Virus record (IMG/VR): IMGVR_UViG_3300003316_000129
Direction: 5' to 3' (one strand)
DNA length: 64,000 nt
Source of the DNA: an uncultured virus (IMG/VR IMGVR_UViG_3300003316_000129)
Taxonomy: Duplodnaviria > Heunggongvirae > Uroviricota > Caudoviricetes
The notes below the pieces were generated by a model. It was not told the origin of the DNA. It ran no database searches and saw only the letters and a list, made by a program, of their open reading frames with translations. Position 1 is the first letter of the stretch. Every line of letters starts with the position of its first letter. The position numbers and the translations under genes are program-made. Positions 1 to 64,000 of the stretch are shown here, piece by piece.

Positions 1-102
1 TTTTTAAGAGAACGCATTGGCTGGTCGGTATATAAAGTTAGGCGCTTCTCAGATGGAGAAGTATTTACTGTTGGCGATAAATATCAGAACGATTCCAAGA
101 TT

Positions 103-3100
103 ATGGTTTATACAATCAAGGACTTTGAAATAAGAAACGGGATATTACTCGCCAATGCTGTTGAACATGGGTTTGATTTCTTTGAAGATTTAATAAAGAT
201 TAAAGAGGTGCTATTTACCACTCATGATGGCATCAATATTCATAAGGGAATGGAATATTGGTACGTAACGGATGCTTGGCAAATTGGCAATAATGTAGCA
301 CACACAGGCAGCGGAACCAATTCGTTTCAATATTTCTCAAATAAAGAAAAAGCAGAAGAATATGTCCTAATGAATAAGCCTTTATTGTCTATTAATGATA
401 CAATCATTAAGCTTAATGAAATATTGAATGTTAATAATTCATTGGATGTATTTGGGCGTAAATTCATAGAAAAAGCAAAAGAAAAACTGAAACAATGAGA
501 CGTAATAAAAATATTTCACATTGGCAGGAGCTAATTGCTAAAATTAGAGAGTGGGACAGGAGGGAGCACAATTGGGCCATGAGCAGAGAAAGGATGCCAC
601 AGAATAACTTGGTTACAAAAACGGATTTTATTCACACCCTCATGAAAATATATAATATAGAAAAAAGAGGTTATAAAAAATGACCATTATTCTTTTAAAG
701 TATTATCTATTAACTGGAAACAAAATTATTTATGAAGGATTTAGGCAGTATAGAGTCGGAATTAAGACAGATTCAAAGCGAATTACATCAAAAAGCAAAC
801 AATCATGAAATACATGCGATCAATAGCCGGTTGGATTCTTTGGAATATTCCTGTAGGGAACTTAGCGCCACATTTAATGAAATTCTATTTAGGCTGCAAA
901 AGATCGAAGAGAATCAAATAAAATACGATTAACAACCGGGAAACCGGATTATGTAAAATAAGAAGCCATGAACGCAGACTGCAAAGGCGCACTAGCGCAG
1001 ATAAATAAATCATGGAAAGCTTTTGTTCACAAAGATAAGCCCATGACTAAATCGGAAGTTAAAGCCGTTCTGGAATATGCCGTTGAGAAAGGGTATGAAC
1101 ATACCGGCATGTTGAGCGACGAGGAAGTTGAAAATGTTTTACAAACGTTAAAACAAAAGGAGCGACAACCATGACTGAAGAATCATATCAACAAGGCCGC
1201 AAGTTTATGCAGCAAGTAAATTACCTGCGCGGGCTTATTACGAAAGCCGAAGGTGAGGTTGCAAAATGGACAAAGATCGAGGATGTTCATCGTAGGGAGT
1301 TAAGGGCAAATCAAGCCGATGGAGCGCAAAAGTGCTTAAAAAACTCACTTAAGCGACTGGATGAGCTTCGGGCAAAGTTTGCAAACATGTCATTCCCGGA
1401 TAGCAATATAAAGCGAGGATACGTTGAAAAAGTTCAATGTGCAGGCTGTGGCGCTGCTATAGCAAAGGGAAATGAATATTGCGGGGAATGTTTATGTGAA
1501 GATTAAAATTAACAACCATGATACAACTTACAGATAAGGTGACCGCGCTGACACTGCCAGATGGCGCAACAGACATATTTTTTGATGGCGGTCAAAGTAT
1601 AGGTTTTCGACTTGACGGCGAACTCAGGTTTATTCACTTCCCAAAAGGAAACTGGCGCTACATATGCACCAGTAAAGAGGTGACGGAAATCATGGCAGCA
1701 TGTATAGTAGATAGTGACGGAAATGGATGGAAAGATTACAACAAAGAGTCCATCCCCAGTTGTTATCCATTTACTTCATCGGTGGAATCCCTGAACTCCC
1801 TCCTTGCCTCAAAAGGGCTGGACAATTCAAAACAATATGTGCTAATCGAAAAACTCTAAAATATGATGTACTGTAAGTGTGACAATTGTTTTAAGGAAGA
1901 ACCAGCATTCTTTGCGGGTCAAAACTGGCATAAGCCTACGGGGTGGTTTGAACGCACTACTGAAGATGGCGATGCTTTGCAGGCATGTAGCCGGGAATGC
2001 GTCACTGCCATTAATGAAAGAAGAAAACAACAAGGAAAGGATAGTAAACCAATATTACCAATATGACATCTGAACAACTATTACGGACACGTTACAAGGT
2101 TATAGCAGATTATCCGCAAAATCCTTATAAAGTGGGTCAAATATTACACCCAGTAAAGTATTTAAGTGGTAATTGGTGGGTTCCTGGCTGGATTGGGAAA
2201 GATATAGGTCATTTCCCTCATCTATTCCAATCCCTTCCCTGGTGGCAGCACAGAAAGCTAGATGAAATGCCCACATACATTAAATGTGAAGGTATCATCC
2301 ATAAAGCCACATGGTCTGAAAATAACGGCATAATGAAAATGCACTTAGAAGATACAGACTGGGAAGTTAATGCCAATGTAATGGGGCACTTTGAGCCAGC
2401 AACCAAAGAAGAATATGAATCTTATATAAACAAAAACAATGAGTGACGAAAAGAAATATCCTCAGGGTAGCTATGCCCCTGGCAACTACTATAATCACTG
2501 TTCGACATGCGGCCGACAATTTCAAGGTGATAAAAGAGCATTGCAATGTGAGTCATGCGGCACTAAATCCCAAGCAGAATGGGATGCTCTTACAGATGAA
2601 CAAAAGATTGAGCGTCAGAAAAGAAGCGTTGAAATATACAACGAGTTTATAAACAGCGAAGAATACAGGAATAAAATAAACAAAAACAATAGTAATGAGT
2701 AATAATATCTGCCTCTGCAAACAACCAAACTGGAATGCCTTCACAGACCGATGCATGACTTGCGGCGGTTATTATCAAAAGAAAATTACCCCAGTCGAAG
2801 TCGCATCTTCAATTAATATTCCGCCACCAGAAATGCAGGAACAGATAAACAACGAGGCGCTTGAATATGCCAAAGATGAGCATGGGTATGATCTACCAGA
2901 TAAAGGATACATAGAAGGTGCCACAACATGGGCCATGTGGAAGGTGCGATATGATGAATTGAAAAAATTAGTCACCCATTACAAAGAAGTTGCTACGATT
3001 GAAAATGAACATTACCGAGAGAGATGCTATGAATACTCAGCACTAAAAGAGAAGGCCGATAAGATGAAGGCGGCATTGAGAGACATAGCAGCCGGGAAGC

Positions 3101-3577
3101 TACTGCCTCAGTTAATAGCAGCACAAGCCCTTGCATGGAAAGGGGGAAAGGAGGATGAAAAGAAATGAGTATAATGGTAGGAGATATAGTTTATCACCAA
3201 CTTTCAAAGCTCCTATTCAGATGCGAAAACAAGAAAATGATGCGCTGGATGAATATGAATCCATTTTATATAAAAACAAATTTAAAAACAATCGATTACG
3301 ATCTATGGGAGAAACAAAACAACAACCAGAAATAATAACATGTACCGGGGGCTCATTTTACATTTCAATGGATGCCCCTTGGCAATCGGAAGAAGATAAT
3401 GCCGCCTATGAGTTGGCTGTTCGGAAATTTGAAGAACTCAAACGGGCTCACTCATATGTGGCATTAATTCAATCACATCATTGGGCCACTCATGGGTACT
3501 GGATTGAAACAAAAGAAAAAAAAGTAGAATTTCCAGATCATACAATTAGAATTTGGAAACAAAATAGCCCCTCCTAG
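103..3577 (+). CDS. Run of about 11 small, tightly coupled hypothetical phage genes (103-498, 495-683, 732-932, 968-1174, 1171-1506, 1518-1859, 1863-2066, 2063-2446, 2439-2702, 2695-3168, 3131-3577); several carry CxxC zinc-ribbon motifs
   Basis: Co-oriented ORFs with ATGA overlaps and A-rich start contexts; CxxC pairs in the ORFs at 1171, 1863, 2439 and 2695. Confidence 0.7.
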
Positions 3578-3590
3578 AAAAGAGGGGCTT
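3566..3590. terminator. Hairpin terminator between convergent gene blocks
   Basis: agcccctc-ctagaaaa-gaggggct, 8-bp stem at the strand switch. Confidence 0.7.
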
Positions 3591-3620
3591 CTGCTTAATA
3601 TGTGGCTATGAAAAAAGAAA

Positions 3621-3932
3621 TTAAAATAGTACACCTTCCTGCCATTTCTGTTCGGTTTTGGCTGGATTGGTTATATAAGCTTCTAATTTAGAAATAAGAT
3701 GTGTGGCACTTTCAATAGCAAAAGTCTGACACCCAACTTTTACAACATATCCGTGGTTTAATTGCTCAATTGTTATGGGTCTTATAGTATTCAGTGGTTT
3801 TGGGTAATCAGGCTGTGGTATACGACCCGTTACTTCTGATAACCCTTCCGTGGTATTACCATTATAATTAACCTGTGTGGGTTCTGGGGCGTTAGACAAA
3901 TAACCAATACCTTGATTCTGTTGTGGAGGCAT
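3621..3932 (-). CDS. Hypothetical protein
   Basis: 103-aa ORF with A-rich upstream region. Confidence 0.65.
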   Translation of the reverse strand: MPPQQNQGIGYLSNAPEPTQVNYNGNTTEGLSEVTGRIPQPDYPKPLNTIRPITIEQLNHGYVVKVGCQTFAIESATHLISKLEAYITNPAKTEQKWQEGVLF

Positions 3933-3951
3933 TTTAAGTTTTGTTTATTTT

Positions 3952-4254
3952 TTATGAATTTGATTTCTTATACGATTCGTATGGGCTTTTGCCATCGAAG
4001 AACTTATTTGTATGATCTGCTGAAACCTGTTCTTCAGAACCATCCTCTTTAACTATTGTCATAGATATTGAAAATGATTTCGACAGGGATTTTATAGAGT
4101 CGTCTACTTCTTTTTTAGCAGATTCAATATCATTGAATTGCTTATCGTTCCATGAGAACCCATTGCTTGATGTTTTCATAATTAATGTTCCTCTGTATTT
4201 AACGAATAGGGACTCTTTTAGTTTTTCAAATGATCTTCCAATATCATTTATCAT
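3952..4254 (-). CDS. Hypothetical protein
   Basis: 100-aa ORF in the leftward block. Confidence 0.6.
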   Translation of the reverse strand: MINDIGRSFEKLKESLFVKYRGTLIMKTSSNGFSWNDKQFNDIESAKKEVDDSIKSLSKSFSISMTIVKEDGSEEQVSADHTNKFFDGKSPYESYKKSNS

Positions 4255-4538
4255 GAAGCTTAAGGTTTAAAAGGATGGATCAATAAATACTTAGCTATTG
4301 CTTTTGGTACTCCATAGCCTCAGACACCCTCCTTGTTTCTTTAATCTTACGGATAGCATCTTCAAGATTTAGCCCATTTAGCGATTCCTTCATTGCCAGC
4401 ATATAACACATGGCAGCAAGACCGTGGAAGGTTTCCTTTGATTTATTTTTTTATACGCGATTAATTTTTCTTCTACCATATTAACCACTATTTCTTCTGG
4501 TATTATAGTAGCAATACCAGCCATTAATTCTACCATAG

Positions 4539-4811
4539 TTATTGTTTTTTTGATTTATTAATTGTTGTTGTGTCTTTTTTAGGCTGTTGTGGTGCCAATT
4601 GTGTTTGAGCCTGGTATTGTATATTAAAGTATAGGCCACCAGACTCTTCAGTGGGTAATTTGCCAAGAGCTTTAAGAATAATCTCAGTTTCTTGAACAGA
4701 AACATTCAACGTTATTCTACGATCTTGTTTTCTAGGAATAGCATTAAAGCCAAGTGTGACAAGGGCCGCTACTACGAAAATACCAAGGCGGAGTAAGAGT
4801 TGTTTTTTCAT
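4539..4811 (-). CDS. Small exported or membrane-anchored protein
   Basis: Likely start MKKQLLLRLGIFVVAALVTLG, a signal/TM-like N-terminus. Confidence 0.6.
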   Translation of the reverse strand: MKKQLLLRLGIFVVAALVTLGFNAIPRKQDRRITLNVSVQETEIILKALGKLPTEESGGLYFNIQYQAQTQLAPQQPKKDTTTINKSKKQ

Positions 4812-4982
4812 GTTTTTATTTATCGATTTAATTTTAATCTTTTTCAGAGTAGGGAAACCCAGCACCAAATAATACAGATACTAACAAAAACCAGCCCCAC
4901 CCTGGACGCTGAAAGTATAAAAGAAATGCCGAGATAAGTCCGAATATTAAAATCAAAGCTAAGTATACTATTGCGACAAATT

Positions 4983-5180
4983 TCATTTTTTATATATTAT
5001 AATGTAAATAAGCCAAATTATAAATCCAACAAGGGCTATCCCGGCCGGGAACCAAATAGGTGCAAAAACCAGCCACCAACTAATATCAGCCAAGTGGCAT
5101 AATTTCAAAACAAGAAATACCAAAAACAAAATACTACTAAATGTTGCACCAGTAGATGCTATGCTTTTTTCGTTTGCCAT
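4983..5180 (-). CDS. Small two-TM membrane protein of the common phage 'SWWLVFAPIW' type
   Basis: LFLVFLVLKL..ISWWLVFAPIWFP pattern. Confidence 0.7.
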   Translation of the reverse strand: MANEKSIASTGATFSSILFLVFLVLKLCHLADISWWLVFAPIWFPAGIALVGFIIWLIYIIIYKK

Positions 5181-5183
5181 GTT

Positions 5184-5663
5184 TTATTGATCTGTGTTAA
5201 TGTATTGAAGTAATATCTTAGGAATGCGTCTTCTTTCATCTCTCGCGATGGAGGGGTAAATTCTTTGAAACTTAGTTACGATCTCGTCCCAACAATTCAT
5301 TTCCGTCATATCAAGCATTTTATTATCCATTTGAGTATGACAGGATTTATCTCCCCAAAAACAAAGCTCTATCCAGTTATCTGGATGAGTAGCTACGGAT
5401 TTAAAATGAGCTTTTTCGAGGATATGTGCAATTGAGAATTTGTAATACGTGTTGTCGTTTTTACAAGACTTTCTACCGCAGTTGCTACATCGACCCGTCA
5501 TTAGTTTTCGCCTATTCTCAAACCATCGTTGCAATTCAGCTCCCCCGCCAATTTTAGCCGCCTTTTTCTTTTTACTGGTTTTTGGAATAGGCTTTCTTTT
5601 TTTAGGCTCTTTCGGCTTGGCCGCTTCTTCTTTCAGCCGTCTTATCTCTTCAATTGGTGGCAT
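5184..5663 (-). CDS. HNH/NinG-like zinc-binding nuclease
   Basis: CSNC..AHI..K....VATHPDN.IELC....CH pattern. Confidence 0.6.
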   Translation of the reverse strand: MPPIEEIRRLKEEAAKPKEPKKRKPIPKTSKKKKAAKIGGGAELQRWFENRRKLMTGRCSNCGRKSCKNDNTYYKFSIAHILEKAHFKSVATHPDNWIELCFWGDKSCHTQMDNKMLDMTEMNCWDEIVTKFQRIYPSIARDERRRIPKILLQYINTDQ

Positions 5664-5679
5664 TCTTTGGATATTAAAG

Positions 5680-5713
5680 ATAGCGCATTACTACTCCGAT
5701 AGTAATGCGCTAT
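5680..5713 (-). terminator. Perfect 14-bp hairpin, probable terminator
   Basis: atagcgcattacta-ctccga-tagtaatgcgctat just downstream of the 5724-6161 gene. Confidence 0.65.
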
Positions 5714-5723
5714 GTATTAGGTT

Positions 5724-6161
5724 TTAAATAGATTCAAACACTGTTTTTTCGGTAGCATGAACCTGCAATGTGCCATTTGAGAATAATTGCACATTTTTCA
5801 GGCTATACAAACCAGGCTTTAAGTTGGCCGGAACGCTGAATGGCTGCCCATCTACACCATGCAAAGTGGCCTCCGCAGGCAAAGAGCCACCATCTCCATA
5901 AGATATATTTTTGATATTTTCTATACTCTGTAGTGGGCAGAAGTACATTACCATCTTACCGAAATTAGCCTCTAACCTGACAGGAGATAAATCACCAGTA
6001 ACAGTTTGTCCATGTGTTAATTCCTCTTCTTTCATCCTCTGTTGAAGCACATGCGGTTGAGAGTAAGATGTGATAACAACCGGAGTTGTTGGTGTTTGTT
6101 GTTCCATTTTGTTTTGTTTTAAATTAAAAATTGACTTTAGTCGTGTAATGAGATTTTTCAT
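5724..6161 (-). CDS. Hypothetical protein
   Basis: 145-aa ORF; true start may be MEQQ. Confidence 0.65.
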   Translation of the reverse strand: MKNLITRLKSIFNLKQNKMEQQTPTTPVVITSYSQPHVLQQRMKEEELTHGQTVTGDLSPVRLEANFGKMVMYFCPLQSIENIKNISYGDGGSLPAEATLHGVDGQPFSVPANLKPGLYSLKNVQLFSNGTLQVHATEKTVFESI

Positions 6162-6266
6162 GATGTGGCGTTTTTATTGAAACCAAAGTTGGTTAATATT
6201 TATGATTAAACAAAATATTTGTCCGAATAATTTTTATTTCCGAAACATTCGCCTTAATATTGCTTC

Positions 6267-6464
6267 ATGAACAAGAAAGATCAAATAAATTACACCACAA
6301 TAGTTCGTAAGAGGGTTAATCAGAGGGGTATTAAAATGGGATTTTTCCTATCCCAAGTAGGGATAAGTGCGTCGCATTGGCATTTTATAAGAAAAGGGGA
6401 TCGCCCTCTTACAGACGAAAACAAGAATAAAATAGAATTATTCTTAGAAAAAACACGTATATGA
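6267..6464 (+). CDS. Cro/XRE-like HTH regulator
   Basis: GIKMGFFLSQVGISASHWHFIRKGDRPLT HTH pattern; first gene of a divergent operon. Confidence 0.6.
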   Translation: MNKKDQINYTTIVRKRVNQRGIKMGFFLSQVGISASHWHFIRKGDRPLTDENKNKIELFLEKTRI

Positions 6465-6826
6465 AAATAAGCGAAACAAGCCTTAGGCCAAATAAAAAGA
6501 AAGGATACGGATTACCGGTGCAAACTGTAGGCCCATCATTAAAAGATATACTAGCTGATGTCTGTCGTGCATTCAACATGAACCCTGATGAAATCAAAGC
6601 AAGATGCCGGGAAGGAGAAATAATGAAGTGCAAAAGAATTTATTGTTATGTTAGTTGTGTTTTAACTGACGCTTCATTTGCCTCAATCGGTTCTGAAGTA
6701 AATATAACACATGTTAGTGTTATGAATAACATAACAAGAGTTGAAGATTGGAAAAACATTAACGATCCAGTTTTTATGGAAGACTGGGAAGTATATAAAA
6801 CAAAAAGCAAAATATGGCAACAATAA
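6461..6826 (+). CDS. DnaA C-terminal (domain IV)-like DNA-binding protein
   Basis: ILADVC.AF....EIK...R..EI...KRIYCY.....T.AS...IG......H.SV pattern. Confidence 0.65.
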   Translation: MKISETSLRPNKKKGYGLPVQTVGPSLKDILADVCRAFNMNPDEIKARCREGEIMKCKRIYCYVSCVLTDASFASIGSEVNITHVSVMNNITRVEDWKNINDPVFMEDWEVYKTKSKIWQQ

Positions 6827-7200
6827 ATTTTCCTCCATTACCCAAAAGGCACAAATATTATTCATTGCGAATAAAAACAAAAGAACCAACCCTAGAAGAA
6901 ATACTAGTGGATGTATGTGAGTGCTTTAAAAGAGATATCGAAAAGGTAAAATCAAAGCGGCAGTTCATTAGAAATTTAATATGCAGACGTATTTATTGTT
7001 ATGTAGCTCATGTACTAACAAATGAATCAGTCACGAAAATTGGTCAGCTAATAAACAAAGATCATACATCATGCTGTGGGTATATAGATCAATGTTTCAC
7101 ATGGTTTGAAATAGATGATCATGTGTTTAAAGGAGAATGGGATATATATACACAGAAAAGTAAAATATGGAATGAGTATTTTCAAATAAGAAACACATAA
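6814..7200 (+). CDS. DnaA C-terminal (domain IV)-like protein, paralog of the previous gene
   Basis: ILVDVC..F...VKSKR......RRIYCY....T.ES...IG.LINKDHTS; shared KSKIW C-terminus. Confidence 0.7.
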   Translation: MATINFPPLPKRHKYYSLRIKTKEPTLEEILVDVCECFKRDIEKVKSKRQFIRNLICRRIYCYVAHVLTNESVTKIGQLINKDHTSCCGYIDQCFTWFEIDDHVFKGEWDIYTQKSKIWNEYFQIRNT

Positions 7201-7201
7201 A

Positions 7202-8044
7202 ATGAAACAAAGAAAGCATCTTAAATATTATAAGTATTGTATGGTTAAAGGTGAAATGCAAACCGATGGTTTGTGCTCAGCGGCCAATTTTGATATAATT
7301 GATAGGCGAATACTCGAATTATTTACACCAACCGAAGAAGACATGGAGCAGCTTGTTGAAGAGCGACAAATGCCATTTGGTAGTAATCCTGATTACAGCT
7401 ATTGGGCAAGTGGTCTTACTATAGACCATCCAAGGAGAGTAAAAGGGTTTACTGAGCTTCGTCAGACAATCATCTTGTTTATGGCAGCGATTAATAATGA
7501 ACTTTAAAAACGAAAAATATGAAAAGTAAAAAACAGCAACCAGTCAAAAGAAAATATACAAAAAGAACTTCCAATGAAAATAAGGAGCCCATTGATGAAG
7601 AATTAAATCAATTATCACTCGTATGCCAAATGATTGAAGTGTGGGATGACGTGCAGAAAAAAAGAAATCTGGCTTTTATTTTTTCTAAATATTCATCATT
7701 TATAAATCAATAGCATGAATGCAACTGCGGCTCTCGCAAAAGCCTTTTTAGATGGGCGCGTGTTAAGTATTAAAACAGGGTTCAGGGACTTCGGTATAAC
7801 CAACTTACCAAGGGAGTGTGGTAGGCTAATCGAGCGGAAGTTTAATGTTAAATTAGCCAGGGTTAAAAAGGAAGGAACAACCAGATATGGCATACGATGC
7901 ACTTGGTACGAATATAGGCTACCAGCCACAGAGTATAATACGGAAGGTAGGATTAAAATGGAGGAATATGTAAAAAAACACTACAAAGAGCCGTCCGCTA
8001 ATACTACCTATAATCCCTCATCAATCCAAAAGGACTTATTCTAA
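7202..8044 (+). CDS. Three hypothetical genes (7202-7507, 7519-7713, 7715-8044); the last may be a winged-helix protein
   Basis: Coupled ORFs. Confidence 0.6.
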
Positions 8045-8140
8045 TTGCCCCTATATGCGAAAATAATTCCTCAGATTGAATAAATATTTTTGGAAGCAAA
8101 AATCAAACCCTATATATTCGTGTTACAATTAAAATTAGAT

Positions 8141-8338
8141 ATGTCTTTGACTCCTTTAGAAAAAGTCGCATTAGAAGCGGAATATAATCTAATTGTAGAC
8201 ACTCTCAAACAAACAAATTTCAGTAAAGCTAAGGCTGCTATTTTATTGGATATAGATAGAAAAACTCTATATAATAAGCTATCGCTTTACAAAAAAGCCT
8301 TTGCAAATAAAGGCAAAAAGAATACAATATCCAAGTAA
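8141..8338 (+). CDS. Stand-alone Fis-like HTH protein
   Basis: LEKV..EAE..LI..TL.QTNFSKAKAAILLDIDRKTLYNKL matches the Fis/NtrC C-terminal HTH; TATATTCG promoter-like box upstream. Confidence 0.75.
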   Translation: MSLTPLEKVALEAEYNLIVDTLKQTNFSKAKAAILLDIDRKTLYNKLSLYKKAFANKGKKNTISK

Positions 8339-8812
8339 ATTATATTCAATGAATTATTCAGAAAAATTACAAGCCCATCCTCAGATATCAATAAGCTATT
8401 CCTATATTAATGCAGAAGCCCCGTAGAAACGGGGCTCGTAAAAAAGATAATCCGGTGTTTTTAAAGCCTTTGACCGGAAACAGGGCTTACAACCCTATAC
8501 AATCTCAAAGTTAAGGAATTTTTCTGTTATTCGGGTGTTTACCTGGTCATTTTGGGCAATGTCGTCGAACTGACAACCCTTAACTTAATAGCACAGTATA
8601 TCACTGTACGCATAAATGGCCTCCATCCTTGCAAATCTAGGCGTTGACAATAAGACCTGATTTAGCTTAATTGGTACGTAGTGAATTGGAATGTGTTCCA
8701 TTTGTATCTATGAAAGTGGGGATGGGAGAATAGCAGGTTAACTAGCATATCTAAGGGACTCCCAAAGAAGTGCTAAGGTAGAGTTCGTATGTATTATATT
8801 AATCCTTAATTT

Positions 8813-9139
8813 ATGAATAAAGCAAAAAAAACAGAAGAAGTTGCACTTCCATTTGATTTACCTGAGTTTTCTTTAAAGTGGCAAGAATGGCTGCAATTCA
8901 GAAAAGAGCGCCGACTCCCCTCATACGTTCCTACGGGCCTAAAAAAGACTTTTACGAAACTAGTTAACGAGAGCCAAGGTGATCCTTGTGTAGCGATGCA
9001 AATAATAGACCAGGCTATTGCCAATAATTGGCAAGGTCTTCATCCTTTAAAACCAAATTATGGGAATACCAATTCGGGAATTGTTAAAAAGCCAATCCCA
9101 ACCGGAAATGTCACTAAAGGAGGTTTTGGCCAGTTATAA
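8813..9139 (+). CDS. Phage replication protein (replisome organiser C-terminal-like)
   Basis: W.EWL.FRKE.R....I.QAIANNWQGL motif, directly upstream of the loader ATPase. Confidence 0.65.
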   Translation: MNKAKKTEEVALPFDLPEFSLKWQEWLQFRKERRLPSYVPTGLKKTFTKLVNESQGDPCVAMQIIDQAIANNWQGLHPLKPNYGNTNSGIVKKPIPTGNVTKGGFGQL

Positions 9140-9899
9140 TCACATTGAGCTTACGGAAGATGAAGTTAATGAAGCGTTGATCGAGGCCAAAAGAAAAAAA
9201 GACGCCAGATTAAAAGAATTAGGAAGGAAGCTTAGGGCTGATGAGGCAAGGAAGCAATTATCCGGTGGATGGAGTTATGAACAGACCAGGGATTATATGC
9301 TTTATAGGGCTAACTCTTTGTTTGAAGGGAGGTTTGAATTAGATGAACATAATAGTCTCATTTTTGAACTTTTATGTCATTACTTTAGTGATAGTAAAGA
9401 GTTTGTTTCTATAGCTACTGGCATGGGGGTAAATAACCCGTCTTTAGATAAGAGTATTTTACTTGCAGGGAATTATGGCACTGGCAAGACATGGATGATG
9501 AGTCTATTTCGAAAAAACAATAAGCGAGTATACCATGTAGTGCACGCTAAGGATTTAGCAAAGGCGTATAAAAAAAATGGGGAAGAAGCCATAGAGCAGT
9601 ATATGTATAAAATAAAGAATCCTTTCAATGATCCAAATGTATTTTACCAAGAATATTCTGGGTTATGCGTTGAAGATATTGGTGCTGAAGACCCAAAGGG
9701 GAATTACGGAGATCGGCCATTGGTGGTAGGTGATATTATTGAGGGAAGGTATATTAATCAATGTTTAACCGGTTGGTTTCATGGGACTACAAACCTTACT
9801 TCGGAGCAATTGAAGTCGTATTATGGCGAGCGTGTGACAAGCAGATTGCGTGAAAGTGTGAATTTAATAGAGCTTGGTGGCCCTGATAGGAGGAAATAA
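9060..9899 (+). CDS. DnaC/IstB-like helicase-loader ATPase
   Basis: Walker A GNYGTGKT; Walker B LCVEDIGAE; TTNL and YGERVTSRLRE motifs. Confidence 0.85.
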   Translation: MGIPIRELLKSQSQPEMSLKEVLASYNHIELTEDEVNEALIEAKRKKDARLKELGRKLRADEARKQLSGGWSYEQTRDYMLYRANSLFEGRFELDEHNSLIFELLCHYFSDSKEFVSIATGMGVNNPSLDKSILLAGNYGTGKTWMMSLFRKNNKRVYHVVHAKDLAKAYKKNGEEAIEQYMYKIKNPFNDPNVFYQEYSGLCVEDIGAEDPKGNYGDRPLVVGDIIEGRYINQCLTGWFHGTTNLTSEQLKSYYGERVTSRLRESVNLIELGGPDRRK

Positions 9900-9904
9900 C
9901 ACCA

Positions 9905-10240
9905 ATGGATAAATATCAAGAATATGAATTACGCTGGCTTCAGTGCATGGAGAGGATAGGCAGGAAGGAATTATGGTATTTTGAGCAAGATAATATTGGG
10001 TATACTGAGCAAATTATATCCTTGAATTGTAGGCGTAGTATAATGTGCTGGGTATATTCTGAATTAAAAAGGCATAAAAAGTTAATACCTATTGAAAATC
10101 TTGATATTGATGTTAAGAAGGAGATGTGGAAATTTGTTACAGAAATTTGCACAGGTAAATCAATGGATAAAAATAGAAAGATTGAAATTGCAAAAACCTT
10201 TTATACTCTTGAATATTTTTTAAAACAAAAAGAAGTATGA
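9905..10240 (+). CDS. Hypothetical protein
   Basis: Coupled ORF. Confidence 0.6.
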   Translation: MDKYQEYELRWLQCMERIGRKELWYFEQDNIGYTEQIISLNCRRSIMCWVYSELKRHKKLIPIENLDIDVKKEMWKFVTEICTGKSMDKNRKIEIAKTFYTLEYFLKQKEV

Positions 10241-10665
10241 TTAAATTACAAATAATAGGGCATCTTGGAAAAGACGCTGTATTAAACGTTCATGGTACTG
10301 ATGCTGTATTAAATTTTTCAGTAGCCCACACTGATAAGTACAAAGACGGCAATGGTCAACTTATTCAAAAAACTACTTGGGTGTCATGTTCGTATTGGAT
10401 AGATAGTCAATCAACATTAGGCCAGTACCTAAAAAAGGGAGTTGTTGTTTTTTGCGAGGGATTCCCAGAGGCTAGGGGATATGAACATAGTGGTAAGATT
10501 GGGGGTGAATTGAAAATGAGAGTGCATTATCTTCAACTTTGTGGCGGAAGTACCAGAAGAGAAGATGGCGAAGGATCAGTTCCAACAAAACAAGCGCCTT
10601 CACAAGAAACAGTTCCGTCTGGGTCTTATAAACCTATTGATGATGATAATGACTTACCTTTTTAA
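10237..10665 (+). CDS. ssb: Single-stranded DNA-binding protein
   Basis: IIGHLGKDA..NFSVA..TTWV..YLKKG..V.CEG; acidic tail DDDNDLPF. Confidence 0.92.
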   Translation: MIKLQIIGHLGKDAVLNVHGTDAVLNFSVAHTDKYKDGNGQLIQKTTWVSCSYWIDSQSTLGQYLKKGVVVFCEGFPEARGYEHSGKIGGELKMRVHYLQLCGGSTRREDGEGSVPTKQAPSQETVPSGSYKPIDDDNDLPF

Positions 10666-10766
10666 TTCTTGTGCATTATGATTATTAAAATAAAAGATGA
10701 AGAAGAATTGGTTAATATGTGCCGGGAGGCTATTTATATTCTATCAAACCTAAGGAAGTTCACTAA

Positions 10767-10861
10767 NNNNNNNNNNNNNNNNNNNNNNNNNNNNNNNNNN
10801 NNNNNNNNNNNNNNNNNNNNNNNNNNNNNNNNNNNNNNNNNNNNNNNNNNNNNNNNNNNNN
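10767..10861. other. Assembly gap (N run)
   Basis: Run of n. Confidence 1.
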
Positions 10862-11119
10862 GCGAGAGCTAAAAATAGAATTTTACTCTTAAAAGATATA
10901 CTTAGGTATATTGAAGGGATGCCTGAAGAGGGGTTTGTTAAAAATGAAATAAAAAGACTTGAGAATCGCATTAACAGGTTCTTGAATGAGTTTAATCCAA
11001 AAGACTACAAAGACCCTAAAGCAGCATTGAAAAAGTATGAAGCTGACATGGGCATACCTAAGTTAAGAAAACAGATTAGAGTATTAAGATTTATTTTAAA
11101 TTAAAATAAAAAAAACAAA

Positions 11120-11302
11120 ATGGTAGTAGTAAAACTTACGTTTGAAAATGAAAATGGGAAATACAAGTTCTTTACTTCTTTGGATAAGTTAACCGAAATT
11201 CTTAAAGACCCTTTATTTACTGAAACAATCGTTGATCCTAAAAGTGGAGAGGGAATTGTTCACGGTATAAAGATTATTGATGAGTTAGGCCTTAGTAAAT
11301 AA
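11120..11302 (+). CDS. Hypothetical protein
   Basis: 60-aa ORF with A-rich start context. Confidence 0.55.
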   Translation: MVVVKLTFENENGKYKFFTSLDKLTEILKDPLFTETIVDPKSGEGIVHGIKIIDELGLSK

Positions 11303-11305
11303 ACT

Positions 11306-11338
11306 AATAAAGCCTCCCATGTTAAAGGAGGCTTTATT
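11306..11338. terminator. Bidirectional terminator
   Basis: aataaagcctcc-catgttaaa-ggaggctttatt between convergent genes. Confidence 0.75.
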
Positions 11339-11360
11339 CCAGGTTTTTCAAAGAGGGTAA

Positions 11361-11645
11361 TTACGTAGCGAGATCAGTCACAATTTGAGCAATGGTTTTA
11401 TCAGTATAAAAAACTGATCCACCATATACTGTACTTGTGATGGCGGTGTAAATTAAAGCACCACCAGCCTGACGACCAGCCTGAATATCTTTCAATTCAG
11501 AAAATGAAATGGGCTGACAGGCAGAAGTACCAGTGCCAAAAAGCATAGGCATACCGTATGGGTATAAACTACGATTGATAACATTGTTACTGTTAATTTG
11601 GTAGATATTCGCACGAATTACCGTGTTTAAAAGAGTAGAAGCCAT
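11361..11645 (-). CDS. Small T/G/A-rich protein, possibly a virion (decoration) protein
   Basis: Likely start MASTLL; has its own TAAATTTG box (11679-11686, minus strand) and terminator. Confidence 0.65.
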   Translation of the reverse strand: MASTLLNTVIRANIYQINSNNVINRSLYPYGMPMLFGTGTSACQPISFSELKDIQAGRQAGGALIYTAITSTVYGGSVFYTDKTIAQIVTDLAT

Positions 11646-11678
11646 AAACCAAGGATTTAATTTGTTAGTTAATTGAAC

Positions 11679-11705
11679 CAAATTTATACATTTTTTTTAT
11701 ATTTG
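11679..11705. promoter_or_regulatory. Divergent Bacteroidota-type -7 promoter boxes
   Basis: TAAATTTG (minus strand, 11679-11686) and TATATTTG (plus strand, 11698-11705) match TAnnTTTG. Confidence 0.65.
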
Positions 11706-11709
11706 GATC

Positions 11710-11825
11710 ACTTACCATTTCGTTATGTATATATTATTAAAAATTTTAATCTCCGGCATAGATGCATCCTGCCTTAGTCATGGCGAGATGGTAAGTCTTC
11801 TATGACCGGAGGTTTTTGTTTTTTT
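11710..11825 (+). ncRNA. Structured RNA leader (A-B-A'-B') upstream of HNH gene
   Basis: 11710-11727 pairs fully with 11779-11796 (18 bp including 3 G-U); 11751-11762 pairs with 11799-11811; a U-tract follows. Confidence 0.7.
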
Positions 11826-12431
11826 ATGGCACTCTTAAATATAATAGGTAAAAAATTTAATCATCTAATTGTTATAGAAAGAACCGAATCTAAGTCCCAT
11901 GTTGACAGGGCTGCTTGGTATAAATGTATTTGTGATTGTGGTATTGAGATATTTGCAAAAGGAGTTGAAGTAAAAAGCGGCAGAAGAAAAAGCTGCGGAT
12001 GCCAAAACTGGGAGTCTAAATTAAAGCCATTTAGGGGTCATTATTTATATGAGGTTTGGCATTCTATGATTCAAAGATGTACTAATAAAAATTATCATGC
12101 TTACCCTCATTATGGAGGAAGAGGCATTTGTGTTTTCCCTGATTGGTTTAAGTATGAAAATTTTTATAACGATGTTATAGATATTTATAATAAACAATTT
12201 AAGGAGCGGTATCATTTTGATAGAATAGATAATGAATCTAATTACGCTCCCGGAAATGTCAGGTTTGTAAGTACAAAAGAAAGTGCTAGAAATAAACGAG
12301 GCGTAGTATTAACGATTGAAAAGGCTAACGAAATTAGAAACTCTAAATTGTCAATTAAGGCGCTCGCTAAAAAATACGGAGTGAAAGAGCGGGCTATTTA
12401 TAATATAAAAGCGAATAAAACATGGGTTTAA
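11826..12431 (+). CDS. HNH homing endonuclease (N-terminal CxC..SCGC domain, C-terminal HTH)
   Basis: CICDCG..SCGC; W.SMIQRC.N..Y..YGGRGI.V; DRIDN...Y.PGNVRF. Confidence 0.9.
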   Translation: MALLNIIGKKFNHLIVIERTESKSHVDRAAWYKCICDCGIEIFAKGVEVKSGRRKSCGCQNWESKLKPFRGHYLYEVWHSMIQRCTNKNYHAYPHYGGRGICVFPDWFKYENFYNDVIDIYNKQFKERYHFDRIDNESNYAPGNVRFVSTKESARNKRGVVLTIEKANEIRNSKLSIKALAKKYGVKERAIYNIKANKTWV

Positions 12432-13222
12432 TTACGGCAAAGCACAGCTTTAATTCTGGGGATATTCTGACGGTCTTACCGGGGCTTAAGTATTTAGCAG
12501 AAAAAAACAAAACACAAGTGAAGATATTTCAACTATTGGATTTGCCAGCAGATTATGGGCACAATAACCCGCATCCTGTTACTAAAAACGGGGTACATGT
12601 ATGCATGAATGAGGGTATGTATAAATCATTAAAGCCGCTATTGGAGTCACAAAATTATATACATAGCTTTGAAATCTGGAAAGGAGAAGCAGTTGATTTT
12701 AATTTTGATCTAACAAGGCATCATTCACAAATGCCACTCCCTGGTGGCAGGATACACTCATGGCCCACTCTTATTTTCCCGCAATTAGAATGCTCTTTAA
12801 ATGATCCCTGGATTGATGTGCCACCAGATTTTTCATATGAAAACAAGGTGTGTCTTAATTTTACAGAAAGATATCGGAATGAATATATATCATATTTCTT
12901 TCTTAAAGAATATCAAGATAGATGCTTTTTTGTCGGCACTATAAATGAATGGAAAATTTTTATTGAAAAATGGGGGTTACATAAGATACCTTACGTCCAT
13001 GTGAATGATTTTCTTGAACTGGCAAAGTTTATCAAAGGTTGTAAGTTTACAATTGGCTGCCAATCATTCGTATGGCATTTAGCAGATGCAATGCAAACCC
13101 CTCGTATATTAGAGATATGTACACTGTACCCAAACACGTTTCCTGTCGGGAGCAACGGGTATTCATTCATAACACAAGAGGCATTGGAGTTCAGGTTCCA
13201 CCAACTTTTAAACGAATTATAA
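12422..13222 (+). CDS. GT9-like glycosyltransferase
   Basis: SGDIL..LP at the N-terminus; LELAKFIKGCKFTIGCQS..WHLA.A..TP at the C-terminus. Confidence 0.7.
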   Translation: MGLITAKHSFNSGDILTVLPGLKYLAEKNKTQVKIFQLLDLPADYGHNNPHPVTKNGVHVCMNEGMYKSLKPLLESQNYIHSFEIWKGEAVDFNFDLTRHHSQMPLPGGRIHSWPTLIFPQLECSLNDPWIDVPPDFSYENKVCLNFTERYRNEYISYFFLKEYQDRCFFVGTINEWKIFIEKWGLHKIPYVHVNDFLELAKFIKGCKFTIGCQSFVWHLADAMQTPRILEICTLYPNTFPVGSNGYSFITQEALEFRFHQLLNEL

Positions 13223-13224
13223 TA

Positions 13225-13455
13225 ATGGATGTAAAAGACTTTGTATCCAATGGAAATTTTGTGACTTTTGATAGTTTTCGCGCAGGGATATTCTATTATT
13301 CAGTCGCACATAAAATGACGCTTGAGCGGTTTCAGTTTCAAGTTCCGCTTGATGATATTGGGAGCGCTACTTTATTTAACAGAGATAAGTCTATATTTTT
13401 TATGCGCTGGATAAGGAAATCTATACAGGATGGGACTTTCGTTAAAATTGATTAA
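13225..13455 (+). CDS. Small conserved-looking phage hypothetical protein
   Basis: MDVKDFV..F.VPLDDIGSATL..DKSIFFMRWIRK. Confidence 0.6.
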   Translation: MDVKDFVSNGNFVTFDSFRAGIFYYSVAHKMTLERFQFQVPLDDIGSATLFNRDKSIFFMRWIRKSIQDGTFVKID

Positions 13456-13457
13456 TT

Positions 13458-13940
13458 ATGAGAGATATAAAATTCAGAGCGAAGAGTATTCACCCTGATG
13501 GCGAATGGAAGTTCGGTAGCCTAAAGCGATATATTGATCATGGGAAGGTTTCTATAATGGAAGAAGTTGAAGGTGGCCATATGTGGCTTATTGATCCAGC
13601 TACAGTAGGTCAGCATACTGGTTTAAAAGATAAAAACGGCAAAGAAATATATGAAGGAGATGTGTATTTAGCAGATCGGAGTTATATGCCAAGCAGGGGG
13701 CACCTTAGAAAGGGTTATCCAGAAAGGATAAAAGTGATATGCGTTGTTGAATGGAGTGTTTATGATGCAGGCTGGCGAGATAGAGAAATTGGCCCAATAG
13801 AAGAGCATAAGGAATTTGATAAGCATACCCCCTACCATTACTATCATACATCATTGAGTGGTTCACAAGATGGGAATGCAGAATGGATGGAGGTAATAGG
13901 TAATATACACGATAATCCAGAATTAATAAAACAGAAATGA
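13458..13940 (+). CDS. YopX family protein
   Basis: MRDIKFRAK; TVGQHTGLKDKNGKEIYEGD; EVIGNIHDNPEL. Confidence 0.92.
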   Translation: MRDIKFRAKSIHPDGEWKFGSLKRYIDHGKVSIMEEVEGGHMWLIDPATVGQHTGLKDKNGKEIYEGDVYLADRSYMPSRGHLRKGYPERIKVICVVEWSVYDAGWRDREIGPIEEHKEFDKHTPYHYYHTSLSGSQDGNAEWMEVIGNIHDNPELIKQK

Positions 13941-13984
13941 ATGGCGCGAACATTTATTTGAAATAAAAAGCATATATTGCAAAT

Positions 13985-14094
13985 GCTTATCACTTCAACT
14001 TTATGAAATCATTTAATTCAAATTCCTGTCAACAGATACATTCCTGCCTAACGGTTGAGAGTGATAAGCTATCTGTTGGCAGGATTTTGTTTTT
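13985..14094 (+). ncRNA. Structured RNA leader (A-B-A'-B') upstream of HNH gene
   Basis: 13985-14000 pairs with 14053-14069; 14024-14038 pairs with 14070-14084 (15 bp, 1 G-U); a U-tract follows. Confidence 0.7.
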
Positions 14095-14724
14095 ATGCAA
14101 CATTGGAAAAACCTAAGCCTTGACTCACTAAAAGAAGAAATCGAAGGGATAATTTATGTAGAAAAATGGAAGCCTATACCTAATTATGAAGGCTGCTATG
14201 ACATAAGTAGTTTTGGTCGAATAAAAAGTAAAAAGAGGTTAGTTAAACATTATAGAGGTGGGGTTTTACAGAAATCAGAAAGAATATTAAAGCAAAATCT
14301 GGATACTGACGGATACCCGCAGGTTTTATTATGCAAAGAAGGCATATCTAAATCTGTTAAAATACACCAACTTGTAGCAAAGGTATTCATCAAAAACCCA
14401 GAAAACAAAACAACCGTCAATCATAAGTGGGGGATAAAAACGCATAATATGGTGCATCAATTAGAATGGTTTACGGTTGCAGAACAAACTAAACATTCCT
14501 ATGAAGTTCTGAAAAGAAAATTAAGCCCTAAAACATTCACCCCAGGTAAAGGGAACCCATTTTCAAAAAGGGTATCGCAATATGACCTGAATGATAATTA
14601 TATAGCTTCATTTAACGGAACTAGAGAGGCAGAGAGGATGACTGGATTTGATAGGCAAGGCATAGCCCGTTCTTGTAGAAGTGCAGGCAAACCATATAAA
14701 AACTATAAATGGAAATACGAATGA
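14095..14724 (+). CDS. NUMOD4-HNH-NUMOD1 homing endonuclease
   Basis: EKWKPIPNYEGCYDISSFGRIKS; HQLVA..FI.NP....VNH..G.K..N....LEW. Confidence 0.9.
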   Translation: MQHWKNLSLDSLKEEIEGIIYVEKWKPIPNYEGCYDISSFGRIKSKKRLVKHYRGGVLQKSERILKQNLDTDGYPQVLLCKEGISKSVKIHQLVAKVFIKNPENKTTVNHKWGIKTHNMVHQLEWFTVAEQTKHSYEVLKRKLSPKTFTPGKGNPFSKRVSQYDLNDNYIASFNGTREAERMTGFDRQGIARSCRSAGKPYKNYKWKYE

Positions 14725-16172
14725 AAAAAGAATTAAATAATGTCACACTTGTATGTATAGACTGCGTACAGTATGGAGAGGCGATTCAGGCGATTAAAAA
14801 AAGTCTCATTCAAATCAATCCTAAAAAGTCTCTTTTTTTTACTGATATAAAAGCGTATAGCCCAAAGTTCCCCTTTGAGATCATTAAGATTGATAAAATA
14901 TCAAGCAAAGAGGAATATAGCCATTTTGTTTTTAAAGAATTGTATAAATATATTGAAACGGATTATGTTTTAATTATTCATGCGGATGGATATGTGTTGG
15001 ATGGTAATGCTTGGGATGATAGATTTTACGAATCGGACTATATCGGCAGCCCATGGCTTTATATAGACGGCCGAAACGTTGGTAATGGCGTTTCTTTGCG
15101 ATCCAAAAAATTACTTGAAATATGCGCGAAAGATGATTTTATGGATATAACTCATCCAGAAGATGCGATGATATGTAGGTTATATCGCCCATATCTCGAA
15201 AAAAAATACAATATAAGGTTTGCTCCCGAAGAATTGGCTGATAAGTTTGGCTATGAACTTAGAGAACCTATTCAAAGCACTTTTTTATTTCACGGTAAAT
15301 TCCACCAACCATTTCAGCCTACGGTTGTAATAAAGCGCTCAGGTGCTTTAGGAGATTGTATAGCTGCTGAACCATTAATGCACTATTACCATGAACAAGG
15401 GTACAGGGTTGTGGTTGATATGCCAGTTCATCTTGCAATGGTATATGTGAACCACTATTTCAAAGTGTGGCATATAAGCCAAATCGATGTTGATCGAGTG
15501 AAGCCAATGGTTATTGATCTTGATGGTGTATACGAGGATAAGCCAGATCAACTTCATCTTAAAAGTTATTTTGAAAGAGCGAGTTTTATTCAGCACTTAA
15601 ATTACAAAAATCCAGCTATTGAGGTTTCATTAAGGAATCCGAAACTTCATCATCCGAATATTGAATACACAAAAATGTTTAAGAATTTGTGTGTAATTCA
15701 CGCTGATGAGCGCGATCAGCCATATCGAAATATATACGGAGTTAATTGGCGCGAAGTGGTTCAGTCTTTAATAAAGCGCGGGTATACAGTAATTCAAACA
15801 GGTCTTGCAAAACATGAGGATATTGAAGGCGCAATTCAAATGCATACTGCTACAAACAATTTCCTGCTTTACCTAATCGCCGGGGCGTCATTATTTGTAG
15901 GGATTGATTCTGGCCCGGCTGCGATGGCTGTAGCGTGTGATGTGCCGTCTGTTATTTTCTTCGGATCAGTTGAAAGCAAATATATCCATCCTGATCTAAG
16001 CAACGTTTGTGTGATCGAAAAAGAAAACCCATGCTCAACGCCAAAGTGCTGGCATAATGAAGTTGGCGGTACAACTGGCAGGCCGTGTGTTGTGAACGAA
16101 ACGATGCCCCCGTGCACACAATTCAACACCGAAGAAGTATTATATAAAATTGATAAATTCCTGAATAGATGA
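14721..16172 (+). CDS. Two-domain glycosyltransferase (DUF5672-like GT-A domain plus GT9 domain)
   Basis: VLIIHADG..DYIGSPW..VGNG.SLRSK..PED; GALGD; FVGIDSGP..MA.A..VP.V.FFG. Confidence 0.8.
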   Translation: MKKELNNVTLVCIDCVQYGEAIQAIKKSLIQINPKKSLFFTDIKAYSPKFPFEIIKIDKISSKEEYSHFVFKELYKYIETDYVLIIHADGYVLDGNAWDDRFYESDYIGSPWLYIDGRNVGNGVSLRSKKLLEICAKDDFMDITHPEDAMICRLYRPYLEKKYNIRFAPEELADKFGYELREPIQSTFLFHGKFHQPFQPTVVIKRSGALGDCIAAEPLMHYYHEQGYRVVVDMPVHLAMVYVNHYFKVWHISQIDVDRVKPMVIDLDGVYEDKPDQLHLKSYFERASFIQHLNYKNPAIEVSLRNPKLHHPNIEYTKMFKNLCVIHADERDQPYRNIYGVNWREVVQSLIKRGYTVIQTGLAKHEDIEGAIQMHTATNNFLLYLIAGASLFVGIDSGPAAMAVACDVPSVIFFGSVESKYIHPDLSNVCVIEKENPCSTPKCWHNEVGGTTGRPCVVNETMPPCTQFNTEEVLYKIDKFLNR

Positions 16173-16912
16173 CGGTTTTTGATTGTTTTTGTTATTGCGG
16201 TGAAAAAGAACTTCTTGAAATAAGGCTTAATGAGTTTTTAAATAGCAAGCATCCAGTAGTGCATGTTTTAATTGAGTCAAAATTTACATTTTCAGGTAAA
16301 GAAAAACCATTGTATTTTGACAAGAGCAAAGAATCATTTGCGGAATGGCCTATAATAAGTATCACCGTGAATGAATTTCCTGAAACTGATAATCCGTGGG
16401 AAAGAGAAAAATACCAAAGGAATATGATCCAAGGTGCTTTGAAATTTCTTCTAGCCAAAGATAACGACACGGTAATTATATCAGATGTGGACGAAATACC
16501 AAGTCATAAAGCTGTTGATATTTTTTGTGGGCTAAATGATACTGAATTTGCATCACTAATGATGAAGAAATATGGTTATTATCTTAACTATCAAGAAAAA
16601 GATGAATGGGATAGGGCCAGAATTTTTAGATACAAGTATCTGAAGGATAAAACGCCAGAAGAAATAAGAAACAGCGGTTACTCAATTGCAATGCATAATG
16701 CCGGCTGGCATTGGTCATATTTGCACCCAAGAATCAGAGAAAAATTAAATTCATTTTCGCATACAGAAATCAATACGCCACAGAACTTAGGTAAAGCCGA
16801 TGAGTTTATAAACTTCTGGAATGGCTCTGATATGAAGATAGTTGACATAGATGAAACATACCCAGAGTATCTACGAAATAATATTTCAAAATTCAAACAC
16901 CTTATAAAATGA
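16169..16912 (+). CDS. GT17-like (beta-1,4-GlcNAc transferase) glycosyltransferase
   Basis: FDCF....E..LLEIRL; TFSG..KPLYF; W.RE..QRN; ISDVDEIP; GWHWSY. Confidence 0.85.
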   Translation: MTVFDCFCYCGEKELLEIRLNEFLNSKHPVVHVLIESKFTFSGKEKPLYFDKSKESFAEWPIISITVNEFPETDNPWEREKYQRNMIQGALKFLLAKDNDTVIISDVDEIPSHKAVDIFCGLNDTEFASLMMKKYGYYLNYQEKDEWDRARIFRYKYLKDKTPEEIRNSGYSIAMHNAGWHWSYLHPRIREKLNSFSHTEINTPQNLGKADEFINFWNGSDMKIVDIDETYPEYLRNNISKFKHLIK

Positions 16913-17115
16913 CAATAACAAAGTATCTTGAAAGAAAAGACATTCTCCAAAATACTCCTTTCAGGATAAACGAAAATGGGGAAGGCCGATTTATTGAAAA
17001 TGGCAATGAATACACCAGGGAGCAGTTTATGCGAAAGTACCCGCTGCCTATGAGCTTTGTAAGTCATACTGTAGCAAATAGCGACACAAAACAAAATTGG
17101 CTATTAACCGAATAA
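16909..17115 (+). CDS. Hypothetical protein
   Basis: Coupled 68-aa ORF. Confidence 0.55.
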   Translation: MTITKYLERKDILQNTPFRINENGEGRFIENGNEYTREQFMRKYPLPMSFVSHTVANSDTKQNWLLTE

Positions 17116-17125
17116 AATAATATTA

Positions 17126-17902
17126 ATGCAAATATTTGATTGTTTCCCGTTTTGGCGGGAGTTGGATGTATTAAAACTAAGATTGGAAATACTAAAGCCA
17201 TTAAATGCGATTCATGTTCTTGTAGAAGCACCAATATCCCATACCGGCGACCCCAAACCTCTTTACTTCAAAGAAAATGCTCAATTGTTTAGCGAATATA
17301 ATATTCGTCACATTGTCACTGATTTGCCAAATAAAGGGGATGCATGGGAAAATGAAAATAAACAAAGAGATGCGATTATTATGGGGTTGTACGATGCTAA
17401 TGACGAAGATTTAGTAATAGTTAGCGATCTTGATGAAATACCAAAACCGGAATCGATTCTTGAATTTATTCCAGATAAAATGGTTGTGGCTGCACTTAAA
17501 ATGAATCACTATACTTATTACTTGAATTGTCAACAATGTATTCAATGCTGGGAGATGGCCAGGTTGACTACATTTGAATACCTAAAAACAACCACTCCAA
17601 ACAGATTAAGGCAAGATGGGTTTAAGACAATTATGCTTAATGCCGGGTGGCATCTTTCTTGGATGGGAGGAATTGATAGGATAATGGATAAGTTTTTCTC
17701 ATATGCGCATACTGAAAGCTGCACATCGGCTAACACAGATAGAGACGCATTGATTGAGAAACTTAATACAGGTGAATCCCTATGGAGTAATGGGAATAAG
17801 AATGATCTATGGCCATTTGTTCCCATTGATGATTCTTTCCCGAAATACATTCGTGACAACGAGCAACAATTGATAGAGAAAGGTTTAATAAAACCGTTAT
17901 GA
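17126..17902 (+). CDS. Second GT17-like glycosyltransferase
   Basis: IFDCFPF..E..VL.LRL; KPLYF; W.NE..QRD; VSDLDEIP; GWHLSWMG. Confidence 0.85.
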   Translation: MQIFDCFPFWRELDVLKLRLEILKPLNAIHVLVEAPISHTGDPKPLYFKENAQLFSEYNIRHIVTDLPNKGDAWENENKQRDAIIMGLYDANDEDLVIVSDLDEIPKPESILEFIPDKMVVAALKMNHYTYYLNCQQCIQCWEMARLTTFEYLKTTTPNRLRQDGFKTIMLNAGWHLSWMGGIDRIMDKFFSYAHTESCTSANTDRDALIEKLNTGESLWSNGNKNDLWPFVPIDDSFPKYIRDNEQQLIEKGLIKPL

Positions 17903-18165
17903 CCAATGTTGAGGAATTAATTGGGAAAAAGTATGGTTATTTGACAATTCTATCCGATGCAGGCTTGGTGAACCTGAAGAATGGCTATAATAGAACAAAG
18001 GGGTATAGATATGTCAATGTCAGATGTGACTGCGGTATTGTAAAATCAATTATTCTTAATAATATTGTTGCCGGTCATACAATTAGTTGCGGATGTGTCA
18101 GGAAGAGAACTAACGGCAGGGTTAAGGTTAGAAAAAATAAAAAACAAAATTTATTTAAAAAGAAT
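17899..18165 (+). pseudogene. Truncated HNH endonuclease N-terminal domain, in frame with the methyltransferase
   Basis: LIGKKYGYLTI..CDCG..GHTISCGC with no nuclease core. Confidence 0.65.
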
Positions 18166-18822
18166 ATGCTTACATTAAATGAATATGCGTCTATGTATGG
18201 AACTGATAAAGGGCCTAACGGCCACAATTATACCCCATACTATGATATGTTTTTTAAATCAATGAGGCTGAAAATGCCAAACGTTCTTGAGATCGGAATA
18301 GACGAAGGCAATAGCCTGAAGATGTGGGCTAAATATTTTGAGGGTGGCCTGATACACGGGATTGATCTTAGGGGAGATTACGATTATTTAAAAGAATGGA
18401 AAAAAGAAAACAAGGCCTATATTAAAACGCATGTAGTGGATCAATCCAATAAGGCTGATCTTGTTTTATTCGGAGAAAAATTTTCCGATTATTTTTCTAT
18501 AATTATTTGCGACGGCAGTCATAACGCTGAAGATGATATTCTTACTTTTGAAACTTTATTTCCGTATCTAAAGAGTGGCGGTTATTTTGCGATTGAAGAC
18601 ACGCTTTGTTCTACTGATAAAAATAGATGGGGAAAAGTAGCTAATATATACGATCGGATCAAACAGATGATTGATGAAGTACACATGAATGGGAAAATGT
18701 CTGTGGATAGCCTATGTTCTAATAAAATAAAAGAAGCACCAAAATATAATTTGAATTATTTTGAAGCAAACATCGAGTGGGTATGGTGTAGTGCTGGATT
18801 AACAATTATTAAGAAAATATGA
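18166..18822 (+). CDS. Class I SAM-dependent (sugar) O-methyltransferase
   Basis: YGTDK...HNY.PYY; VLEIGI..G.SL.MW..YF; IICDGSH; LKSGG.F.IED. Confidence 0.85.
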   Translation: MLTLNEYASMYGTDKGPNGHNYTPYYDMFFKSMRLKMPNVLEIGIDEGNSLKMWAKYFEGGLIHGIDLRGDYDYLKEWKKENKAYIKTHVVDQSNKADLVLFGEKFSDYFSIIICDGSHNAEDDILTFETLFPYLKSGGYFAIEDTLCSTDKNRWGKVANIYDRIKQMIDEVHMNGKMSVDSLCSNKIKEAPKYNLNYFEANIEWVWCSAGLTIIKKI

Positions 18823-18923
18823 AAGAGACTTGGAAGAAAATAAATGGCGTAGATGGGGAATATTTTATTTCCACTTTTGGGAAAAGGAAAACTACAGGAG
18901 GGTATATATGGAAGTATGCGTAA
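18819..18923 (+). pseudogene. 34-aa internally deleted NUMOD4/NUMOD1 homing endonuclease relic
   Basis: MKETWKKINGVDGEYFISTFG joined directly to KRKTTGGYIWKYA. Confidence 0.75.
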
Positions 18924-19648
18924 ATTCAAAAATAACTTTGGTGTCTGTGAATTGGAATCAACAACCATGCGTAGAACTCCTACTCAAGAGCTATGTCAGG
19001 CATCATTATAGTGGGGAACCGCTTAAATTAATTCTTGTGGATAACGGAAGTGTGGATGGGTCTAAAGAATGGATGATAGATAATAATATTCCTTTTATTG
19101 ACTTAAAAGTAAATATTGGGCATGAAAATGCTATTAACGGCATATTTGAATCCATAAGTACAAAATATGTATTATTGGTAGACACCGATGTACAGTTTAA
19201 AAATTTCGTATGGGATTATGTGAGTTTTTTTGATGATAAAATAGTGTCTGCCGGAGAAATTATAGATAAGAATTTTATAAACGAAATGAAAATTAAAGAT
19301 AGGATTAGTCCTTGGTTTACACTTTTTGATTATAAAAGGATTAGAAAAGCTGGCATAAATACCTTTAGAACTAATAACGATTGGACATACGATGTAGGGA
19401 GTGAATTTTATGAAAACTTGCTCAAAGCCGGGTTTGCTAACTTTAATATTGAACGATTGCCGGGGGATCAGGACGGTGATTTGATAAGCATGAAGTATGA
19501 AAAATTTAGACACTGGGGGAAAGTGTCGTGGGATTTAATTGAGCATTTGGATAGAGTTACTGAAATAGTCAACAGGCGCAAAGCCATTCTTGAGGAATTA
19601 AAAACATATTCTGACGTTGATTTAAAAAACAAATTCATTCCAGGATGA
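18908..19648 (+). CDS. GT2 family glycosyltransferase
   Basis: LILVDNGSVDGS; NIGH; VLLVDTDV (DxD). Confidence 0.85.
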   Translation: MEVCVNSKITLVSVNWNQQPCVELLLKSYVRHHYSGEPLKLILVDNGSVDGSKEWMIDNNIPFIDLKVNIGHENAINGIFESISTKYVLLVDTDVQFKNFVWDYVSFFDDKIVSAGEIIDKNFINEMKIKDRISPWFTLFDYKRIRKAGINTFRTNNDWTYDVGSEFYENLLKAGFANFNIERLPGDQDGDLISMKYEKFRHWGKVSWDLIEHLDRVTEIVNRRKAILEELKTYSDVDLKNKFIPG

Positions 19649-20400
19649 AAACACTTGGCGGCGTAATGTTTGTAATTAATGGTGTTAAGTATGACTATTG
19701 CTTTATCGAGTCGATTGAATGCCTTTGCGATCTTTGTGATCAAGTATCAGTTGTTGGGATAGAATCAGAAGATAATACCATTGAATTATTGAATGAGCTT
19801 TCTGAAAAGCATAATAATTTGTATGTTACAGTCGTCGGAAGAGAGGAATGGGAAAAACAAAAAGGACGCGAGAAGCTGGCTTATTTCCAGAATCTTGCTC
19901 TTTCTTTTTTGGATACTGATTATTATTTCCTGCTACAGGCTGATGAAATACTAACAGAAGAAAGCTTCGAATTTATAAGAAAGGCAATAAATGACTCAAG
20001 ACCAGAATCATTTCTGTGCGGTAGAATTAATTTATGGGGTGATTGTAACCATTATATAAATGTTCCAATAAGTAAACAACCATGCAATATAGTAGTTAAC
20101 AGGCTTGCAAAAATTGATAAAAAATCTTATGGGGATGGAGAGAGTATTGACGCAAAGGCATCATTGGAATTTGTAAATAATATTACAATTATTCATTATG
20201 GGTTTGTCAGAAAGCGAGCTATTATGAAAGATAAAGTCATACATTTACAGGAGGATGTGTTTGCTCTTGGGTTTCATGATCCAAAACTTGACGAATCTGA
20301 AGAATTTAATAGTAAACTTTGGTTTGATGGCGCTCAATTATCAAAAATCAACTTCAATCATCCAAAATACATAAAAAAATGGGTAAAAGATCGACCGTAG
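19645..20400 (+). CDS. GT2-like glycosyltransferase
   Basis: SEDNT.ELL; N.AL; FLLQADE; IIHYG. Confidence 0.75.
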   Translation: MKTLGGVMFVINGVKYDYCFIESIECLCDLCDQVSVVGIESEDNTIELLNELSEKHNNLYVTVVGREEWEKQKGREKLAYFQNLALSFLDTDYYFLLQADEILTEESFEFIRKAINDSRPESFLCGRINLWGDCNHYINVPISKQPCNIVVNRLAKIDKKSYGDGESIDAKASLEFVNNITIIHYGFVRKRAIMKDKVIHLQEDVFALGFHDPKLDESEEFNSKLWFDGAQLSKINFNHPKYIKKWVKDRP

Positions 20401-20951
20401 AAATATGGGAAGATATTAAAGGGTTTGAAGGTCATTACCAAGTAAGCACTTTAGGCAGGGTTAGATCATTAGATAGAGTGGTGAAAAGTGGTCAATTCGT
20501 TCGCGGAAAAATATTAAAAGCTGCCACAGATAAAGCCGGATATGTATTTATATATCTAAGAAAAGATTGTAAAAGTATATTTTTTAGGATTCATAGGCTT
20601 GTCGCATTGACATTTATAAAAAATCCGGCAAACAAATTAGAAGTTAATCACATAAACGGCATAAAAAAAGATAATAAAGTTGATAATTTAGAATGGTGTA
20701 CTACTTCAGAAAACAGGCTGCATTCGTTTAGAAAACTGAATAGAAAGCCATCAAGAGCATGGCTTGGTAAATTTGGCAAAGACAATCCTCGATCCATGAA
20801 AATTATACAGGAGACTAAACAGGGTGAAATGGTAGCCACATTCAACTCAATGACAGAAGCGAGTGCCAAGACAGGCTTTACAATGGCTACTATATCTAAA
20901 ATTATAAATAAAAAAGTAACCCCCAGGTATTTTAACTTCAAAAAGGCATAG
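20379..20951 (+). CDS. NUMOD4-HNH homing endonuclease
   Basis: EIWEDIKGFEGHYQVSTLGRVRS; IHRLVA..EVNHING.K.DN.V.NLEW. Confidence 0.92.
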   Translation: MGKRSTVEIWEDIKGFEGHYQVSTLGRVRSLDRVVKSGQFVRGKILKAATDKAGYVFIYLRKDCKSIFFRIHRLVALTFIKNPANKLEVNHINGIKKDNKVDNLEWCTTSENRLHSFRKLNRKPSRAWLGKFGKDNPRSMKIIQETKQGEMVATFNSMTEASAKTGFTMATISKIINKKVTPRYFNFKKA

Positions 20952-20956
20952 AATAT

Positions 20957-22561
20957 ATGAATAAAACAATAATCTTCGACTCAGAAGCAAGAGCAAAAGT
21001 TCAAAAAGGCGTACAAACAATAGCCGATGCGGTTGCTGTTACATTAGGAGCGGCTGGCAGAAATGTGCTTATAAGCCGTAATGAAGTAATTGATTACGGA
21101 GTAGGTTCATTGCCTGTTAAGGTTACAAAAGACGGTGTGACAGTAGCGCGTAATGTACAATTAAATGATCTGGTTGAAAACGTAGGCGCAATGATGATGA
21201 GGGAGGCGTCTGAAAAAACAATGAGTTCGGCAGGCGATGGAACTACAAGCACAATAATATTGGGTCGCGCAATGGTTGATGAAGGAATAAAGCTAATCAA
21301 TGAAGGGGTAAACCCAATGGAAATTAAAAGAGGCATAGATGCCGGTGTAGCATATGTTGTTGAGGAACTAAAGAATATAGCTATTCCGGTCAACGATGAT
21401 GTAGAGACTGTAAGAAAAATCGCTACTGTGTCCGCAAATAATGATCCATCTATTGGGAATCTTGTTGCTGAAGCATTTGAAAAAATAGGCAAAGATGGCA
21501 TCATAAATATTGAAGAGGCGAAAAGCACAAGCACCAGTGTTAAGATTATTGATGGATTTGAAATTAAAAGTGGATTCATTAGCCCTTATTTTATAACTGA
21601 TCGTGCAAAAAACACTTGTGAGCTTATTGATCCAAATATTCTTCTGTATGAAAAATCCATTGACAATCTAAAGAAGGTAGAGAAAGTTTTAAACGAAAGT
21701 ATAAAAACACAGAGGCCGCTGCTTATTATTTGCGAGGATTCAAGTGGGGATGCGCTTGCTACAATTATCATGAACCACGTTGAGAGAAGGGTGCCGCCAA
21801 TGTGTATTGTAAGATGCCCGTATTTTTTTGATAATAGAGTTGACGTAATGGAAGATATAGCTGCTGCAACAAGCGCTACATTTCTTACTGACTCGAAAGG
21901 AGTTGGCATTGACAGGGCGGACGCATCTCATTTAGGGCGTGCTAAAAAGGTGATTATATCAAAAGACTCAACTGTAATTATAGGTGGCCATAGGAATATA
22001 AAAACATATGATGAACTTGTGACTAGCTTGTCTAAAGGGAAAGAGAGCGCTGAAAGTGATGAAGAAAAAATCACCATTGAGCGAAGGATTGCTAGGTTGA
22101 AGGGCGGTGTTGCTGTTATTTATGTAGGCGGCCCAACTGAAACAGAAATGAAGGAACGTGTTGATCGTGTAGACGATGCTGTTAGGGCGGCAAAGTCTGC
22201 AAACGAAGAAGGATTTGTTGCTGGTGGCGGGACTGTGTTTTTGAGTATTACAGATAAGTTAGGCTCATATGCCTGGAATGATAATCCGCATGGCCTCAGA
22301 ATACTCGAAGCCGCGTTGCAAGCGCCAGTGAAACAAATGCTATATAATGCCGGAGAGCCAAATCCCGCCGATATAATTAATCAGATTAGGGCGGAAGGTA
22401 ATAGTGTTGGATATAATGCTAAAACCGGGGCAATTGAAAACTTGCTTGAAGCAGGTATAATTGATCCATGCAAGGTATTAAGATGTTCTCTTCAAAATGC
22501 AGCGAGTGCTGCCGGGATGATCCTTACGACTCAATGTTTAATTGTTGACACTTTAAATTAA
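20957..22561 (+). CDS. groEL: Phage-encoded group I chaperonin GroEL
   Basis: ADAV.VTLG..GRNV; VTKDGVTVA; AGDGTTS; ERRIARL.GGVAVI.VG; GIIDP.KV. Confidence 0.95.
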   Translation: MNKTIIFDSEARAKVQKGVQTIADAVAVTLGAAGRNVLISRNEVIDYGVGSLPVKVTKDGVTVARNVQLNDLVENVGAMMMREASEKTMSSAGDGTTSTIILGRAMVDEGIKLINEGVNPMEIKRGIDAGVAYVVEELKNIAIPVNDDVETVRKIATVSANNDPSIGNLVAEAFEKIGKDGIINIEEAKSTSTSVKIIDGFEIKSGFISPYFITDRAKNTCELIDPNILLYEKSIDNLKKVEKVLNESIKTQRPLLIICEDSSGDALATIIMNHVERRVPPMCIVRCPYFFDNRVDVMEDIAAATSATFLTDSKGVGIDRADASHLGRAKKVIISKDSTVIIGGHRNIKTYDELVTSLSKGKESAESDEEKITIERRIARLKGGVAVIYVGGPTETEMKERVDRVDDAVRAAKSANEEGFVAGGGTVFLSITDKLGSYAWNDNPHGLRILEAALQAPVKQMLYNAGEPNPADIINQIRAEGNSVGYNAKTGAIENLLEAGIIDPCKVLRCSLQNAASAAGMILTTQCLIVDTLN

Positions 22562-22566
22562 TTGGG

Positions 22567-22767
22567 GTGTTTGAAATTAAAATAAAAATCGGGGATATAG
22601 AGTTTAGTTATTCAGAGCCGATAATAACCACTGGTGCTTACATTAGGCTGTTAAGTTCAGATAAATATGTGGATGGTAAAACAAAAAGCGAACGCATTAT
22701 AGAAGTTATAAAAGAAATGGTTGATCAAATTATAAAACTGAACAATGAAAATAAAAGCAAAGAATAA
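22567..22767 (+). CDS. Hypothetical protein
   Basis: 66-aa ORF with GTG start. Confidence 0.45.
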   Translation: MFEIKIKIGDIEFSYSEPIITTGAYIRLLSSDKYVDGKTKSERIIEVIKEMVDQIIKLNNENKSKE

Positions 22768-23020
22768 TTTCATCTTAACTAAGAAGCATCCTTCAGAAGA
22801 AGAACGTGGGGGGTTAGCTATTCCTGATGTAGCAAAAAAGAAACCACAGACTGCTGATATTATCAGTGTTGGTAAAATGGTGGAAGATAGAACTATCCAA
22901 GAAGGGCAGGTGGCGTACTTTCATCAAACAGCAGGGTTCCCGTTGGAAATTGAAAGAGAAGAGTATTGGGTATTAAGGTCGCAGGATGTAATTGCATGTA
23001 CTGATGCAGATAAGAAATGA
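22745..23020 (+). CDS. groES: Co-chaperonin GroES
   Basis: EE.GGLAIPD.AKKKP....IISVG; Y.VLR..DVIA. Confidence 0.88.
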   Translation: MKIKAKNNFILTKKHPSEEERGGLAIPDVAKKKPQTADIISVGKMVEDRTIQEGQVAYFHQTAGFPLEIEREEYWVLRSQDVIACTDADKK

Positions 23021-23357
23021 CCTACAGTTCGATTTATGTCTTGGATGTGGAGAAATAGCCCCCAAAGGTGTTATCCCGCATATTCAACATGATTGTCCGC
23101 TGAATAATATCGTGATATATTTTTCATCAGCAAACTTTTCATTCAGGCATCTTAGTAATTTATTCAATAATATAGATGAGCTAAAATCATTCAGAGAACT
23201 TTTGAATTATCCTCATTTTAAGGCTATGCCCGATCTTGAACAAGCTACAGATATTGAAAAAATTATTTATAGTATTTGCCGGGATGATGAGATTAGATCA
23301 ATGAAAAGAATGCGAGAATATATTCAGTTGGAGGAAAAATTTCAAGCAAAATGGTAA
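22992..23357 (+). CDS. Hypothetical protein
   Basis: 121-aa ORF. Confidence 0.5.
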   Translation: MHVLMQIRNDLQFDLCLGCGEIAPKGVIPHIQHDCPLNNIVIYFSSANFSFRHLSNLFNNIDELKSFRELLNYPHFKAMPDLEQATDIEKIIYSICRDDEIRSMKRMREYIQLEEKFQAKW

Positions 23358-23899
23358 AACCAACAAAGAACGGAATAATACTACGAGTCGATCCTGACCA
23401 AAAGGATCGAGCCATGCTAGGGGATGTTGAGATAATGATAGGGGTAAAGTATAAAACTAACCATCGAGATAAGCACCCCGTAATCGGGATTGTTGAAGTA
23501 GGCAACCAAGTCATTCCAAAAGGAATGGCTTTGGTTGTTCACCATAACTTCCTGTATGGCGATTTAAGCGTTTATTCGATGGGGGATGGCCTTTTTTCTA
23601 TTCCGGTCAATGAGAACGTTTTTATGAGGATTGACGATGAAGGGAACCCTCACTCAATAAACGGGAATATCATTTGTGAATGGGTGCCGGAATACTCTCC
23701 TATAGCCAAACCAAGCGAACACACAAAACAATACCATGATCGCGGTCTGGTGCTTTCTGATGGGTATGGATATAAGAAGGGGCAGATAATATTCACCATC
23801 CCATATGCGCCATATGAGATCATTTACAACTTCGGGAAAATAGAACACCGAATTTTGAAAGTATACAAAGATGATATTTGCGCTGTTTTGAATAGCTAA
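23351..23899 (+). CDS. Divergent double-domain GroES-like protein
   Basis: P....I.LRV..GIV...G..L.VHHN; second repeat ending KVYKDDICAV. Confidence 0.5.
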   Translation: MVKPTKNGIILRVDPDQKDRAMLGDVEIMIGVKYKTNHRDKHPVIGIVEVGNQVIPKGMALVVHHNFLYGDLSVYSMGDGLFSIPVNENVFMRIDDEGNPHSINGNIICEWVPEYSPIAKPSEHTKQYHDRGLVLSDGYGYKKGQIIFTIPYAPYEIIYNFGKIEHRILKVYKDDICAVLNS

Positions 23900-23914
23900 A
23901 AATTATAATATTTT

Positions 23915-23957
23915 CAAGGATTTGGTAAAATCATGTAATTTTATTACCAAATCCTTG
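23915..23957 (+). promoter_or_regulatory. Perfect 14-bp inverted repeat masking the portal translation initiation region
   Basis: caaggatttggtaa (23915-23928) and ttaccaaatccttg (23944-23957); ATG at 23962. Confidence 0.7.
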
Positions 23958-23961
23958 TTTA

Positions 23962-26424
23962 ATGCCTGATTTAGCAATGAACAGAGCGGATACTAATACT
24001 AACCCGCCCTTTAATGACATACTCCTATCTGTTAATTTCTACGATCCGCAAAAAGTAGCGAAGAAGGAAACCGGTCTTCAGATCGCCAAGCGGATATATA
24101 CAGAACAGACTCAATCTTCAGACAATCTAAACTTTTTTACCGCTAGGGCCGCGAAGTGGATTCAGGTTCTAAAGTGGGCTACAGGGACTCAGGATATGAC
24201 TGAGTTCCTTGATTTTTTTAATGTAAGTAATGGCAACAAGGCTTACGTTAAAATTGATATGACGCCGATTATGGTAGGGCCGCAATTTGTCCTGACCTTG
24301 GTGGAGTCAATGGCAAAAAACGAGGAATATCCCTGTGTTAATGCAATAGACCAGGCTAGTGTTAAAGAAAAGGAAGAGCGTAAGAAAGATGCCTTGTTTC
24401 GGATGCATGAAGTACAAAATATAGATAAGGTGCAACAAGAAACCGGGGTAATGGTGGAAGCGCCTGATGCATACGTGCCAGATGACGAGCTTTCTGCGAA
24501 CGTTTATTTTGAACTGGAAGATAAGCTTCCTAAAGAGATTTACTTAGAAAGGGAGTTGCAAAAAATACTCGATCATAATAATTATGAGCGCGTATTGAAG
24601 CCTAAAAGTCTGTACGATTTGGTTGTTCATAATATGGCCGTGACCAAAATAGAAAGAAAGCCAGATGGAGGTATATGCATTAGAAAGCCCATTGCTCAAA
24701 ATACATTCTACAACTACTTTCAAGGCGACACAGGTAAATACGAACTTGCGTATATTGGTGAAGTGTATTCCCTGAAGGTTAGAGATTTGCGGGCGTTGTA
24801 TGCTAAGTATGATGGGAAGGGCAATGTAATTAATCCCGATGGTCTTACTGAACAGGAGATATATGAGCTGGCCCGTAGGTCTTCTACAAAGAACACTGGG
24901 CTTGGGTTTAATTTTTTATGGAAGCTGGAATACCAGTTTTATAATTACAATTGCCCTTGGGATGATTATTCGGTCTATGTTATTGACTTTGAAATAAAAA
25001 TAGGAACATCCGACTATTATGTTGGCAAGCCGGATAGTTACGGGAAAGAAAATATAGCTCCAAAGCAAGGAATCCCTAAACCAGTAAATGAAAGAGCTAG
25101 AGTTTATCAAAAGAACAAAAATAGATGGTATCGTGGAGTGTATGCGCCATATGCAAACACGATGATATATTGGGGTCTCCCAGATACAGTTATAATTCCA
25201 TTTTTAGATTATGAAGAATCGCTTTCTTCTTATTCCATAAATATTCCATTTAATACAGGTCAGTACCTTCCATCCTTATTCGAAAGAGGAATGGAACCAT
25301 TACGCGAATACGCGTTGATGAAGCTTAAGAGAAAGCAACTTATTGCAAAACTTAGGCCATCGGGTATACGCATAGACGTGCATTCTGCCCGAAATATTGA
25401 TCTTGGTAACGGGAATGTAATAGCATGGGAAGAGGTGGTTCGTGTATTTGATCAGACCGGTAATGAATTATGGAGTAGTCGTGGTGTTGATCCATTAAGG
25501 CAAGAAATGCCAGCTCTTAGTGCCACAGCGCCAGATGATACTCTTAAAAAAATAATGGAGCTTACTGGGGCAATGGCTTCTGTAATTAACGAATTAAGAG
25601 AGTTGTTTGGTGTGCCAAGGTTTAGAGACGGGAGCGATGTGGGCGATAGGACAGCCGCAAAGCTTGCAGAGGGACAATCAGAATCTTCATTCAATGTAAC
25701 AGACTTTATACCAAATGCGCACAATCAACTAATGGAAGAAACGCTGCATAAGTGCGCGTTAATGGTATGGCAAGATGCCGTAAAGGCTGGTGACGAGGAA
25801 ATGATAAATACAAAGTACAGAGTCTCGGTTCAAATGAAATTGACCGCATATGAAAAGCAGCAGCTTGAGAATATGATTGCTATAGGGATGCAAGAGCAGT
25901 TGCTTACATTTAAGGATGCGTTTATGATCAGGCAAATAAAGAATTACAAGCTTGCGACTTGGTATTTAGATGCTATGACTGAAAAGAATAAACGTGAACA
26001 AGCTCAGGCGCAGCAGCAAAGCATTATGGCCAACGCCCAAGCGCAGGAGCAATCTTTAAGACTAAAGGCGCAGGCAGATGCGGATGCGGAAGTATTGAAA
26101 CAAAAAGCGACAGCGGAAAGGGAGGATAATGCCTCTAAGAATAAAAAAGAAGAAATATTACTTCAGGGGGTTATGCAAATGATAACAGCGAGTATGACTT
26201 CTGGGCAACCAATTCCTACGTCTTATTTGCCATTTGTAAATCAAGCTTTGCGAAATGTCGGGTTGCCACTTATGGCAGAAAACATGCAGATGCAACAGGA
26301 AATGATGGCCGCCTCTCAGCCTCAGCAGCAAGTAATGCCGCAGGAAACTCAGGAGCAACAACCGGCGCAGTCGCCCGAAGAAGAAAATCAGGAGGTTCCA
26401 CAAGAATCAGAAATGATGCAATAA
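23962..26424 (+). CDS. Portal protein
   Basis: 820 aa; V.AID..S..E K motif, Q-rich coiled-coil C-terminus; adjacent to TerL. Confidence 0.85.
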   Translation: MPDLAMNRADTNTNPPFNDILLSVNFYDPQKVAKKETGLQIAKRIYTEQTQSSDNLNFFTARAAKWIQVLKWATGTQDMTEFLDFFNVSNGNKAYVKIDMTPIMVGPQFVLTLVESMAKNEEYPCVNAIDQASVKEKEERKKDALFRMHEVQNIDKVQQETGVMVEAPDAYVPDDELSANVYFELEDKLPKEIYLERELQKILDHNNYERVLKPKSLYDLVVHNMAVTKIERKPDGGICIRKPIAQNTFYNYFQGDTGKYELAYIGEVYSLKVRDLRALYAKYDGKGNVINPDGLTEQEIYELARRSSTKNTGLGFNFLWKLEYQFYNYNCPWDDYSVYVIDFEIKIGTSDYYVGKPDSYGKENIAPKQGIPKPVNERARVYQKNKNRWYRGVYAPYANTMIYWGLPDTVIIPFLDYEESLSSYSINIPFNTGQYLPSLFERGMEPLREYALMKLKRKQLIAKLRPSGIRIDVHSARNIDLGNGNVIAWEEVVRVFDQTGNELWSSRGVDPLRQEMPALSATAPDDTLKKIMELTGAMASVINELRELFGVPRFRDGSDVGDRTAAKLAEGQSESSFNVTDFIPNAHNQLMEETLHKCALMVWQDAVKAGDEEMINTKYRVSVQMKLTAYEKQQLENMIAIGMQEQLLTFKDAFMIRQIKNYKLATWYLDAMTEKNKREQAQAQQQSIMANAQAQEQSLRLKAQADADAEVLKQKATAEREDNASKNKKEEILLQGVMQMITASMTSGQPIPTSYLPFVNQALRNVGLPLMAENMQMQQEMMAASQPQQQVMPQETQEQQPAQSPEEENQEVPQESEMMQ

Positions 26425-26425
26425 T

Positions 26426-28561
26426 ATGGTTGAAGAAATTCAAGGGATAAGTTGTCATTGGAGAGATTTAAGCCCGTCTTTTATTGATGAATATGGAGTT
26501 TTGGTAGAGGGTGAGGAAATATTATATTCCAATCTCCCAAAAGAAGAGCAATATTTTAGAAGAGAAGTACATCCGTTTTCTGATGACGAGTTATTGGCTA
26601 TTGCCGAAAGAGAATTAACGTATCAGCAATTTTCCGCAGTACAAAAACAATGGGTTGATAGGCAGAATAGGATATTTGAGCAAGGCGTTTATGCCATGAT
26701 AAACGGTGTGTTAAAATTCATCCCAGGGGCATATTGGTGTTATGTTAATTTTTGGACGCTGGAACATGGCGATAAGCCTGAGTACCGCGAGGACGATAGA
26801 ATATTCTTTATATTTCATGAATACCTTCGTCTTGAAACTGATTGCTTGGGTATTACTCGCGGTAAGGGGCGTAGGCAAGGAGCCACATCTATTGGCACTT
26901 TCTTCATGTGGTTTATTGCTGGAAGAAAAGAGCAATGTAATGTTGGGCTGACTTCCTATAATGACACTGTTGCCGGTGACGTTTTTCAAAAGATGTTTTT
27001 GTTTGGATTAAAATCAATGCTTCCATGTTTTCAGGAAGATACTGATAGTGACTCTGAAAAATACGTGTGGTTTAGAGAGTCTGCCGGAAGAAAGAAAAAG
27101 GGGACTCTTGCCATCAAAAGAAAAGGGTTAAATAGTTTTGCTGATTATCGCCCTAACGTTATCAACTCATATGATTCTGGCAGGCAGACATACAATATGC
27201 CAGATGAAGCCGGAAAGCGACAAAAACTAAATATCAATTCATACTGGTCAAAGTTATACAAAACGTTTCTCGTTGGTAGAAATAAGGTTGGATTTGGGTA
27301 TTTGCCAACAACCGTGAACAAACGAAACGAAGGCGGCGAAACATATAAGATATTCTGGAAAAACGCAAATCAGCACCGGATAAGCAAGAAAACAGGAGAG
27401 CGTGTTGGAATAAATACACCTAACAGGTGCGTTAGGTATTTTGTTCCGGCCACTCATTGCTATGCTGGTTGTATTGATATGTACGGGAATAGTGTTATTG
27501 ATGACCCAGAAGTTCCAGTAATGGGCAATGATGGCAAGCTTATTACCGAAGGGTCAAAGACAATTCTGCTTAGGGAAAGAGAGGCTATTGAAGAAAGTAT
27601 AAGATTAGGAATAGGCGATGTTGAGCAGTTAATGGAGCATAGAAGAGACTATCCATTGACTGAGTTTGATATGTTTGCATTCGAATCAGGGGCTTGTGAG
27701 TTTAATGAACAGAACTTGATTAAAAGAATAGATGAGCTGGATGAAGAGCCAGTTTTTTTGCGTAGAGGAAGACTTGTGTTGAATGAAAAAGTGATAAAAG
27801 GTCAATTCCCTGGGCAGACAGACAGAAGAGAGCGTAGTGTAGAATTTGTTGATGATGATAATGGCTCATGGCTTGTATATGAATTTCCAAACAAGCCAAA
27901 TGACTTTGATCAATTCAATGATAATATATACCCAAGAAACTATTTATCTTATACAGCAGGGGTGGATACATTCAGGATAGGATACGCAGAGGATGGCTCA
28001 AAGGGAACTATTTGTATTTTCAAAAAATCAAACGTTCTTAATGGTGTGGAAACCGGCTGTTATCCTGTAGCTATTTACACTGGCAGGCCGCGTTTAGTGC
28101 AGTTTTTATATGACGAGGTAATGAAGGTTTGCATGTGGTACGGGTGCAAGGTTAACATTGAAATATCTGCCGGTGACTATTACTATGGATATTTCCATGA
28201 AAAATTCTGCTCAGATATTTTGTATTGGACTCCAGCAAAAGACCCACATAATAAAAATCAGAAAATAAAACCGGGGACAGAGTCGGCTAGTCCTTTTGAA
28301 TTAGCAGCCCAGCTTGAAGCGGCTAAAATATTTTTTGATGGGACTAGTTCAGAAGCGTATAACGGGAATACGCATAGGGTAGTATTTAAAGAAATGCTAG
28401 AACAAGCTTTAGCGTATGACCATGCGCTTAGAACACCTTTTGACTTGCTTATAGCGCTCATGATGGCACTTTTGCCAGCCTTAAAGCCGCAACCCTTAGA
28501 TATTCCACCAGATAAGCCGAAGCAATTACTTCCGATTTATCAAATAAAAAATGCATCTTAA
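26426..28561 (+). CDS. terL: Terminase large subunit
   Basis: Walker A KGRRQGATS; Walker B PDEAGK; R.YP....D.F; RNase H-like GVDTF and FD..IA. Confidence 0.9.
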   Translation: MVEEIQGISCHWRDLSPSFIDEYGVLVEGEEILYSNLPKEEQYFRREVHPFSDDELLAIAERELTYQQFSAVQKQWVDRQNRIFEQGVYAMINGVLKFIPGAYWCYVNFWTLEHGDKPEYREDDRIFFIFHEYLRLETDCLGITRGKGRRQGATSIGTFFMWFIAGRKEQCNVGLTSYNDTVAGDVFQKMFLFGLKSMLPCFQEDTDSDSEKYVWFRESAGRKKKGTLAIKRKGLNSFADYRPNVINSYDSGRQTYNMPDEAGKRQKLNINSYWSKLYKTFLVGRNKVGFGYLPTTVNKRNEGGETYKIFWKNANQHRISKKTGERVGINTPNRCVRYFVPATHCYAGCIDMYGNSVIDDPEVPVMGNDGKLITEGSKTILLREREAIEESIRLGIGDVEQLMEHRRDYPLTEFDMFAFESGACEFNEQNLIKRIDELDEEPVFLRRGRLVLNEKVIKGQFPGQTDRRERSVEFVDDDNGSWLVYEFPNKPNDFDQFNDNIYPRNYLSYTAGVDTFRIGYAEDGSKGTICIFKKSNVLNGVETGCYPVAIYTGRPRLVQFLYDEVMKVCMWYGCKVNIEISAGDYYYGYFHEKFCSDILYWTPAKDPHNKNQKIKPGTESASPFELAAQLEAAKIFFDGTSSEAYNGNTHRVVFKEMLEQALAYDHALRTPFDLLIALMMALLPALKPQPLDIPPDKPKQLLPIYQIKNAS

Positions 28562-29172
28562 ACCCACGATCTATTAGATCGAATATTATTTATAGTTGTT
28601 TTGCCGACACCATATTTCGCCATTAAGGAAATTGTTTTATCTTTTGAATTGCGTATTTCATTAGCTTTTTTTGTAGTTAATTTCGTATTGCTATTAGCTC
28701 TTACGTTTTCTTTAGCAGTTACGAACTGGCAGTAATCAGGGCAATAAAGTAATGCCGGGATGTTTAATTTTTTCGGAATAATATCTTTATCTAATTGAAG
28801 ATGTTTTTGCCACCCATTTTCTAAAGCCCATTTAATAAAAACTTCAGGATTCTTCCATTCTTCGCAAACCATTACCCCGCGCCCACCGTAATTTTTATAT
28901 CTAGTGCTTTTGGGATAATAGCATCGCTCCATCATGTAACGCCATGTTTGATAAGCAGGGTGTTTTCGTAATCCATGTGTTGTATTTCTTTCCAATAGTA
29001 CATCGCTAAGGGCGCAACCGCACGAAATGGTATGCAATCTTCTTAAATTATTCCCAAAAACTACACATTCATTCCCACAGATACACTTGCATATCCATTT
29101 CCCGCTTTGATCAGATTCTTTTATTACAGATAATCGGCCATATCTTTTCCCAGTCAAATCAATCTTTCTCAT
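28558..29172 (-). CDS. HNH-type homing endonuclease, antisense to the virion operon
   Basis: DLTGKRYGRL; CKCICG..SCGC; M.ERC...Y.NYGGRG; LDKDI....YCP..C; C-terminal HTH similar to the 11826 gene. Confidence 0.88.
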   Translation of the reverse strand: MRKIDLTGKRYGRLSVIKESDQSGKWICKCICGNECVVFGNNLRRLHTISCGCALSDVLLERNTTHGLRKHPAYQTWRYMMERCYYPKSTRYKNYGGRGVMVCEEWKNPEVFIKWALENGWQKHLQLDKDIIPKKLNIPALLYCPDYCQFVTAKENVRANSNTKLTTKKANEIRNSKDKTISLMAKYGVGKTTINNIRSNRSWV

Positions 29173-29341
29173 TGTTCTTTATTTGAGTGTAAACGCTTTC
29201 TTTATGCTCTCTGATTATTTGAAAAATTGCCTGTTGCTGAGAATATTGACCAATGCCTTTTTCGGCCTTTTTTTCTCCCTGAATTTTGAGGATATGCTTA
29301 ATTACGTCCTCTGGTATGTTTTTAATAGTGAGTGATGGCAT
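29159..29341 (-). CDS. Arc/FitA-like ribbon-helix-helix regulator
   Basis: MPSLTIKNIPEDV...I....S.Q.AI..IIRE. Confidence 0.65.
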   Translation of the reverse strand: MPSLTIKNIPEDVIKHILKIQGEKKAEKGIGQYSQQQAIFQIIREHKESVYTQIKNNEKD

Positions 29342-29440
29342 TAATATTTATTTGTAGCAAAATACTACACTTTTCTCATTTTCTGAAAAAAAGTATTATG
29401 GCTATGCGATAATTTTACTTCACTAACTCATTTTCTTGGT

Positions 29441-30640
29441 ATGTCTGAAAACGTAGCTACGCTATCTCCTGAAATTCAGCAGCACTTGGCAATGGCTTTT
29501 GGAGAGTCGATGCCTGCACCTGCTCAAGAGCCACAACAAACTCCATCTGTTGATCAAAACGCATTAACAGAACCAGCAGCAACCGCTGCGCAACAAGCAG
29601 TTCCTTCTATCACTCCTGCAACAAACCAATCAGCCAATCAACCCGCAGAAGCAGAAGAAGTTGTATATGACCCAATCGAATATTTGAAAGAAAATTTCGG
29701 ATTCAATAATGGATGGGAGGATTTAAAAAAACTTCAGGCTGAATATCAGGCATTACAGCAACGCGCTCAAACGCCAGCAGAAATAAAATACGCCAACGAG
29801 CAATCTAAGCGCTGGCATGAATACATTCAAGCCGGAAATGAAGATGCATTGTGGGAAAACTTGAATGCTCGTAAACAAGTCAGGAACTTGGATACAATGA
29901 ATGATGAACAGAAGATAAAGCTGTTCATTAAAATGAATAATCCAATGTTTGATCAAGAGCTTGTAGATTATGAATATCAACGAGCTTATGGATTTGACGA
30001 GAGCCAATTCAAGGATGAGAATGGCGTATTAATTGACCCAATGGGTCATCGCCATGCTAAGATCAGTTCAATGCAGAGAATGCAAAATGATCTCGTAAAG
30101 GCGCAAGAATTTTTCAATAATTACAAATCAAAAATTGAACTACCGGAAATAAATCAAGCTCAGGCCCAAGCGTCAATTGTTGACCAAGATTACGAAAGCT
30201 ATAAAGCCCGTACTGCCAACGCTACGGAATCTTACGAAAAAACAATTGCGCCAGCCTTGAAAGCTTTAGCTGAATCTGATCTGAATATGTCATTTAATGT
30301 AAATGATCCGGAAAATCAAATGTCATTTGATTTCGGCATTACTGTGGACAAAAATGATTTTGATTCTGCAAGAAATGAAGCTCTAAACTTTTCAGAATGG
30401 GTTGAGAAAGCGTTTTACGATGAAAAAGGCAATTTTCAACCTAAAAAATTAGCAAGAGCAATTTTGCTTGAACGAAATTTTGACAAGTATGCTCAAAGCT
30501 TTGTAAGGCAAGGTGTGAATGCTGAAAGAAAAAGAATTATTGAAAAGGAAACACTAGGCGGCATACGAAGGGATTTTAATGTAGACCCTGGTGTAATGAC
30601 AGAGCTTCAAAAACAAATGGAAAGAGCATTTTCCGTATAG
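29441..30640 (+). CDS. Capsid scaffolding protein
   Basis: P/Q/A-rich N-terminus, acidic helical body; directly precedes the major capsid gene. Confidence 0.7.
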   Translation: MSENVATLSPEIQQHLAMAFGESMPAPAQEPQQTPSVDQNALTEPAATAAQQAVPSITPATNQSANQPAEAEEVVYDPIEYLKENFGFNNGWEDLKKLQAEYQALQQRAQTPAEIKYANEQSKRWHEYIQAGNEDALWENLNARKQVRNLDTMNDEQKIKLFIKMNNPMFDQELVDYEYQRAYGFDESQFKDENGVLIDPMGHRHAKISSMQRMQNDLVKAQEFFNNYKSKIELPEINQAQAQASIVDQDYESYKARTANATESYEKTIAPALKALAESDLNMSFNVNDPENQMSFDFGITVDKNDFDSARNEALNFSEWVEKAFYDEKGNFQPKKLARAILLERNFDKYAQSFVRQGVNAERKRIIEKETLGGIRRDFNVDPGVMTELQKQMERAFSV

Positions 30641-30675
30641 TTTAATTGTTCTTTCACAAATTAAACTAAATAATT

Positions 30676-32097
30676 ATGGCAGTACCGGGCATTGGTAAGG
30701 GTGCGAGTGGCGCACCCGGAACGGTGGCGTATCCCAGTGGGCTAACCACCGGAATCTTCAACGAACTTAACTTCGTAATTCCTGATTATATTCCCAAATT
30801 GATGGCTAAGTACGGAAACGACTCATATATGCTCGTTTCGGAAATGCTTGGCCGATCAACGGTAGAGGAACAAACAACTACCACAAATACTTATTCTCAC
30901 TTTGAGCGTGGTCGCCTGTTTGGGGTAGGTCTTGTAAGCGCCAACGTTGGAGGTGTAACGGCTGGCTCAACAGTGTCAATTACGTTCAAGTCTCCTGAAT
31001 CCTACAATGATGGAGCAACCGGAACGCAATCTCCGTTCTTAAACAACCAAACGGTTAAAATTCGTTCAAATGGTAGAAAGGCGCGGATTCAAAACATCAA
31101 CCGATCTGTGGCTGGCGCATTCACGGCGGATTTAGTACCCTTGGGGAACTACGCGCTTATTACTGGCTATAGCGGTAGTCAGTTGAATGCTGGGGAGGGG
31201 TTGGAAACTTTCGGTAACCAATTGGCCGGGGAAAGCTCTGATTCGCAAGGTACGCAACAGCCTAAGCTGTATCGTTATGACAATACAGCTACAGTTCTTC
31301 GTGCTTCTGTTAAGTCAAGTGACTTAGCCAACATGAACAAAACGCAGGTTGATTTTGGCGAAGGCAATAACTATCTGCCGTATCTGGCTGTAAAGGCTAT
31401 GAACATGCAGATGATGGTATCTGTAGAGGATGCCGTTCTTGAAGGTGTACCTTATTCAAACATCAACACTACTGGTACTGTTGGTACAATCGGATGCATC
31501 CCAGAAGTTGTTTCCCGTGGAACAGAAATTGACTACATCAATTTCAACTTCACAATCCCAGATTTCCAAAACCTGACCAAGGTTCTTGATTTCAATGGTG
31601 GCCCTGCTGAATACCACATGGTTCAAGAATTAAGCCAACGCCAGGATATAAATAATCTGTTGTTTGGTAAGTATCCTAATGGAATGATTTCCTATGGTAG
31701 CGTTGGTTTTGGCCAAGAAGCGGCTGTTGCTTATGGTTTTAAATCATTTTCAACAGACACTTACTCTTTTCATTTCCATCGCTATAAAGGATTTTCTGCC
31801 CCTGCGGTATTTGGTTATACCCCTACCCAAGGCGACTACCGTAAAGGCTTCGGACTTGCGACTCCGCAAGGTGAAGTGCAGGATGCCAAGCTGAACGTTT
31901 CACGTCCGTTCTTGCAATGGGTGTATCAACGTCAGCCTGATCTTCCCGCTGGAATGAAAATTTATAGCTGGGAATTGGGTTATACAAAGGCCACAAAAAC
32001 AACAGAAGCCAGCAACAAATATGAACAAATTTGTTATGCGGGGTCTCGCGTTGTGTGTGCGGAGCAGTTCGCCATAATTCAGGGAAAGGATCAGTAA
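30676..32097 (+). CDS. Major capsid protein
   Basis: 473 aa, G/T-rich, strong codon bias; position after scaffold; E.A...G motif typical of the HK97 fold. Confidence 0.85.
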   Translation: MAVPGIGKGASGAPGTVAYPSGLTTGIFNELNFVIPDYIPKLMAKYGNDSYMLVSEMLGRSTVEEQTTTTNTYSHFERGRLFGVGLVSANVGGVTAGSTVSITFKSPESYNDGATGTQSPFLNNQTVKIRSNGRKARIQNINRSVAGAFTADLVPLGNYALITGYSGSQLNAGEGLETFGNQLAGESSDSQGTQQPKLYRYDNTATVLRASVKSSDLANMNKTQVDFGEGNNYLPYLAVKAMNMQMMVSVEDAVLEGVPYSNINTTGTVGTIGCIPEVVSRGTEIDYINFNFTIPDFQNLTKVLDFNGGPAEYHMVQELSQRQDINNLLFGKYPNGMISYGSVGFGQEAAVAYGFKSFSTDTYSFHFHRYKGFSAPAVFGYTPTQGDYRKGFGLATPQGEVQDAKLNVSRPFLQWVYQRQPDLPAGMKIYSWELGYTKATKTTEASNKYEQICYAGSRVVCAEQFAIIQGKDQ

Positions 32098-32117
32098 TAT
32101 CTCTAATGAATTATGAT

Positions 32118-32195
32118 ATTGAGCATCAAAATTCGTTATTAATAACTTCAAAAGGGTTAGGCGGTAGCTCAATTGCCGCCTTCCTTTTGAATAAT
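32118..32195 (+). ncRNA. Hairpin with a loop complementary to an upstream segment, upstream of HNH gene
   Basis: Stem 32147-32166 with 32174-32191; 7-nt loop gctcaat is the exact complement of attgagc at 32118-32124. Confidence 0.6.
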
Positions 32196-32720
32196 ATGGG
32201 ACAAGAAGTTTGGAAACAAGTAAAAGATTATGAAGGATATTATGAAGTGTCAAATCTGGGAAGAGTCAAGAGTTGTGCTAAGAGGTGGTCAGTAGGACGA
32301 AAAGAGGAAACCATTCTGAAGCCAGCTCATAGGCCGGGTGAATATGATTTTGTTATTTTTTGTGTTGATAAAATAAAAAAGCAGATGACCGTTCATAGAT
32401 TGGTCGCGCTTCATTTTTGTGATAATCCAAATAATTACCCTGTAGTTAATCATTTAGATTCGGATATTTACAATAATAAGTGGGACAATCTTGAATGGAC
32501 GACAAGTAGTGGCAATTCTATTCACGGGTATGAGCATGGGAATAGAATTAAGCCCAAAGGTCAATTACATCCAAAATGTAAATTAAGCAATGAGGTAGTG
32601 ATTGAAATTAGAAAAAGACGATCTAATGGAGAAACTGTCAGTTCATTATCAAAAGAGTTTTCTATTTCTATTGCTCAGGTTTCAAGAATTGTAAATGGCC
32701 GCAGGTGGTCGCACATTTAA
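32196..32720 (+). CDS. NUMOD4-HNH homing endonuclease with C-terminal HTH
   Basis: EVWKQVKDYEGYYEVSNLGRVKS; VHRLVA; VVNHLD....NN...NLEW. Confidence 0.92.
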   Translation: MGQEVWKQVKDYEGYYEVSNLGRVKSCAKRWSVGRKEETILKPAHRPGEYDFVIFCVDKIKKQMTVHRLVALHFCDNPNNYPVVNHLDSDIYNNKWDNLEWTTSSGNSIHGYEHGNRIKPKGQLHPKCKLSNEVVIEIRKRRSNGETVSSLSKEFSISIAQVSRIVNGRRWSHI

Positions 32721-32729
32721 AACAAACGT

Positions 32730-33665
32730 ATGTCAAAAAAAACAAACACTCCATTATTTGAAGAGGACGATGATGTTCTTGTTGACGATAATGACCATAA
32801 GGTCGTTTATGTTCTTTGTTTAAAGAATGAGGCAAGGGGTCGGGTATATGATGCCGATGGTAGACCATTGAAAGACCCTGAATACCCAAAAAGAAGGAAT
32901 CTTCTACTACGAAGCACAATTAATTGGCCGGGCGGCAAAGACCCCTATTCTGGGCAGGATAGGCCCAAGGGAAGATATTTGATTCGCTACTACGATGGCT
33001 GCGATACATTGTTTGTGGATAATCAGCCGAAGGAGCCATTGATATTAGAACCGATGATGGCTGGGACACGTGAACTGCATTTTATAAATGGGTTCTTGTA
33101 TGTGGATGAATATGACACAATGCTTAGAACCTATTGCGATTGGTGCAGTTGGAACGCTGATAGTAAATTCAGAAATAAGCAACGGGATGCTATTTTCCGT
33201 TTATTAGATTCTGAAGAAATCAGAAGGGAAGAATCGGCTAAGATTGATCTTATGGAGCAAGCGCTTGTTGCTGCTAAGACGGCAAAGGTTAAGCATATGC
33301 GCATTCATGCTAAATTCCTAAATATCCCTGAAGTTGATGAAAATACAAATAGGGTGCTGTCAGATGATGCAATAAGAACTCTTTACCGTCAATCTGCGAT
33401 GCATGATCCTGCCGGGTTTATGAGGACGTTTAACGACAAATCAATCCACTTGAAATATTGGATTGAAAAGGCATTAGCCAGCGGAGAATTAAGTACAACT
33501 CTTATCCCCAACAGGACAGTATGGGCTAAGAAAGGTGCTGACATAGGAGTCGATATGTCTGGTATTCAAACCACCGAAGGCATAATGAATAAGTTGATCG
33601 AGTTTGCGCAAACCGATGCAGGCATGGAATTTCGGGAAATTTTAGAGGCTTTGTACAATAAGTAA
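32730..33665 (+). CDS. Conserved post-capsid protein (head-associated or unknown)
   Basis: IRY.....LFVD.Q...F.NG.L.V motif; position after the major capsid gene. Confidence 0.6.
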   Translation: MSKKTNTPLFEEDDDVLVDDNDHKVVYVLCLKNEARGRVYDADGRPLKDPEYPKRRNLLLRSTINWPGGKDPYSGQDRPKGRYLIRYYDGCDTLFVDNQPKEPLILEPMMAGTRELHFINGFLYVDEYDTMLRTYCDWCSWNADSKFRNKQRDAIFRLLDSEEIRREESAKIDLMEQALVAAKTAKVKHMRIHAKFLNIPEVDENTNRVLSDDAIRTLYRQSAMHDPAGFMRTFNDKSIHLKYWIEKALASGELSTTLIPNRTVWAKKGADIGVDMSGIQTTEGIMNKLIEFAQTDAGMEFREILEALYNK

Positions 33666-33692
33666 GAAAGCTATTTAACAACTTATATAACT

Positions 33693-33720
33693 AAAGCCTG
33701 TCTTTTAGATAGGCTTTTAT
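33693..33720 (+). terminator. Intrinsic terminator
   Basis: aaagcctgtct-ttt-agataggcttt followed by U-rich tail. Confidence 0.7.
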
Positions 33721-33730
33721 TCTTTAATAT

Positions 33731-34411
33731 ATGGCATTTGCACCTTGGAGTGTTAACCAAATTTATTCGTTTCTTAGATGGCTGCTCAGGAAAAACCAGG
33801 CAGGCGCAATAAGCAGCGGAGATTTCTTTAACGCATGGAATAGCGAAAGTTCTTCGTATTTCCAGGATATGTTAGGTAGGTTTCAGGCTAGGGCAAACGG
33901 TAAGGATGGGATCAATACTGGGCTCATAGAGAATGAAACAATTGAAAGTAAATTATCTCCGTTTACAAAAACGGCTGCCTTAACAATAGCCGCAGGAGTC
34001 GCTCCAAAACCAGCTGACTTTATTTATAAACTTGCAATAAGAATTAATGGGCAGACTGTATGGCATGCTAATAAAAATCAAATTTCATCGGTTAATAACA
34101 GTAGAATAGACCCACCATCAAGTGCAAGCGAAACATATTACTATACTGATTATGGTGATTCGTATTCATTTATGCCAACAACGGTCACATCCGCTGAGTT
34201 AGACTATATAAGTCATCCTGTAGATGTAGTATGGGCATTTACGATAGTAGGGAATAGGCAGGTATATGATGCAGCTAATAGCGTTCAACCCATGTGGCTT
34301 CAAACGGATCGCATCGAGATCACGAAAAGAACATTGAAGTCATTTGGTGTATCGTTTCATGATAATGCATTTTCAGAATTTGGAAACAGTGTAATAAATA
34401 CTGGCAACTAA
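33731..34411 (+). CDS. Tail ring/adaptor protein 1
   Basis: V..IY.....L.K.Q.G.IS..DF; P.DF; Y...P..V.W.F; position. Confidence 0.65.
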   Translation: MAFAPWSVNQIYSFLRWLLRKNQAGAISSGDFFNAWNSESSSYFQDMLGRFQARANGKDGINTGLIENETIESKLSPFTKTAALTIAAGVAPKPADFIYKLAIRINGQTVWHANKNQISSVNNSRIDPPSSASETYYYTDYGDSYSFMPTTVTSAELDYISHPVDVVWAFTIVGNRQVYDAANSVQPMWLQTDRIEITKRTLKSFGVSFHDNAFSEFGNSVINTGN

Positions 34412-35076
34412 TGGCATCATTAATATCATATACGAAAGGAGTTCTTGTTGAACGATTAAGAAGAGACATTGCAAATGATTTCCCGGACGATGATTTTTCT
34501 ATTTCAGAAAACGAAGTCCTTTTGCATATTGATCAAGCCGTCGCCTTTAATGCGGTAGGGCAAATCTTTAACAATGCAAAGGTTTTAGGTACGTTAGAAG
34601 TTCCTGAAGGGTATATAACAAGATATGAACTCTCTGCTTTAGTTCAAGACGGTATTACTGGTGAATGGTATGCCACTCTTCCGCAACCACCAGTTTCTCT
34701 TCCATTAGGATATAGTATATCCAGATGCTTTTTTGCATCTGCCGATAATGGCATAAGTCATGAGATACTTCCCATTAAGGCAAAGAGAGCTGGTTACAGA
34801 AACCTTATGCCTAAGCCAGCAGGGGCGCAATATACTGTAAATGGCAAAAGAATAAACATAACAGCAAATGACGGATCGCCATTAACCGGTTTAACTGTAT
34901 TTGTTGAAATGTTAAATACAAGAACATCATCTATGGATGATGTAATGGATTTGCCGGATGATGCCATTGAGGGAATATACAATTTAGCCTATGCTAAATT
35001 GGTTCAGAGATATAAAATGCCAAAAGATGTTATTTCCGATAACATTGGAGGCGGTAATACAACACAAAAAAGCTAA
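34411..35076 (+). CDS. Tail ring/adaptor protein 2
   Basis: TAATG-coupled; LP..P..LP motif; position. Confidence 0.6.
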   Translation: MASLISYTKGVLVERLRRDIANDFPDDDFSISENEVLLHIDQAVAFNAVGQIFNNAKVLGTLEVPEGYITRYELSALVQDGITGEWYATLPQPPVSLPLGYSISRCFFASADNGISHEILPIKAKRAGYRNLMPKPAGAQYTVNGKRINITANDGSPLTGLTVFVEMLNTRTSSMDDVMDLPDDAIEGIYNLAYAKLVQRYKMPKDVISDNIGGGNTTQKS

Positions 35077-35079
35077 TAA

Positions 35080-35820
35080 ATGGAAGCTACAGACATACAA
35101 CCTCATGTTCCCTTGAAGCAGGTGGTCGCCTATTTTTTGGATCAGTATCAAATGTCTGATGGTGATTTTGATAGGGCGTGGGTTATGGCATTTAGGGCCT
35201 TGGTGGCTATTGGGTTTAGTATTTCATTTGAGCCAGTTACCTTAAGGCTCCCCGTTAGTGCCAATAAAACAGTAAAATATCCATCCGACTGCATAGCTGT
35301 TTTGAAGATTGGTGTATTGAATAATGTGGGCGAATTGAGTACGCTCAGAAGGAATGACGCCATGACAACATATGCTGACACTGATCCTAATCGGCTTAGT
35401 AAATTGACGGCAGATGTGCAAAATGCCGTTCCAATGATTTTAGGATTTCCATTTTTCTTTAATTATTACGACAACGGGTTGTATTATAATTTGTTTGGCG
35501 TGGGCGGTGGGTTGATTCAGTATGGATCGTATAAGGCTGATGAGAAGAATAGAGTTATTATTCTCGAACCAGATTTCCAGTATAGTAGTATATTGTTTGA
35601 ATACATAAGTAGCCCTCAAAAGAATGGAGATTACACAATCCCAATTCAATTGCAGGAGGCCGTAATAGCATTTATGGAATGGAAGTTCAAATTAAACACA
35701 GATCAAAATTATTACGCCAGAGTTATAGAAGCGCAAAGATCATTGCCGGGTAAAAGGGTTGATATGGCCGCGATAAATCAAATACTGAGAGAGCCGAATG
35801 GACAAAAATTGAGATCATAA
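35080..35820 (+). CDS. Tail ring/adaptor protein 3
   Basis: P.D.....KIG; LFEYIS; IP....EAVIA; position. Confidence 0.6.
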   Translation: MEATDIQPHVPLKQVVAYFLDQYQMSDGDFDRAWVMAFRALVAIGFSISFEPVTLRLPVSANKTVKYPSDCIAVLKIGVLNNVGELSTLRRNDAMTTYADTDPNRLSKLTADVQNAVPMILGFPFFFNYYDNGLYYNLFGVGGGLIQYGSYKADEKNRVIILEPDFQYSSILFEYISSPQKNGDYTIPIQLQEAVIAFMEWKFKLNTDQNYYARVIEAQRSLPGKRVDMAAINQILREPNGQKLRS

Positions 35821-38800
35821 TGCCACAGGAAATAAAACAACTTATTGGAGCACTTGATTTGGATTCTCCTATAGAAACAATAGAAAAAGGTTTTCATAGG
35901 GATGCGAGGAATATCGTGTTTAGGGGTATACCCCCTAATAGAAGGGCAGAATATGTGCCAGGTAATACAGTCAAGAACAATCCATTGTTGCCCGGTTCTG
36001 GGGTTAACAAGACGATAATGGCAAAGTATGATTCTAAGAATATGTGTGTGTATATATTCAACTTTAATTCAATCGGGAATCACGGTATATACAAATACAA
36101 TACTATTACGGATACATTTCAGCGATTGGTAGAAGTTGGTATAAACACAAATGGTGATGTTCTTGGGTTTACGGCAGATAGTCTCCATAATTTAGATATA
36201 CTTTATGGAGATAGCACACAGGGAGATATAATCTATTGGTTAGATTCACAAGGTAGGCCGTCTAAAATAAACGTCAATCGGGCGGTGTCCGGTGGTTATG
36301 GGACGATTGATCGGTCATTTTTGAATGTTTGCCGACAGCCAGCAAGCATACCACCAATATGCGCGTATGAAAGAGATGCTTCAAATACTGTTAATAATTT
36401 AAGAAAAAAGCTATTCAAATTTAAAATAAGATGGGTTTTCGACGATAAAGACAAATCAGTAACATCGTCGCAATGCTCTATGCCGTTGCCATTTGACCCA
36501 TTTGATCAAACGATTGATACTGATCCTACGTTTAATTGTAGAATTTCTATAGTATATCAAACAGGCCCACCTAATGTAAAAAAGATAGAAATTCTTGGAG
36601 CCGTAACTATAGGCAATAGTTTTAGCGATTTCTTTCTTGTGTCATCAATAGACAAATCTGTAAGTGGGTTATCTAATAATGATTTGGGTACTTTCCTTTT
36701 TTATAATGATCGGGCATATAATTATATTGATTTAACTGAAAGCATTCAGTTATTTGATTATGTGCCAGATATGGCAGGCGCACAGACTATATTAAATGGC
36801 AATGTCCCTTCATATGGAAATATAACTGAAGGAAGACCTAATTTGACTAGTTTTTCAAATGGGTCGAATACGAGCGGGATTACAGCGTCTCAAGTGCCGT
36901 ATTATTATGGGGATACTTTTAGTAGGCTTGTGTCAAGTCAAAGCGGAGATAGCGGATTTGGGAGCGGCAATATCCATATTGTAGTTAGGGGGTATATCCT
37001 TACAACATTTACTACTGATACGTATGCCGTGTATATGACGGATGGGACTAACATAACTTACACTACATCTATAGGAGACGATTCATCCGCAGTTATTGAG
37101 GGGCTGCGTGTAAACGCTTTGTCAAAAGGATATACAATTATCAGTAACGGCAATAATGATCTTATAGTCTTTAAGTCTAATATCTCTTTGGCTAGGTCTT
37201 TTATTACATCCAATTATGCATACAACGCCGCATTCAATTCATCCTTTTATGCATACGATTGGCTTGGAAAACACGGATGGGGATTGACTTATTTTGATGA
37301 AAATGGAAAAACAAACGGCACAGTATATACTGACGGGTTCTCAGTATCATCGCCTTCATATACTGAGGGGTACGCAGGTGGCGATAAGCCGGTGTTTAAT
37401 GCATCAGTATGGCATAGACCGCCAGATTGGGCGTATTATTATCAATGGGTAAGAACGAAAGATTTAAAAAAGAGCAAATTTCAACAATGGGTAAGTGATA
37501 GAACATTTAAGGATTTATCATCGCTAAGTGGTCAAGTTAAATATGCATATGTAAGTATACAGTCATTGAATGTTTTTATAAATGCAAATCCAGGATCGCC
37601 TTTGGGATATACATTTTCCGCAGGCGACAGGATTACATTTTTTAAAAGATACAATGAAGATGGGACAACAGCGATTTTATATGGCAATTCAAAAGACTTC
37701 GAAATAGCGGCTACTGTAGTCGATCCTACTATAAATGGGGAAATTAAAATTGGCGAGTTTGTTAAAATAATACTACCTCCAACTGATGGGAATTTTGATT
37801 TTGGTGCCAGTGCGTATAATAATTATTTTATCGAAATGTATACTCCCGCACAATCCGTCGCAAATGGGTTGGATGTGTATTATGAGTATGGACAGAGATA
37901 TAAGATAGGTAATCCAACACAAAGCAATAGATTTCATCAGGGGATGACCCAAAACCAGTCGGAAGATTTGATTACAGATGCAACTTTCCAATTTATGGAG
38001 GGGGATTTTTATATTAAACAAAGAGCTGTTCAAACTGGCAATGAGTATTTGTTTAATATACCAGAGATGACTATAACTGGGGCTGATTTCATAATTATTG
38101 GGATAAATTTGGTGAGTAAAACTTACGATGACCCTAATATTACAACCCAAAGTCAATCATACGTTGGGATGCCAGCATTTAATCCGTTTACAGATGGTCG
38201 ATGGTTTTTGGGGGCAAACACTGTAACTGACTTCCATATAAAAGGTACTATTTCGTTTAGTTTTGCTACTGCTCAAACTGGGTCTGCTTGGGATATTTAT
38301 ATTCAAAATAGATTTGGAGAGAAAAAGTATCTTATATCTTCTAATGTTGAAGGAGCCGGAGTGTATTCTTTTTCATTTGATACAGTAACAACATTAGAGG
38401 ATGATCATATATTTCTATTAGCTCAAGGATCATCTGTACGAACTATTAAATTCTTGTCATCAAACATAACATTTACTATCGATAGGATAGTAAATCAAAA
38501 AATGATTGATCAGAATTTTTCTGATTATTTCCCAAGTGCAGTAAATTCTAACGGACGTGCATTTATATACGAACCGGATGCAAATAGAGTTACATTCCCA
38601 ACAATGTTTAGATGGGGTGGAGCATTCCAAAAGGACACAAGTATAAACAATTCAAATAGATTTTATCCTGAGAATTTTGATAACATTGACCGTGGCTATG
38701 GGGCCATAATGGCAATGAAGAATTGGAATCGTCTATTAACGTTCTTTCAAGAAAGAAAATGTGGGCAAACAGGCATTTATCAAAAATTTATCACGGATAG

Positions 38801-39698
38801 TGGCGGCAACAATCAATTGATTACAACTGACAGTATTATTGCTTCTAATAACATAAGCTATTACGATGGGGATTATGGAGTATATAATCAGCCTGCCTCT
38901 ATAGTGCAGAGTGGGTATGTTTATTACTTTGTTGATCCTATTAAAAACAAAATACTTCGCCTTAGTAAAGATGGTTTAACAGACCTTACGGAGCTATACA
39001 AAGTTCAAACATGGGCTGGCAATAATTTGCCTAAATATCTGAATCCGGGAACGTATCAGTTTGGTGGAAATCAAAAAGTGCTTGGAGTGTTCAATGTAAG
39101 ACCAGATAAGGTAGATGAGTATTTATTGCTTGCGCAGGGAACAGCCATTGCCCCTGGTGAGGTCTTTGGGTTTGAAGAGTCGTATAATTCATTTTATAGC
39201 AAAATTGACATAGATTGCGATTGTATGGTTTGTGCAGAGACAACTCTTTTGTTTTTTAGAAATGGCATTATGTGGAAACAATCAACATCTGTCTCTTATA
39301 ACTCATTCTTCGGCATTTCAAAGCAAGCAAGTATAACTGTTGTATTCAATGAAAGCGCGGCAGTTAAGAAATTGTTTGACGCTACCGGGTACATGAGTAA
39401 TTTCACATGGATGAATGATACAAAAGGCGATATTGAAACTAATGTGATTAATTCACAAACGGGACAGTCACAGCAAAGTTTAATCATGACAGATGATTAC
39501 GATACCGTTGAATCGCCAAAAAGATACGCGGCATTTAATTTCGATATGAATAGCGGCCCAAATCAAATATTGGCATTATGGGAAGGTGATAAGCTAAATG
39601 GAGAAATTATAACGTGCAAATACAAGGGTGGAGCTGGTGTAAACTCTTACTTTTTTGCACCTTTCATAAACTATCAAATAGATAACAGAAACCCGTAA
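35820..39698 (+). CDS. Tail nozzle/muzzle (stabilisation) protein
   Basis: 1292 aa, beta-rich; DARNI; YG.I...L.FFQE.K; YG....P.S; YFVD.....LRLS.DG. Confidence 0.75.
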   Translation: MPQEIKQLIGALDLDSPIETIEKGFHRDARNIVFRGIPPNRRAEYVPGNTVKNNPLLPGSGVNKTIMAKYDSKNMCVYIFNFNSIGNHGIYKYNTITDTFQRLVEVGINTNGDVLGFTADSLHNLDILYGDSTQGDIIYWLDSQGRPSKINVNRAVSGGYGTIDRSFLNVCRQPASIPPICAYERDASNTVNNLRKKLFKFKIRWVFDDKDKSVTSSQCSMPLPFDPFDQTIDTDPTFNCRISIVYQTGPPNVKKIEILGAVTIGNSFSDFFLVSSIDKSVSGLSNNDLGTFLFYNDRAYNYIDLTESIQLFDYVPDMAGAQTILNGNVPSYGNITEGRPNLTSFSNGSNTSGITASQVPYYYGDTFSRLVSSQSGDSGFGSGNIHIVVRGYILTTFTTDTYAVYMTDGTNITYTTSIGDDSSAVIEGLRVNALSKGYTIISNGNNDLIVFKSNISLARSFITSNYAYNAAFNSSFYAYDWLGKHGWGLTYFDENGKTNGTVYTDGFSVSSPSYTEGYAGGDKPVFNASVWHRPPDWAYYYQWVRTKDLKKSKFQQWVSDRTFKDLSSLSGQVKYAYVSIQSLNVFINANPGSPLGYTFSAGDRITFFKRYNEDGTTAILYGNSKDFEIAATVVDPTINGEIKIGEFVKIILPPTDGNFDFGASAYNNYFIEMYTPAQSVANGLDVYYEYGQRYKIGNPTQSNRFHQGMTQNQSEDLITDATFQFMEGDFYIKQRAVQTGNEYLFNIPEMTITGADFIIIGINLVSKTYDDPNITTQSQSYVGMPAFNPFTDGRWFLGANTVTDFHIKGTISFSFATAQTGSAWDIYIQNRFGEKKYLISSNVEGAGVYSFSFDTVTTLEDDHIFLLAQGSSVRTIKFLSSNITFTIDRIVNQKMIDQNFSDYFPSAVNSNGRAFIYEPDANRVTFPTMFRWGGAFQKDTSINNSNRFYPENFDNIDRGYGAIMAMKNWNRLLTFFQERKCGQTGIYQKFITDSGGNNQLITTDSIIASNNISYYDGDYGVYNQPASIVQSGYVYYFVDPIKNKILRLSKDGLTDLTELYKVQTWAGNNLPKYLNPGTYQFGGNQKVLGVFNVRPDKVDEYLLLAQGTAIAPGEVFGFEESYNSFYSKIDIDCDCMVCAETTLLFFRNGIMWKQSTSVSYNSFFGISKQASITVVFNESAAVKKLFDATGYMSNFTWMNDTKGDIETNVINSQTGQSQQSLIMTDDYDTVESPKRYAAFNFDMNSGPNQILALWEGDKLNGEIITCKYKGGAGVNSYFFAPFINYQIDNRNP

Positions 39699-39703
39699 TA
39701 AGG

Positions 39704-40132
39704 ATGACATACAATAATATATATGAGTTCTTTAAGGATGATGAGGATTTGCTATTATACTTTGATCCTCAAAGTAAAGCAAAAGACAACGCAGAAGCAT
39801 CTATGGAGGTATACCATAAATTACTCGAATATTCTAAGGAAGGTGGATGTTATTTTAAAAGATGCGGGAATATTGGGTATATTTTTTTTAAGAAAGCGCC
39901 AATTTGGGAGAAGGCTTTTGGTCGAAAGAATGTATTGATTTCATTCTGTGTAAAACCAGAATTTAGAACAAGATACTACCTTACGTATTTTTCAAAATTT
40001 ATTAAAAAAAATCTGGGCAGTCATTTTGTATGTTGTTTGTATACCAAGAATAGTAGAGCGTTGAATTTTCTTGAAAGGCTTGGAATGAAAAAACAAGAAT
40101 CAAATAATTTAATAACACTTTTATCTATTTAA
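39704..40132 (+). CDS. GNAT-like protein in the virion block
   Basis: V.PEFR; L..KN.RA..FLE.LG pattern. Confidence 0.5.
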   Translation: MTYNNIYEFFKDDEDLLLYFDPQSKAKDNAEASMEVYHKLLEYSKEGGCYFKRCGNIGYIFFKKAPIWEKAFGRKNVLISFCVKPEFRTRYYLTYFSKFIKKNLGSHFVCCLYTKNSRALNFLERLGMKKQESNNLITLLSI

Positions 40133-40133
40133 T

Positions 40134-40801
40134 ATGCCAGTAGCTAGTTTATTAATGAGTTCTCTTAGNNNNNNNNNNNNNNNNNNNNNNNNNNNNNNNN
40201 NNNNNNNNNNNNNNNNNNNNNNNNNNNNTTGCAGCGTCCAGAATATGTTATACCAAACGAAGAGTTTGAGAATAAGCGGAGGGCTGAAATAGCAGCAAAT
40301 GAAGGGATGCCTTCACAGCAGTACACTAATGCAATGAACTCGTTTCAGCGTAATCAGGCGGCTGCATTATCTAGTTCTTTAGATAGAAAGAGTGCTCTCA
40401 TGGCATTACCTAAAATACAACAACAAACGAATGATCAGATGGCTAATTTGGACGCACAAGATGCTGTAATGAGAATGCAGAACCAGAGAACGTTGTATGG
40501 AATAAATTCAAGGATAGGTCAATATAGGGACAAAGCGTTTGAGATAAATAAAATGCAGCCGTATCAAAGAGATTATGATTATGCCATGGGATTACTTGGC
40601 GCTGGAAATCAAAATTTGATGGGAGGGCTTGAAAAATTAGTGGCGGGTGCTGGGCAATTGTATTCTGATAATGGTACTTCAATTGGCGGCTCATCAGGTA
40701 AAAAGAAAAATAAACCCAACTATATTACATCAGATGAGCGATTTGCGCCGGATAATATTTACATGGATCAAGGATTTGGCTCTGGTTCATCATTAGCTTA
40801 A
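40134..40801 (+). CDS. Small ejection/internal virion protein spanning the N gap
   Basis: Probable start MPVASLL at 40134; Q/A/G-rich helical sequence after the gap. Confidence 0.55.
40169..40228. other. Assembly gap (N run)
   Basis: Run of n. Confidence 1.
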
Positions 40802-40869
40802 AGAAATAACATGGCATCAAGAAATAATATAAGCGCGCCATACGGCGATATTCTAAGGTAAAATATTCG

Positions 40870-40877
40870 TACTTTTG
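40870..40877 (+). promoter_or_regulatory. -7 promoter box for the HNH gene
   Basis: TACTTTTG, 11 nt before the ATG at 40889. Confidence 0.55.
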
Positions 40878-40888
40878 TTAAAAAAAGT

Positions 40889-41518
40889 ATGAAACATTAT
40901 GAGCTACACCAAAGAATCGGAGAATGCATTTATCTGGGGGATGATTATTGGATTAATAAAAGAAGATTCGCTTTGTTTAGATGCATGTGCGGGAATGAAT
41001 TTATGGCTAACGTAAGCAAGATAAAAAGTCTGCATACAAGAAGTTGTGGCTGCTTTCATTCAAGTCAATTAATCAAAAGAAACACAAGGCATGGGAGCGC
41101 TCTGAGGGGAAGAAAGCCAAAAGAATACAATATTTGGGTATTAATGAAGCAAAGATGCTATAATCCAAATGCTAAAGGATTCAAAAATTGGGGTGGTCGT
41201 GGAATTGAAGTTTGTAATAGATGGAAGCAGTCGTACGAAAATTTTATAGCCGACATGGGCAATTGTCCTGAAGATTGTCGAGGAATTGACAGAATTAAGA
41301 ATAATCTAGGGTATTATAAAGAAAATTGCAGGTGGGCAACTCAACAACAACAAATGCGTAATACAAGAAGAAATAGACTCATTAATTATAATGGCGAAAC
41401 AAAAACATTATCTGAATGGACTAAAGAACTAAATATGCCTAACAAATCATATTACTATTGGATGAAAAAAGGGTTAACTGATTCAGAGATTTTAGATAAA
41501 TATAAAGCAACAAAGTGA
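40889..41518 (+). CDS. HNH homing endonuclease
   Basis: CMCG..SCGC; MKQRCYNP..WGGRGI.VC.RW; IDRI.N..GY..ENCRWA. Confidence 0.9.
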   Translation: MKHYELHQRIGECIYLGDDYWINKRRFALFRCMCGNEFMANVSKIKSLHTRSCGCFHSSQLIKRNTRHGSALRGRKPKEYNIWVLMKQRCYNPNAKGFKNWGGRGIEVCNRWKQSYENFIADMGNCPEDCRGIDRIKNNLGYYKENCRWATQQQQMRNTRRNRLINYNGETKTLSEWTKELNMPNKSYYYWMKKGLTDSEILDKYKATK

Positions 41519-42975
41519 TGCCAGAAAAACATTCATATCCATGGGGAGATGCATTTATAGTTCAAACTCCAACGTTAGATAGATGGGGGCAGCAACTTTA
41601 TGCAGAACAAAAACAGAGGGAATTAAGAGCATATCAGGAAAATCAAGCTATTGATGCAAATATTCAGAAAGAATTAGGTAGAGTTCGATCAATGGACACT
41701 CCTGATGTAATAGGCGCATATCAAAAATATAAGTCATTAAAAAAAGAATTATTATTCAATAATTCATTAAAAAAAGACCCTATAGCCTATAACAAAGTTC
41801 AGCAGGATGCAGCCTTGGCATATAGAGATATTTATGAAACTGCCAATAAAAGTGCTGAAGCGAAAGATTTGGCTAAAAAAATGTTTGAAACAAGATTGAG
41901 TAAGCCAAACGATTTCAATGATAATTCGGGACAAATGATCGCTGCTTTAATGAGCACACCATTAGGTCAATTAAAAAATCACCCTCAATTCGGAGATTTA
42001 ACCGATCCGAATAATTATATGGATATGGGGATGAATACTGATTGGGGCAAGATGATGCGGGAGGCCATTGGGAATACGCCAAAAGAAGTGTATAGTGAAA
42101 AGAAAGACCTGCCTGGGGGTCTACAGACAGAAATAACGCCATATATGTACGCTAATAATCCATTACAGGTTAAGGATTATTTGATGGGTTCAATGGGGAT
42201 GAGGCAGGCTGGTAAAGATGCGGCAAAAGCATGGGATAAATTATCTGAAGATGAGATAGATAAAACAATTAAAGCATATCAATCATTGCCAAAAGAGTAT
42301 TGGCAAAAAATGGGCCTGTCTGGCCCACAAGACCTTTTCCCTAAAAATCCCGATAGCAAAGCGGAGAACTATGCTTCCTTTTTAGCCATGAAAGATGCAG
42401 TCAGCAGAAAGCCGGAGCCTGGCAAACCGCAAACGGTTAATAACTTGAAAGCCATAAAGGATTTGGATTTTGAAAGGAATAAACAGATGGAGGCAATAAA
42501 ACATGCCAATGACAAAGAGCTGGCTCAGTTTAAAAAGAAAATTGATCCAAATGACACAGATATGAATAACGTGTGGTATAAGGCTCATTTGGATAATATA
42601 ATTCAAGAGGCTAATACAAAAAAAGAAAGGAGGCACGTATTTACAACTGGCGGTAAGTCATTGTATTATTATAATGTAATAAAGCCTGATCCTTTTACTA
42701 TGAAAGCGTTTGAGCGTAATGGGAGAGAACCGAATAGAATTGGCATAACGGAAACGGGGGATATTGTTCCTATTTTTTATAAATATGATTCTAAAAATGA
42801 AATATTAAAATCTAGCGACGGCACTCCCCTTATTGATGACGATAGCGAGCCGATGTCATATGAGCAGGCGTTAATAAGCCTTGGTTATAGAGGTGCTACT
42901 AAGAAACAATTAAGTAGCGATTTGAAAGGAATAAAAAATCAATCTAAACATAACGATCCGTTAGGATTATTTTAA
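41515..42975 (+). CDS. Ejection/internal virion protein
   Basis: Helical, charged; ends DPLGLF; TAATG-coupled to the 1737-aa gene. Confidence 0.6.
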   Translation: MMPEKHSYPWGDAFIVQTPTLDRWGQQLYAEQKQRELRAYQENQAIDANIQKELGRVRSMDTPDVIGAYQKYKSLKKELLFNNSLKKDPIAYNKVQQDAALAYRDIYETANKSAEAKDLAKKMFETRLSKPNDFNDNSGQMIAALMSTPLGQLKNHPQFGDLTDPNNYMDMGMNTDWGKMMREAIGNTPKEVYSEKKDLPGGLQTEITPYMYANNPLQVKDYLMGSMGMRQAGKDAAKAWDKLSEDEIDKTIKAYQSLPKEYWQKMGLSGPQDLFPKNPDSKAENYASFLAMKDAVSRKPEPGKPQTVNNLKAIKDLDFERNKQMEAIKHANDKELAQFKKKIDPNDTDMNNVWYKAHLDNIIQEANTKKERRHVFTTGGKSLYYYNVIKPDPFTMKAFERNGREPNRIGITETGDIVPIFYKYDSKNEILKSSDGTPLIDDDSEPMSYEQALISLGYRGATKKQLSSDLKGIKNQSKHNDPLGLF

Positions 42976-45900
42976 TGCCAGTAGATAAACTAACAGTAGA
43001 CCAATTTGCGCAAAAAATAAAAGCGAAATATCCTCAGTACAAGGATGTTAATGATAGTGTTTTGGTTGAAAAAATAATAGCAAAACATCCTGAATATAAG
43101 GAAAGAGTGAATGTTCAGCAGACGCAAACAGCGCCGACTTCTGAAATGCCAACACAGCAAGCCTTTAAAGTGCAAATATCAGAACCTACTTTTAAATCAG
43201 CTCCGACGCAAGAGCCGCCAGTAAGATCATTTACTGATCAAAGGCCATATGATGAACACGGATTGGTAAAGCTTCAACGGAAGGCTCAGTTAGCAAAAGA
43301 AAATATAGATACTGAGCTTCATTTAAATGACGCCCAATATGAAAAAAATATTAGGCAGATAAGAAGCGATGCCTTTACAATGGAAGATTTAAAAAAAGAG
43401 GCGAAAGAGAAAGGATACATAATACCTATTGGTAAGGAAAATGAATATCTGAAATTAGCTAAAGAAAGACGATATAATCTTCCGGTTTCTCCTGAAGATA
43501 TTTCGGATATAAAAACAGGGACAATTCTTAACAATGATGCATCTAGGCAATTTATAAAGCAAATAAACAATCCTAAGGCGCAAAAGAGCGCTTATTTGGT
43601 AGACGCCTATAATCATGCGTCGAACGACATAAATGGCTTGGATCGTGTTGAGAAGATTAAAGAAAATGCCAAAAAAATAGAAAAGCAAGAATATGAATAT
43701 GACCCTGTTAGTATGACTCTTGGTAAAAGGCAGGGCTTCATTGGGAGTGTGTTTGCAGGGCGCAAAGAATTGGACAATTCTTTTGATCTGTATGAATATA
43801 TAAGGTCAGCGCCAGATGCCTCTATTACCGATAGGCTGAATAGAGAAATAACGCAAGATATTGATGAGCCAGTATCTCTTCCAGAAGGGATGATGGGTAA
43901 CTTAGGACACATGATTGGAGGACAGCCTATAAAGGGGTTGCTTGGTGGCGGTATCGCAGCAGCAGGGGCTTCACTTTCTGGTAATCCGGAAGCCGCTCCC
44001 GCTGCATTCAAATTAGTCAGCGCCGGATTGTCTGCCGTTGATATGTATAGAGTCGGGTTTGCAAATGCATTAAAAAGCAATTATGCTATGTTTAAACAGC
44101 AGGGGCTATCTGATAATGAGGCGCTTCAGAAAGCGAAGCCTATCGCTGAAGATCAAGCTAATATTGATGCGGCATCGGCGGCGGCCATGAGTTTTGCTGC
44201 TGGTAAAACGGCCTTCAAACCAACTGGATTAACGTTGTCAACTCTTAATAAATCACTTAGCTCCGCATTAACTCAAATAGGTGAGGCTGGCGGTAAAAAG
44301 GCGTTGGAGGGCTTAGGCGTAGGAAGCATTGGGGGAGTAACCCAAATTATCAAAAACATTCAAGCTCAAAATGCGGGGCTCCCTGTTGAAACAATAGAAG
44401 GCGTAGGAGATCAGATCAAGGCAGGCGCTCTTCTTACAGTAGCAACACATGTTATTGCAAAGTCGGCCAACGCCTTAAAGCCATCAACGTTAAATAAACT
44501 AACAAAGTCCCTCTCAAACGTACCGAAAGAAGTAATAGATAATAATATCACTGAGCAAGAGCAGGCTGGTCACATATCACCGGAAGAGGCGAGAACTGCT
44601 AGAGAATTACTTTCGGAAGCGAAAGGGGTATATGGCGCTATACCAGACGACATTCCTGAGACAGACAGGATAAAAATAGCAGAAAAAATAAAAGAAAGAA
44701 ATACTTTAAAAAATAAATTAGAGCAAGTAGATGAAGCCTATCATCCAGAAATAAAAGAAAAAATAAAAGGGTTAAATGAACAAATAATAAATATTTCAAA
44801 GGGATCGGATAGGGGAGACTTGCAGTCTTTAATAAATAAAGAAATAAACGCCGGTAATATTCATGGGGATGCTGTTGAACCATTTAAAAATGCGACAGAA
44901 AAAGAACTCGAACAATATATGAAAGACATATCGGAGCAGGCTCATGATCCGGCAACAGAGCAGGCTGCTATTGATGCGTTTGGAGCGAATATTGTAAATA
45001 AAGCAAAGGAACTATATCCTGTTTCTTATGAAAGACTAAAAGAAAAAGAGTTGAATGAACTAAAGAATGGTATAGAGAAAAGAAGAAAAGATGAATTAAG
45101 TTCGAGAACAGAACCTCAGAAGTACTATTCTTTTATTAAGAATAAAGAAATATCTTCTGCTGATATCCATTTGCCTGAAGTAGGAAGTTGGCATAATGAC
45201 AGGTCGGCAACTCTTTATGGCGGCAATAATAAGATAGAGACATTTGATTTAACAGATGCAGAACTGAATGAATTAAAAAAATCAAATACCAGAGAAGAAA
45301 GAGCTGCTTTAAAGCAGAAAATTGCCGAAAGGAGGTTGTCAGAGATAGAATTAGAGATAAATAAAAAATATGATGATGAAATTAACTCATTAAATTCAAA
45401 AGAAAATGCCGAAACAATACGAAGCGATGAGGGACAAGTTTCACAGCCAGGGATTGAGCCTAGCGGCGGCCAAGAGCAAAGCGGCGGCAATATACAATTC
45501 CATGCGGAAGAAACACCCATCAATGGAGAAACTGAGCAACAAGCCGGAGAGCAACAACAAGCGGGTGATGTTCAAGGGGAGAAAGTAAATCCAATGGAAG
45601 GAGGTATACCTCCCAATATGTTGGACTTGCCATTTACGCCAGAAGAAGGAGATGTTGGACGGTTGGCTCATGCGGACACTGAAAAGATATATCGTGATCT
45701 TGGTATGACGGATCGAGTGCCACGGGCAACAAAGAATGATATAGCGCTTGAATCCGAAGCAGACGAGATGATAAGAAATGGGTATGATTTTGAAGGTAAA
45801 GCAGATCGTGTTATTTCTGGTAGGGATAAATCATTTACAGATGCAGAGCAAGTGGCTTTCGCGAAGATGGTTGGAGCCTTAAATGTGAAATTGCAATCCT

Positions 45901-48188
45901 TGGATGTAAATTCACCAGAATTTAATTCTACATGGGAGACAATTGAAAGGCTTAGTCGTGCAAGTGATATAGTTGGCTCTGAAGAAGGCGCGGCATTTAG
46001 GGCTAGAAGAATGTTTGTGTTGAATGATGAAACATTGTCTTCATTCCTTAAAAGAGCTAAGGATGCTAATATGGATGCGCCATTAACAGATGAGCAAATT
46101 AGAGATGTAAAGTCGAGGTTTGACGACCTCATGGCAACCAAAGAGGCATATCGGGCGCGGCTTGAAAAGCTAGCTGCTGATTATAAAAAACTACAGGCGG
46201 AGAAAGCGATAAAATCAGCATCAAAAGAAAAATCAACATCTAAAGATTATAAGGCAGAGAGAAAAGATATTCTGGATAGCATTGCTAAGAAATGGAAAGA
46301 CAATAGCAAGTTAAGTGTGGCTGTTGTGCCTTATGCGGATAAACTTGTTGCTATTGCTCCTGATGTAATGAAATTGGTAGCAAATATTGTTCGTGATGGT
46401 ATAGATAAACTTCCAGATGTTATTGACGCTGTCCATAATTATTTAAAAGACAACTTGCCAGAACTTACAAAAGAAGATGTGCATAATATTATAGCTGGTG
46501 AATATTCACAAAAGCAAACAAAGACTTCATTACAAGAAAAGATAGCCGAAATAAAAATGGAGGCTACTTTGATAAATAGACTTGAATCTTTAAAGGCCGG
46601 TGTGCAGCCTAAATCCGAAAGACAAAGAAAAATTAGAAGCGCTGAAATAGAAAAGTTGCGCGGGCAAATAAAAGAATTAACCGACCGACCAGAAAAAACC
46701 GAAGCGGAAAATTTAGCCGCATTAAAGGCTAGATATAAAAAACAAACAGCAGAACTACAAAAGAAAATTGACGAAGGTGACTTTGAGCCAGAAGAACGAA
46801 AAGAGTTGGAATTGGATAAAGAAGCACAGGATTTAAAAGATGCCTATATCAAAAAGAAAATAGAATGGCAAAAACACATAGCTCAAGAGGCGTATAATAA
46901 TAGAACAACAGGAGAAAAGGCAAAAGACAGAGTTATAGAAGTTTTGAATATACCAAGAACCCTAATGGCTTCCGCGGATTTATCAGCGCCATTGCGACAG
47001 GGGTTAGTTGTAACGGCTTCACATCCAGGTATAGCATCAAAGGCTTTCGTTGAGAGCGTTAGGCAGGCGATTAGTCCTGCTCGTTTTGATAGATGGTTGT
47101 ATGATTTAAAAGAAAGCGAATATTATAAAAATGTGCTTGAAAAGTCCGGGTTGTATATAGCCGATCCTAATAATTTGCATTTGTCTGCAAAAGAAGAGGC
47201 GTTTATGACGAATCTGGCAGAAAAAATACCATTAATTGGAGATACATTAAAACTTGGGAAGTTTGGAAAGAAGATTGGTTTAGGAGAGGATGCAAAATTG
47301 CCAGGTTTGGGAATTGTATCTAAAAGCGAACGAGCATATGTAGCGTATCTAAACAAAATGAGAGTGGATATATTTACCATGTATGCAAAAGCTTTAGCTG
47401 ATGATAAGATGACACCAAAAACGCATCCTGAAGTTTATGAGGGCCTGGCAACATTTGTAAATGCGGCTACTGGGCGTGGTGAACTAGGCGCATTAGAGCC
47501 TGCTGCAAAGGTATTGAACACGGTATTTTTCTCTCCACGATTAATGGCATCCAGAATAAATATGCTAAATCCGGTATGGTATGCATCCTTACCAAGAGCA
47601 GTACGAATAATGGCATTAAAAGATATGGGTAAGACTATTGGATTGGGAGCCGCAACGCTTACACTATTGTCTATGGTTCCGGGAATTAAAGTAGAAACAG
47701 ACCCCAGAAGCACAGACTTTGGTAAGGTGCATGCTGGAAATACTAGATGGGATATTTGGGGTGGATTTCAGCAATATGTTCGTGTGATGGCTCAGGTATT
47801 AAGCCAGAAGGAGAAAAAGGGAGATGGAAGCGTAGTGCCTCTTGGGTCGAAAATCGGACAAGAATCAGCAGGAACAAAAATACTCAAGTTGTTTAGAGGC
47901 AAATTAGCTCCCATCCCGTCAATAGTTACGGATATTGCTATGGGTAAAACCGCAACAGGCGAAGATGTGGAATTAAAAAGTGAATTAAAGGAGCATCTTA
48001 TTCCAATGATAGGCAATGACATTGCTGACGCATGGAAAGAACAGGGGCCAGCATCCATAGCCGCTGTAGGTATACCAAGCTTTTTGGGCATTGGCACAAC
48101 AACATATGAGTCAAAATCCCCCAAATCAAAATCGCATGCTCATTCAAAAAACTCAAAATCTAAACATAAAAAGCACATAAAAAAATAG
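42975..48188 (+). CDS. Large ejection/polyvalent virion protein
   Basis: 1737 aa; KAKYPQY.D..D N-terminus; G/A-rich segment; coiled coil; D.SAPLRQG, FSPR and STDFGK motifs. Confidence 0.7.
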   Translation: MPVDKLTVDQFAQKIKAKYPQYKDVNDSVLVEKIIAKHPEYKERVNVQQTQTAPTSEMPTQQAFKVQISEPTFKSAPTQEPPVRSFTDQRPYDEHGLVKLQRKAQLAKENIDTELHLNDAQYEKNIRQIRSDAFTMEDLKKEAKEKGYIIPIGKENEYLKLAKERRYNLPVSPEDISDIKTGTILNNDASRQFIKQINNPKAQKSAYLVDAYNHASNDINGLDRVEKIKENAKKIEKQEYEYDPVSMTLGKRQGFIGSVFAGRKELDNSFDLYEYIRSAPDASITDRLNREITQDIDEPVSLPEGMMGNLGHMIGGQPIKGLLGGGIAAAGASLSGNPEAAPAAFKLVSAGLSAVDMYRVGFANALKSNYAMFKQQGLSDNEALQKAKPIAEDQANIDAASAAAMSFAAGKTAFKPTGLTLSTLNKSLSSALTQIGEAGGKKALEGLGVGSIGGVTQIIKNIQAQNAGLPVETIEGVGDQIKAGALLTVATHVIAKSANALKPSTLNKLTKSLSNVPKEVIDNNITEQEQAGHISPEEARTARELLSEAKGVYGAIPDDIPETDRIKIAEKIKERNTLKNKLEQVDEAYHPEIKEKIKGLNEQIINISKGSDRGDLQSLINKEINAGNIHGDAVEPFKNATEKELEQYMKDISEQAHDPATEQAAIDAFGANIVNKAKELYPVSYERLKEKELNELKNGIEKRRKDELSSRTEPQKYYSFIKNKEISSADIHLPEVGSWHNDRSATLYGGNNKIETFDLTDAELNELKKSNTREERAALKQKIAERRLSEIELEINKKYDDEINSLNSKENAETIRSDEGQVSQPGIEPSGGQEQSGGNIQFHAEETPINGETEQQAGEQQQAGDVQGEKVNPMEGGIPPNMLDLPFTPEEGDVGRLAHADTEKIYRDLGMTDRVPRATKNDIALESEADEMIRNGYDFEGKADRVISGRDKSFTDAEQVAFAKMVGALNVKLQSLDVNSPEFNSTWETIERLSRASDIVGSEEGAAFRARRMFVLNDETLSSFLKRAKDANMDAPLTDEQIRDVKSRFDDLMATKEAYRARLEKLAADYKKLQAEKAIKSASKEKSTSKDYKAERKDILDSIAKKWKDNSKLSVAVVPYADKLVAIAPDVMKLVANIVRDGIDKLPDVIDAVHNYLKDNLPELTKEDVHNIIAGEYSQKQTKTSLQEKIAEIKMEATLINRLESLKAGVQPKSERQRKIRSAEIEKLRGQIKELTDRPEKTEAENLAALKARYKKQTAELQKKIDEGDFEPEERKELELDKEAQDLKDAYIKKKIEWQKHIAQEAYNNRTTGEKAKDRVIEVLNIPRTLMASADLSAPLRQGLVVTASHPGIASKAFVESVRQAISPARFDRWLYDLKESEYYKNVLEKSGLYIADPNNLHLSAKEEAFMTNLAEKIPLIGDTLKLGKFGKKIGLGEDAKLPGLGIVSKSERAYVAYLNKMRVDIFTMYAKALADDKMTPKTHPEVYEGLATFVNAATGRGELGALEPAAKVLNTVFFSPRLMASRINMLNPVWYASLPRAVRIMALKDMGKTIGLGAATLTLLSMVPGIKVETDPRSTDFGKVHAGNTRWDIWGGFQQYVRVMAQVLSQKEKKGDGSVVPLGSKIGQESAGTKILKLFRGKLAPIPSIVTDIAMGKTATGEDVELKSELKEHLIPMIGNDIADAWKEQGPASIAAVGIPSFLGIGTTTYESKSPKSKSHAHSKNSKSKHKKHIKK
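45406..45588 (+). CDS. Nested +1-frame small basic protein
   Basis: MPKQYEAMRDKFHSQGLSLAAAKSKAAAIYNSMRKK reads as a real protein; A-rich start context; host frame is a low-complexity linker here. Confidence 0.6.
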   Translation: MPKQYEAMRDKFHSQGLSLAAAKSKAAAIYNSMRKKHPSMEKLSNKPESNNKRVMFKGRK

Positions 48189-48192
48189 GTAT

Positions 48193-48729
48193 ATGGAAAA
48201 GAAAGTAATGTTTAAGAAAAGAATAACTGCTACTAATGATGGCGATCCTATTTCACCGCCATCAAATTACAAGCCGTTGACAGTCCAACAAAGAAAGGAC
48301 TGGAATGATTTTCTTGATTATTTAGAAAAAGAAGGGATAGGAGGAAAAACAGATTTAGATAAAAGAGATCAAGCATTAGGATTGAAGTATCTACAAAAAT
48401 ATCGTGCCATGAATCCTAAAACAATGGTAACACCAGATATGATCCCATCTGTTCAGTATGAGCAATACATGCTTCGAAAAGGCGATAGTTTCCCTGGACT
48501 AAAACCAGAGGAATTGGCTTATATCAGAAAGGGATTAAATCCAGCTTTCCTAAATAAGCCGGTATCACCAGTGGATTCGTGGCTAGGTTCGCTTACATCG
48601 AGACAATATTATCCAACTGCGCGACGAGGTACTAATCAAGGGGCCTCTTACGATTTTGGGGTTAATATGGAAGACTACGTTAGGAGTTTACAAAATTCTG
48701 AATTACAGGAAAAATACAGGGTAAAATAA
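48193..48729 (+). CDS. Hypothetical protein
   Basis: 178-aa ORF. Confidence 0.7.
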   Translation: MEKKVMFKKRITATNDGDPISPPSNYKPLTVQQRKDWNDFLDYLEKEGIGGKTDLDKRDQALGLKYLQKYRAMNPKTMVTPDMIPSVQYEQYMLRKGDSFPGLKPEELAYIRKGLNPAFLNKPVSPVDSWLGSLTSRQYYPTARRGTNQGASYDFGVNMEDYVRSLQNSELQEKYRVK

Positions 48730-48776
48730 TCAATAAATAAAAGTAATTTTATATCATATTTCAATACCTGATTTGT

Positions 48777-49310
48777 ATGGCGTTCACCGGCACTTTTTCT
48801 ATTACGCAAACTTCTGATTTTTCATCGTTCACTGTGAACGATTTAAGCTCATACGCGGGAGAAGGACAGGGTACTTTTTCTGGTAGAAGAATCTATATTT
48901 ATAATGTCGACGGAACCACTCGCGTACCGACTGGCACAACCACTTCATATATCAATTTCCCTTTTACAGATGGTTCAAGTAAATTAATAAGTGGCATATT
49001 GGATACAGATGCCTCGTTGCTTATTAATGTGGTGTGGCTGAGTAATAACCCACAGCCCGGTTCAACTTATGATGCGCAGGATGTTTATTCATTCTTGAAT
49101 TATTTAAAGCAATTTTTGAATGGGCAGATAAGTAACTTATCTGATAATCCAGATGTGTTAAACAATACGAACTGGTATACTGACTTGTTCAAATTGCAAA
49201 CAGAAATTAATAATGCTGAATCGGCAACTGATGATGGTCAGCAGTATTCTGCGCAGGCAGCAATTAGTAGAGGATTATACCTTAAACAAAACTCACAATT
49301 CTTTTTCTAA
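48777..49310 (+). CDS. Virion structural protein (tail hub/fibre dock)
   Basis: S/T/N-rich beta composition; precedes fibre genes. Confidence 0.55.
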   Translation: MAFTGTFSITQTSDFSSFTVNDLSSYAGEGQGTFSGRRIYIYNVDGTTRVPTGTTTSYINFPFTDGSSKLISGILDTDASLLINVVWLSNNPQPGSTYDAQDVYSFLNYLKQFLNGQISNLSDNPDVLNNTNWYTDLFKLQTEINNAESATDDGQQYSAQAAISRGLYLKQNSQFFF

Positions 49311-49882
49311 TGGCAGTCCCAGTATCAACATATCTTAATTATGCCAGAATATGTCAATATCTATCATCAGATGGTAATTCTAAAAAGAGACTATTTCAGG
49401 GAGGCGGTGATAGACCTTCCCAACCGGCACTCCTTTATATAGTAAGGGAATCCGTTCAGTGGTTGTATGACATTGATCCAACTAATACTGGCCTGCCAAA
49501 ACAGGCTAACTATTTGTTTTCATTGTGCAATCCGTATGTGCATTTGGCTCAGAATATAATCAATTCCGGGAGTACTGGTAATATTATAAATCCTTCAACT
49601 GGTAATAACGTGACAATAGCAACACCTTTGGTTCAGTTTCGAGTTGGAGATATTGGGGCTCCAATGACTGCCGGACAAACAACACTCACTCTGAATTATT
49701 CAGGAGTGGTAAATCCAAGCATTGAGATAACATTGGATGGAACCGAACTTCCGTATAATGACAGCAATCAAATATCATATACGGCATCCTACAACACAAA
49801 CAACATTCAAATAGTGTTCAATCAGGGCGTGCAGAACGGTCAATTATATATGATACATTTTGTGCAACTTGTTAATGTGTAA
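49310..49882 (+). CDS. Virion structural protein
   Basis: TAATG-coupled; beta-rich C-terminus. Confidence 0.55.
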   Translation: MAVPVSTYLNYARICQYLSSDGNSKKRLFQGGGDRPSQPALLYIVRESVQWLYDIDPTNTGLPKQANYLFSLCNPYVHLAQNIINSGSTGNIINPSTGNNVTIATPLVQFRVGDIGAPMTAGQTTLTLNYSGVVNPSIEITLDGTELPYNDSNQISYTASYNTNNIQIVFNQGVQNGQLYMIHFVQLVNV

Positions 49883-49884
49883 TA

Positions 49885-52800
49885 ATGAAAAAGATATTAT
49901 TATTAGTATTCGTCTTAGTTAGCTTTATTGGTAAATCGCAACAAAGATTTCCAACAGGGTTCCCTACTCAGTTAAATACTGGATGGAATAGATGGGGGTA
50001 TGCAATGAGTGACAGTGGTCTTATTGTGGCCAATAGAGATACGAATTGGTTGGCTAAATTTAGTGGAACAATCGTTTTTAAGCCTTCTAATAAAGAATTT
50101 TATTGGTTTGATAGTACTACTCTTACGTGGAAGAGATTTGGATATTTAGATACAACCTCATTAAGCAATAGAATAAATCTTAAATTAAACATATCAGACA
50201 CAACAGGTAAGTGGCTAGAACAATCTACAAGATTAGTAGATACGATGTATCGAGTCAATGACTCTACAATAGGATATACGATTAAAGGGAATGTATATAC
50301 ATTCCAAATATTGGGTAGATCATCAGGTGGCGGCGGCGGAAGTGGTGTTACGAGTGTTGGATTGTCTATGCCATCTGCTTTTAGTGTATCAGGTTCTCCT
50401 GTTACTTCAAGCGGCACATTGGCTGTATCTGGCGCGGGAACCACATTGCAATATATGAGAGGGAATGGTACATTGGCCACTACAGATACTACTATGGTGC
50501 CTAATTTTTATTTAAAGGTTCGAGGATTGTTATCTGGTACATCGCCAATAACATTCAATACTACTACGGGCGCAATAGGGATTACAAATGCAAACACTTC
50601 TGGTACTAAAGGGGCAGCTACCTTTAGTTCATCTTCATTTTCAGACAATGGGTTGGGGTTAATAAGCTTAGTTGATGTTGTTAGTGCTGGAAGCTGCAAT
50701 AATTGCAATGTAGTTTTTGATAGTAAAGGTAGAGCTACATCATTTTCAAATGGAAGTGGAGGTGTTGTTATTGATACTGCTGATAATGGACTAACTAAAG
50801 TACAAGACACAATTAGGCTTGGAGATGTATCTGGCCCCGGTGCGCCACTCAAACATAATACATTTATTGATAATAATGGATTTAAGTTTCAATTAGAAGA
50901 TAGGACTACTGGCGCTACGTTACAAATTGATCCAGCAAATGGGGCGTATCAGATCGGTAAGAATGTCACCAATGGCGCATATCTTGGTCTTGATACGATT
51001 CTGCACCAGTTCACGCTTCAATCTGGAAACGCTGCTTATATAAATATGGATGCTTCTATAAACCATTTTAAGGTGGTAATGCAAAGTGGATTTCCATTTC
51101 TTGATTTGGACGCTGACAATGGAACGCATAAGATAGGGGATGTTTCCTCATTTGGAAGCGGGAATAATACATATTTAAATGTTGATGATGCAAATTCTCA
51201 GTTCATATTTAGTACGGGCGGAGTAACAAAAGCATTGTTGGATGCTAACGGTCAATGGAAGTGGCCTGGTTATCCGGCATTAACGGCCCAAATAGACACT
51301 ACAACATACAAACCAATAGCAATAGATGGTTCTGGTAATGTAGTGAAAATGGCCGGATGGGCAGGGAGCGGGGGCGGTGGTACTGGTGGTGGGATTGCTT
51401 ATATATATTCATCTACGGCTCCCACAGGGAATGATACATCTAAGCTATGGGTTAAGACTCCCGCTATTGCTGGGGTATATGATGTGTACACTCATATTTC
51501 TAATGCGCAACCATTATGGCAACGTTTTGGGTGGTTGACTATTGATGGTTTTTTTTCGACATTATCCCCTATCAATCTCGCTGGTGCCGGACAATCTAAT
51601 ATGGGGGGCGTATATCCAGGAGGTGATACTTCATGGGTAAACGGAATTGTAGCATACACAAGCGGGTCGGCTAATTCTGGAATAGATAATCCTACGCATT
51701 GGGAGACTGCTCGAATAGGCAAGTCTCCATTCTACTTAGACAATAATAATATGGCTTATCAGTTTGCTAAGAACCTAAGAATAAAGGAGGGTCGAATAGT
51801 CAGAATAGTTATGACATATCAGGGTGGGGTAGGGTTAAGTGCATGGCTATGCGGAAGCCCACATTATCTGCTAGATACATTGCGCAATAGGCTATCAAGA
51901 TCGGGCATCGATACTTTACAGGCGTTTTTGTGGCATCATGGCGAAGCGGGTGGATGTACAGGTAACCTATCGGGGGGGTACTATAAGGACATGGCTGATT
52001 TTTACGACACGCTTTGCGTCAATACAAATGGATTCTTTCGAAATGTGACACAATTTATAGCCGGAGAATTAGGAGGATTAGATGCAGCAAATAGGAATAC
52101 GGAATGGCCTTTTACATCTGCTAATGGGGCAATAAGAAAGATGAATGAAGATGGTAATTTGAATACCGCATCTGTGCCATCCTATAGTCTATCTCGTTGT
52201 GATGACACTCACTTCTGTGGGACAGCATTAGATACGATGGGGCTGCGTATGTATGGGGCGTATAAAGAAATGCCTCATACTGTTGCATATGAAACAAGAC
52301 AGCTAAGGGGCAACTTCGATACAACATACGAACAGTTAAAGTATGATGAATCTAATTTTCTCGAACCTGCTTCTGGCAGTGGGTTTTTGTATAAATACTA
52401 CACTACTTCATTTGCCTGGCGTGTAGGCGGAATCAATACCCTTGCAATTAATAATGATGGAACAGTTGGGGTGTCTAATGCAGACGCAATTCCTGGGGTT
52501 AATACGAGCGCTGGATTAAAAGTAAATAGCAGGATGTCGTTAGCAGATGGAACTAACTCGATTATTGCAATAAACTTCAATCCTAATGCAACGGGAGGAC
52601 TTCAACGAAATGTTATATTCACAAATTATTCATCAAACTGGAATTTAAACCCTGAATCGGACAATGTTTTCATGGGTTACAATGCAGGAGCTACAGCCAG
52701 TAGGATGTCATTGAACTCTGTAATGATTGGAAGCGATGCAGGTAATGGACTTACACCTGCTGGATCAGGGGATTATAATATAGGGATTGGTAAAGGTGTA

Positions 52801-53766
52801 TTCACGAGTAGTGCTGTGGCTGCATGGACGATTGCGATAGGACACTTGAATGGTGCCGGAATGTATGGTGGTGGGAATACATTAATAGGTCACGAAGTTT
52901 CTTGTCCTGCTAATATAAGCAATGCTAGTGTATATGGATATACTGCTGTAGCTGATAGCAGTAATCAGGTCGTGCTAGGAAACTCAGATATAACACAATT
53001 GAAAGTTGGGGATAATATCAGATTCAAAGTAAGTGCAACCCCTAATAACGGAGATACATGGGTGTATGATAATAGCACACAAGAATTTAAGCCTCAAGCT
53101 CTTTCATCTGTAACTACCATATACAATGGTAATGGGACATTGTCGGGGAATAGAACGGTTACCGGAGGAAGCAATAGTTTGACATTTAATGGTATATCTA
53201 ATTTCAAGGTTAATGCAAATGTGCTTGCGATCGATAAAAGTACAGCAACTGCACCCTATTCGTTTGGAGTAATAGGTGCTTCAAATCAATTATGGGTTGG
53301 TTATACTCCAACAGCAGCAGTTTATAGTAAAGGAGCGGCAATGATCATTGATACCAATAACAATGTGAGTTTGGGAGATGCGATCATACCGACTACAGCC
53401 CCTTTGTATAGTGCAGGAGGTTCTGTTTATGCTGATGCATTACAGTTAGAGGCTAGTATATTCCAGAAAGTACAATCTGTTACTTCTGACATTACAGCTA
53501 CTTTGTATCAATACTATTTCAGGATAGATGCCACATCCGGTAATATAACCATTACTCTCCCGGCCGCTAGTACTGCGTTTGGGAATAGTATAGGGATAAA
53601 GTATGTATTTAAGAGAATAGATAATAGTGCGAATACGGTTACAATTCAAAGGGCTGGAACCCCTGGAACGGATACGATAGACGGAGCGGCATCATTCGTA
53701 TTAAATACTCAGTATGAGGTAAAGAGATTGCAATGTTCTAGTGCTTCTACATGGGATATTGAATAA
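49885..53766 (+). CDS. Tail fibre/spike with central SGNH (sialate O-acetylesterase/CE6-like) domain
   Basis: GGGGSGVTSVGLSMP fibre repeats; GQSNM, WHHGEA and DDTHF catalytic blocks; NxxIG repeats; C-terminal ITLP.A..KRID.S.N.VTI. Confidence 0.8.
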   Translation: MKKILLLVFVLVSFIGKSQQRFPTGFPTQLNTGWNRWGYAMSDSGLIVANRDTNWLAKFSGTIVFKPSNKEFYWFDSTTLTWKRFGYLDTTSLSNRINLKLNISDTTGKWLEQSTRLVDTMYRVNDSTIGYTIKGNVYTFQILGRSSGGGGGSGVTSVGLSMPSAFSVSGSPVTSSGTLAVSGAGTTLQYMRGNGTLATTDTTMVPNFYLKVRGLLSGTSPITFNTTTGAIGITNANTSGTKGAATFSSSSFSDNGLGLISLVDVVSAGSCNNCNVVFDSKGRATSFSNGSGGVVIDTADNGLTKVQDTIRLGDVSGPGAPLKHNTFIDNNGFKFQLEDRTTGATLQIDPANGAYQIGKNVTNGAYLGLDTILHQFTLQSGNAAYINMDASINHFKVVMQSGFPFLDLDADNGTHKIGDVSSFGSGNNTYLNVDDANSQFIFSTGGVTKALLDANGQWKWPGYPALTAQIDTTTYKPIAIDGSGNVVKMAGWAGSGGGGTGGGIAYIYSSTAPTGNDTSKLWVKTPAIAGVYDVYTHISNAQPLWQRFGWLTIDGFFSTLSPINLAGAGQSNMGGVYPGGDTSWVNGIVAYTSGSANSGIDNPTHWETARIGKSPFYLDNNNMAYQFAKNLRIKEGRIVRIVMTYQGGVGLSAWLCGSPHYLLDTLRNRLSRSGIDTLQAFLWHHGEAGGCTGNLSGGYYKDMADFYDTLCVNTNGFFRNVTQFIAGELGGLDAANRNTEWPFTSANGAIRKMNEDGNLNTASVPSYSLSRCDDTHFCGTALDTMGLRMYGAYKEMPHTVAYETRQLRGNFDTTYEQLKYDESNFLEPASGSGFLYKYYTTSFAWRVGGINTLAINNDGTVGVSNADAIPGVNTSAGLKVNSRMSLADGTNSIIAINFNPNATGGLQRNVIFTNYSSNWNLNPESDNVFMGYNAGATASRMSLNSVMIGSDAGNGLTPAGSGDYNIGIGKGVFTSSAVAAWTIAIGHLNGAGMYGGGNTLIGHEVSCPANISNASVYGYTAVADSSNQVVLGNSDITQLKVGDNIRFKVSATPNNGDTWVYDNSTQEFKPQALSSVTTIYNGNGTLSGNRTVTGGSNSLTFNGISNFKVNANVLAIDKSTATAPYSFGVIGASNQLWVGYTPTAAVYSKGAAMIIDTNNNVSLGDAIIPTTAPLYSAGGSVYADALQLEASIFQKVQSVTSDITATLYQYYFRIDATSGNITITLPAASTAFGNSIGIKYVFKRIDNSANTVTIQRAGTPGTDTIDGAASFVLNTQYEVKRLQCSSASTWDIE

Positions 53767-53844
53767 AATGATATAGTGATATGAGGATTTATTTTTAAGA
53801 GACGGGGCATTAAATATTTCATAAGCAGTTTAAATTAACATAAC

Positions 53845-54213
53845 ATGTCATATTTGCCTAATCCATATAAATTATTAGGGAAGAAAGTTAGTGCTAATAT
53901 GAATAGCACTTCCGATCAGGTTATCGCAATGGGCGCTAGTAAATACTTTATTGACAAAGTAGTAATTACTAATGCGTCAACAAATTTAACATTGGCAGTA
54001 GGTGGGTTATATACAGCAGCATCTAAGGGTGGTACTCAGATAATAGCAAATACACAAGTGTTTTCTGCGTTAACAGTGGGCACGAAAATATTACTATTGA
54101 CATCACTGATTACAGGGGATGTGATAACTGCTGGGCAGCTTTATTTATCATTAACGACTGCTCAGGGGGCTACTGCTACCGCCGATTTATATATCTATGG
54201 ATACGAATTATAA
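53845..54213 (+). CDS. Small structural beta-sandwich protein
   Basis: T/A/G-rich; ends ATADLYIYGY. Confidence 0.55.
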   Translation: MSYLPNPYKLLGKKVSANMNSTSDQVIAMGASKYFIDKVVITNASTNLTLAVGGLYTAASKGGTQIIANTQVFSALTVGTKILLLTSLITGDVITAGQLYLSLTTAQGATATADLYIYGYEL

Positions 54214-54234
54214 TGATACCAAAAACAAACAAAA

Positions 54235-54624
54235 ATGATTAATTACATATTTGATTACGCTGCGTTTTTACTTGGGTCTGTTTTGTACGTATTAGGTAAA
54301 ATACAAGAGTTTAAGGAGTTGGCAGAGGCCAACCCCGACCCTAATGTGAAGTACGATTTCAAGCATATGATTTCAAAAGAGGCGATAAATTTTATTCGCT
54401 TATTAGTTGGGGGCATTGCATTAGTATGGTTCATGCCAATGTTAATTGGCGGTGCTACTGTCGATATAAAAAGCACAGAGGGCGCTGTTATCACTACATT
54501 AGCGCTTCAAACTTTATTATTGCCGTTTTATTTTTTTGTTGGCTATTCAGGAAATAGTGCGCTGTTTGCCATATTCGGGAAGTACAAAAAAACATTACTA
54601 AATAGGGTTGGTGTTCAGGATTAA
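54235..54624 (+). CDS. Holin-like three-TM membrane protein
   Basis: Three hydrophobic segments, basic C-terminus, first gene of the lysis region. Confidence 0.5.
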   Translation: MINYIFDYAAFLLGSVLYVLGKIQEFKELAEANPDPNVKYDFKHMISKEAINFIRLLVGGIALVWFMPMLIGGATVDIKSTEGAVITTLALQTLLLPFYFFVGYSGNSALFAIFGKYKKTLLNRVGVQD

Positions 54625-54639
54625 ATAAATTAGTTGTAT

Positions 54640-54810
54640 ATGAGTAATATAAAAAAACTAAAATCCTTACTTGAAGAGGTAAAAAAGACTCACACGAAGA
54701 TAGGAGAACAAATAAAAGAAATAGAAAATGAAATTGAGCTACTTAGTGAGATGTCTAATGAAGAAGATGGCGGAGGTGGTAATAACCCTGAGCCGCCTGA
54801 TATACCATAA
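54640..54810 (+). CDS. 56-aa coiled-coil peptide with acidic G/P tail (not in ORF track)
   Basis: MSNIKKLKSLLEEVKK...NEEDGGGGNNPEPPDIP. Confidence 0.55.
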   Translation: MSNIKKLKSLLEEVKKTHTKIGEQIKEIENEIELLSEMSNEEDGGGGNNPEPPDIP

Positions 54811-55150
54811 TTCATTTCAATTATCACTAACGGTATACACATCTGGCTTAATTACCTTTCATACATTTGCGTTCTTTAATAACAATAATTGGAAGAAAGT
54901 ATATTATGTATGGGATAATACAGTGGATTCATTATTTATAATAGCATTATATCAATTACTCCCAAACCATAGGAAAACCATTCTGTATATTTTAATTTAT
55001 TCATTATGCCGTCTAAGTTTCAGAATAACGGATATATTTCTAGGGTTGGGAGCAAATCATCCAGCTACGATAAACGCATTGTTCATGATAATGTTAATGG
55101 GTTTATTAATAGTAACAATCCGACAAATAATCAGCGAATGGAAACAATAA
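54767..55150 (+). CDS. Four-TM membrane protein
   Basis: Hydrophobic segments. Confidence 0.55.
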   Translation: MAEVVITLSRLIYHNSFQLSLTVYTSGLITFHTFAFFNNNNWKKVYYVWDNTVDSLFIIALYQLLPNHRKTILYILIYSLCRLSFRITDIFLGLGANHPATINALFMIMLMGLLIVTIRQIISEWKQ

Positions 55151-55359
55151 TTACTATTTTTTCTTTTTTGGGTGTAAGCTCCTACGTCCTCGGCATTCTT
55201 TTAAATCTAAACACAATTAAGTCGGATATTCTTTTCTTCTTTGGGTTAATATTTATCGTCGCTAAGCTCGTTAGGTATTCTGTAAGAACCTGGCAAGCGT
55301 ACAAAAGAGAAGAAATAGAACAGGAAATACTTAGAAAAAAAATAGAAGATGATGAGTGA
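55138..55359 (+). CDS. Two-TM holin-like protein
   Basis: Two TM helices and a charged C-terminus. Confidence 0.55.
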   Translation: METIITIFSFLGVSSYVLGILLNLNTIKSDILFFFGLIFIVAKLVRYSVRTWQAYKREEIEQEILRKKIEDDE

Positions 55360-55402
55360 ATATTTTGTTGAAACCGGAAGTTTCAAATAAATTTGGCCAA
55401 GT

Positions 55403-55585
55403 ATGTATAGGGATGAATATTTACGATTCAATGAATTGATTAAAAAAGCTAACGTAAGTCGCTCTACTTTGTATAGATTGATAAAATCCGGGGCAATAAA
55501 AATTGAAAAAATAGGCACCTTGAATTTATATTCTTATAAGGATGTTATAAATAATAAACCGCGTAAAAATGAAGCTAGAAGTTAA
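55403..55585 (+). CDS. AlpA/excisionase-like HTH protein
   Basis: YLR..EL.....VSRSTLYRLIK.G. Confidence 0.65.
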   Translation: MYRDEYLRFNELIKKANVSRSTLYRLIKSGAIKIEKIGTLNLYSYKDVINNKPRKNEARS

Positions 55586-56333
55586 GCCTGTTGTAGTATA
55601 TGCCGTATTGATTGGGGCTCTTATTATGGTCGTTATGTTGGTAAGGGGATGTAAAGAAACCAGAAGAGTAAATCAAGCTAATGAGCTATTGCAAGCTACC
55701 AAAGACAGTATTTCAAATATATTGATTCGCTCTAAAGCGCATAGTGATAGCAGTAAAAAAGCATACGAGGAAAGAATAGAGTTTGAGCAGGGTCAAAAAG
55801 AATTGGCGCTGGCACAAAAAGAGCGAACAGAAAATGATTTGAGTGCTCTAAATAAACAGGTGGCGGCGATTATTGATAAATACAAATACTCCAAATATAC
55901 CGATACCAATGCTGTTACTGTGCCAAATGAGTACGTAGCCAATTGTCATGATTGCTTCACGCAACTTGAATCTCAAAATTCCCTTTTTAATAAGTATAAA
56001 AAAAATGTAAATGACCTGACATCTAAATGGGATCAACAGGATAATATTTACAAAAACAGAATCAACGAACTGGGGGCAGAAAAGAAATTGCTTTCAGATA
56101 GTATAGGCATTTTGAATGAAAGTCAGCAGAAAAATATTAAACAATTAGAACCACATAGGAAGATGTATTTGTCTGGTGGAGTACTTTGGCATCCGTGGCC
56201 TTGGGGTGTTGGGGCTGGTCTTTTATATAAAAACAAAAAAGATGTTATTTGGGGGGCTAAATGGTACTATTCTTCTCAAGGGCAACTAATAGAAACAACT
56301 ATAAATTTCCCTCTTTCTTTAAGATTTAAATAA
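55569..56333 (+). CDS. Spanin-like lipoprotein
   Basis: TM segment plus LVRGC lipobox, long coiled coil, amphipathic beta C-terminus. Confidence 0.55.
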   Translation: MKLEVKPVVVYAVLIGALIMVVMLVRGCKETRRVNQANELLQATKDSISNILIRSKAHSDSSKKAYEERIEFEQGQKELALAQKERTENDLSALNKQVAAIIDKYKYSKYTDTNAVTVPNEYVANCHDCFTQLESQNSLFNKYKKNVNDLTSKWDQQDNIYKNRINELGAEKKLLSDSIGILNESQQKNIKQLEPHRKMYLSGGVLWHPWPWGVGAGLLYKNKKDVIWGAKWYYSSQGQLIETTINFPLSLRFK

Positions 56334-56341
56334 AAACAAAA

Positions 56342-56539
56342 ATGAATCTCACAAAATCAATTTTATTCACAGTGCTGTTAGTAGCACTTGCTGTTTTGGC
56401 TGTAATGGGGTGGCATTGGACAGATTTGGCTAAAACAAAATTCTGGTGGACATTTTGGGTTGTAGCTGCAATTGCAGCAATACCCGCATTTATCTTATTG
56501 GCATGGTGGTACGGGACTAAACGAAACGGTGATAAATGA
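56342..56539 (+). CDS. Two-TM membrane protein
   Basis: Hydrophobic, W-rich. Confidence 0.6.
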   Translation: MNLTKSILFTVLLVALAVLAVMGWHWTDLAKTKFWWTFWVVAAIAAIPAFILLAWWYGTKRNGDK

Positions 56540-56931
56540 GTTTTTTATTAAACCAATTGGTTTTGGCATTTTGGAATTATCTTAATTCCATTTTTGACGC
56601 CTATAGGATAATGAAAAATAAAACCATTGCGCATGGGGTCAACTTTGGTGTGTACGGATTAGTTGTTGCCTTGTTATGTATATTATTCCGATATGACATC
56701 TGGAATATTATTGTGTTCGGAATCTCTGCCTTTACAAATCGTCAGTTTACCTTCGATATACCATTAAACCTGCGACGTGACCTAGCATGGGATTATGTAA
56801 CAAAAGCTGACCCACCGGCAGCATGGTTGGATAGACAAGAGATCAAATTGTTTGGGCGTGATGGGCGAAAACCAATAATTGTGTACGGTGCAATGTGGAT
56901 AGTATGCTCAATAATTAAAATATTCATTTGA
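56536..56931 (+). CDS. Membrane protein
   Basis: I.HG; R..TFD..LN..R...W.Y motif. Confidence 0.6.
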   Translation: MSFLLNQLVLAFWNYLNSIFDAYRIMKNKTIAHGVNFGVYGLVVALLCILFRYDIWNIIVFGISAFTNRQFTFDIPLNLRRDLAWDYVTKADPPAAWLDRQEIKLFGRDGRKPIIVYGAMWIVCSIIKIFI

Positions 56932-57531
56932 ATGGTAATTACATCTGATATTTTAAAGCAAATTGCCCCAGCAAGTAAAAGAACCGGATTTATTCTATTA
57001 GAACCGCTGGCTACTTGGATGAATTATTGGCTCCCGGCTGCCGAAATAGACACCCCATCAGAGTTATGTCACTTTTTGGCGCAAGCGGCCCATGAGACGG
57101 ATTCCTTTAACTCTCTGATAGAATATGCCTCTGGGAGCGCATACGAAGGCCGCAAAGACCTTGGAAATGTAAATCCAGGGGATGGCGTCAAGTACAAAGG
57201 GAGAGGGATATTTCAAACTACGGGGCTTTCTAATTACGTAAGGCTAGATGGAGTTTTGAATGAGTTTGGAATTAGTTTTGAAAATAACCCCGCATTGCTT
57301 GCTGACCCAAAATGGGCTGTTTGGAGTGCTTGTGTTTTTTGGAATGACCGGCATCTATCAGATATAGCTAATATGCCAGATGGTACGCCAATATGGGTAA
57401 AGAGACTTGATGAGAATTTGACACCATTTCAGTACATCACATGGAGGATAAATGGCAGTATAAAAACAGTTCCAGATAGAGTTGTTTTTTATAAAAGAGC
57501 AAAAGGCATTTTCGCCTCGTTGAATAAATAG
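56932..57531 (+). CDS. GH19 (chitinase/lysozyme-like) endolysin
   Basis: HFLAQAAHET; E.ASG.AYEGRKDLGN..GDG.KYKGRG..Q.TG..NY; SA..FW; T.RING. Confidence 0.92.
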   Translation: MVITSDILKQIAPASKRTGFILLEPLATWMNYWLPAAEIDTPSELCHFLAQAAHETDSFNSLIEYASGSAYEGRKDLGNVNPGDGVKYKGRGIFQTTGLSNYVRLDGVLNEFGISFENNPALLADPKWAVWSACVFWNDRHLSDIANMPDGTPIWVKRLDENLTPFQYITWRINGSIKTVPDRVVFYKRAKGIFASLNK

Positions 57532-57615
57532 TTTTTGCTATATTTATGCCCGATGGAAACTTCTTAATTCACTAAATCTCCCTTTTTAGGATGTTTTCGT
57601 GAGGTCTAAAAGAGT

Positions 57616-57645
57616 AAAGCCGTGATATAATGTCACGGCTTTTTG
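57616..57645. terminator. Bidirectional terminator at the late/early convergence
   Basis: aaagccgtgata-taa-tgtcacggcttttt. Confidence 0.8.
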
Positions 57646-57672
57646 TTTTAAATCGCTTAGTCTATTAAGCGC

Positions 57673-57912
57673 TCATTCATCGGTAGCTATATCATAATAG
57701 CTGCATTTAATAGAGCCGTCCATATTGAGTATGAAGATTCTATTTGTTTTTCTATTCTTTAGCCATCCATAACCTTGCAGTTTGTTTTTATGAACGGCTG
57801 GGCATCCATATTTAGGGGCGCATCCAGATGCAGCAACAATAATAATCATTAGAATGATGAATATTATTACCGCATGTATGGCGCTTCTTCGGTATGAGTG
57901 AGGGGTCTGCAT
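57673..57912 (-). CDS. Lipoprotein
   Basis: Hydrophobic N-terminus plus ASGC lipobox. Confidence 0.65.
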   Translation of the reverse strand: MQTPHSYRRSAIHAVIIFIILMIIIVAASGCAPKYGCPAVHKNKLQGYGWLKNRKTNRIFILNMDGSIKCSYYDIATDE

Positions 57913-57913
57913 G

Positions 57914-58084
57914 TTAGTTTATTGTTGATTTTTTATACATTGTCGTATCACCGGGGCTGCCGTCAATTGTTTCAGCCACTACTTTAAAATAATAGGTAGT
58001 CCCTTTATCTGGCACTTTGTTATCTGATTTTTTACAACTAAAGGCCAAAACGATCAATGTCGTAATGATTAATACCTTCTTCAT
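57914..58084 (-). CDS. 56-aa lipoprotein (not in ORF track)
   Basis: MKKVLIITTLIVLAFSC KKSD...TTYYFKVVA. Confidence 0.65.
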   Translation of the reverse strand: MKKVLIITTLIVLAFSCKKSDNKVPDKGTTYYFKVVAETIDGSPGDTTMYKKSTIN

Positions 58085-58089
58085 AGAGT

Positions 58090-58620
58090 TTATTTTTTAA
58101 TTTTTAAGGTGTTTACTTTTATGGAATATGTTCTTTCTAACATACCATTTTCGGCTGGAATAGAATCAATTGCATGGTATTCCACGCCATCAGTTGAGAT
58201 AAGGATTTTGTATTGTTTTGCATTTGATACTTCGGCTACTTTAAAAGAGATCAATGCCTCTTTGTTTCCCATTGGTAGTACATCAAGAGAGAGGAATTTT
58301 GCCGGCATTGCGGATAATGTAAGCTCCACCCATCCAAAATCAGTATTGCCACAATTAGTCAAACTTTTTGCTTTGATTGTAGCAATAGCAGCAGGCGGCA
58401 TGAATAATAGATTTGAATTGCCTGGAATTGTCAAATTTACTTCTGATTGCGCATAAGAAACTTTAATAACGCTTTCGCATGATTGTTTGTTAGTCACAAG
58501 CACCGACGTATTGACCCATTCCAATTTTACTGAATTGTTTTCAGGGTATTGCCCTCCATTTTGGGCGATTGCTCCAAAGATCAAAAAGGTTCCCAATAGG
58601 GAAAGAATTAAATGTTTCAT
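58090..58620 (-). CDS. Secreted protein with Bacteroidota Ig-like domain
   Basis: Signal peptide ending AIA-Q; MPAKFLS..F.V.E..N...Y.I..S.DG..Y resembles the LPVxLxxF..E.N..F.VERS.DG domain. Confidence 0.65.
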   Translation of the reverse strand: MKHLILSLLGTFLIFGAIAQNGGQYPENNSVKLEWVNTSVLVTNKQSCESVIKVSYAQSEVNLTIPGNSNLLFMPPAAIATIKAKSLTNCGNTDFGWVELTLSAMPAKFLSLDVLPMGNKEALISFKVAEVSNAKQYKILISTDGVEYHAIDSIPAENGMLERTYSIKVNTLKIKK

Positions 58621-58723
58621 TTTATTGTTTTATAGATTAAAAATTGATTGCTTTTTTTAGGTATAAAAAAGAGTGGCGGTATGCTAGACCCACCCCAACC
58701 ACTCATAACACTTAAGTGTTTAA

Positions 58724-60126
58724 TTATATTTCACCACGTAAGGCAGCGGCATGAGTTCGCCCAAATGATGATGAACCACATATGGAACATGTACAGGATT
58801 CCAACACGATCGGATCATCGATCTTGTTGTGATGTTCATAGATCAATTCCCGCCGGGCATCCCAGCAATAAGATGCCCATCGGGGGTATGTATACCAACT
58901 GATTATTTTCCCGCTGGCTGATACTATAAGTGGATCGCCTTTGTCGTTACATATGTGGTTTATCATAAAATTTGCTTAGTCTTTAGGTCGTATAATGCTC
59001 GTTTTAATCACTTCTTCCGAAGGATAACTGCCGTTTTTTTCAACATACGCAAGTATTGAATCATATGCTTTTTGGGCTTCTGATTGATCTTTGCCCGCGT
59101 AAGGAATTTCACCGTTGACGGATACGTAATACCAGACCTCAATCTCTTGAGTATCACTTAGGCGCGGTTTCTTATATAGTTTAAGGGTTGTCACTTGTAT
59201 TTCTTTTTTTTCTGACATTTTATTTATGGTTTAGAGTGAATGAAGTATGTCTTGCCGTTTTTAGTGAATGAGAATAAGGGGGCATAAGTAGCTAGTGGTT
59301 TATCAAATACGTGTTCCTCAGTGTCTTGCTCATTTACGTAATGGTAGCCCTTATTGCTCCAATGAGAATATAGTAATGTTTCGTTTTTGCCGTTTATTGT
59401 TACGGTATATTTAATGTGTGTCATAAAATGTTATTCGTTTTAAATTGTGTTTGGTTTTATTTTGCAAATAAACCATCCGGGTTTATTACCTCCTTTCTTT
59501 TCAGCATCTTCAATGGTATCGTAATATTTTATACACCCGCTTTTATCTGTAGAAAAAACGATACCCATTGCTGATTTGTATTTATAAACGTATTTGCCGA
59601 TTGCTTCAGGTGGATGGATTATTTTTTTCATGTAATAGTAGTTAGGTATAAGATAAACTAAGATTGACCAAATCTACCTTTATCTATCCAGATGAGTAAG
59701 CCATTTTCAGACGGTCGCAACATAACAGAATAACCCTTAGAAAGTATTTTAGTTATAATGTTATTACGTCTTCGGATTGAATAGTCAAATTCTTGCATAT
59801 GCTTATACGGCAGATCGCCATAGGTTACATTCCAATATCCAACAATTATTTTCATTAGTTATTAATTTAATTTATTAGGTTTTTGTATAGTCTTGTAATC
59901 GTTCAATTTCATTTCTTAGCATAGTCGCCGTGTACATGTCGCCTTCGCTTTCGCACACGTTTGCTGCATTATTGGCTAAATCAAAAAGTGTTTTAAGTTG
60001 TTCCATTTGCCATTCTGCACCAGCTTTAAAGGAATGGAACTTTGCTTCAGTAATGGTTTTTGGTTTTGGCTGTCCATATTTAACATGATAATGTGCCGCG
60101 CCATCTACTGTTTGGTTTACTATCAT
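58724..60126 (-). CDS. Six small leftward hypothetical genes (58724-58966, 58976-59218, 59224-59424, 59440-59631, 59658-59855, 59875-60126)
   Basis: Co-oriented short ORFs with A-rich start contexts. Confidence 0.6.
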
Positions 60127-60653
60127 TTTACTTTTAGTTTAGTTTTAAATGAATTTAATACCCTGCGCAATTGAGTGTACACGGTATCTTTTGAAATATT
60201 CAATCTAAGCGCTATTTCTTTTGGACTTAATTGTTCAAAATAAGCCAATTTGAATATGCGTTTTCGGTCTTCCGGCAATTGCTCAATTGCTACATGTATA
60301 GCCTCGATCAATTCGGTTTTTATAGAATATTCATAGATCAATAAGGTATCATCTTCCATATGTTTGGCAAACTCATTAAAACGTCTTTGCTTTCTATCCC
60401 TGTGTTTAATATAATTTAGTGCTTTATTTCTTGCTGTAACATACAAAAATGCCTGAATTTCTCCATTGCTATTAAATAGGGTGCATCTTGCAAACAATGC
60501 CTGGAATGCCATTAAAACAATGTCTTCTGCCTCTTGTTTGTTATTCAGTATCTTATCCACGAAATACAATAATTTGGCGTAGTATTCATTGAATACTATT
60601 CGGAATGCCCGTTCGCTTCCATTTTTAAATTCATAGATAAGATCAGATTCCAT
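60123..60653 (-). CDS. ECF sigma factor, Bacteroidota type
   Basis: G.E.AF..F..YY..L; AEDIV...F; FLY.TARN.ALN; AI.QLP...RIF.L..F..LS..EIA..LNIS..TV. Confidence 0.9.
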   Translation of the reverse strand: MESDLIYEFKNGSERAFRIVFNEYYAKLLYFVDKILNNKQEAEDIVLMAFQALFARCTLFNSNGEIQAFLYVTARNKALNYIKHRDRKQRRFNEFAKHMEDDTLLIYEYSIKTELIEAIHVAIEQLPEDRKRIFKLAYFEQLSPKEIALRLNISKDTVYTQLRRVLNSFKTKLKVK

Positions 60654-60656
60654 AAA

Positions 60657-60887
60657 CTAACTATTTAAATAGCGTTTAATATCTGAGGCAATAATATGCC
60701 TTATAGATATAAGCCAGCAAATACCAGCAATAAATGCAATCATACAAGTGCCGCCTCCCCATATTAAAAAAATATGTGGCGCTTCTTTTGGGAAATCATT
60801 AATAGCAGCATAGGCAACGATTGAGATTATCCAAATGATGAAAGATGAAACGCATATGCAGGACAGAAAAACAATAATCTTTTTCAT
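60657..60887 (-). CDS. Two-TM membrane protein
   Basis: Two hydrophobic helices. Confidence 0.6.
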   Translation of the reverse strand: MKKIIVFLSCICVSSFIIWIISIVAYAAINDFPKEAPHIFLIWGGGTCMIAFIAGICWLISIRHIIASDIKRYLNS

Positions 60888-61073
60888 GTTTAATGTGATT
60901 TTTAAATATTATAAATAATTGATCTATTTTAATGTTACATGCCAGCAAGCTATAATATCATAATTCCGAAATTCCCATAAGAGACAATCTTTGTTCGAGT
61001 GGTTACGTGTCCGACCTATATCTAGTGCCATATTCCCCCTAACTTGAAGAAACCAAAATTTATTCATATTTAA

Positions 61074-61289
61074 TTAGTTAATGTGTTTAGGTTCGTAAAG
61101 AATACACCCAAAATCTTCACCTGTCATTAGCTTAACATGTAGGTTACTATCATCATCAGCGCTGGCAACAATATCAAACGTTTTCTTTTTGTCTGGATCG
61201 GGTTTGCAGTCGGGCCTATCACAATCGGAAACCCCATCTGTGATATTATAACTAACGTTCCAGTATTTACAGGTTTTGCAAGTATTCAT
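61074..61289 (-). CDS. Cys-rich small protein
   Basis: CKTCKYW..C..TGEDFGCI. Confidence 0.65.
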   Translation of the reverse strand: MNTCKTCKYWNVSYNITDGVSDCDRPDCKPDPDKKKTFDIVASADDDSNLHVKLMTGEDFGCILYEPKHIN

Positions 61290-61547
61290 AAATATATTTT
61301 TTGATTTGGTTAATCAATGTCAATAGGGATAACAACAACATAGGGCCATGTTGTACCTGATATGTACCCACATTTTTTAATAAACGCTAACCATTTTTCG
61401 CTATATTCCGAAAGCCCTAAATCTTCAGGATAGATGTAAATTGCTTTTGTCATGACAATTCATTTTATAAATTAACGTTTGTATTTAATGGATAGGATAA
61501 GGTACGGCCTTACTAGGTCATAATTTCAGGCCGTCCATTGTAATTAT

Positions 61548-61757
61548 TTAATAGCGGGACGTGTATTCCATTTTGCGGGATAATGGCCCCGGTTTATGTG
61601 TTGAATTGTAGTTTTCGCAATATTCCCGCGCTTCTTGTTCGGTGTTAAATTCTCTATGTCGCGTCCGTCTTGCCCCTGGATCGGGGACTATTTTTTTCTC
61701 TCCACTTGAAGTTCGTTCATATCTGTACCAATTGCGAGTGAAACATGTGTAAGGCAT
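61548..61757 (-). CDS. Hypothetical early protein
   Basis: F.RNWY..TEQEARE.C..YN...PGPLSRK.EY. Confidence 0.65.
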   Translation of the reverse strand: MPYTCFTRNWYRYERTSSGEKKIVPDPGARRTRHREFNTEQEAREYCENYNSTHKPGPLSRKMEYTSRY

Positions 61758-61819
61758 AAAATTAATTTTAATTAATTATTAAATTTTGGTTAGTCTTTAT
61801 TGTGTTTAATAGGTAGGTA

Positions 61820-62677
61820 TTAGTTCTTGAAGTGGTCGTTCCCGAATTTTATTAAATAGTCCGCCGGGAATGTGTGACAGCCTATTTTAACAAGTTCCCC
61901 AACTTCATTAACACTATAATGGGAAATAGCGTCCCCAACAGCTAAATGACCGCTTTTAATTTTCTCCCAAAATGAACGGGCAGCGGGAATGGGTATTTTT
62001 ACGCCTTGAGTAGTCTCTACACTGTTCATATCTTCACTCATTCTTAAATAATCAACATCAATTTTTGTGTAGAGGCGGTCGGTTTCATAGTTTAACCATT
62101 TTTTAAGCGCTGCCTTATGTTCTCTTTTTTCTTTAGCGGCCTCTTTCTTTCTGTTAGCCTCAAATATGGCCAATTGATTCTCTTGGTATTCTGTGCATTG
62201 TTCCGCTGATTCTATAGCCAAAATTGAAGATAATGAGTCGGGAACGGCATAATTAAAGAAATCGGCATACTTTTTCACCCTGGCTAAAATGCTGTGAATC
62301 TCAAATAGATATTTTTCTGGTTTTTTAGCATTTATAAGTTTAGGGGCTATTGCTTTTGCTTGGCTCAACCAGTCTGCAAAATTTGCAACGCTTGTATTGT
62401 TTAAATCGGGGCAATAAATGACATTTAAATGGCTACACGCCTGCCTGACTATAGTAATATGTTTAGCCGTTGTATTACTATATGTTCGTTCTGTGAATAA
62501 TACTGCTTTTTCTCCATTCTCATTTTCAATATGTCGGGCTATAGGAAAATGACGGCCATAGGAGTAAATTGTATCTCCCTCATAATAGAAATTAGAGCCG
62601 TTAGTAGCTTCATGTTGTACTTTATTAGCCCACATGTGAGCAATTGTACTGTTTTCGCCGCGAAATACCTTTTTCAT
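61820..62677 (-). CDS. Hypothetical early protein
   Basis: H.WAN; IYSYGRHFPIA; YS.TT.KH; IGCH motifs. Confidence 0.75.
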   Translation of the reverse strand: MKKVFRGENSTIAHMWANKVQHEATNGSNFYYEGDTIYSYGRHFPIARHIENENGEKAVLFTERTYSNTTAKHITIVRQACSHLNVIYCPDLNNTSVANFADWLSQAKAIAPKLINAKKPEKYLFEIHSILARVKKYADFFNYAVPDSLSSILAIESAEQCTEYQENQLAIFEANRKKEAAKEKREHKAALKKWLNYETDRLYTKIDVDYLRMSEDMNSVETTQGVKIPIPAARSFWEKIKSGHLAVGDAISHYSVNEVGELVKIGCHTFPADYLIKFGNDHFKN

Positions 62678-62739
62678 AAAATCGTTTTTAGATAAAAATT
62701 ATTTAATCAGTTTTATTTCTTGCTATTAGAGATAATTAT

Positions 62740-63030
62740 TTACTCAAACCAAATATCTTTTATTCTTTCTGTACCCCATACTCTTTTTGTGCCATTATCT
62801 TTGTCTACCATTGTAAACTTGGGGTTGCCGTTTTTGTATAATAAGCTAATGCTTTTTATATTTTCAGGCGTTAATTCAGAGATTGGGATAAATGTATTAG
62901 TGGCTTTAACATGTTGAATACCTAATAATACCCACGTTCCGGAAGGTGTAAAACGCATATCTGTGCGCATTATTTGACCTTTTTCATTGACTTTGTATGT
63001 TTTACCAAATGTGGTATATATGGTTAACAT
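62740..63030 (-). CDS. Hypothetical protein
   Basis: Likely start MLTIY. Confidence 0.6.
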   Translation of the reverse strand: MLTIYTTFGKTYKVNEKGQIMRTDMRFTPSGTWVLLGIQHVKATNTFIPISELTPENIKSISLLYKNGNPKFTMVDKDNGTKRVWGTERIKDIWFE

Positions 63031-63491
63031 TGGTTTTGTTTTAATCGTTTGTAATAAACTTACATGCAACTAAGAGTATAAGAGGGAGCGCTACAATCAG
63101 CGCTCCAAAGCATACGGCAATCATTTTAGGAGATTTTTTCAAGTTCTGAAATGAACGGAATAAGACCTATACCATGCAGCCCATACCCGATAGCATCAAA
63201 TGCGATATGGAAAATGAAAATATCGGCCCCTATTTTTGAGATTAGCACACCTACAATGATCAAAACCGTCCCCACGATACAACGATGTGTTTTAGAGTGC
63301 CCCTTACCAACTATGTGGTTGGAGATGGCCTTTGAAAGATTCAGTTTTACAATTAGTCTAGCAATGAAGGTGCGAATAAAATAAATTTTTAGTTTTAATA
63401 AGTAGTTAATTCTTTCTTTTGGGTTTTGTTACAGATAAAGCAAATAGGACTGGCATACAGGCAGTAAAAAGAGTAGCACCGTATCCGATTA

Positions 63492-63507
63492 CAAAGATAA
63501 TATCTTT
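63492..63507 (-). promoter_or_regulatory. -7 promoter box TATCTTTG overlapped by palindrome AAAGATA-A-TATCTTT
   Basis: Direct sequence. Confidence 0.65.
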
Positions 63508-63557
63508 TATCATAAACGAACGAGAATTTTCTGTTTTAACAAAATTTTGATAGTCCT

Positions 63558-63758
63558 TTAGTAATTTATAACCCAACACGTTCCCTGAAAATCGATTATA
63601 TCATATCCAGGGTGGTTGCCTCCTTTTTGGTAACGATTGTATTTAACATGAACATATGATGGCGACGTGTAGCCCATTTGCTTTGCAAATTTGCTAACCG
63701 GTAACGCGTTGGCGGGAAGCTTTGTAACTGTTTCGTATTTGGTGCCTTTTATTCTCAT
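63558..63758 (-). CDS. Small putative HTH DNA-binding protein
   Basis: VSKFAKQMGYTSPSYVH HTH-like segment; lies between two operator-like palindromes. Confidence 0.55.
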   Translation of the reverse strand: MRIKGTKYETVTKLPANALPVSKFAKQMGYTSPSYVHVKYNRYQKGGNHPGYDIIDFQGTCWVINY

Positions 63759-63763
63759 ATACG

Positions 63764-63779
63764 CAAAGGTATTATCTTT
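63764..63779 (-). promoter_or_regulatory. -7 promoter box TACCTTTG overlapped by palindrome AAAGGTA-T-TATCTTT
   Basis: Direct sequence; 5 nt from the ATG. Confidence 0.65.
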
Positions 63780-64000
63780 AATCTTTTTAGAAAAAATATT
63801 TTCATGGCCTATCTTTTGAAGTTCAGGTAATGAAAAGATGAATAATAAACGGTTATGAATATGGCCACAATTGTAATGAGGGCCAATATTACAGGGAGCG
63901 CTCTTTTGATCATTGTAAAAAGTTTAACGCGTTATCAATAAATTGTTTCATTTTTTCATTGTTGGATGGGTTGTAATCGTCATTCCACAGGTTACCCCTA

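Follow-up and report, generated by a model that had tools for sequence, protein, structure and literature searches.

Interleaved, covarying terminator leaders before HNH endonuclease genes of uncultured Bacteroidota phages: candidate attenuators of a mobile nuclease cassette

What is the function of two short leaders, unlike in sequence, that stand directly before HNH endonuclease genes of different families in the uncultured Caudoviricetes virus IMGVR_UViG_3300003316_000129? Both lie within the 64,000 nucleotides analysed (hereafter, the window), and both consist of four segments in the order A, B, A' and B', with A complementary to A' and B to B'. This interleaved layout, claimed in an earlier note on this DNA, was recovered in both leaders on the sequence and by duplex folding; the arm positions given at that time held overall, with the limits of B and B' one base off (Table 1).

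Table 1. Predicted parts of the two leaders, the genes that follow them, and a terminator used for comparison (positions in the window)
Feature	Position	Strand	Basis or remark
Plain small-loop terminator, for comparison	11306-11338		
-7 promoter box, leader 1, TATATTTG	11698-11705	+	Fits Bacteroidota consensus TAnnTTTG; predicted
Arm A, leader 1	11710-11727	+	Predicted first 18 nt of transcript; covaries across family
Leader open frame 1, 26 codons	11725-11805	+	Open from ATG to B'; predicted frame
Loop L1, leader 1	11728-11749	+	A/U-rich, A-run ahead of B
B, 5' arm of terminator 1	11750-11762	+	Duplex folding; covariation
Loop L2, leader 1, UGCAUCCUGCCUUAGU	11763-11778	+	Only first bases recur in family
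A', leader 1, within terminator loop	11779-11796	+	Pairs with A
B', 3' arm of terminator 1	11799-11812	+	One bulged A
U-tract, terminator 1	11813-11825	+	Seen on sequence
HNH-family gene 1, 201 aa, phrog_374 type	11826-12431	+	phrog_374 at 6.1e-48
-7-like box, leader 2, TATATTGC	13973-13980	+	Fits TAnnTTGY variant; predicted; ends 4 nt before A
Arm A, leader 2	13985-13999	+	Pairs with A'
Leader open frame 2, 37 codons	14003-14116	+	Predicted frame
B, 5' arm of terminator 2	14024-14038	+	Duplex folding
Loop L2, leader 2, CAUUCCUGCCUAACG	14039-14053	+	Duplex folding
A', leader 2	14054-14069	+	Directly adjoins B'
B', 3' arm of terminator 2	14070-14084	+	Duplex folding
U-tract, terminator 2	14085-14094	+	Seen on sequence
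HNH homing endonuclease gene 2, 209 aa, NUMOD4 / I-HmuI type	14095-14724	+	Profile matches

In leader 1, A pairs with A' at 18/18 positions, three of them G-U as had been claimed (-24.5 kcal/mol, duplex folding), and B:B' comprises 12 folded pairs plus a possible basal U-G, with one bulged A (-19.0 kcal/mol); the corresponding helices of leader 2 have 15 pairs with one bulged G (-18.2 kcal/mol) and 15 pairs with one G-U (-23.0 kcal/mol). According to the available parts of PMC6847099 and PMC9723704, the -7 consensus TAnnTTTG of Bacteroidota spans -12 to -5, and the latter describes the variant TAnnTTGY at the same position. A box of this type ends 4 nt before A in 5/5 copies of the leader (leaders 1 and 2 and the three copies described below), and the +1 of leader 1 is therefore predicted at 11710. 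The U-tract of terminator 1 reaches the ATG of gene 1, so that no space is left for another promoter before this ATG. The product of gene 2 was identified by NUMOD4 (2.7e-15), phrog_59 (2.8e-35) and the I-HmuI chain 1u3e_M (2.2e-9). For the gene 1 protein, which ends in a C-terminal helix-turn-helix, no Pfam family and no solved relative was found by sequence search, Foldseek gave nothing at E <= 0.001, the fold weakly resembled that of PacI, an HNH enzyme (VIA-align: Z 6.0, rmsd 6.3, 98 aligned), and there was no invariant His among six homologs; the HNH nuclease fold of this type 1 protein is a putative one, assigned solely through its PHROG name. Both genes overlap the gene downstream of them: the stop of gene 1 overlaps a gene that starts at 12422, and gene 2 one that starts at 14709.

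Loci L049 and L050, from two related phages, yielded three further copies, making a family of five copies in three phages, and the carriers are a small group of uncultured Bacteroidota phages. A scan for the leader design over 1,501,217 bases gave 16 matches, five of them the known leaders; in a subset of 400,446 bases, 8 matches were obtained in the real sequence, versus 3 and 3 in two shuffles. All five downstream genes are PHROG HNH endonucleases belonging to two families (153-260 aa; the Pfam match is NUMOD4/NUMOD1, or there is none), and no leader lacking an adjoining HNH gene was encountered in approximately 1.5 Mb of related loci. Conversely, the leader is absent from nine other HNH genes examined, and two of the six HNH genes in the window carry it. 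Two copies of one leader type, in this small family of five, are 78% identical over 114 nt and head nucleases that are only 29% identical, and the other leader type occupies different genomic sites in two phages. The claim that the leader travels with HNH genes of different families is thus borne out, whereas the alternative suggestion, that the RNA is a partner of the nuclease, found no evidence among these genes, and unrelated nuclease families have the leader in common. The terminator is also tied to the presence of the nuclease: at the leader-1 site, the relatives L053 and L056 have only approximately 40-55 nt, and both leader and nuclease are missing.

The geometry is shared by all five copies: the linker between A' and B' is 0-3 nt, and B' ends 10-13 nt before the HNH ATG with the U-tract in between. 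An A-run before B, a GC-rich stem (10-16 pairs, -17.4 to -23.6 kcal/mol) and, directly after it, a U-rich tail with a U-tract of 9-13 nt occur in 5/5, as expected of an intrinsic terminator, and termination is accordingly predicted from the sequence; the terminator loop (28-36 nt) is atypical for such a terminator. Loop L2 has 12-16 nt, and loop L1 has 19-29 nt. Leaders 1 and 2 both fold better than all of 200 dinucleotide shuffles (z -3.44 and -4.50). When A' or B' was shuffled 1000 times, the observed energy was reached only for B' of the L049b copy, and in 5 x 5 cross matrices of A:A' and of B:B' the cognate duplex was the most stable in every row of both. With alignments that were fitted to the structure, 98.8% of 86 cells of helix A were paired and 12/18 pairs had changed on both sides (0/500 shuffles as high), compared with 32-55% paired in slid registers; for helix B, in an alignment that was likewise fitted and includes one spurious reverse-strand row, 92.2% of 77 cells were paired and 9/13 pairs had changed on both sides (0/500 shuffles as high). 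The compensatory changes by which the earlier note proposed to judge homologs are thus present in both helices. Eighteen G-U pairs are compatible with the + strand only. When each RNA was folded only as far as the end of A', as a nascent transcript, the minimum-energy structure was A:A' in 5/5 (-18.8 to -27.0 kcal/mol; -6.1 to -12.4 kcal/mol with A blocked); folding of the whole leader gave the terminator as nested minimum in 5/5. The loops are the least conserved parts of the leader. The loop motif CAT(T)CCTGCC, described as common to both leaders, occurs as an exact pattern in leader 2 only, because leader 1 is one T shorter; as a family motif it did not hold, and only a UGCAYYC-like start of the loop recurs.

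The small open frames of 26 and 37 aa that had been noticed in leaders 1 and 2 do exist on the sequence, and they are of the kind found in leader-peptide attenuators, where a short 5'-proximal frame reaches the terminator. An ATG lies at +16 to +19, at the border of A and L1, in 5/5 copies (in leader 1 it is the final 3 nt of A), and its frame is open to the start of B' in 4/5, compared with 16-26% of the shuffles of each copy (P(>=4/5) = 0.006, a post hoc statistic). The other two frames close earlier in 10/10 cases (after 4 and 16 codons in leader 1); the exceptional leader frame, of copy L049a, stops after 14 codons, inside loop L2. The TGA that closes frame 1 falls within B', where it overlaps another ATG, at 11802, whose reading frame is that of the nuclease gene; frame 2 traverses the terminator and ends 19-21 nt beyond the nuclease ATG; over all copies the stop falls at -49 to +25 relative to that ATG, which argues against uniform translational coupling. 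The reading of the loop as S-C-L in a shared frame was not sustained, as neither peptide nor frame is constant over the five copies, and the two most similar ones are frameshifted relative to each other. Directly before both the leader ATG and that of the nuclease, the sequence is rich in U; the available part of PMC6847099 gives A at -3 as a positive determinant of translation in Flavobacterium.

We regard promoter, leader and HNH gene as one mobile nuclease cassette, in which the element is the promoter-proximal leader and acts in cis as an attenuator, with a probability of roughly 0.8. The specific version, in which translation of the leader frame gates the attenuator, is put forward tentatively, at somewhat less than even odds. 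What follows is inferred from the sequence: that the promoter is used and where transcription starts, that it terminates, that the leader frame is translated, and in which direction the element acts. Transcription would start at the first base of A and, after approximately 105 nt, would meet the intrinsic terminator formed by the A-run, the B/B' stem and the U-tract; as this terminator ends 10-13 nt before the nuclease ATG, the nuclease would be transcribed only by read-through. A (15-18 nt at the 5' end) would pair with A' in the terminator loop, burying the 5' end and the leader ATG, and A:A' plus B/B' would make a pseudoknot that closes the RNA. A ribosome that occupied the leader ATG before A' was made would translate through B, the loop and A' into B' and melt the terminator, and RNA polymerase would proceed into the nuclease gene; with no timely ribosome, A:A' would form, the start codon would be locked and the transcript would stop at the U-tract. 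The net outcome would be low, translation-dependent expression of the nuclease. Against this version, loading of a ribosome within approximately 1 s (our own estimate), before A' emerges, may fail. The leader probably keeps selfish nuclease genes tightly restrained.

The trp and pyrBI attenuators have a short 5' frame and a terminator just before the gene, and the position of the ribosome decides whether the terminator forms. The leaders resemble them in the short frame near the 5' end and in the terminator just ahead of the gene, but have no evident regulatory codons or conserved peptide, and their competing helices interleave as a pseudoknot: A:A' and B:B' have no bases in common, no alternative hairpins with common bases were found in the five copies, and a candidate alternative pairing between L2 and A' outdid its shuffles in just 1/5. 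The T4 mobE terminator, which the available part of PMC2790892 describes as present only in phages with mobE and as thought to restrain nuclease transcripts, resembles the leader terminator in being intrinsic, tied to a free-standing HNH gene and confined to nuclease-carrying genomes. The T4 terminator, however, is a simple hairpin (9 bp, 4-nt loop) located within the coding region, and mobE lacks a promoter of its own, whereas the leader terminator lies before the ATG, has a loop of 28-36 nt that pairs with the transcript 5' end, and is accompanied by a promoter box and a leader frame of its own. Start-site hairpins of T-even phages are described for I-TevI, segB and Aeh1 mobE (PMC2790892 and PMC2988022, available parts), and layered restraint of selfish nucleases is, as far as these sources go, the theme that T-even endonuclease genes and the leaders have in common. 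In a 'tug-of-war' preprint (Bushhouse, Fu, Lucks 2026; 10.64898/2026.06.17.733018), the part available describes a stable structure at a very short spacer that suppresses termination without sequence overlap. A:A', at 0-3 nt from B' and with no common bases, is similar in these respects; the structure in that text, however, is ligand-stabilised and upstream of the whole hairpin, while A:A' has no known ligand and lies inside the loop beside the 3' arm, a position that the preprint does not cover.

Could the leader instead be a stand-alone gene for a trans-acting small RNA, c4 / CI-like or another antisense RNA, that merely adjoins the nuclease genes? Its own promoter-like box and terminator, its compact stable fold and a topology recalling c4 and CI speak for this; we consider it highly improbable. 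The distance of 10-13 nt to the nuclease ATG is fixed in 5/5 with no space for a nuclease promoter, in trans the L2 loops find matches of at most 10-12 nt, approximately what chance gives in 128 kb (our own arithmetic), and a loop active in trans fits poorly with its low conservation. Nor did Rfam yield a match: there were none at the gathering score in the 64,000 bases, and at E <= 10 the range 11500-14300 gave three chance rows of other families, all outside the leaders, in agreement with the proposal of an uncatalogued RNA family. In P1/P7 c4 (with icd-ant) and in P4 CI, base pairing joins one strand of a hairpin loop to a site in the leader of the same transcript, and this site covers the start of an upstream frame; translation of that frame may be needed for continued transcription, and transcription stops prematurely before a risky gene. 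The analogy drawn by the earlier note stands for this working logic, a loop strand pairing with its own leader beside a terminator and covering the start of an upstream frame, and the upstream complementary copy (a1/b1 in C4) is present as A:A' of 15-18 bp in 5/5, one long site and not two short boxes. Membership in the C4 family, which we take to be Rfam RF01695, was rejected, with no covariance-model match and no second target at the nuclease start, where the C4 family has its a2/b2 target: in the U-tract and 90 nt of each nuclease gene, the best second A-like site for A' was no better than with shuffled A' (0/5 better). The leaders further differ from c4 / CI in pairing through one long stretch of 15-18 nt in place of two short loops, in having the 5' end as target with no second copy at the regulated gene, in an intrinsic and not Rho-dependent terminator, and in probably acting only in cis. 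HEARO, the omega RNA of IscB-type proteins that combine RuvC with HNH, was rejected as well (no Rfam match; no RuvC match among families at E <= 0.01).

The remaining alternatives keep the leader in cis and differ in what A:A' does. It is rather unlikely, in our estimate, that A:A' stacks coaxially on B:B' to brace a constitutive, strong terminator for which translation of the leader frame is irrelevant, most transcripts ending as an RNA of approximately 105 nt and a fixed small fraction reading through. The linker of 0-3 nt and the lengths of L2 and L1 would let the loops span the crossed helices (geometry estimated), and the summed helix energies exceed the nested minimum even after a pseudoknot penalty of approximately 14 kcal/mol; yet the place of the leader ATG (5/5) and the frame open to B' (4/5) would go unexplained, a plain small-loop terminator such as that at 11306-11338 would suffice, and the phage genes overlapping the nuclease stop codons would be starved unless unseen promoters exist. 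T4 nuclease genes are likewise held down by terminators (PMC2790892, PMC2988022, available parts). An opposite role of A:A', to which we also give a low probability, is that of an antiterminator that forms first and hinders B:B' sterically or by strain, with read-through as the default and a ribosome or factor on A (which carries the ATG) freeing the terminator and shutting the cassette off. Here the nascent minimum-energy fold (5/5) is as required, B begins, relative to the leader ATG, at +20 to +33, immediately beyond the footprint of an initiating ribosome, and downstream phage genes would be spared; but the loops are long enough for both helices together, and there would be no reason for a leader frame kept open to B'. 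The preprint cited above, as far as available, supports suppression by nearby stable structures without overlap (10.64898/2026.06.17.733018), but with the structure upstream of the 5' arm and not in the loop, and a nuclease that is on by default is contrary to what the available part of PMC2988022 conveys of T4 nucleases. Least probable of all appears a post-transcriptional lock, in which the terminator is weak and the pseudoknot hides the mRNA 5' end from decay and crowds the nuclease start codon. Type I toxin mRNAs such as hok, with their 5'-3' fold-back, would be comparable. The predicted 5' terminal base is paired and adjoins B', the nuclease ATG is 10-13 nt past a stable fold, and translation in Bacteroidota is tuned by structure near the start (PMC6847099, available part); nevertheless, canonical terminator features are kept in 5/5 and the nuclease start itself is unpaired in every fold.

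In these Bacteroidota phages, a compact and covarying RNA module accompanies unrelated nuclease genes as they move. Homing endonuclease genes need enough expression to spread and not enough to harm their carrier; their control is known mainly from T4, and gene control in the SD-less Bacteroidota is poorly understood. It is conceivable, as a speculation, that the five leaders are one local family of a wider undescribed class of self-clamping terminator leaders, in which a transcript folds its first bases back onto the loop of a terminator close to the promoter. Such a class would be a standard portable means of controlling mobile nuclease cassettes, along with some other early genes, in phages of Bacteroidota and others, and would sense the translational state of the infected cell through the leader frame; it would be a new type of attenuator. 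The five copies are natural compensatory mutants. If the translation-gated pseudoknot works, it would add to the known attenuators a design whose competing helices share no nucleotides, and would provide a portable part of approximately 130 bp, promoter included, for low expression in Bacteroidota.

Two leaders in the window, one ahead of the HNH gene at 11826-12431 (HNH1) and the other ahead of the gene at 14095-14724, were examined by sequence check and duplex folding, and the segments and pairings that an earlier note had assigned to them were right to within one base. In each leader the segment A pairs with A' (helix A) and B pairs with B' (helix B, the terminator stem), with the loop L1 between A and B, the loop L2 between B and A', and A' inside the terminator loop. 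The folding of leaders 1 and 2 was better than that of 200 of 200 dinucleotide shuffles (z = -3.44 and -4.50, respectively). Helices A and B have no bases in common, and with arms that alternate along the RNA (A, B, A', B') they must either be mutually exclusive or make up a pseudoknot.

Positions of the leader helices and of other features in the window ((-), minus strand; the leaderless genes are four of the six HNH-type genes)
Feature	Position	Remarks
Leader 1, helix A	A 11710-11727 with A' 11779-11796	18/18 paired, three G-U; -24.5 kcal/mol
Leader 1, helix B	B 11750-11762 with B' 11799-11812	one bulged A; -19.0 kcal/mol
Leader 2, helix A	A 13985-13999 with A' 14054-14069	15 pairs, one bulged G; -18.2 kcal/mol
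Leader 2, helix B	B 14024-14038 with B' 14070-14084	15 pairs; -23.0 kcal/mol
HNH-like N-terminal piece fused to methyltransferase	17899-18822	
HNH-type gene, leaderless	20379-20951	
HNH-type gene, leaderless	28558-29172 (-)	
HNH-type gene, leaderless	32106-32720	
HNH-type gene, leaderless	40889-41518	
GroEL-like gene	20957-22561	phrog_5725; 3.6e-140
GroES-like gene	22745-23020	
Sigma-factor-like gene	60123-60653 (-)	

Further copies were sought with the DnaC-like protein encoded at 9060-9899, which had 132 relatives at E <=1e-10, many of which are 60-72% identical and sit on 60-100 kb contigs; 39 of the 132 were aligned, and this alignment led to 79 metagenome, 32 IMG/VR and 20 genome loci, each with a flank of at most 10 kb. 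A script for finding the design of the leader detected three new copies in related phages, at 15248-15345 and 17376-17476 of locus L049 and at 13264-13371 of locus L050. The covariance models R1 and R2 were built on leader 1 and its L049 twin; the five copies were recovered by the B-stem model at E <=0.28 and by the A-stem model at E <=8.1e-5, and nothing else was recovered (431,791 bases). When 855,446 bases from more distant loci were scanned as well, R2 gave no copy (best E-value, 0.21), and R3, built on all five copies, recovered these five at E <=8e-15 and none beyond (689,990 bases); the covariance-model scans leave out loci L001-L044. The next match of R3 (L076; E, 0.22) is a plain long hairpin and was dropped, as were, after inspection, the weak matches at L069 13274-13375, L069 14417-14516, window 61389-61490, L059 and L066. 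Only the known copy was present in five whole IMG/VR records, and no copy was found at E <=0.1 in one genome and 151 genomes of its Bacteroidota family, where an empty answer shows little. In IMG/VR, a strict pattern (A, loop, A') had no match, which places the window itself outside that database, and a loose pattern matched 22 stretches, none of which had the terminator or the fold. By the scanners, the leader was absent from 22 IMG/VR loci found as relatives of the two nucleases; inspection of 12 regions upstream of nuclease relatives (one of which ends at a contig edge) revealed no leader. The Rfam scan proposed earlier returned nothing at the leaders, and no description of the leader was found in the full-text literature (main texts, supplements excluded). 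As visible, the family is small, with five copies in three related phages.

One of the dropped matches, at 14417-14516 of the related phage locus L069, is a long terminator-like hairpin with an apical loop complementary to 13-14 nt just upstream; its layout differs from that of the leader, and it sits between two paralogous non-HNH genes, ahead of a non-HNH gene. This could be chance or a looser version of the leader design.

In 5 x 5 cross tables of the copies, the cognate A:A' and B:B' duplexes were the most stable entry in every row; for helix A, the diagonal ranged from -18 to -25 kcal/mol, against -3.5 to -14.8 kcal/mol between different sequence types. Compensatory changes, for which the earlier note had proposed a check, were found in both helices. 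In the alignment of helix A, 98.8% of 86 cells were standard pairs and both sides had changed in 12 of the 18 pairs, which was reached by none of 500 shuffles, and only 32-55% of the cells paired when the registers were slid by 1-3 columns. In that of helix B, which contains one spurious reverse-strand row, 92.2% of 77 cells were paired with both-side changes in 9 of the 13 pairs (0/500 shuffles as high); both alignments were fitted to the structure and are biased toward it. Arm-by-arm tables agree with these counts (double changes at 12/15 and 8/10 pair positions). Two close copies are 78% identical over 114 nt, so that their homology is certain, and between them one pair of helix A and at least one pair of helix B are exchanged on both sides. 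The 18 G-U pairs and the U-tracts are compatible with the plus strand only.

The geometry is uniform in the five copies: A (15-18 nt), L1 (19-29 nt; A/U-rich, with an A-run at its 3' end), B (12-16 nt), L2 (12-16 nt), A' (16-18 nt), an A'-B' linker of 0-3 nt, and B' (13-16 nt), followed by a U-rich tail and, 10-13 nt past B', by the ATG of the downstream gene. This leaves no space for a second promoter after B', so that only a polymerase running past hairpin and U-tract would reach the nuclease gene. A -7-type box (TATATTTG in two copies; TATATTGC, TATATTCG and TAGCTTTA in one each) ends exactly 4 nt ahead of A in 5/5 copies. According to two papers (PMC6847099, PMC9723704), the Flavobacterium box TAnnTTTG spans -12 to -5; the 4-nt spacer would thus put the RNA start (+1) at the 5' end of A. 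TAnnTTTG is not enriched in the window (25 on the plus strand, 32 expected); the box by itself is weak evidence, and the constant 4-nt spacing carries the argument. The sigma-factor-like gene of the phage suggests phage-specific promoters, which a search for a host-type box would miss. The leaderless HNH gene starting at 40889 has a perfect TAnnTTTG box (TACTTTTG; window 40870-40891) that ends 11 nt ahead of its ATG; a box so near implies almost no 5' untranslated region, a cassette design unlike the leader type.

When RNA was folded from A to the end of A', before B', helix A was the minimum-energy fold in all five copies (-18.8 to -27.0 kcal/mol), and the same RNA with A blocked reached -6.1 to -12.4 kcal/mol. 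For the full leader the terminator hairpin was the best nested fold in 5/5 (-25.6 to -34.4 kcal/mol; the A:A' fold reached -20.0 to -27.1 kcal/mol); the folds were computed nested, and pseudoknot energies are outside the method. By a geometric estimate, the short A'-B' linker and loops of sufficient length to span the helices would let helices A and B stack into a single rod, nicked where the 5' end lies. Pairing of L2 with A', in which L2 mimics A, was seen in nested folds, but it beat shuffled L2 in only one of five copies and its cross matrix was not diagonal; this candidate was rejected.

The small open frames noticed earlier in both leaders are present. An ATG (+16 to +19 relative to the predicted start) lies at the A/L1 border in all five copies, and its frame is open up to the start of B' in four of them; shuffles gave 16-26% per leader, and P = 0.006 for at least 4/5, in a test with n = 5 that was picked after the data had been seen. 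The frame of L049a, one of the two L049 copies, stops after 14 codons, within L2. Across the five copies, the two other frames close earlier in 10/10 cases. The leader peptides are unrelated, and a frameshift separates the two close copies. The claim of a conserved leader peptide S-C-L was rejected, because frames and peptides differ among the copies, and from the sequences it seems that the open frame, not the peptide, is kept. In leader 1 the stop of the frame overlaps an ATG (ATGA, window 11802-11805) in frame with the nuclease, use of which would lengthen the protein by 8 residues and could link the two frames; the N-termini of homologs fit the start at 11826 better than the ATG at 11802.

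We consider it probable (about 0.8) that the leader is a cis-acting attenuating element of the nuclease cassette. How it would attenuate is a more tentative matter, and we propose translational gating with some reserve as a mechanism plausible from the sequences: if a ribosome occupies the leader ATG before A' has been transcribed, it would traverse the terminator arms and allow read-through; if none arrives early, A:A' would sequester both the 5' end and the start codon, and the RNA would stop at the U-tract. The leader might instead be a constitutive braced terminator, which we regard as unlikely. Similarly unlikely is a reading with the opposite direction of effect, in which A:A' is an antiterminator without bases in common with the terminator; it builds on a 2026 'tug-of-war' preprint. 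A small RNA acting in trans is very improbable, for the trans targets of the L2 loop are matches of only 10-12 nt, and a lock of purely post-transcriptional action is about as improbable.

The likeness to c4 and CI RNAs pointed out earlier stood as to logic, which in P1 c4 with icd-ant and in P4 CI is similar to that of the leader; as to membership it failed, since no Rfam model matched and no target lies at the regulated gene (0/5 leaders had another A-like target close to the start of the nuclease). Attenuators of the trp or pyrBI type combine a leader frame with a terminator, as does the leader, but they have overlapping alternative hairpins, which are absent here. Nor is the leader a HEARO/IscB RNA; HEARO was among the families named earlier for the Rfam scan. 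Among documented systems, the closest is the way in which T-even phages hold down homing endonuclease genes: according to two reports (PMC2790892, PMC2988022), hairpins cover the start sites of nuclease genes and the mobE terminator occurs only in mobE-carrying phages.

The window belongs to a contig of about 66 kb from an uncultured phage, with genes for portal, large terminase, structural proteins and endolysin, as well as GroEL/GroES-like and sigma-factor-like genes; no tRNA or tmRNA was found in it. Among 50,697 phage records there was no near relative, the single match being 225 nt in a NUMOD4 gene of an Enterococcus phage. The terminase matched 87 records, all at <60% identity, with just 24% identity to the terminases of Flavobacterium and Cellulophaga phages; no Shine-Dalgarno-like purine run precedes the genes in the window regions inspected, and related contigs have been placed in bins of Chitinophagaceae and Sphingobacteriales genomes. 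The host is therefore assumed to belong to the Bacteroidota. Masked N runs (window 10767-10861 and 40169-40228) do not overlap the leaders. The records G001-G003 (behind loci L124-L126) are related phages with inverted terminal repeats per the IMG/VR classification.

The genes downstream of all five leaders match PHROG HNH endonuclease families, three of the phrog_374/3377 type (type 1) and two of the phrog_59/NUMOD4 type. The different families stated earlier for the window genes were recovered: the product of 11826-12431 matches phrog_374 (6.1e-48) with no Pfam match, and that of 14095-14724 has NUMOD4 and phrog_59 matches and resembles the solved nuclease I-HmuI. The putative 'HNH' proteins of type 1 have no invariant histidine among six homologs (11826-12431 and homologs; alignment A7) and carry a D-R/K-I/D stretch at the position expected for it; in the modelled protein a small beta domain at the N-terminus is followed by a middle part with weak similarity to PacI (Z, 6.0) and by a C-terminal helix-turn-helix, and Foldseek found nothing for this protein. 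The window is dense in such genes for 64 kb, with six of the HNH type and an HNH-like piece fused to a methyltransferase. Both nuclease cassettes interrupt its run of glycosyltransferase-like genes (GT9, DUF5672, GT17; 12422-13222, 14709-16172, 16169-16912 and 17126-17902), and the same genes are contiguous in locus L053.

Among 14 HNH genes in the window and loci L045-L123, the leader precedes five and is absent from nine, most of which start within a few bases of the preceding gene, with one behind a bare promoter box at 12 nt from the ATG; no leader was found ahead of a non-HNH gene in the data scanned. In the nuclease-free relatives L053 and L056, the genes flanking the leader-1 site are kept (59% and 52% identical in L053) with about 40-55 nt between them, and neither leader nor nuclease is present. 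The same site in L049 has a leader 78% identical to leader 1 and a nuclease only 29% identical to HNH1 and closer to another window nuclease; of the 5 blastn segments shared by the window and L049 contigs, this leader has the highest similarity. Leaders of the second type and their NUMOD4 nucleases (45% identical) precede different genes in L049 than in the window. The cassette's left edge could be narrowed only to roughly 11680-11710. The leader RNA family is real, uncatalogued, covarying and tied to nuclease cassettes. Given a leader shared by diverged nucleases, varying sites and joint absence, the leader behaves, by sequence comparison, as part of a mobile cassette and is combinable with different nucleases.
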